Assembly (NCBI GenBank): GCA_964199315.1
Contig: OZ116707.1
Location: 62,001 to 126,000 of the forward strand
DNA: 64,000 nucleotides
Origin: Orbicella franksi
Lineage: Eukaryota
Direction of reading: 5' to 3'
The position numbers were made by a program, and so were the translations under genes. Each line of letters begins with the position of its first letter. The stretch's first letter is position 1. Shown one piece after another: positions 1-64,000 of the stretch. The notes under the pieces were generated by a model. It searched no databases. It was not told the DNA's origin and worked only from the letters and a program-made list of their open reading frames with translations.

Positions 1-794
1 CATCAAGGAATCTTTTCTTGCCATCAGCCATGGCTTGGATGATTATATCGTAGTGCTGGAATCAACTGAAGTAGTCGACTCTGCTGTCAGTAGGGGCTTT
101 GATCGTGACATGTGTCCAATCAATTGCACCAGCCACATTTGGAAGATGAGAAGGCACTTCGAAAGTTTCCCTTGTTTCAACAACTTGAGCGTCAGTTTCT
201 GGGAATTTCACATAATCATTTTTGATAGCAACAAGTCCTGTAACGATGTCTTTGATGGCCTTGATTACTGTTGTTGTCCCAACGTTAAAACCAGGCCCAA
301 TCGAAACATATGTTCCTCCACGAGCTAAGCGTGAGTCCAATAGCCAATACTTTTTCTGGCTCAATATACCTTCTAAAGCGAGTGTTTTGTCTTGTGATGT
401 ATGGGCGAAGGACATCCAAAAGCAAACGGAAGGTAGCTCTTCTCATTCGTAGCTGTTTCCTAAAATATTCGTCTGGGATTCTTGGGTCATTATAATGAAT
501 GTCAAACCATGAATCGGCGGGTCGAGGGAGAATCCAAAAGTATGGATGTCTATGCCGATTTCATCTTCACCTTCGAGTCTCGGGCAGTCTCAGAAAAGCT
601 CTCCCCTCTAGTTGTATTTGAGCAAGAGACAAAATTACCAGCATCATCCTCAGCTGAGCATACATCTGAAATTGTGGGACAAATGCTGCAGCTACAAAAA
701 GCAGAAAACATCTTGGGATCATGTTGTTATGAAATATGATTTCCCGCCATGTACTGCAAAGATCAGGAGTTGCCGAAATGTAAACATTTCGCAC
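1..794 (-). pseudogene. PIF/Harbinger DDE transposase (HARBI1/DDE_Tnp_4-like), frameshifted, runs off window start
   Basis: Joined frames read FWILPRPADSWFDIHYNDPRIPDEYFRKQLRMRRATFRLLLDVLRPYITRQNTRFRRYIEPEKVLAIGL, then a shift near 330, then RLARGGTYVSIGPGFNVGTTTV...LPNVAGAIDWTHVTIKAP (GAIDGTH-type motif of this family). Confidence 0.85.
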
Positions 795-1376
795 TTGTCA
801 AACGTAAAGAAAACGCTAGTGCGATGGCGCATGGACAACAGACAAATTGTTGGTGGACAAACTTTAGCCAAATCCTGTGGAGTTTGCCCTGGGACATTTG
901 AAATGTCTGGCTCTAGTGCAATTTGACACTAAGCCAATTACGTTTGTATAGCTTAAGAAGTAAGCTTAAGCATTTTTGTAGCTGGTCGAACGATTTGATT
1001 TTGTATGTCAGCTCAACCTTGTGTTTATAATTATTTTAAGTGGCTTGACAATGAAAGGTCTCCACGACTGAGTTATTAGATTGGAACCGAAAATAAATGC
1101 CTAGAGTGGCTTTAGCTCGAACTTACTTGTTGGTTGTGTGTTTTTTTTGCCGTATTTTTCCAGCCAACAAAGTGCCAGCTGCCTTCGGGAAACTGTGGAA
1201 AATGTTCCTTGGGTCTGGCTTTCATGTTTGGGGTGTATTCTTTAGAGTCTTGAGCTGGTCAATGAGGTGCAAATGTTGCTAGGAAAGCAAGGAACCGGGT
1301 GTAACTGTGTTTTCATGTCGGCGGCATTTTGTGGGAGGGGGGGACGACGACCGCTGACCTAGGAAGTGTTGGCCTA

Positions 1377-1604
1377 GAGCCCGTTTCTCCAGGGTCCTGA
1401 AAAGTTTTTGCACTCGCAAACCCGTAGCAAAATCTCAAACCTGATGATCACAGAGCTGTGTTATGGACATATTTTTAATATGAACAGAGGATCTGTTCAT
1501 GCAAGAAGTTTCAGGTGTATGCACCCCTCTCTTTTTAGAAAAAGATCAACTAAAAATGGCTTTGCGGGCCCTAAAAATTTCCAGGCCTTTCAAGAACAGA
1601 GCCC
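1377..1604. repeat. Decayed MITE-like repeat with imperfect terminal inverted repeats
   Basis: Starts GAGCCCGTTTCTCC and ends TTTCAAGAACAGAGCCC, an imperfect inverted pair; about 230 bp, non-coding. Confidence 0.4.
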
Positions 1605-3679
1605 CGGGACAAATAATGTACACTTTTCACGTGCCTATTTATACGAATTTTTAAAATGGCTACGGTTTGGGTAATTGAAAATAGCTTGCAAATCCGTTCG
1701 AGCAAATTGTGCATCGCGTACGTATCCAGGATCTCTTCAATTCCTACTGCGTCATTCTGGTGAAGTTTCTGTAAGTCGTGTTTGCTATGGTTTTCTTTAT
1801 TTTTCGCCTAGCTTCCTTGACTTACATTATTGTTGTTTTCACTTTCTATTTGCTTGTCATTTTTTCTAGTCAAACTCGTAATTGTGTAAACAAATAAAGT
1901 CGTGCGATGTTTGAAGTTCAGTGCCAGTTTGATTTCCACTCGATTAATACTATGGTGAGCCTTTCGCACGCTCATTGGCCGTTTACCGAGAAAGGATCAG
2001 TTATATTGGGCCAGATTAAAAAGAGCTATTACAATAAACATTTTATTGAACTAGCTTGTTCTGTATTGTTCTCGCTGAACGTCTAAATTTCGCACACAAA
2101 AAGACTAGACACACGCACACAAACAACTCTTTGCTCAATGTTTGTGCAAGTTTCTTGCTAGGGGAATCCCCCCGCTGGTTCCCAGGCTTTCTCCCGTTCT
2201 ATTGTTAATAGCAATAGAGGTCCAAGTGTCGATTGAAATAGCGCTTGTGAAGATCTACTTTTTCCGCATGGGCCTAATCTGGCACAAAGACCTTTGAATT
2301 TAGTAGCCACCGTTTTTAATGACAAAAATATACAAATCACATGTACGCTCATTTGGAAACCAAAGGTGAAGAAGCGCAACTAAGCTTAGCAAGTATGTAC
2401 ATTGTGTGGAGCCTGAAAGACCAGAACATTGAGTGCAACATGCTATATTGCACATTATCTCGGAAGTTAATGATGTCTGTTGTATTTTTGAAATACGACC
2501 GGGTCTTGTTGTTTAGCGATAGGCTGAAGGGATATGGAAAAGGAACCCTCCACATGCATGACACAGGCTTTTAGTCAGGTTTTGACTGAAAAAGTGAGTA
2601 ATCGAAAATGGGCTATAGCACCAATAAACACACATAAAAAGTGACTATCTCATTTCTTTTGGGAATTTTAACGCAAGGCTAAAAATATCCGATCTAGCAA
2701 TGTTATCAAAACTCTCGGGAGTTGCTCTCCGTGCTGTTCTTTTTCATCAAAGTTTCACTCCCCTGGCTGGCTATGTCATTAAGCATTTTCCTTTGAGAAT
2801 TTTGCAATAAAAACAGTAATAAGACACTTACTTCTATATTATAGCCCTTTGAGGGCTAATAAAACTGACAACATCAACGACTGAATTCATTCACAGTACT
2901 TGTCATTGTGTGGGACAAACACAATTGTGTGTAATACATGATCTAACCACATTTCACTCATCAAACAAAAACGTGCTTAATTATGGACTGCATAATGTGG
3001 TTCTACTTAGTGTCTTGAATAGAATTCAACCATTTTTGCCCTGAAATTGCATAGGGTCATTTTCATGGTGAATCCACCCTAAGCGAATGAGCCAATCTTC
3101 AAATCTGTCCTTCAGCGACTTGAGATTACTCAAAATCCACCCCTCTAGGGTTCAATCCCATTTCCAAGTGGTCAGAATGGAAACTTGATTTTCTCTCATC
3201 CGACAGCCGTGAATTTAACTAGTACCCTTCTCTTTTTAAGGGGACAGCTAAGCCATGCTTTTGTAAACTCCCCTTGTGTGCTCAGATTACAATTACGAAG
3301 TCACGCAATGTAGGTCAAGTCACGCCAACGATATGATTCGTGAGAAATGTATTAGAAATTATGAGAAATGTACTGACTAGTCAAAATATTGTAGCCAGGT
3401 TTTTAAATCCATTAATATACTTTCTTTGCTGGAAAAAGATTTCAAAAAATTGTGTGAAAGGAACATTTTTCCACTGAAAAAAGTACTGAAATTAAAAAGT
3501 TTAACATGAGACATGCCCAACGATAACGTAACTAACGGGGGTCTTTTTCTTCCGACTGGGTGACATCAGACAACATTTGACTTGTCAAAATTAAGGGATG
3601 GTTTCTTTGAATGAAGGGATGTTCTGTTAGTTGGTTTGTTGACATGGCTAGAATTTCATAAGAGAGCAAGCACTTGGGC

Positions 3680-5060
3680 TCATTTTAAAAGTGCACCACT
3701 TGGCACAAAGAAACAAAAACCTTAAAGCCAGTTTACCAGCACATGTGTCTCTCTCACAGACATGTCACAACTGAGATCTCTTGTGGTTGCAAAATAGCAA
3801 TCTAAAAAACCAACAAATCTGACATAAACTGTCACAAGAAATGAGGAATACACACACTTTTGGAAGTATTGCTGTTCCTGCCTCATCTCCGTAGATCTGC
3901 CTGATCAGTACTTGCTTATGTTCCCTGTAGTTCATATGTGAAAAGGAACCTGTGAACATATCAAAAACATTGTACATTTGATTAGCAAACAGTTACCAAG
4001 TACTGCAAATGTCCACTTAAGTCAGAGTTTAATTCTCATGAATTCCCATGAATTTCATGATAATCATTATATTAATGAATATTTTTCTGACAAATGCTTT
4101 TCTGCTTTGCACTGCAATATTAGGAGCTTGTCAGCTAACCGTGATAATCTGCAACATATGCTGTCTGAATGATATTTGCCTATTTCAATAGTGGGTCTCG
4201 CTGAGATTAAGCTTAAAGTTGACCAAAGTTTTTTACTCAATACCAAAATGCCAGGTTATTCATTCACTTTTCAACCCAGTCTTTCAAATGCTGGAGGAGT
4301 TGGTTTTTATATTAAGGAAGATCAATTTTTTACAACCAGACCTGATCTTACATCATCCACAAATGACTTTGAGGCTCTGTGGGTAGAGATGCAAAATAGA
4401 TCTCAACGTAACATGATCTGTGGTGTTATTTAGCTGCATCCTCAAGGTAACATGCAAAACTTTCTGGATTTTCTTAACTCCACTACTGAAAAGATTGATA
4501 GGGAGAATAAATTCTGCATCATCTTAGGAGATTTTAATCTTGACCTTAAAATGGATTCTCAACCAGATACAGGTAATTTTTTAAATACTTTGGGGTCCTT
4601 CAACTTTCAACCTCATATTTTACAACCTACTTGCATTACTGACCACTCACAAACTTTAATTGACAACATTTTCTTCAATTCTTTGGAACACCTCACCTTA
4701 AGTGGGAATATTATTTATGATCCTACTGATCATTTACCTAATTTCCTTATTATCAAAAAATTCACTTCTTTACCTAACAATATTAAGATCTACAAAAGAA
4801 ATTATACTAATTTTGATGAATCTGCTCTAATTCAAGATATCCAGTCAGTCGATTGAGAAGGTGTCTTGCATGCCAATCCTGGTCCTAATGTAATGTTTGA
4901 TTCTTTTTATACCAGAATTTCTGACATAATTGATGTTCATATCCCTCTCATACAACTCTCTAAACATGAATTAAGAATGAAATCTAAGCCATGGATAACC
5001 ACTGCTTTAAGGGTCTCAATCAACATAAAAACAAACTTTTCAGACTTTTCAACTTTTCAA
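3680..5060 (+). mobile_element. L2/CR1-type LINE fragment (AP endonuclease and linker), 3' truncated, with stops
   Basis: FSALHCNIRSL, GGVGFYIK, ILGDFNLDL, TLIDNIF, TDHLPNF and KPWIT motifs across ORFs 3978-5072; no RT follows. Confidence 0.85.
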
Positions 5061-5065
5061 TTATT

Positions 5066-7446
5066 AAACTAATTCCACCGAATAGCTCTTTTGTTCCCAT
5101 TGTTTATTGTAGTCTTGCATTCAAAAAGTTAAACATGCCACTTCCTACCATGGATATCTCATCAACAAAAATTGTCTTGAGTTTCTTGAGTTGTGCCCTA
5201 ATGGTATTTAGTCTGTCGCTGTCCAGTGCACAATACTCAAAACCTCTATTTGCAGGTATCTTAAAAGCAGAATGTAATGTATTGCCTTTAATTTTAAAAG
5301 CTGCTTTACCAGTAGGAGCTGCTTTTACAACTTTCACATCATCTGGATTTTCCCCTGCAATACTATTCAGATATCTTATCAATGCTTCATACAATGCATT
5401 GGTGACTTTACTTTTGCCAACTCCAGCACCTCCGCTTAAGAACAATCTAAGAGGGTCATCCCTAGTTTTTATTGAATGTAACACATGATAAATATGTTGT
5501 CTCTGTTTTCATTCGAAGAGTGGACAAGTGCATAATAATTATCATCAGACATCCGCTTTATAAAAAGTTCCTCCTCATCATTACTTCTAGGGAAGATTCC
5601 GATATCAAGTAAATAATTCACTAGGCTTCTCCTTAACAGCACAGTCCTGCTTACTGATATGCTTTGCATTTGGAGCAACAGTGTCAAAGTTGTCATATTC
5701 AGTATTATTCATATCTTCCATTGCTTTATCTAGTATTTCTGAATGGTATTCATGTTGACGCCTATTGCTGATAACTTTATCCTTAACCTGTTCAAATCAT
5801 TCTTGGTAAGTCTAACATTCTTTCATTAAGTCAGTAGTTTCATTTTGCTACGGTGTATAAAGCATAAGCTGTTCTCGAAAATCGTTTTCTGGATCCTTAT
5901 CTTTATTGTACCTAACAGATCGTGTGATTTTAGGCTCCTTTTGTTTTACTAGTTTCATTCCTCTTTAAGTTTGTATTCATGTAGCTCACATTGACACTCA
6001 GTGACATTAATACTAATAGGGTCATTATCAGTATTGTCATAAAAGCTTGTTTCTGGTAAGAAGTCATCAAGACCTGTGACTGATGACCCATTTCCACTCC
6101 AATCAGCCTGTTCATCTTTAACATAGTTATACCATGCAACAAAAGTTAGCTAAACACAACTTTTCTAACTGTTTTGGTCTCCTTTGATAATGCTTAATTA
6201 TGTTGTCAGATTCTATGTAAGGTGAACTGTCAGGCAATTCCTTAAACTTATCCAGTTTCTTTAACAAAAATGTCCTGTAATCTGGAGGTGATGAGCTAAT
6301 AAAATGAAAATCACGGAAACATCTTCTAATGGGCATTTGTAAAACAAGATAAACAGCTTCTTGGGCACTGATTTCAACTGCATTTAAAAATTTGTTTCCA
6401 ATGTGCCTCACTCTATTTGTAATATCTTTATTACCAGATTGGGCTTCTTCAGATGCCTTTTCTAGAAGCCTGCTCATACCTCTCTGTCCTTTTGTAATGT
6501 AAGAGAGTATGTTTGTAGCAGATACATAAGGATCTAATACATATTGAATGTCCATGTTTGCTTGCCAGGCTTTGAGTAAAACATTGTTATAATTGTTTAT
6601 CCTTATTTTGGTTGGTGCCCTTTTCAAACATAACGTTGCCCTCTTTAGGGTGTGTCTTATAGCTAAGAAGTAACTTTCTTCAGTCAATTGTAAGTTGTTA
6701 AGAAAACCTTCAAATGTTATATCTTCATCATAGTTCATGTTGTCAAGAACTTCTTTTATCTTTTCATTTGCAGTTCTTTTAACTTATAGAAGATGTTTGG
6801 TACAGACATTGCAGCTCTTCTATCCTGGCATCTTAGCTCCCACTTGCAAATTGTACTGTATGATACAGGAAACTTTCTTTCATTGTTGACAGGTCTACGT
6901 TTTCCACAGAATATTGTGGGAAATGATAAATATTCAGAATCTTTGTCCATAAATATTCCTAATGGTCTTTTCCCTTCTCCTGGGGCAAAAGAAATTATTG
7001 TCTACATTTTCTACTACATCTGGTTTCTGTAATAGTGTATCTGTGACCCTGGTGGGCGTTCATCAACTTCACACCAATCATTGCTATCTTCTTTTTCACA
7101 GCCTGGATTTTCATCATCTGCATTGGCAATACTATTTTGACAATCTTGTGTTTTATCCTCTGGAACAATTTTATCTGTTTGTGTATGTAACTCATTATTA
7201 CTTGGAGTGTCAGAGTTTTCAACAAATTCACTCCAGTCTTCATGGACACTAGATTGCAAACTTATGTTATCTAACGAAGCATTTTGTACCTCTATACCTT
7301 CTCTCTTGAATAAATCACTTGTGTCTACAAGACATTTGCTGCATCTAATACTTTCTTAGGTCTAATATTTTGAAACTGGTACTGATGCTTATAGCTCAGA
7401 CGCCTTTCAAGTTTTATTGGAATGGTTTGTGATTCATTGATGGTCC
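5066..7446 (-). mobile_element. Helentron/Helitron RepHel, 3' part (post-DUF6570 segment, Rep flanks, PIF1 helicase start); decayed and internally deleted
   Basis: TINESQTIPIKLERRLSYKHQYQFQNIRPKKVLDAA; SEYLSFPTIFCG; NAVEISAQEAVYLVLQMP; Walker A SGGAGVGKS; APTGKAA; Walker B VDEISMVG. No HUH core is visible between 6756 and 6738. Confidence 0.88.
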
Positions 7447-7448
7447 TT

Positions 7449-7830
7449 CCCGTACAAAAAATTTATAGTTTGACATGGTGAGAATCTGGCTTGAATCTGG
7501 CCATAATGTCATTTTTGCGGTGTGAGTTGAACGAGACAAAGCGAGACACCAGATTTGTCCCGCTACAGTAGTTGACTGAGACATTTGACTCGCTATGTTC
7601 TGAGCGATAATATGGCCAGAATTTAGCGTGATCGAGCGAGTCTGATTTCACATTGTTTACGATGATTAACGTGACATTCATCTGGCGGTATTATGACCGG
7701 GAATGGAACGATACATTGACATGATGGTTTAAAATTATTTACGAGCCCCTGTATTCTGAGACCATGACTTTTGTCATGCTCGCATATCGGCGATAATATG
7801 GCTGGCTTTGAGCGTGTCCCAAACACAACA
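7449..7830. repeat. Left subterminal repeat region of the EnSpm element
   Basis: GAATCTGGC twice, CGAGACAAAGCGAGAC and GCGATAATAT motifs, mirrored at 24160-24523. Confidence 0.6.
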
Positions 7831-8615
7831 ATAAAATCAGTTCTGTTTGCAGAGCTGCCATTCGTGAAGATAATTGATTCGTAAAATTAACTTACGTGAA
7901 ATAGAATAATCATTTTGGAGGAGAATCTCGCAGAGCCCAAATAAAATTATTTTCGTCATTATATTAACCTAATTGAATCCAGTGTTTTTGTTTTTTTGTT
8001 ACATTAGATTTCAATATTACATTTTGCATATATTTGTGCGACTGGAGGAAGTTCGTGGAAAAGATAAACATGATCTCTTTATCACATACAGACATACAAT
8101 AAGCATAGTTTATTTCTGTTTCTGTATTTGCAATGCCAGCACACCGCAGTTATATCAAGTGCTGCGATGATATTCGAAAAAGCAACGGTGAAATAAAACA
8201 TTTCAATGTTGAACCTAAATTAAACGTAAACGTAGCACGGACGTGAAAGAATTTGAGAAATTTTATCTTACGACTCTTCATTTACCGTGCAAATGTAATA
8301 ACACAAAGGCGGTATACGATGTGCAATTTTACAAACAAGAAAGAACTTGTTGCAAATACCTGCGATTGCCAGAGACATTAAAACCAGCGCACAGTTCTGC
8401 GACAGTTGGGGAACAACAAACAGCATAAGAAGGCATTGAGAAGTAATCTATATGCAATAAGGCCCCATTAAGTAGGCGATCTCATAGGTTGTTGATGTAT
8501 TACTGTCATCACGGCCGCTACAAAGAAAACAACTTGTGCTTTAGATCAAGACAAATTCACGCCTGGCTAACCTTTCCTGAAAGTGCTTTCGACAAATACT
8601 TTTCCATTTTAGTTT

Positions 8616-10756
8616 TCAATCACGCTCTTTCTTATTAGGAAATTCGCACACGTAGGCCATGGAGTCCTCTTGTCTTCCTTCCACTGCTACGTTCAATGAA
8701 ATGTATAAACAGTTTGTGTAAATGCCTTGGAGATTAAGCACAACTATCTTCTCAAGAGAAAAATGTGTGACTCGAGTGATATGTACCTTTGGATTGTAGT
8801 TGTTGCACGAAATTGGGTGAGCTATGGCAAGAAAAGTGGGCTCTTTCACAGAACTCGGCTCATATTTGATGCAGAACTTCACCATTGCAAACACCCATGT
8901 GTTGTTCACGCGATACTTAACAACCGCGCAATTTCTTTTGCGCAGACGCTTACACGGCAGGCCGCAAATTATGGGCAACAAAGTCGTTATTTCTAGTCTA
9001 TTGAATGCCCAAAATCGTTCTATGGGGCAGGAAAACCCAAGATATTTCTCCAGGGCATTCATTTCCGCAATTCCTAAACACACCTGATATGCTGCACTTA
9101 AGACATACATATTTGAAAGGATTTCAGTCCTAAATTTAGATTTTCTAGCGTGGTTCAAGTCTTCATAAAGTAGATCAATTTCAGATCCTTTAGAGATACA
9201 CTTCTCACGAACTTCGGGTAGTTTCTGGGTTATAGATACGGCAGAGATTATTTGGCTGTCAATGAACTGTGTTCCGTGGATAAGCTTTAAGAGAAATCCA
9301 TTTTTGTCTTCAAATGCAAAACAGCTGTGTGTGTAAGTGGTCCAAGGTCTCTGACATCGTCCACTAAATGCAGTAACTGGTGAATGTTTAAGGGGTAGAA
9401 ACGTGGTTGATATAAGTTTGAAAAGGACTTACAAAAGCCATCAAGGAGTCTGTCAGCTTCTTGCAAATCTGCTTCAGAAATTGATTCTTGTAAAAGAATA
9501 AAAATGGCGTTGACGAACAATGTGTAGTGGGAGAAATAAGTGTCAGGTAAAAGGCCATATAACGTAGGGAACCCGTAAAACAGAAGAAATGAACGTAACT
9601 CGCTAGCTTTCCAATACTTTAAGTGTTTGGAAACAGACCGTGGAAGTCGCTTTACTTCAAAGGTTGGTGAAATCTGATTTAGCCTCTCATCGATGTTCTC
9701 CACTTTGGAGAATATACTAAAGTGTTCCTTTGAAAAGGCAGGACTAAACCACAAAGTCAGAAGTAATTTCTGGACACCAAGAAGAACTCCATGCATGTAG
9801 TCAATGCCCATGCCTCGCACTAAGTCAAAGTGCTGTAGTAAAGAAAGCCGCGATGGCCCTTTTACTCCATTCACAACATATCAATTTAAACCCTGTTTTT
9901 GGCGCCTGGCGGCTTCAAATCCGTTGTCTTTTACATTTTCTGAAGCTCTAATTGGCCCTTTAGGATTATCTTCTTGATAGGGAAATGTTCTGGAGTGACC
10001 ACGAATACCTGTCTTAACAGTTTGGCCTGGTTGTAACCATTTCCAGCAGCCATTTTCACCGTTATATTGCATACCATTGCACAGTAAGCAACAAGCTGGA
10101 AGGTCACAAGTGCAGGCAAGCAAAATTCCTCTGCAAAGGAAGTTTCCTCTCTCCGGTGAGTTAACGTAAACACCCTTTTCAAGTGCTGCAAAAGAGTGTG
10201 AGTGTGGTTTGAGGAAAGTTCATTGTTATCAATAAAATCGATTGGGAAATGCGGTTGGGAAGGTTTGTGACGGAAATCTTCTGATTAGAACTTTGAGTTG
10301 TCTCCGTGGTGTCTGATGGTCTCAGATCCTCTTAACGGAATGGTGGACTCAGCAGTGTATCCTGTGCTGAAAGCGGCCTCTTGTTGCACGCCTAATTCCT
10401 CGGAGGCCAATTCACAGGGCTGGATCGTGCGTGGCAAACTTGGCAAGGAAAGGGGAATGGTAACATCTGTGAATAAATATTCGTCCTCAGTTGTCCTTTG
10501 GCGCTTTGAACATTTTTCGTTTCTAGGAACATTTGACATGTTCTGTTCGGTGCTACAAAGCATTGCTCACACAGACCAATCTCGACTCACTGTACTGACT
10601 GAGAACAACTACGGAGCAATGATTTCAGTGTAACAGTATCACACCCTTGATGAGATATTTGTAGTTTGAAGTGATGACCCAGGGTCAAGCTTTTGGCTTC
10701 TTTGAGGCATGTCACCACCAGATATCAATGTTTCTTCAGCCAATGGTATAGTCCAT
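8616..10756 (-). pseudogene. EnSpm/CACTA-type transposase; frameshifted and apparently internally deleted near 10125
   Basis: CDLPA..LLCNGMQYNGENGC, GIDYMHGVLLGV, RLPRSV...WKASELRSFLLFY, HQLLHLVDDVRDLGPL-(Y)THSCFAFEDKNG. The ATG at 10756 is tentative. Confidence 0.85.
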
Positions 10757-10944
10757 AATGGCTGTCACTTGGCGTGCCTATCAACTTCTGAAGTAATGAG
10801 AGGCCCTGATTGGCTGCCGTTTTGAAAGCTCATTTCAATCGGTTTTGCGAACTGTTCGAGTAGGAGTTTTGGCACAAATTGTGACCGTTTGGGTTGTTTA
10901 GCCTCCTTTTTCCTATTTTTGGAGCTTTTCCACTGTCTGAGGTA
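10757..10944. promoter_or_regulatory. Putative bidirectional promoter between transposase and BEN gene
   Basis: About 190-bp gap between divergent putative ATGs; contains CTGATTGGCTG (reverse CCAAT box) near 10807. Confidence 0.35.
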
Positions 10945-12336
10945 ATGGCCGAGATTTTTTATGCCTGTGCATATTTTGCTTGCAACAAGACAGTCAGTGT
11001 TGTACCGAAGTCTAAGTGCATACTACAGGGTGAGTTCAAGGAGCAAGAGAAAGTAGGAGTGAAATGGCGCATTCAGGGAAAGCAGCAAGTGTTTATTGGG
11101 ACTATCCTCCATGTGTGCCCAAAATGTAAGTAAACATATTAAGTAGAAATGCAAATCGCAAGTATATTTGAAGCTGCTTAACTATTGCTGCCTTTGTCCG
11201 ACTCTTAATTTTTCCCAAATTAATATTTTAAACCGTTGCTGATGGCGCACATTTCGGCTGATACCTGCACAGCTCCAGAATAGTTGCATACGCCTGCACT
11301 CTATTAATACTTCTTTTCAGACAATCGTTTTAATTATTACAAAGGCCAAAGTATCTTTGCCCCATTTCTTGCTTTTATGCAATTTAGTGCCACAAATATA
11401 TGTTGTTGTACTTGGATTTCCATTCACAAATAAGCGCGGGAAACCCCGTGTCAACATCTTTAAGATGCTATTCTCAAGTCAAAGTTCGTGTTCAGTGTTA
11501 AACAAACAATCTAAACACGAATGAAAACGTCTTGAAAATGTCACTCCCTTGCGTGGTTTTCAAAAAAAAAAATTTTTGTATTGGAATGTTCAGTTTCTTC
11601 AAGTTTGCGTGTTTATTGCGCTTGGCTGAAAAGAAAAGGCACGTGACCATTTGAATTTTGGCTGAGAGGAACTAGGATCTAAATACTTTTTCGGTGAAAT
11701 TGTTGATTATTAAAAGGAATGCCTTTCGGATATTTAGAAACTGGTACTAGGTCTGCATTAGATTAAATAATTACTTATTACTAGGAGCCTTTTTCATGAG
11801 ATTGTGAGCAGGTCTGATTTTTTCTTTCTTTTTCATTACCGGAGTGCAAACTTGCCTGTCACGAATGTGGTGCCATGGAGGGAAATAGATTTGTTTCTAT
11901 GTTCTGCATTGTGTTACCTGTGAAAAAAAGTTTTGCATGAAGTATATCTAGTAGACTACACTTGTATATCTTTGGCTATAGCTGAGAAACATCTTCTGGA
12001 CAGCTATGCAGCACACTTGCACCTGTTCATCAGATCAGCCATAAGTCAAGGCCGTGACTATATCACCGCAGACTTGATTCAACAGTGGCGCAAAGAGAAG
12101 ACGCCTAGTGATGATGACTTTGACAACGAATCAAGCTCTCCTCCCAGGAAAGAGGTTCGTTTCCAAGGCGAAAGAAAGCAATGCAAACGACTCACTGAGA
12201 AGAAGTAATAAAGACGAGACACAGCAAAAGAAGAGCATTGCTGCATCCTCTATGTTGGCTTCACAGGAAATCATTACAGTTACACAATACAACGATGTTT
12301 TCCCCGTCATAAGTGCTCCACGCAACGATCACCCAC

Positions 12337-12750
12337 AGCAACAGCAACAGTTCGAGCAGCAGCGACAACAACAGCAAACACAGCAACAGCAACAGCAACA
12401 ACTTCAGCAGCAGCGTCAACAACAGCAAACGCAGCAGCAGCAACAGCAACAACTTCAACAGCAGCGACAACAACAGCCACAGCTTCAGCAACAGCGACAA
12501 CAGCAAATGCAGTCGTGGCAACAACTTCAGCAACAGCAACAGCAACTGCAGCAGCGGCAGCAACAGCAACAACTTCAGCAGCAGCGACAACAGCAACCCC
12601 AACAGCAAATGCAGCAGCAACAAACGCAGCAACTGCATAGTCAGCATCAACACACACCGGAACAGCAACACCGCAACCAGCGCATGTCGCAACAGCAATG
12701 TCTTCAGAGGCAGCAACAAAAACTGCCAGAACAGCAGAATCAGCAGCGAC
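12337..12750 (+). repeat. CAG/CAA-rich repeat encoding a polyQ tract
   Basis: Recurring CAACTTCAGCAGCAGCGACAACAACAG-type units in ORF 12108-12917. Confidence 0.95.
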
Positions 12751-13529
12751 AGAAACAAAAACAACCTGCAACCCAAGCAAGTATATCAACAGCAGCCTCA
12801 GCAACGCCAACCTGTGCCGCAGCCGAATTGTACTCAAGAATGAATTGTTCTACAGCACTGTACCCCACCAGAGGTAAACAATCAACTAACAAATCTGTTA
12901 CCACTAACAAGTCTTGATCAACTCATGGAAGAGCAACAACAGAGGCCACAAGGTATGGGAATCCAGTGAGTGCGGTGAATCTAGACGAGGCTAATGATTT
13001 GGGAACCACGAGATCGGCTTTGAAGTCAGCCATGATAACTCTGGCAGAGTATGAAGAAGACTTCCACGACGATCCTGAAGATGGACCTTCTCTTGATGAC
13101 TCTGGTATTACTGAAGATATCACTGGAATCGACGTAGAAAGTGAAAATTGCGAAGTTGATCCACATATTCAATTAGCTGCCTTGAAAAAGAAAATTACAG
13201 AAATGGAAAAAGAGAATGAGGAGCTAAAGGTTCAGCTGAAGGCTTTCCAATATGCTGGTATGTTTTTCTACTAAAAATATGTAGGTTAAGTAGTGAAGCC
13301 TGCCCTCAGCCTCTTACCCCTAACCCACACATCAGAAAGAAGAAACCCACACACGTAATCTGCATAGCACAAAGTATAAAATTTAATCCAATAATCCGAT
13401 AAGATAATCCGATTACGTATGCATGAAAGACAAATGACTTTCTGAAGCTACTTACCCTTAAAGTTAAGGCCATTTCTCTCAAATGCTTTGAAAATTGTGA
13501 ATAAAAGACCTTCCAATTATTGAGTTCCC

Positions 13530-16500
13530 GACTCTGGTCAAGATGGCGGGTCGGTCGAGTTTTGCGAGCTCTCTTACATTTCATTTAATAATATGTTTAC
13601 TCCTTGCTCAAGTCTCGAAGTTTTACCCTCAAGGAACCCAACACAGTAACCTTCAAATTCTTATGGCTACAAAAGACGCAAATGAAGTGAAGCTCAACGT
13701 TTATCCAGCAAAGTCAACTCCGAGATCCCTCGCAACCAGCATGGCGAACGCAACGAAGACCATGAAGCTGATTCGCTTTATACGCCTTCTAAATACAGCC
13801 ATGATTGCAAATGTCATTTTATTATCGAATGATATACAACTAAATCCAGGCCCTGGGCCTATTCAACATCGTGAAATGAGGAGCTTGCGTCTATTCCATT
13901 TGAATATCTGCAGCCTAAGAAATAAGGTGGACGAGCTTCGACTGTTCTGCGAAACACACAAACCTCATGTGCTATCGATAAACGAAACATGGTTGGATGA
14001 GTCATTTTCAGACGAAGAAATTTGGCTTCCAGGCTTCAATTTACTGAGGAAAGATAGAAATTGCCATGGGGGTGGATTAGCAGTTTACATCGCTGAACAC
14101 CTGAGCTTCAATCGACTGGACGAAGCAAATCCCGAACTAATGTGTGCAGATTTAGAAGCAATTTGGTTTGAATTGTCTCAACCGAAATCAAAGAAGCTGT
14201 TGGTTGGCTCTATTTACAGATCACCAAATTCGGATATTTCCGCTTTTAATTCGAGTTTGGAGAAGACCCTAAACAACCTTAAGAGTATCGGTGCGGAAAT
14301 GGTACTCATGGGGGACTTAAATGTTGATTTCTCCAAATCAACAACATCTTATAAACACCTTCAACAGATAACCAAGTCATTTTGCCTAAAACAGTTAATC
14401 AAAGGATTTACAAGAGTAACGCAGCACACCAGAACTTTAATTGATTTATTTTTCACCTCAAGGCCAGAACTTTATTTCGCCGGTGTTGTACCAGTTGGTT
14501 TTTCTGACCATAGTGCTATTTTTGGGGTAAGAAAGCTACACAGGATGAAACGCCCTCCACCAAAAATTATTGAAACGAGAAATTATAAACATTATAATCC
14601 AGCATTGTTCCGTGATGACCTAAAACACATCCCATGGGAAATCATCGAACTCGAAGAAACACCAGAGGGTAGTTGGAACGCCTTTAAAGACCTTTTTCTA
14701 ACAGCTGCTGACAAACACGCACCCATTGTTACGCGTCGCGCCCATGGATATTCAGTGCCGTGGTTAACAAGCGATCTAAAGAAACTTATGCAAGAGCATG
14801 ATTACCACCACAAAAAGGCCCTAAGTACAAACAAAGAACAACATTGGAGCAATTATAAGCGGTTACGCAACACCATAAACACAAGAATGCGTAAAGAAAA
14901 AATTGACTATTATGCAAATCAACTGGCGGATGAAAAAGACCCAAAGGTGATGTGGCGAACTTTGCATAAAATCGTCCCCCAAAAAATCAAATCAGTACCT
15001 TCAAGCAGTGATGGTCTTACAGCCTCAAGATTCAATGGCTTTTTTACATCGATCGCAAACTCTCTGAGCAGCCATTTTGAACGTTGTACTCTGCCAAAAG
15101 TTATGTCAACTAGAGTTGAACAAGACTTTGTCCTTGAAGAGGTGTCATCCGGATTTGTTCAAAAAGAACTGCTCAAAATGAAGTCAACTAAAGCTACTGG
15201 CCTCGATGGAATTCCTGCTCGATTACTGAAAGATGCAGCAAATGAAATATCTAGACCAGTCGCCTACCTCATAAATTTAACAATTTCTACCTGTATGATA
15301 CCATCTGAATGGAAAACTGCGAAGGTAACTCCAATATACAAATCGGGCGATAAGAGCGACCCAAATAATTATCGTTCGATTTCAGTCCTTCCGTTGATTT
15401 CTAAAGTAATGGAACGAGCAATTCAATCACAGCTTGTAGCATTTCTAATCAGAAACCATTCCTTGTCAGTGCATCAATCAGGATTCCGTAAGAAACACTC
15501 CACTGAAACAGCCACTGTACACTTTGTTGATCACATTTTAGAACAAATAGATAAACAGATGATTACCGGGTCTATTTTTATAGACCTAAAAAAAGCGTTC
15601 GATCTCGTTGACCACCTCTGCCTGCTCCACAAACTAGAACATTATGGAATTAGAGGGAAAAGTTTGAAATGGTTCGAAGACTACCTTACAGCTCGATCCC
15701 AGAAGGTCAAATACAACCAAGACGAATCATCGAGCTTAACTATTAGTTATGGGGTTCCCCAAGGATCCATACTGGGCCCGATACTATTTGTGATATACAT
15801 CAATGATCTCCCGCAAAGTCTACTGAAGTCACAAATAGGCATGTATGCCGACGATACTGTTATATATTTCTCTGATTCCTGTCCAGATATCATCAAGCAG
15901 GTTCTTCAAAACGATCTTACCAATGTTGAGAAATGGTTAGTAAGCAACAGGCTGATACTCAATCAGAGTAAAACTAAATGGATGCTGTTTGGAACTAGGC
16001 AAAAACTAGAACACTGTCCAGACTATAAAATAGAGCTTCACGGGAAAAACATTGACAGAGTATCAAGCTTCTGTTATTTAGGGGTAACACTAGATGAGAA
16101 TCTTTCATGGAACGAACATGTAGAATTGATTTGTAAGAGAGTAAGAAAACGTCTCGGCCTGCTGTCACGCATACGACCCTACCTTACTCTAAAAGCTGCT
16201 AAATGCGTGTATAATTGTTTAGTTCAGCCGATTTTTGATTACACTAACACGGTATGGGATGGGCTGTCAATCGGTTGCAGTAACAGCTTGCAACGTCTGC
16301 AAAACAGAGCAGCACGCATTATAGAAAGGAGGGCAACAACCGAAGGATCTTTTAAAATGTTAGGGTGGGTGGATTTGGAAACCCAAAGAAAAGCCCACAA
16401 ATGCATTTTAGTTTTTAAATGTTTAAATAATTTAGCTCCTCCATATTTGTCGGATTATTTTATTAGAAATTGCAACGTTCATTCTTACAACACGAGGGAA

Positions 16501-16803
16501 AGGAACGACATGCACTTGCCAAAACCCAAGTTAACGCTAGGGAAAAGGACTTTCAGATACTCTGGTGCGCTTCATTTTAATAATTTACCCACTACAATAA
16601 AAGAAGCAACATCGCTCCCCATTTTTAAAAATCTTCTTAGACTTTATTTTAGAGAGTAGTTTTTATTTTTAATTTTTTATAATTGTAAACGTTAATCTCT
16701 ATGCATAGAAATTTAATGTAGTCTTAATTTACGCAGGGCCCCTTTTGATACCAGCCAAGTGCTGATTGGGCCACCCTGCCTAAATAAAGTTGACCTTGAC
16801 CTT
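13530..16803 (+). mobile_element. L2-type LINE, single intact ORF, inside an intron of the BEN gene
   Basis: ORF starts in CAAGATGGCGG; 3' end AATAAAGTTGACCTTGACC (polyA signal plus short tandem tail). 5' boundary approximate; no TSD found. Confidence 0.9.
13543..16659 (+). CDS. LINE ORF2-type protein, 1038 aa: hydrophobic leader, 2A-like DIQLNPGP, AP endonuclease, reverse transcriptase
   Basis: SINETWL, MGDLNVD, FSDHSAI; IDLKKAFDLV, GVPQGSILGP, YADD; no stops. Confidence 0.95.
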   Translation: MAGRSSFASSLTFHLIICLLLAQVSKFYPQGTQHSNLQILMATKDANEVKLNVYPAKSTPRSLATSMANATKTMKLIRFIRLLNTAMIANVILLSNDIQLNPGPGPIQHREMRSLRLFHLNICSLRNKVDELRLFCETHKPHVLSINETWLDESFSDEEIWLPGFNLLRKDRNCHGGGLAVYIAEHLSFNRLDEANPELMCADLEAIWFELSQPKSKKLLVGSIYRSPNSDISAFNSSLEKTLNNLKSIGAEMVLMGDLNVDFSKSTTSYKHLQQITKSFCLKQLIKGFTRVTQHTRTLIDLFFTSRPELYFAGVVPVGFSDHSAIFGVRKLHRMKRPPPKIIETRNYKHYNPALFRDDLKHIPWEIIELEETPEGSWNAFKDLFLTAADKHAPIVTRRAHGYSVPWLTSDLKKLMQEHDYHHKKALSTNKEQHWSNYKRLRNTINTRMRKEKIDYYANQLADEKDPKVMWRTLHKIVPQKIKSVPSSSDGLTASRFNGFFTSIANSLSSHFERCTLPKVMSTRVEQDFVLEEVSSGFVQKELLKMKSTKATGLDGIPARLLKDAANEISRPVAYLINLTISTCMIPSEWKTAKVTPIYKSGDKSDPNNYRSISVLPLISKVMERAIQSQLVAFLIRNHSLSVHQSGFRKKHSTETATVHFVDHILEQIDKQMITGSIFIDLKKAFDLVDHLCLLHKLEHYGIRGKSLKWFEDYLTARSQKVKYNQDESSSLTISYGVPQGSILGPILFVIYINDLPQSLLKSQIGMYADDTVIYFSDSCPDIIKQVLQNDLTNVEKWLVSNRLILNQSKTKWMLFGTRQKLEHCPDYKIELHGKNIDRVSSFCYLGVTLDENLSWNEHVELICKRVRKRLGLLSRIRPYLTLKAAKCVYNCLVQPIFDYTNTVWDGLSIGCSNSLQRLQNRAARIIERRATTEGSFKMLGWVDLETQRKAHKCILVFKCLNNLAPPYLSDYFIRNCNVHSYNTRERNDMHLPKPKLTLGKRTFRYSGALHFNNLPTTIKEATSLPIFKNLLRLYFRE

Positions 16804-17654
16804 TCTGTTAACTTTTAGTACTATCTACTGAAGTCCTCGGCTACTTTAAAAAGCTTGTTGGGCTTTTTGAAGGGGAAGACATTCAGGCCCTGCCAGAAGT
16901 CGCTCCCTGTACTCAGTCCTATGTTATAAAGGCCAATTTTAATCCATCTGAGGTTAGAGTTTGTCATTGTTAACAACTGGTAGCAAATCTGTGTATTTTT
17001 TCTGAGTAAGGTGCTGTCTGAAAGCACGCTGTTGACATCAGTTACAGTTTCGCTTGCTTTGATAGCCAACGGTGAATGTGAGTTCACAGATTGCCCGCAG
17101 AAGCTTTAAACTACACTTACGTGGTTACATATCAACTAAAAGTATTAAAAAAATCAAAGGAGAATAAAAGCTATAACCTATCCGTCAGTTGTTATAATAT
17201 CAATGTTTCCTTTATTCTCTGCACGTTTTATGCGGAAATTGGATGGTTTCTGTGACAAAAACAGCAATTATAAGGAACGTTTCAGCTTGTTCAGTTATGA
17301 ATTTTATTGATTTCCCTAAGCTATCTCCAAGTACATTTTCCCAGTGTTAAACAAGTAATGGAACTGATTACGATTCTGTCTCCCTAGTTATGACAACGTC
17401 AAACGATTGAATGAGGGGATTCGGATGACTTATGAAGGAGATCTACTGGGGGTGCCAAATGAAATGCTTTTCTCTGAATTTTTATTTCTTATTAATTTAC
17501 GTGAGGGAGAAATGCGCTTGCTCAAGGGATACGATGTCTTCGTCCCGGGCAGCAAATTAAGAATCCTCATCAACGAGGCCAGATTGAAAGGCCCTCTTCA
17601 CTTGCTACAAAAACTGATTCCGTTAATTTTTTCAAGTGAAGAACTTGCCCAGTC

Positions 17655-20600
17655 TGTGACATGTTGCGTGACATATCGTTACATCGTTACGTCATTTAGT
17701 TCCCGTATGTTAGATGGCGTCAGTTCCATGTGGACTTCACTTGAAATAAAGCCTGTGCTTGTGTTTTCTTGCCGGACTTCTGTTGTCCCGTCTTTCTTGA
17801 GTTTAGCTGATTGATACATGGTGGCAGCGGTTGAGAATCTGCTCAGAACCGCTGCAAGTCATGCCTGCAACTGGAGTTGAAGCTGACGCCGTTTCTGCAC
17901 CAACCTTGAGCGCTGCTCAACCGAATCGCCTGCCATTACCACATGTAAAACCTCCTGCTCCACTCAACCTTGTGGACTGTTCGCCGAAAAAGTGGAAATT
18001 ATGGAAACAAACCTGGATTAACTACGCGGTTGTAGCGAAGATTACCAGCCAAGATGCTCAATATCAAAAAGCCCTTTTTCTCTGTACCATCGGTCAAGGT
18101 GCATTGGAGATCTTCAACGCCTTTTGGTACAACACCGGCGAAGACCCCGAAAAGGTCGATACCATAATAGCCAAGTTTGAGGAGTACTTCACGGGTGAAG
18201 TCAACGAGACGTATGAACGCTTCAAGTTCAACCAAAGAAATCAAGAAGTCGGCGAAAGCTTCGATGCATACCTGATCGCACTACGAAACATGGCTGAAAC
18301 ATGTAACTTTTGCACTTGCCCTCAAATGACTAATTCTCTTCTTCAAGACCGTATTGTTCTCAGCATCAGAAATGGCGATGCCAGAAAAAGGCTCCTTCAA
18401 GAACCAAAGCTGGATTTAACGAGATGTATTGATATTTGCCACACATCTGAAAGTGCCACAACTCAACTGCAGGCAATTGGTGCGAGTGAAAAAGTTGAGG
18501 AAGTCCACTGGGTAAACCAATCACGTAGAACGAATGGCAAACGGAGTGACCCCCCTGAACCATCATCTGACAGGAAAACCACGCAGTCACGAAAGCTCAA
18601 GTGCAAATTCTGCTTGCAGACTCATGTTCTGAAAAAAGAATTGTGTCCTGCATGGGGTAAACGGTGCAATGCATGCGGGAAAATGAATCACTGGAAGGGC
18701 TCTGTGGTCTGTGAGACAAAAGGAAAGGTGCACCTAGTGAATCAGGCCTGTGACTCCTCTGACTCCGACTCGGATGTGGCCTCTGTAAAGACCCTTAATG
18801 CTTTTGTCAATGGTGTTGCATCTAGGAAGGATAAGCCAATCTATTGTGAAATGAACATTAACTCCAGCCCAGTCAAACTGCAAATAGACTGTGGAGCTAC
18901 TGTCAGCATCATTCCCAGAAATTGCATAGGCAACAGTGAAATTCAGCCATCCAACATTTCCCTCGAAATGTGGAACAAAGCAAAAATGAAAGCACTTGGT
19001 ACCTGTAAACTCCTCCTAGAGAACCCCAAAACCTCCAAGAAGTACATGGTGAAGTTTGTTGTTGTTGAAGCTGAACTAACCCCACTGCTGAGTCGCAAGG
19101 CAGCTGAGAAGATGAAGCTGATCACAGTCAACTATGATAAGTTTGAAAGTGTTAATGGAGTAGTTGAAGGCCAGCAAGACGTCTTAAAAGCTTTTCCTGA
19201 TGTATTCAATGGCGACATTGGCACCTTATCTGGCTCTGTACGTCTGACCATCAAGCCCGATGTAGAGCCGGTACTTCGTCCACCGAAAAGGCTGCCTGTT
19301 GAGCTGCGAGACCAGGTTAAGCAGGAGCTTGACAGACTGGTCGGGGTAGGAGTTCTCGCTCCCGTAGATGAACCCACCGACTGGGTAAATCAGATGGCAA
19401 TTGCAACCAAAAAGGATGGAAGTCTTCGGATCTGCATAGATCCACGATCCCTTAACCTCGCGTTAAAGCGGGAACACTACCAGCTTCCTGTACTGGATGA
19501 CATCCTCCCTGACCTTGCAAAGGCGAAAGTTTTCAGCAAAGTTGATCTGAGTCATGGTTATTGGCACTGTACCTTGGAAGAAGAGTCCAGTCTGCTTACC
19601 ACTTTCTCTACCCCATTCGGGAGGTACAGGTGGAGACGTCTTCCCTTTGGACTCTCTGTTAGCTCTGAGATCTTCCAAAAACGACTCCATCAAGCCCTGG
19701 AAGGACTGGTGGGTGTTGCCTGTATAGCTGATGACATATTGATCTATGGTGTTGGAGACACCATTGAGGATGCCACACAGGACCATTACAGAAACCTCAC
19801 ATCACTCCTCCAGCGCTGCGAAGAGAAATCCATCCGCCTCAACAAGGAGAAAGTGACCCTGAGAGTGAAACAACTGGATTTCATGGGGCACCAACTCACT
19901 ACAGAGGGTCTGAAACCAGATCCAAGTAAGGTAGAAGCTATCCTAAAGCTGCAAACACCAAAGACCAAGGAGGACATTGAAAGACTTAACGGAACTGTTA
20001 ATTATCTTGCAAAATTCCTTCCAAAGCTTTCCCAAGTAACGGAACCACTCAGAAGACTTACACAAAAGGGAGTCGAATGGTACTGGGGCGATGCTGAAGA
20101 CAAAGCTTTCAATGAAGTGAAACAACTAGTCACCCAGGCTCCAATCCTTGCCTACTACAGTCCTGACAAAGAGCTTGTTATACAGTGTGATGCCAGCAGC
20201 CTGGGAATTGGTGCCGCACTTATGCAAGAAGGTCGACCACTGGCATATGCTAGCAGAGCACTTACAGATCCTGAGACCCGTTATGCCACCATAGAAAAGG
20301 AGATGCTTGCTATTGTCTTTGCACTGGAGAAGTGGCACCACTTTACCTTTGGTCGCCGGGTAGTTGTCAGATCGGACCACAAGCCACTTGAAGCCATCAC
20401 CAAAAAACCGCTTGACAGGGCACCGAAACGTCTACAAGGCATGTTGCTCAGAAGTCTGGCCTATGACATAGAAGTGCAGTATTCTCCGGGTCACACACAG
20501 CACTTGGCAGACATGATGAGCCGATCATACCTACCAGCTGATGGCCAAGAAACCTGCAATGAATTTGAAGTTGTCAATGCCGTCCAATTCCTGCCCATTG

Positions 20601-22446
20601 GACAAGGGAAGTTACAGAAGTTTCGAGTGGAGACTGAACAAGACGACACCTTACAAGCCCTGAAGAGCACCATACTGAAAGGCTGGCCTGAGGACAAGTC
20701 CAACGTTCCTTCCCAACTGGTCCCCTACTACAGCATGAGAGATGAGCTTAGCATTTATGATGGGCTTGTTTTCAAAGGTGAGCGCCTTGTTGTACCCCAG
20801 GGACTTAGGGCCGAAGTTAAGAGAGACATACATGCATCCCATGCTGGTGTTGAAGGCTGTCTCAGGAGGGCACGGGAAAGTGTGTATTGGCCTGGCATGA
20901 ACTCTGAACTCAGACACTGGATTTCAACCTGCGAGCCCTGTAGGCTGTTTGAAATCTCGCATGGCAAAGAGACCCTCATGTCCCATGAAGTGCCACAGAG
21001 GCCATGGGAGAAAGTAGCTGTTGATCTATTCTCCCTGAACCAGACAGACTACCTGGTGACAGTGGATTACTATAGTGGCTATTGGGAACTGGACAAGCTG
21101 CACCATGTAGATGCTGAGACTGGTGAAGAAACTCAAGGCTCATTTTGCCAGACATGGCAGTCCATGTCAGCTTGTAAGTGACAATGGCGCTCAATTTACA
21201 GCTGCAGAATTCAAGAGAATGACAAAGACCTGGGACATTGAGCATAGTGTTACATCCCCCTACAACAGCAAAGCCAATGGCAAGGTAGAGGCAGCTGTCA
21301 AATCTGCCAAACGACTGCTTCGCAAGACTGCCAAAGCTGGAGACGATTTCTACTTGGGGCTCCTTGCTGAACGCAACACCCCATCACAAGGCATTGGAAG
21401 CAGTCCAGTCCAGAGGCTCATGAATAGAAGAACAAGAACTCTACTGCCTACAACTAACACCCTGTTGGAGCCAAGGACACTCAACTCGGCTCACGAGAGA
21501 GAGAAATTGAAAGAAGTCCAGCAAAGGCAAGCCCGGTATTACAACACCAACGCCCGAGATCTACCCCCTCTGAGTGAGGGTGACACTGTGCGAATGAAGC
21601 CGTTTGTACTGGGAAAAAAGGAGTGGAAGAAGGGAGTTGTCGTGGAAAGGCTCGATGAGAGGTCATATGAAGTGGAGACAGGAGATGGGACGTCTTACAG
21701 ACGAAACAGAGTTCATCTGAAGAGAACCAATGAGCTGCCTCCTGAGGTTACTACTAATTTACCACCACAAGTCTCAAACACTCCTGACACAACCGGTGAC
21801 TCAACTTGTCAAGGAGAGTCAAGCAGCACCCTGGATACCGGTACTTCCCTTGTTGAACTCAACCGAGAGATAGCTGAGTTGGACTGTGGTGTGATAACAA
21901 GGACCCGCTCAGGACGGATTGTAAAAAGACCATCCTATCTCGCAGATTACAATACTTGACTGTCATGCTTCTTGGCCTCAGTTACTGAACCTTGAGTACT
22001 GAACACTGAACCTAACTTTAGCATCGCATGTTTGATTAGTTTGTTGAACACTTGTTATGGTTCACTATTATTGAACATTGACATTTGAATACTAAAGAGA
22101 CTTAATAGAACTTGCTGTGTGGCTACAAGGCCAGGCCCATGATCATTGGACTTTGAAGGGGTTATAGACATTGAACACTTGCCAATGAACATTTATTATG
22201 CTAGATTTGCATGGCTCATTATTTTCTTATTTTATTTTATTTCATATTTCATTTTTACTTGCTTTTTCTATATTGGGGGAGATGTGACATGTTGCGTGAC
22301 ATATCGTTACATCGTTACGTCATTTAGTTCCCGTATGTTAGATGGCGTCAGTTCCATGTGGACTTCACTTGAAATAAAGCCTGTGCTTGTGTTTTCTTGC
22401 CGGACTTCTGTTGTCCCGTCTTTCTTGAGTTTAGCTGATTGATACA
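17655..22446 (+). mobile_element. Ty3/Gypsy LTR retrotransposon 1, full length
   Basis: 164-bp LTRs 17655-17818 and 22283-22446 (TG...CA, identical by eye); TSD CAGTC; PBS TGGTGGCAGCGGT (tRNA-Leu type); PPT GGGGGAGA. Confidence 0.97.
17861..21959 (+). CDS. Gag-pol polyprotein (gag, protease, RT, RNase H, integrase); one frameshift near 21110-21125
   Basis: CPAWGKRCNACGKMNHW, QIDCGATVS, CIADDILI, CDASSLG, DHKPL, HASHAG...C..C, VDYYS, SDNGAQF, NGKVEAAVK. Confidence 0.93.
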
Positions 22447-24525
22447 CAGTCATGTGGGCAAGGCATTGGTTCTTCCTCTACCATCAAGCTTCAGGAAGAA
22501 GGGGACATCAAGCAACCACTGGATAATGCAAAAGTCCAAGTCTTTAAAGGTAGGACCTCTAATCTGTGATTGTTTTGTTTGAGATGACGTGCCTTAAACG
22601 TGGAAAATGAGAAGTAGACCAATGTATTTTTTTGGAAGGAGAGGTTTGCAGTGTTTTAGTTTAAACTAAGAAAAGTTAATACAATCGAACCACTGAATCC
22701 TCCCGCTCAACTACTGGTAAGGAAACAGACCTAGAAAGTTCGTGATATCTTGTTTTTTTTTGTCCATTATAGGAAAACAGCTCAATACAGAATTAATTTG
22801 TTTAGGTAGAACAACGAAGATTCGCCTGCATTCAGTACGCAGTGAATCACGTGACTTTACTACAGACGTACTTGCGTCTTCAAGTGAGACTCTTCTCAAG
22901 TTTTCAGCAGCTCTTTTTAATATCTCTTCGATTTCAATTTGTTCTTCAGAGTACTTGTTGTCATTTTGCATGGCCAATGGCAAAGAAAGCCCAGCGCCTA
23001 AACAAGTCTTCACTCAACAGATCAGCTACTCAAGACACAAGATGAAGAGGGCAAGAGGGAAACTCGAGAACCTAAATATTGAAGTTAACACAATACAGGA
23101 CCTTCAGTAAAGGTGCAAGTTTTTCTATGACTCTTTGAATAAGTATCACGTCAACTTTGAATAAGTAAGAAGTTATACAGTTAAGAATCTTTTAAGGATT
23201 ATTTGTAGAAATAGCACGCGTCTGCGAGTGATAAGTTAGTTGACCATGTGTTACGAGGTTGCAGAACACATAAATTTTTGCTCGAATCGCTGACGGAGTA
23301 CATAGCTTGATTTAGCACCTTTTGTGATACGGTCCTGTGTTGGGTTGTTTAGCCGGTCGACCAAAACTGGAGCTACGATGTTATTTTGCTACGCTCTACA
23401 AGAAAGTGAACAATGTAACACGCTTGACTTGATGTTCGAAAGATATAACACATATATAAACCGTTCTGTTTCTTGTAGCTAGGTTCTTTCTAGTGCTTTC
23501 TCCCTGAAATGAGACACTTCAAAAGCAATTGCTTCTGTCCGTTGTTAAAGTTCAAAAGTACTCTTGGTGGGTAGTTTTGTAGTTTTTAGGGCTTACGCAA
23601 ATCCCAAATTATCTTACTTGTGTGACATACTTCAACTGTGTTTACAGTAGGGTGGACCGTGCACGAAGTCTGGCTATCCGGATTTCATTTCTAAATTCAT
23701 TAACCGAGAAAATGTTCAGTGGAGAGTTTATGCGAACTATCGATGAAGGAGAAAACACTGAATGGAATATCGAATGAGACCAAAGACAAGAAGGCACCCA
23801 GAAACCGTATGTAAATACAAAATGCTTAATTATATGCATATTTAACAAAATTTAGTTTTCCTACACACAAACGATTACATGCCATATTGTACTATGCCGG
23901 TTTGCATTCTTTCAATATTAATTAAGTAGCCAATGCTTTACAAGTATTCCTTTTGTTTAAATTCATGTACCTTTATAAAGAAAACTACTACGGTTTTCGT
24001 TTGACATGTTTTAAGATTGAATAAATATCATATTTCTGACTGCGAAGGCTGTACGTGATACTGGATCATTTTTGCATTGTGTGGAATGTGGCATTTTAAA
24101 CTGAGTTATGTCGATGTTTATTCTATATTTATATTTTATTCGATATTTAGCATTCATGTGGCTGTTCTTATTATTTTGCTGATGTTATTTGGCCATCCTA
24201 ATGTCACGGCGATACAAATGTCTCGCTCCAATCTCATTATATCGTCTTTTGTTTTCCAATCGCTTGCCAGTGGATTTATTGTCAGGAGTTATTTTATCGT
24301 TTATTGACGTGATTTTTTTATGGCTTGAAAATGGCCCGATTATCGCTAAGTCTGGTGATCCAAATGTCATGGCGATACACGTCTCGCTCAATTCTCGCTT
24401 GTTTTGTCTTGCTCATGTCAGCTAAATTATCGCCATGACTTGTCACATTCGAGTCTCACTGGTTAGCATCTTTTTTTTATGGCCTGAATCTGGCCCGTGT
24501 CTCGCCAAGGATTTTCGTACAGGCT

Positions 24526-27203
24526 GGCAGACAGTGAACAGTTGAATTTACATCAGTTGGTACATTGACAATGTTTCCATGAATTGACAACTGGGCACCT
24601 CTTGGTAGCTCACAAATTTGCATAAATGGAATACGAGGTGATATAAGCCGTTCTTCCAATGGTGTTAAATTTAACAAGTCAGGTTTTTTAGGAAAACTAA
24701 TTTTATTGGCTTTAGAGAGGCTGGGAAGCTTGCCTTTCTTTAGATTTGAGTCACAAGTTCTGCAAATCCATTCAATATTTTCTACACTTCTCACCCCACT
24801 GACACAAGACTCAACAAGATCTTGTGAACATGCCTTATACCTGTTAGCATTACATTTCAATGCTGAAGACTTATAGCACAACTGGTCACAGCAGGTACAT
24901 ATGTATTCTGGGCCACATTTAATGTTTTTGTGAAACAAATTTATCAAAGAAATAACACTGCTTTCATTTTTCTCTGTTTGTAACAACTGATCATTATTAG
25001 TTGATACATGTGATGACTTTTGAGCATTTTCAAATTGATTTTCATTGGCTGGTATAGTCATATTTAACTAATTCAATAGTTTGAATTTAGTGGTTCTCCT
25101 GACTTTAGTATTTCTGTTTACTTGCTCAATGTGTTCTGGGCTATCTGCTTTCCGTTTCCTAAAACTCTGTTTATCAATTTCTTTTCTATGTTCTGGATTT
25201 TTTGCTTTCTGTTTCTTAAAACTCTGTTTTTCAATTTCTTTTCTCTGTTCTGGATTCATTTCTTTACGTTTTCTGAAGGACTTTTAGTCAATTTCTCTGA
25301 CCTGTTCTGGATTCTTAACCTTTTGTCTTCTAGATGACTTTTTTGCAATTTCCTTTATGTGATCTGGGTTCTCAGCTTTCCGTTTCCTTTTAGACTTTTT
25401 GTCAATTTCTCTTCCGTGTTCTGGGTTGGTTATTTTCCTTTTAGTGACAGTTTGGTTCATTTTCTCCCTAAGTGTTTCAACATTGTTGTACCTTTGCACA
25501 GGATTTTAATTCTCTCTTTTTCTAAAATCTGCATTGGCTCTTCTCTTTTTCATGTATTCTTTCATGTAACCTCAATCAGCTCTGCGTTTTCATCTTTATC
25601 AATTATTTTTTTTCAACTACACTTTGATCACATGTTTTGTTGTTTGCTACCGGTCAATTTCTCTTTTTTACCGTAGAAACGTAATGAGTTTCACTTATGT
25701 GTCCAATGTAAATGTTTGTGCGTTCTCCTGTCACATTCACTGCTTGAACAACAGTGACAGGAGCAAAAGTTTCAAATGACTTGGCAATATGAATTGACAA
25801 ATTTAGACAATTGGCCACTACTTGAATTATGATTGCATCAGCCCATGTTCCCTGACATGACATATTGTTCAAATAGTCTTGCCAAGAATGATCAGTGTTA
25901 CTCTCTATGAACTGTTCAGGGTTCTCCAGTAAATACTGGACACCAAGGCTACATACATGAGAATGGTTATTAGGATTACCATAAAGTTGATGTGAAACAG
26001 CTTGAAAGAAGCAATCACCACCTCCTCCAACTTCAACTGCCATTCCATTTAATTCAGACAACCTAGTTTCCAATAATGAAACTGAATTGGTAATTGAGGA
26101 GTGATGTGCCACTAAATTACAAGTAGTGGTCGCGCTGCACTAATTTGATGGCCCCGGATTCTCTTCAACATCACCACTTAGAGATGACCCTGTGAGATAC
26201 ACAACAAGTTTCGACCCAACAGCATTTTAATTTCTTTAATGATCTCCCGTCACCACACATACAAAATAAGGGTGACTTCTTGTGCTTTAATGTTCTCAGC
26301 CACACAACACATAGGTACACATTTTGGCTGAGGGAGAACTTTTTTGACAGTAATAAAAATTTAGATCTGACTAACTGTTTACTGAAATAACAACAATTAC
26401 GTGCAGACAGGAAAGTTTTAGTTCAGATGAACTTGGAATGCTTCTTTTAAGGTGTGATTTCGCTGCATTTTGAAAAACTTTTGTTTTTTTTTGAACAGTT
26501 TGATGATTCTCCTATATGGAATTCTGGAAGGTTCTCTTTCATGTTTCCTTCTACAATGCAACCTCCATGTACTTGTACAAACGTCAACCGTGGTCCTTGA
26601 TATTCTGCTTTTCATAATTTCATGACTTGGTGAAACACAATATTCGACTGAATTATCAGTTGGCACTTTCACCAGAGGTTCCTGGTTGTCAAATTTGGTT
26701 TTCTCTTTGGCACGTTGGTAAGTTACCGCTGAGGTGTTGCACTCGCATGTCTGGTTGGCAGATCTGGAGAACTGATCAAATTTGGCATTTACCTGCTCAT
26801 GTTTGGCTTTGATTTGCTCGTATTTGGCGATGATTTGTGTGTACTTTACTTTGATTTGTTTGTATTTGGCTTTCTCGCTTTTCATAGTTATGGCATAACT
26901 CCAGTGAGCAGGGAGATTGACGTACTGTATACACGCCCGGTACTTGTCATCGCCTTTAGAGTAACCCTGGCTAGACAACGGTTTTACTGATTTTGCTGTC
27001 CCTGAATATATCCGGGACTGATTACAAGCATCTCCACTCATTGAGGCGCCCATTGCATAGTAGCCCTCCATATAATTTTTAAAATGGCGAACGCAAACAT
27101 TTGTACCCAACTTGTTAGGTGACTTTACGAGCACTTCCCGAGGACAACCGAAGTATGATCGATCTATTAATTGCATTTTCTTTAAAACAAAAAGATTAAC
27201 CAT
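24526..27203 (-). mobile_element. Helentron 5' part: leader ORF, 2A motif, OTU protease, basic repeats, DUF6570-like Cys-rich domain
   Basis: GDVEENPGP (26149-26175); OTU GGGDCFF...WAD...ETHYVST (25654-26112); GPEYICTCCDQL, WICRTC, LEERLISPRIPFMQI..LPRG.Q..IHGNIVNVP. Terminus not found. Confidence 0.85.
25120..25470 (-). repeat. About 57-bp (19-aa) coding tandem repeat, roughly 6-7 copies
   Basis: NPEHRKEIDKQSFRKRKA-type units in ORFs 25068-25259 and 25284-25499. Confidence 0.8.
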
Positions 27204-28321
27204 GATAGAGGATATCCATAAAAAACCTTTTATCGTTTAGGCTACAAACTGTAAGTGCTTACCTGGGCAATGGCACAAAGGCTCTTTTCTAACAACAATG
27301 AATGACTCCAGTACAGAAAACTTCACCAAGCCATTCGGAAACTCAAACTTTATGAACCACTTTCCGACGCTGATGAAGCTCCAGGAATAGCAAACACAGC
27401 CACCTTACAGGAGTCACTTAACAAGCAGTGGGCCGTGGGTGACACTTTAACATCGGTTTTGGCGAGCAGCTCAACTTCGCGAACACTCGAGCCTGCGGTG
27501 GAAGTAAGCAAAAGATCAGTGCATGTTAACACTACTTAATAGACAACATATTTTCCAATTGGGGTTTCCCATATGCGTGGATGGCGTTCAGATACTGCAG
27601 AGCACCTCCCAGTCTAACTTGTTATTTAGAGGTCGATGGATCAAATCTGCAGCACGCAGGATATTTTTCATTTTTCTTAATTTCCTTTTTTTTTTCCTTA
27701 CTTGGAAACACTAATCATTTTCCTGCATACAGTATACACTCAAAAAATAGAAGCATTGATGCATAAATGAAATATACACTGCAACAGCCAAAAGTCTATT
27801 TGGAGATCTAGCAAAATTAATTCACAGATGAAAAACGTATAGTTTTAAACTCTTTTAAGATTATCATTAGCTTCTTTTTCCTCCACCACTATTCTTTGTA
27901 ACAAAGGTCGCCATTTCATTTGTTTATTACTCGCCAAAAACTATCAAATGCATGCAAAAGCCTAAAATCGAAAAAAGTTTACAGGAATCAACCAATCGCG
28001 CGAGTGAGCGAGTGCCATTCCTCACATCATATCTACAACTTGCTCTTGCACATGCGTGCAATTCTTGATTTAAAAATGCCTTCCAAAGAGAAATTAAGGG
28101 AATATAAAAGAAATGTGGCTCCAAGTATGAACTAAGTTGGATTGATCCACACACAAGAAAACAATATCCAACTGGATAGAAAAATGGAAAGAAAATATTT
28201 TACAGGCAAAAATTTTATTGCCCTAAAAAGAGAGGTGTGACACCACCACACTTCTGGGATGAAGACTTTCTTCAAAATTACACCATCCCATTTGTCCAGA
28301 TGAAACACCTCCAGTGTCTAT

Positions 28322-28342
28322 ATACATGCATGCATGCATACA

Positions 28343-28372
<30 letters not shown>
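28322..28372. repeat. (ATAC)n/(ATGC)n microsatellite, possibly the tail of a minus-strand LINE/SINE remnant
   Basis: CATGCATGCATGCATACATACATACATAC... seen directly. Confidence 0.85.
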
Positions 28373-28374
<2 letters not shown>

Positions 28375-28810
28375 GTTTTTGTTGAGGCAGGTTCATTCGT
28401 GGCAACCTAAAGGCTGGTGTGGACCTGCCAGGAACTTAAAATCTGCTCATATATACAAATCTTAATTAACAGAAGCTTAATTTACAAAAATCACAAAAAC
28501 TCAAAAATATAAAAAATCCTTTTGCTTGGATGTTATCACACAGGCCTCCTTTTCAAACTGAATTTGATCTAGTATCTTGGATGGAGAAATGGGGAGAGTA
28601 AACATGGCTGCCAGTCACAGGTGGTTTAAATGGTTCCTACTATATCTGCACCTCATTGTTGTGTTTGAGAAAGCTGGCTTCCCTAAGTATCGTCTTAAAA
28701 ACTGTGCTCAATCTGAAGCATGTTTTGATATCTTTTGGGGCAGTACAAGAAAGGATAGATTAGATTATGAAGGATTATGTTGATTCTACTCTTGGGATCG
28801 ACGAGGATGG

Positions 28811-31800
28811 TGTAGTGTTTCTGTTGTGACGTGTCAGTCAAATGATCACTGGTCTATTATGGGATGCGATGAACCGAAGCATGTGGTCGGAGAAATGGGA
28901 GCAGAAATAAATCTTGTTGTTGTTATTGTATAAGCTCTTTTGGTCTACTTGCGCCCGAACCACCACATTTGGCGACGAGGAAAACCGGATAAAAAGTGGA
29001 TAACGAGTTTAAACAGTGGAAAACTCGCACAGATGGCCGTATCCTTGAGCGGACTGCCAGGTTTACAAACATTCAACGCTGTGGGCGAGCCAGCTACACT
29101 CGCACAATGATGGCTAACTTGGAAAGACGAATTCGAATTGTACGTGACTGCCTCGGGAATCAGCGACCCAACACAGAAGGCGCTTCTACTTCACCTCGCC
29201 GGGCCCCAAGTCAGGGACGTTTTTAATAACTCAATTCCTGCCGACAAACGAGGCGAAGCGAAGGATTACAAGAAAGCTATGGACAGCCTATCTGAACATT
29301 TCAAACCGAGAAAAAATGCGCCGATGGCAAGACAGGCGTTTCTCGCAGCTCAACCAACCGCTGGAGAAACCATTAACAATTTCATCACACACCTGCAGAA
29401 ATTAGCCGAACATTGTGAATACGAAGGTGAAAGGGACAACCAGGTGAGAGATCGTGCAATTTCTTTCATTCAAGACAAAAACCTCAAGGCCAAGTTGTAT
29501 CGCGAAGAAACATTAACATTGAGCAAACTACTGGAAATCGTTAGTCAATACCATGACAAAGAAGCCCTCGTTCTTATCCGTGATGGCCGAGTGAATAACA
29601 TATCTCCAGATGCCAAACAAGGGGGAAAATGTTGGCGGTGCGATAAAGCGGGACACTTCACGAAGGAATGTCTTCGTTCGCATGACCACAAATGCGGGAA
29701 ATGTGGCAACGTGGGTCATTTCGAAGTGTGCTGTCACTCCAAACAGAGTAAAGGGCGAGATTCTAGTCGCAGTTCGAGTCGTGGTCGTGGAAATGAATAC
29801 CGTGGAAACTCTAGAAGAAAGCAAAGCCGTGGACGAAGAGGAGGAAGTTCACAGGGCCAACGTGATGTATGCCAAGTAACCGAAGACGTGACTACTGGAA
29901 ACTCCGCAAGGAAGGATGATTTCTACGTGTTCTACACTGGGGAGACAGATGACGGGAACACTCTGAAGCTGGAGATTGCAGATAAGACTCTCAACGTTAT
30001 TATAGACTCTGGTGCTAGTTGTAATTTAATGTCCGAAGAAGTATTTAACCTTGTAACGGGGGGGTAATGTTAAATTGTTGGAGTGCAACAAAAGAGTTTT
30101 TGCTTATGCATCTGAAGAGCCACTCCAAATCAAAGGAAAATGTAATCTTGATGTACGTGTGCCACAAACCCAAAAGTCACTGAATGTTGAGTTTTATGTT
30201 ATGCTTGGCAAGGCTGCGACGCTATTAGGCCGCGATGCATCTGAGTTGCTTGGTGTTTTAAGGGTTGGTATCCCTGTTAACAGCTGTGATGTTGAATCTG
30301 ATGGTGCTAGTAACAATCCAAAACAAGCAGATAGAAAGGCCTCCCTAAGGGCAAAGTTTCCCAAAGTTTTCCAGGGCGTGGGGAAGCTCAAAGGGTACCA
30401 GCTCAAGTTACACATTGATGAAAAAGTACAACCAGTTGCTCAACCCCCACGCAGAATTCCTTTTAGTAGACGAGAAAAAGTCACGGAGAAATTGGAAGAG
30501 TTACTGAAGCTTGATGTTATCGAAAAAGTAGAGGGACCTACCAGCTGGGTCAACCCCTTAGTAGTGGTCGAGAAGCCTAACGGTGACATTAGAATCTGTC
30601 TAGACATGAGACAAGCGAACCAAGCCATTGTGTGGGAGAAACACCCAGTCTCCACCGTAGAGGAAACACTCCAAGAAGTCTCGAATGCCAAAGTTTTCTC
30701 TAAATTAGATTTAAATATGGCTTTTCACCAAATTGAGTTACACCCAGACTCAAGGGACATTACAACCTTTGCTGCGCCTAATGGCCTTTACAGATACAAG
30801 CGCCTGCTTTTTGGTGTAAACATGGCCACGGAAAAATTCCAGCAAATTGTTTGGCAGATCATCCAAGACTGCCCAGGGGCATACAACCTGCACGATGACC
30901 GACGAGTTGTTGGCACAAATGATGAAGAGCATGACGAAAACTTAGAGAGGGTCATGCGCAAGCTTGAAGAAAGTGGGCTTACGCTTAACTATGATAAATG
31001 TGAAATTGGTGTTGGCAGCATGATCTACATGGGTGATGTACTCTCTGGGGAAGGGCTGAAAGTGTCTAGTCAACGTGTGAAAGCTATTGTTGAGGCACCA
31101 GCACCCCAAAACCCATCAGAAGTAAGAAGTTTTCTTGGCTCCGTGCGGTTCTGTTCAAAGTTCATCCCCAACTTTGCATCAATATTGAGTCCATTGTGGG
31201 ACCTCACCGCAAAAGACATCAAGTGGAAGTGGGGAGTAAAGGAAGCAAAGTCATTCCAAGAGATAAAAGACCAGCTGACTCGTGCACCAGTGATGGCATA
31301 TTTCAGACAGGGCGCAGAAACTCGTCTGACAACTGATGCATCACCAGTGGGAATGGGGCAATTCTGGAACAGAAGCAAAAAGATGGAAGCTACAGGCCAA
31401 TATATTATGCCAGCAGAAAGCTGAGTAAGATTGAAATGAGGTACTCCCAATTTGAAAGAGAAGCTCTGGCTGTAAGGTGGGCTTGTGAAAAGTTCTACTT
31501 GTACCTCTATGGCATTAGCTTTGAAGTCTGCACTGATCACAAGCCTCTTCTCATCGTACTCGGAGCAAAGTCAAAGCCCCCATCAGCACGAATAGAAAGA
31601 TGGCTTCTCTACTTACAGCAGTTCCAATACAAGTTGACACATACGGGGCAAGGACAATGCTGCAGACGTCCTGAGCTGCCTACCGGTGGGTACTACCCAT
31701 GATCACGAAACTCAAGCTGCAGAAGAGTTTGCGTACAGCATAGTAAGTGAGGCTGTACCAGCTGCGTTGGTGCCAAAGGAAGTTGAAATCGCTTCTGAAA

Positions 31801-33409
31801 AAGACCCAACGCTAAAGATGTTACGGCAGGCTGTAATGACAGATGATTGGAGCCAGTTACAAGGCACAATTTACAAAGCAGTTAAAGATGAACTGTGGGT
31901 GATAGGACAGGTGGTGATGAGAGGAAGCCACATCCTCATTCCACAGAGCCATCAAAAGCGCACCATAATCTTGGCTCACGAAGGACACCAAGGTATGGTC
32001 CGAACTAAAGCCAGGTTGCGAGAGAAAGTATGGTGGCCACAAATGGACAAGCAAGTAGAGCAAGCAATACGAACGTGTCACCCCTGCCAGCTTGTCGGAC
32101 CCCGATCCAAACCAGAGCCGGTGAGATCAACCAGACTACCAGACTCCCCGTGGCAAGAAATCTCAGTTGACCTTCTCGAGATTACAAGTGGAGATCACCT
32201 CCTGGTAGTTGTAGACTACTATTCTCGCTGGATCGAAGCTGTCCTTCTCAAGAAAACAGATGCACAAAATGTAATCAAGTCCATGGAGGCTATTTTTAGA
32301 ACACATGGTCTACCAGAGACTGTCCGTAGTGATAACGGACCTCCATTTGCATCCAAGGAATTCGAGGGATTCCTAGAGTATCTAGCAATTGAACACAAAA
32401 AGGGCGTGCCCTATTGGCCCCAAAGCAATGGAGAGGTGGAGCGTTGCAATGAGACCTTACTGAAAATCGTGAGAATCACGCACCTAGAGGGTAAAGATTG
32501 GCAAAAAGCACTCGCAGACTTTCTATTCCAGTACAGAGTTACCCCTCATACTGTTACTGGGATATCACCAGCAGAACTACTGATGGGGAGGAAGCTACGT
32601 GACAAACTTCCAAAAGTCCAAATCCCCAAGGATCGAGTCACTGAAGCACAGTGGCAGCTGCTCTTAAAAGAGAGGGATGCTCATGCTAAACTTAGACAGA
32701 AGGAGTATGCAGACAGAACACGCGCTGCCAAATTCAGCGACATTGAAGAGGGTGATCAAGTCCTACTGAAACAGGTTCGAGAGAACAAACTTTCACCCAA
32801 TTATGAACCTGAGCCATACAAGGTCGTTCACAAAGATGAAAATGCCGTCATACTGGAAGATACCAATGGGAACAATAAAATGCGAAACATAGCCCACATG
32901 AAGAAATTTGTTGCACCTGAAACCACTGAAAAGGAAGACCAGGTACAGCCAGCACAACTACCCCAAGAGCCAGACCAGGTGGAACAAACACATCCAATGA
33001 CAATTGCAAGCCAGCCAGCAGAGGTGCAAGAGACTCCACCCAACCCTTTGCCAGGCGATTCAGTTGTTTTGCGACCTGCGCGCTCTAGACAACCACCCGC
33101 CTATTTAAAAGACTACGTATGCACTTAGTTTTAGAATGTGCAAGAGACATAAAGAGAGAGACTGTTTGTTTTTAAGGACTATTAATTAGATTTGTAATAC
33201 TGTTCATTTAGTTTTTCTCTAGTGCTGACATTTGTAATAACTTAGGGGGAGATGTAGTGTTTCTGTTGTGACGTGTCAGTCACATGATCACTGGTCTATT
33301 ATGGGATGCGATGAACCAAAGCATGTGGTCGGAGAAATGGGAGCAGAAGTAAATCTTGTTGTTGTTATTGTATAAGCTCTTTTGGTCTACTTGCGCCCGA
33401 ACCACCATA
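28811..33409 (+). mobile_element. Ty3/Gypsy LTR retrotransposon 2, full length, inactivated
   Basis: 157-bp LTRs 28811-28967 and 33253-33409 (4 differences by eye); TSD GATGG; PBS TGGCGACGAGGA (tRNA-Ser type); PPT AGGGGGAGA. Confidence 0.96.
29033..33128 (+). pseudogene. Gag-pol of Gypsy 2 with stops and frameshifts
   Basis: Two CCHC knuckles, IIDSGAS, NLHDD, TDASPVG, DHKPL, AHEGHQG...C..C, VDYYS, SDNGPPF, NGEVER. Confidence 0.92.
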
Positions 33410-35168
33410 GATGGCACCATATTGGCTTCGATGCTGGGAGAGCATTTTGTATTAACAGTGGAATAAAACTGAACACATTGCTGTCCCTGTCATTCCTACT
33501 TCTAAGCGGCGATATCTGTCCAAATCCTGGCCCTCATAATGTCTTGGATCCGTGTGGGATTTCTATGAAGTCAGTGAAAAGCAACCAATGTGGAATCTGT
33601 TGTGATTCATGCAATACGTGGTTCCATGTAAGACGACAATGTGTGAACATGCGGCTAGAAAGCTACAGATCGCATGCTGATGATCCCGATCTACAGTGGA
33701 TTTGTAATGTTTGCTTGGAGCTACCAACGAACAAGAGTGATACAAATATTTCTATTGACGACTCCAACCTGGATCCAAACCTGGATCTTATGCAGACAGA
33801 AGGTGGGAAAGGCTGAATACACAGTTGTCAAACAATGCATAAAGTTAAAGTAGTTTAAACTCTAACTTTGTGTTTAGATGTCAAAATTAAAAAGGAATTA
33901 AAAAAACTTTTTCCATGACAAAGTAGCTAGTGGTGGCTGCATTTAATATTTGTTCTTTAAATTTAAGTTGCTGAATTTTACAGAATAATCACTACACCTC
34001 AGCTGGCAATACATATAATCAACACTGCAACTGTTCAATAAACTAATTTGACACGAACTGAGAAAACAAAATCTTGCAAAGTTAAAAATTTTCAAGATGG
34101 TTGTTGACTCTTGCAAAATTTCACTCGTCATGCAAATGTCGTTGAGATGCAGCAAGGCAATTTAAAAAAGCTAATACGGTTTTGCCACTGTTAATGCTTC
34201 ATCAAAATTGTCCACATGGCATGTTTGTCTTTAAGAACCATGTTTTCCCCAAACATGCATAACCACAGCAAATCTTTTCATAACTTGAGATAACTTTCAC
34301 TGATTTAGATAAAATTAACTCCCGATTTTCTCGGATACAAAGAGTTTATGACATGGTCGCATGATCAGTTACATGACTGAGTATTTCTATGAGTGGGCTT
34401 TCACTTACACTTAACTATTCTAAACTTTTCAGCCGATTAAAAGACGTGTGAATGTAAGCCAGATTTCACTCAAAACAGAAAATCTCGGCAGCAAACAAAC
34501 AAAGAAACCAATTCTCTACAATGGTCAGGTGGGGCATATAGTGGTATGACACTCATAGTAACCCTTTGGAGAAGAAGAAGAAAAATGAAGACCCAAATTG
34601 GGTATAGTATATATTTTGTCTTTTTCAAAGATTTGTACTATGCTTTGGGTGTCAGTTTAGAAAGAATGACGGGATGGCAATAGCATTACCCTAACCAAAC
34701 AAATAAAAGCTAACTGCATGCAAACTGGAATGAAACTAGATGCTTTGCTGTGTGTACCCAGGAAGTTGTTATACTGAAAAGCACTAGCAATATTGAAATT
34801 GAGCAAAATGCTCTGGATTTGAAGTCATACTAAATTCAATCAAATCCATGTGCTCAAGCTATTCTGTCTTTGATTGCATTTCTTGGAATCGATTAATAGC
34901 TCTTTACTCATTTGCAGGACTTTAGGTCGTGAAATGAACCTGTTCTCCTTAGCCTTTCTTGTTGTTGCTGTTGTTTTTTTTGCTTTTCTCAAGCAAGCGA
35001 GACATTTTGAATTTCAGAGTTATGTCGGTGCGTAACATAGAGCTACGAACACATTTGTTGAAAAACATATACTTATCTCATGATTTTTTGCCCATTCGGA
35101 AGTTAAAGTATTAGGAAAGGTGCTTATGTAAATACTTGTTTGTTCAGTACAGATAATCAGTCACCTAG

Positions 35169-35450
35169 ATAGCCAAAGTAAGATCCACATGTTTACATTA
35201 TTTTCTGGCCGCAATGTCGGTGTACCGCTGAGGTACACCGACATGGCAGCTCCATACTGGGCTCTGTAAATTTGTGCAAAATACTTCAATGAATATCTGA
35301 GGTTTTAGAAAACGCACAGACTTAAAAATTAGGTAAGTGTCATGTTTATTAATTTTCTATAACATCACAATTTCTTACCGTTACTAAACGGTTTTTGAAT
35401 AATTTTTTCATCGCATCAGGATTGTGTGACAGTGCAAGCCAAGAATTGTT
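35169..35450. repeat. Short non-autonomous interspersed repeat with internal hairpin
   Basis: Perfect 13-bp stem ATGTCGGTGTACC-gctga-GGTACACCGACAT at 35214-35244, followed by CATGGCAGCTCCATACTGGGCTCTGTAAATTT; recalled as a common coral repeat, not verified. Confidence 0.45.
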
Positions 35451-38088
35451 TTGCTGGGGTCAACACACATTAGTTTCTTTCAGCTTAAATGTACAATAAT
35501 TTGGTACATGGGTTTCATTCTTGTAAAGAGACATTACTCTGATACAAAAAATAACAAGAGAATACCCTTTAGTTTGAGATTTTAACTTTATTATACTTTA
35601 CGAAGTTTCTCAGAGCATTTTACTTAGGTGTACTCGAACAGAAAGATACATTTGTAAACTAATTCTCTAACCTTTCTGCTCTTGTTGCTCAGACATTCTT
35701 GAGTTCGTGCTGGGATTCTACTTGGTTCATGATCACGTCTAAAAATATGATGACGTTTCTGAAGATGCTTTTTATCAAGTTGAAGAGTTGATAGTTCCTT
35801 TGGTATAACATGATTCTTGACAAATTTACTCAAAATGTTCACTTGTAAATTGACCTCTCGTACGGCTTGCAGACCGACCCGTTCCGAAAACGCTCAACGT
35901 TCTTTGGTGTTGGTCTGCTGCGAACGGTGTGTTTGTTTGTATGTGATTTGATCACCCCAGAAATCATGGATCTGTACTAACTTTTCACGACAACTTATGT
36001 AAATTCCATGTGCTGTACGCGTGCACAGGTGACGCATTCGGTTTAGAGACCAGACTGCAATTTATGACTGAACGAGGAAAAAAACAAGAGCCAAATTTTA
36101 AACCCAGGCCTCACCGCCTGGGTAACTAACTGCAAGCAAACTGGTTTGAAAGCTTACCACAAGCAAAAGCAGAAATGCAGTTAGCTTTTATTTGTTGGTT
36201 ACATGAAAGATTAGACCTAACGAACTCCATGCCTCAGCCTGATTTTTGTTTTCTTAAAAACTAACTAAAAGTGATCCTCTAATGGAAATGTATAGAGTGA
36301 CTTGTTTCCTCAATCCCGTGCAATATGAAATGAAGACCCCAGTTACGAGTTTGAAGTCTCCAAGTGTACTCAGTTTGCTGATACTGAAATAAGGGCCTCA
36401 TAACATGGCTAATTTCAGCTTTGGTTGAAAACATGTCATGTAATGCCAAATTTCTTTTTAAGAAGTTTTATTCTGGAAGCCGGGCTTAAATATCAGCACT
36501 TCCTAATATATACCTTGATGAAATTTCAGCCTGGGCTGAAATTAGCCAGTAAGAACAGGCCCTTACAGCTGCAACAGGGGCTGTACTGGGATCTAACCTC
36601 TTGCTTGTTAGTTGTGTTCTAAAACAAAAAAAACACAAATCAACAACAACAACTCATTAGTAGTCCAAATGAATGAAAGAATGACAAAATGGCAAAATGA
36701 CAAAATGACAAAAAATGTAAACGTTCATGTTTCAAAGCTAACATTGGCTGCCAGGGAAAAATCTAACTCCAAATACAACTGATAAATTACATATATAAAG
36801 TATAGACAGCTGTAATTTCACACTTCTTTTTCACGATATTTGCTTTAGGTGATTGTGACCTACCATAGTGTGACAAGGTCACTTTAGTTCATTTTCAGTT
36901 CTAATTTTCAAATTATTTTTATTAGTGTTGTCCTTTTATTCTTCTTACTATTTGGGTTATTTTCCTACATTAGTTTGGTTTCCTTACACACCTTATTTTG
37001 GTATGTGTTGGTGATTCATTCCCACACACTTCTCTTAGCTAAATCCTGTTGTGTAGGAGAAGTTACCTCATAGTTCCCTTAGGTAAATCCCGTATTTGTG
37101 GGCAACAAATACACTCCCTTGCCTTATTTAGTTTAGAGTTATTCCTACAGTTTCCTCAAATCTGTAATAAATTGGCAACCATTTGTTCAGCAAATTCAGT
37201 TGATTCAGTTGGTTTATTCTGAGCTACACTCAAGTTCTCAAGTCAAGCACTGGTTTAGTTCAAATGCTATATTCTCAACAACCCTTAGTATGTAATGCAT
37301 TATTTTGTTTCATTTTTACTTTTGTTTAAGGTGTTGGGTTTAGTTGGTTTCACTTATTTCATTAGTTCAGTTAGCAGTCACTATGTAGTTGTCTTTACTA
37401 GTTTTGTGTTTTTGTTTAGTATTATTCCTTTAGCTTTCTTGACCTTTAGTCTAGCACAGCACATAGCTTTATCTCTGTTCCTTTATTTTATAGTTTTTGC
37501 TAGTAAATGTTGCATTATTCGCTTACCACATATCCTTGTTGATTACTTGTGATTGTTTGCACAAATCCAAATTCATTTCTGTTCCTTTACACATTTTGTA
37601 GCATGTTTTTATCACTGTAATTACTTGTGTGACTAGTTTGTACACAGCTTAGCACTATTGTGTAGTCCCATAACTTGAACCTTTTTTAGTTCTGTATCTC
37701 ATGTAATACTCTACAAATGCTGACAGTTTTTGTCACACAATTTCCTGTTTCTTTATTTTTTGTCATGCAATTTTCCTATTGCAATTGTCTTGTTATTTGC
37801 ACCAAATCACTTTGTTATTTCTTAGCTAAGTTAGCTTATTTTGCTTATTTTACTCTCTATTAACATTAGGCTTATCTTAGTTTGTTCATTGTATTTCAGT
37901 GTTACTCGTTCCCGTTTATTTCGTTTCTGTTGTTATTGTCTCCACTATCTTTGTCAATAAACTCTTAAATCGTACACTTGTATCTGTCATTACTATGTCA
38001 ACCTTTTTGGCCGTCTTACAGTTTGGTGTCAGGAGTGGGATATGAGTTCTTCATGTAGAGTTAAAACGGGAATGGGCAAACTACAAGG

Positions 38089-64000: not shown

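Follow-up and report, generated by a model that had tools for sequence, protein, structure and literature searches.

The 64,000-nucleotide stretch of Orbicella franksi DNA analysed here (the window) holds a motif, GDVEENPGP, directly upstream of an OTU deubiquitinase domain in what appears to be a rolling-circle DNA transposon. RNA viruses, retrotransposons and a small number of host genes are known to use 2A/StopGo recoding. The locus raises the question of whether this motif belongs to the transposon, and whether it would divide the encoded polyprotein during translation.

The motif and its host element

The minus strand reads CTA AGT GGT GAT GTT GAA GAG AAT CCG GGG CCA TCA AAT TAG, which translates to L S G D V E E N P G P S N stop. 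Positions 26175-26149 code for GDVEENPGP, identical to the last nine residues of T2A and P2A, with SLS directly ahead. The 2A/StopGo core SLSGDVEENPGP spans 26149..26184 (minus strand), and skipping is predicted at the bond joining Gly (26154-26152) to Pro (26151-26149). The OTU cysteine-protease (deubiquitinase, DUB) domain at 25654..26112 (minus strand; Pfam PF02338, E 2.4e-13) is in the 2A frame, the difference 26175-26112 = 63 being divisible by three. Coordinates, translation and frame agree with the original prediction, as do the two lesions it had placed beside the motif. The TAG three codons downstream, the third codon past the final Pro, is located at 26142-26140 (minus strand), where two 94%-identical sister copies have CAA (Gln). 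The indel just upstream is a 2-bp deletion at 26184..26185 (minus strand; alignment A1 against two 94%-identical copies), which falls within a TCTCTC run, disrupts the frame immediately upstream of the SLS codons and leaves the remaining leader in another frame. With this deletion, the TAG and a nested insertion of ~17 kb, the Helentron copy in the window is dead. In the window the DxExNPGP pattern has a single occurrence at the DNA level, versus 0.01 expected from shuffles; genome-wide, 237 sites code for DxExNPGP and the reversed control gives 4.

The approximate 5' end of this family A copy is 28076 (minus strand), the point from which it is homologous to a second copy, on another chromosome. 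A T run precedes this point, and ~30 bases into the element there is a 12-bp palindrome (TGCGCATGCGCA in the other copy, with one mismatch in the window); this describes the 5' boundary from the comparison of two copies, the 3' end being outside the window. Downstream, all on the minus strand, are a leader ORF remnant of 261 aa, no longer in frame with the 2A (26418..27203), and the C-terminal part of the leader in a third frame, including KHKKSPLFC (26225..26389, tblastn). The remnant contains 21-nt tandem repeats (26772-26873) and a conserved basic motif, HEREPSRIPYRRIIK, which is invariant in alignment A3. The OTU, which in a sister copy has OTUD3, OTUD1 and OTUD5 as its closest solved relatives, is followed in the window's family by 57-nt (19-aa) tandem repeats (25132..25314, minus strand); at one other locus (L039) this repeat is hugely expanded. 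Next comes an ORF with the start of DUF6570 (24477..25061, minus strand; PF20209, E 2.1e-12), a domain that stands ahead of Rep in Helitron-like proteins. The nested insertion (7449..24524; comparison with the sister copy and Pfam) then splits the element. Its reverse transcriptase (RT) ORFs, in a non-LTR retrotransposon (13543-16659) and a Ty3/gypsy pol (17831-21959), are on the plus strand, at least 1.6 kb from the motif. Patchy Helentron sequence continues on the minus strand into the PIF1 helicase region (5058..7448; blastn against the sister copy, domain positions from locus L042), and this truncated copy lacks the C-terminal end of the helicase as well as the APE domain.

The remaining domains are found in genome copies and database relatives. 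Helitron_like_N (HUH Rep, PF14214) is present in locus L040 (E 7.6e-27) and in proteins P0286 and P0249, the Rep being fused to a PIF1 helicase (PF05970; E 1.9e-30 in L040, 1e-29 in L042), and a C-terminal Exo_endo_phos (APE) domain (PF03372) occurs in L041 (E 5.8e-07), L042 (E 3.6e-08) and the same two proteins. P0286 and P0249 are full-length and contain leader, 2A, OTU, DUF6570, Helitron_like_N, PIF1 and Exo_endo_phos in this sequence; database proteins of the leader-2A-OTU-DUF6570-Rep-PIF1-APE type come from Oculina patagonica, Acropora millepora, Nematostella vectensis and Paramuricea clavata. An RT domain was found in none of the Helentron copies or database proteins examined. With OTU, DUF6570, Helitron_like_N, PIF1 and Exo_endo_phos all present among its copies and relatives, the host element is assigned to the Helentrons, in keeping with the original prediction of an OTU-bearing rolling-circle transposon.

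Conservation of the motif and the leader

SLSGD[V/I/M]ExNPGP is found in frame ahead of the OTU in 15 loci, representing at least five subfamilies of 73-94% nucleotide identity. The S, L, G, D, V, E, N, P, G and P codons differ synonymously between subfamilies. The motif, its frame, its strict conservation under selection on the protein and the Helentron architecture are established. In at least four loci, whose open frames measure 1837-2456 aa, the motif is in frame, at an offset that is a multiple of three (C3:19945913, 2456 aa; C1:33357029 and C3:24173131, 2414 aa each; C1:6170076, 1837 aa). Of eight open frames of at least 1746 aa, these four, on contigs C1 and C3, are those whose frame was compared, and their in-frame status is coordinate arithmetic from positions and reported frames, not a base-by-base reading. 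About 30 of the first 100 motif sites among the matches listed overlap or adjoin leader-OTU matches. Loci L005-L018 comprise no more of the OTU than its C-terminal half and are uninformative on the 2A.

Among the 92 fetched database proteins whose OTU Cys motif could be recognised, NPGP occurs at most 70 residues ahead of it in 81 and a one-residue variant of NPGP in five more; a few leader-OTU proteins (P0063, P0134 and others) are without the motif. A profile of 84 distinct peptides has D at -7 in 100%, G at -8 in 94%, V/I at -6 in 95%, E at -5 in 96% and L at -10 in 86%, with a variable position -4 and a drop in conservation right after P+1. Judged by sequence, this profile coincides with the 2A consensus of viruses. 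In an alignment of 29 sequences reaching down to 28% identity, the core columns G, D, E, N, P, G and P show no variation, and neither does the OTU Cys; the distance from motif to OTU Cys is fixed, with a median of 39 residues. The original prediction hinged on such conservation, and the motif is indeed kept, in frame, in all readable subfamilies, in the long open frames and in the full-length cnidarian proteins.

Further upstream, the 84 peptides have L/I at -12 in 93% and V/I/L at -17. The window's subfamily (RVISLSGD...) has few Leu, fewer at -13 to -10 than the most active 2As. AlphaFold2 predicts a helix at 283-307 (pLDDT ~40) that stops just short of the 2A core, then a loop and then a confident OTU fold. 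Active 2As have a helix ending near -10, according to a 2026 preprint (10.64898/2026.06.17.732966).

In active relatives the leader is ~60-400 aa long, basic and mostly disordered. Its dN/dS is about 0.25-0.5 between intact pairs, the noisy pairs with frameshifted copies (families B and C) having been left out, and residues R.RE.SR and P.S are invariant in the 29-sequence alignment. Because of this ratio and its own invariant residues, the upstream leader is, on sequence criteria, coding. Its N-terminal parts consist of short tandem repeats that differ between families, and the start codon is not fixed; in the AlphaFold2 model residues 1-196 are disordered and repeat-rich, and low-confidence helices follow at 197-246. 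The leader has no Pfam match, and the ESM Atlas gave no usable one.

The same arrangement is found with a second deubiquitinase. In two Helentron proteins, P0177 (JGI metagenome 3300024343) and P0179 (Logan SRR26668462), a 2A lies 12-20 residues ahead of a Herpes_teg_N/VTD deubiquitinase. Both the DUB fold and the leader are unrelated to those of the OTU type, yet an identical motif precedes the DUB. Leaderless VTD-type Helentron proteins start their DUB at about residue 9, and among the VTD-type proteins the two with a leader are those with a 2A. Used as the query of a word search, the leader-2A-VTD segment of P0179 recovered only P0179 itself.

Proposed leader release and its alternatives

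Active relatives encode a single ORF, some 2100-2570 codons long, comprising leader, 2A, OTU, DUF6570, HUH Rep, PIF1 and APE. With the nascent L-S-G-D-[V/I]-E-x-N-P-G in the exit tunnel, the leader would be released with the Gly-Pro bond unformed and translation would restart at Pro. One mRNA would therefore yield a free leader with NPG at its end and, as a second protein, a transposase beginning with Pro ~26-45 residues ahead of the OTU catalytic Cys; in VTD-type proteins with a leader, skipping would restore the DUB to the N-terminus. Because the motif is conserved, we infer co-translational splitting: StopGo probably frees the basic leader from the DUB-RepHel-APE transposase. Release of the leader, or a DUB near a free N-terminus, would then be the selected function.

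The 2A might instead act mainly as a translational throttle, stalling and fall-off between NPG and P keeping RepHel-APE low and the leader being a functionless spacer. In the 2026 preprint, most retrotransposon 2A-like peptides reduce protein abundance, and a related coral Helentron-type peptide (A. millepora XP_044182051.1; 20-residue insert, human cells) is graded 'falloff', not clean skipping; the predicted disorder and repeats of leader residues 1-196 would also suit a spacer. However, a spacer would need neither the invariant leader residues nor a dN/dS below 1 across cnidarian orders, and the constant position of the 2A immediately ahead of the DUB would be left unexplained, which makes a mere throttle rather unlikely. 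It is still less probable that the motif is kept as a linker, docking site or protease recognition site in a single-chain protein. Some canonical-looking 2A-like peptides were non-skipping in the 2026 screen, but the conserved positions are exactly those of the 2A consensus, the variable -4 and the loss past P+1 agree with it, and the motif is found again ahead of a DUB whose fold and leader are both unrelated.

A chance match, or a LINE fragment beside the Helentron OTU, has a negligible probability. Cnidarian non-LTR retrotransposons do carry 2A-like peptides (PMC3708506), and LINE and LTR elements are nested within the window copy. Against this stand the low shuffle expectation in the window, the opposite strand and distance of the nested retroelements, and the lack of an RT in the motif ORF of any copy or protein. 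The LINE-fragment origin that the original prediction had named was not borne out: homology with other Helentron copies is continuous from 28076 to 24525, across the motif, and the distance to the OTU Cys is fixed. In the full-length proteins P0286, P0249, P0261 and P0275 the 2A has coding sequence on both sides, and the genome copies and full-length proteins rule out chance and LINE-fragment origin alike.

Beyond leader release, it is conceivable, if doubtful, that StopGo and deubiquitination are functionally coupled, the 2A pause recruiting ubiquitin-dependent quality control and the DUB, made next, erasing the mark in cis and rescuing the transposase. If so, the 2A-then-DUB order of unrelated elements (OTU in cnidarian Helentrons, VTD in others, Josephin/OTU in some LINEs) might, just as tentatively, be a convergent module. 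With a 2A at a fixed site ahead of two unrelated DUB folds, a link from stalling of the ribosome to the activity of the DUB becomes open to test. Such a link may account for the DUBs of Helentrons, whose purpose is a question left by Erven et al. 2022 (PMC9741609).

Relation to known systems

The viral 2A/StopGo peptides of picornaviruses and insect viruses (T2A, P2A, F2A) have the identical core GD[V/I]ExNPG/P and a hydrophobic helical tract upstream, which may have a counterpart in the Helentrons; they too lie between two functional parts of one ORF. Their hosts are RNA viruses, whereas here the host is a cellular DNA transposon, and the Helentron tract Y-x-V-S-x-R-x-[LI]-x-L-S forms a family separate from the viral tracts. 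Nairovirus and arterivirus OTU and papain-like proteases cut polyproteins after a ubiquitin-like GG tail, and thus likewise have a DUB-type protease beside a polyprotein junction. The viral junction is a GG cleavage site, but that of the Helentrons is a predicted ribosomal skipping signal; L.GG was found within 70 residues before the OTU motif in 0 of the 92 OTU-bearing proteins.

The 2As of APE-type non-LTR elements (L1Tc, Ingi, STR, CR1, Crack; Odon et al. 2013, PMC3708506) also belong to mobile elements of marine invertebrates, lie N-terminally in one long ORF and split off a leader, and an APE-type endonuclease is common to both groups. Unlike these, Helentrons are class II rolling-circle elements without reverse transcriptase, and their 2A precedes a deubiquitinase with the APE far C-terminal, whereas the non-LTR 2A precedes the APE domain itself. 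In Nematostella the LINE 2As described there are mutated, and the two that were tested were inactive (PMC3708506); the Nematostella Helentron 2A, in contrast, is canonical.

Helentrons with an N-terminal OTU or VTD, with cnidarians among the reported hosts, have been described with the same order of DUB, Rep, PIF1 Hel and APE (Thomas et al. 2014, PMC4067079; Erven et al. 2022, PMC9741609). Neither paper reports a 2A or a leader ahead of the DUB (text occurrences: 0 for NPGP and 'skipping' in PMC9741609, 0 for NPGP in PMC4067079). The 2026 preprint (10.64898/2026.06.17.732966) presents LINE ORF2p with a 2A-like peptide and an N-terminal Josephin/OTU, the same 2A-DUB pairing in a transposon protein, although these are retrotransposons of algae and dinoflagellates and the present element is a DNA transposon. 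Its Table S7 includes an A. millepora PIF1-helicase and VTD protein with a 2A, which it neither names nor discusses as a Helitron; the screen supplements, as far as accessible, hold peptides similar to the exact Helentron ones sought, none identical. A link between 2A and Helitrons, or a 2A in any DNA transposon, was not found in the text of the papers searched, so that the original statement that 2A is undescribed in Helitrons holds for searchable paper text, bar this uncommented table row.

Strict conservation of a 2A in a rolling-circle DNA transposon extends 2A to class II elements. The cnidarian peptides form a large natural series of 2A variants, of potential use in coral and sea anemone transgenesis. 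Helentrons would make at least two proteins per ORF, which bears on gene annotation. Gene models frequently begin past the 2A or merge both parts.

The motif and the Helentron copy in the window

On the minus strand of the window, the motif GDVEENPGP is encoded at 26175-26149 within the translated stretch L S G D V E E N P G P S N stop, and it shares its frame with an OTU cysteine protease ORF at 25654-26112 (minus strand; Pfam, E 2.4e-13). Alignment with two copies elsewhere in the genome, 94% identical to the window copy, revealed two defects: a premature TAG at 26142-26140 (minus strand), three codons after the motif, which is CAA in both copies, and the loss of 2 bp from a TCTCTC run between 26185 and 26184 (minus strand). 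Because of this deletion, the window leader, the part of the ORF upstream of the 2A, lies in a different frame from the 2A. The leader ORF (26418-27203, minus strand, 261 aa) bears HEREPSRIPYRRIIK. The original prediction had named the motif in the OTU frame, the stop and an indel just upstream, and all its statements on the sequence were correct. The window's 390 N were kept unchanged.

Compared by blastn with a sister copy on contig C9, the window shows 91% identity from 28076 down to 24525; the homology picks up again at 7448 and has faded by 5058. The ~17 kb between the stretch ending at 24525 and its restart at 7448 are a nested insertion, with an open non-LTR retrotransposon ORF containing APE and RT domains (13543-16659, plus strand, 1038 aa) and a Ty3/gypsy pol ORF (17831-21959, plus strand, 1116 aa). 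Both ORFs look young, and the 2A motif is absent from both. After the OTU, the window copy carries 57-nt (~19-aa) repeats (25132-25314, minus strand), followed by the start of a DUF6570 domain (Pfam). In better copies of the genome Helitron_like_N and PIF1 helicase domains are present (L040, with an ORF of 1280 aa, and L042), as is a C-terminal Exo_endo_phos domain (L041 and L042). The succession OTU, Rep, PIF1 helicase, APE is what defines a Helentron (Thomas et al. 2014, PMC4067079; Erven et al. 2022, PMC9741609), and by its predicted domain order the element is a Helentron. The window copy itself is dead: it is frameshifted, contains a stop and the 17-kb insertion, and is missing both the APE domain and the C-terminal end of the helicase. 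The cnidarian Helentron lineage to which it belongs is large and partly intact.

Conservation of the motif within and beyond the genome

Searching the genome at the DNA level with window 25650-26420 produced 40 scored matches. The 2A site is covered in 15 loci, one of them the window copy; they belong to at least five subfamilies, whose nucleotide identity to the window is 73-94%. All 15 encode SLSGD[V/I/M/A]E[E/S/L]NPGP, read in the OTU frame and mostly without a stop, and one of them has SLSEDVESNPGP. The 2A codons differ synonymously at nearly all positions (TCT/TCA, CTA/TTG/CTT/CTG, GGT/GGA and GAT/GAC from S to D; GTT/GTG, GAA/GAG, AAT/AAC, CCG/CCA/CCT, GGG/GGT and CCA/CCT from V to P), so selection acted on the peptide rather than the DNA.

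In a translated genome search with the 474-aa leader-2A-OTU ORF of locus L039, eight of the 96 matches had an open frame, 1746-2569 aa long. Of the first 100 motif sites listed, about 30 fall in or adjoin leader-OTU matches. According to the coordinates, the distance between match start and motif is divisible by three in the open frames at C3:19945913 (2456 aa), C1:33357029 (2414 aa), C3:24173131 (2414 aa) and C1:6170076 (1837 aa); hence, the motif is in frame in apparently intact elements. With the 15 loci and these four long open frames, the expectation that other copies conserve the 2A in frame is supported. About 70 of the first 100 DxExNPGP sites listed lie outside the scored leader-OTU matches, and the exact 23-mer GACATTGAATTAAACCCAGGTCC (DIELNPGP) was found 22 times among the 100 sites listed.

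A word-based protein search with the same L039 query found 234 proteins, of which the best 120 were listed. The pool scored for the 2A comprised 92 fetched proteins in which a simple pattern found the OTU catalytic motif, named sources being Oculina patagonica, Nematostella vectensis, Acropora millepora and Paramuricea clavata, i.e. stony corals, a sea anemone and an octocoral. NPGP lies at most 70 residues upstream of the OTU motif in 81 of the 92, while five are one residue off (NLGP twice, NPGR, NPDP and NSGP), three begin too near the OTU to be scored and three lack NPGP. The profile of 84 distinct peptides shows high conservation of D-7 (100%), E-5 (96%), V/I-6 (95%), G-8 (94%), L/I-12 (93%), S-9 (88%) and L-10 (86%); position -4 is free and conservation is gone right after P+1, which lies 26-88 residues (median 39) from the catalytic Cys. 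Judged by sequence, this profile is that of the 2A consensus, its single variable position included. A 29-sequence alignment, with identities as low as 28%, has invariant columns for G, D, E, N, P, G and P and for the OTU Cys, and a nearly invariant OTU His.

A second protein search was unbiased toward the 2A, as its query was the RepHel ORF, and the full-length Helentron proteins that it found came from corals, bivalves, a sea cucumber and a snail. An N-terminal 2A is present in 9 of 120 proteins, with a DUB as the next domain in all nine; its absence from many other gene models says little, because these begin at or after the DUB. In one full-length protein (P0286, 2379 aa) the leader (1-344) is followed by OTU (373-464), DUF6570 (708-834), Rep (1042-1181), PIF1 (1670-1894) and APE (2174-2369). 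The canonical 2A before the DUB is under strong purifying selection in the cnidarian Helentron lineage. Another Helentron protein (P0134, 2179 aa) has two tandem N-terminal OTU domains and no 2A.

Leader, deubiquitinases and the possible role of the 2A

In the best copies the frame is open for 230-330 codons upstream of the 2A, and the leader may start at a conserved MDVVC. Towards the N-terminus it is made up of short tandem repeats, different in each family. The last ~130 residues contain a conserved basic motif, R-[D/E]-R-E-P-S-R-I, then K/R-rich residues and V-P-x-S-S, with invariant columns in the 29-sequence alignment. Between intact pairs, dN/dS is 0.25-0.5 for the leader and 0.2-0.5 for the OTU part. 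In the AlphaFold2 model built on the alignment, residues 1-196 are predicted to be disordered, 197-246 to form weak helices and 283-307 a low-confidence helix ending right before the 2A core; after the 2A and a loop comes a confidently predicted OTU fold (333-474). For the leader there was no Pfam match and no usable ESM Atlas match; the OTU part is similar to human OTUD3, OTUD1 and OTUD5 and to a nairovirus OTU. Two Helentron proteins with unrelated short leaders (P0177 and P0179) have a Herpes_teg_N (VTD) DUB in place of the OTU, with 2As (SDIELNPGP and CGDVEENPGP) 12-20 residues upstream of it. As the DUB of most other VTD-type proteins starts at about residue 9, skipping would restore that position, leaving a near-N-terminal DUB plus room for an extra protein encoded upstream.

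A chance match or a LINE fragment was excluded, since the DxExNPGP-encoding pattern occurs once in the window versus 0.01 times expected from shuffles and at 237 sites genome-wide versus 4 in the reversed control, and the homology to the sister copy is unbroken from 28076 to 24525. The best-supported reading is that of the original prediction: StopGo at NPG|P would free the leader, with translation then going on into the DUB-RepHel-APE transposase. The sequences show the motif in its frame, selection acting on it and the domain order, and from them we infer skipping and a role of the leader. That the motif is kept for a role other than skipping is unlikely because it matches the 2A profile exactly. 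A 2026 screen (10.64898/2026.06.17.732966), in which most retrotransposon 2As lowered protein and a coral Helentron-type peptide was classed as 'falloff', suggests, as a less likely alternative, that the 2A may mainly throttle expression through fall-off. In the same study a viral OTU relieved the protein loss where a stop codon came after the 2A, and Josephin and OTU domains occur in 2A-bearing LINE ORF2 proteins; we consider it rather improbable that 2A and DUB form a working pair, the DUB reversing ubiquitination triggered by the 2A stall.

In the literature searched, no paper linked Helitrons with 2A-like sequences or Helentrons with NPGP. Odon et al. (2013, PMC3708506) report 2As in APE-type non-LTR retrotransposons only, and surveys of 2A diversity (PMC12338488, PMC12846837, 10.64898/2026.09.24.754024) mention neither Helitrons nor helicases. 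Erven et al. (2022), who reported Helentron VTD and OTU domains, do not mention a 2A. The 2026 preprint (10.64898/2026.06.17.732966) gives LINE ORF1p/ORF2p, Ty3, NLR, RapGEF and ankyrin contexts; its Table S7 holds A. millepora XP_044182051.1, with a 2A at residues 42-62 and Foldseek labels of PIF1 helicase and viral tegument-like DUB. This is a Helentron-type protein, passed over in the preprint's text. The remark that the 2A is undescribed in Helitrons thus holds for the text of the papers searched, with this one unremarked instance. 2A recoding itself is already known; apparently new are its occurrence in a class II rolling-circle transposon and its pairing with a DUB.

Related repeats and elements

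Like the window copy at 25132-25314, many cnidarian Helentron proteins (P0125-P0128, P0241) carry a variable array of ~19-aa basic, K/E-rich, NPEKVKE-like repeats in the OTU-DUF6570 region. At L039 (G000:C3:15575500-15585499, minus strand) the 19-aa (57-nt) post-OTU repeat (KRKAANPELVREINKQSFR-like) has grown to an array of >7 kb, in which two frames are open for 2400-2950 codons within the 10-kb locus; the open frame that the translated genome search reported here is 4554 aa long.

At window 55839-58552 (plus strand), an integrase-core ORF (rve, E 1e-12) is directly followed by an OTU-domain ORF (E 1.7e-07); this element, which has no 2A motif, resembles a Ginger1-type DNA transposon that carries an OTU of its own. 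Fourteen loci on eight chromosomes (L005-L018) make up a repeat family, at 90-92% identity, in which only the C-terminal half of the Helentron OTU is present (query 480-766); this family could be a derivative that is non-autonomous or has an internal deletion. Four near-identical Helentron fragments on contig C11 (1692914, 1709181, 1842081 and 1858323) form two pairs, each with a spacing of ~16.2 kb, which suggests a segmental or tandem duplication containing the element.
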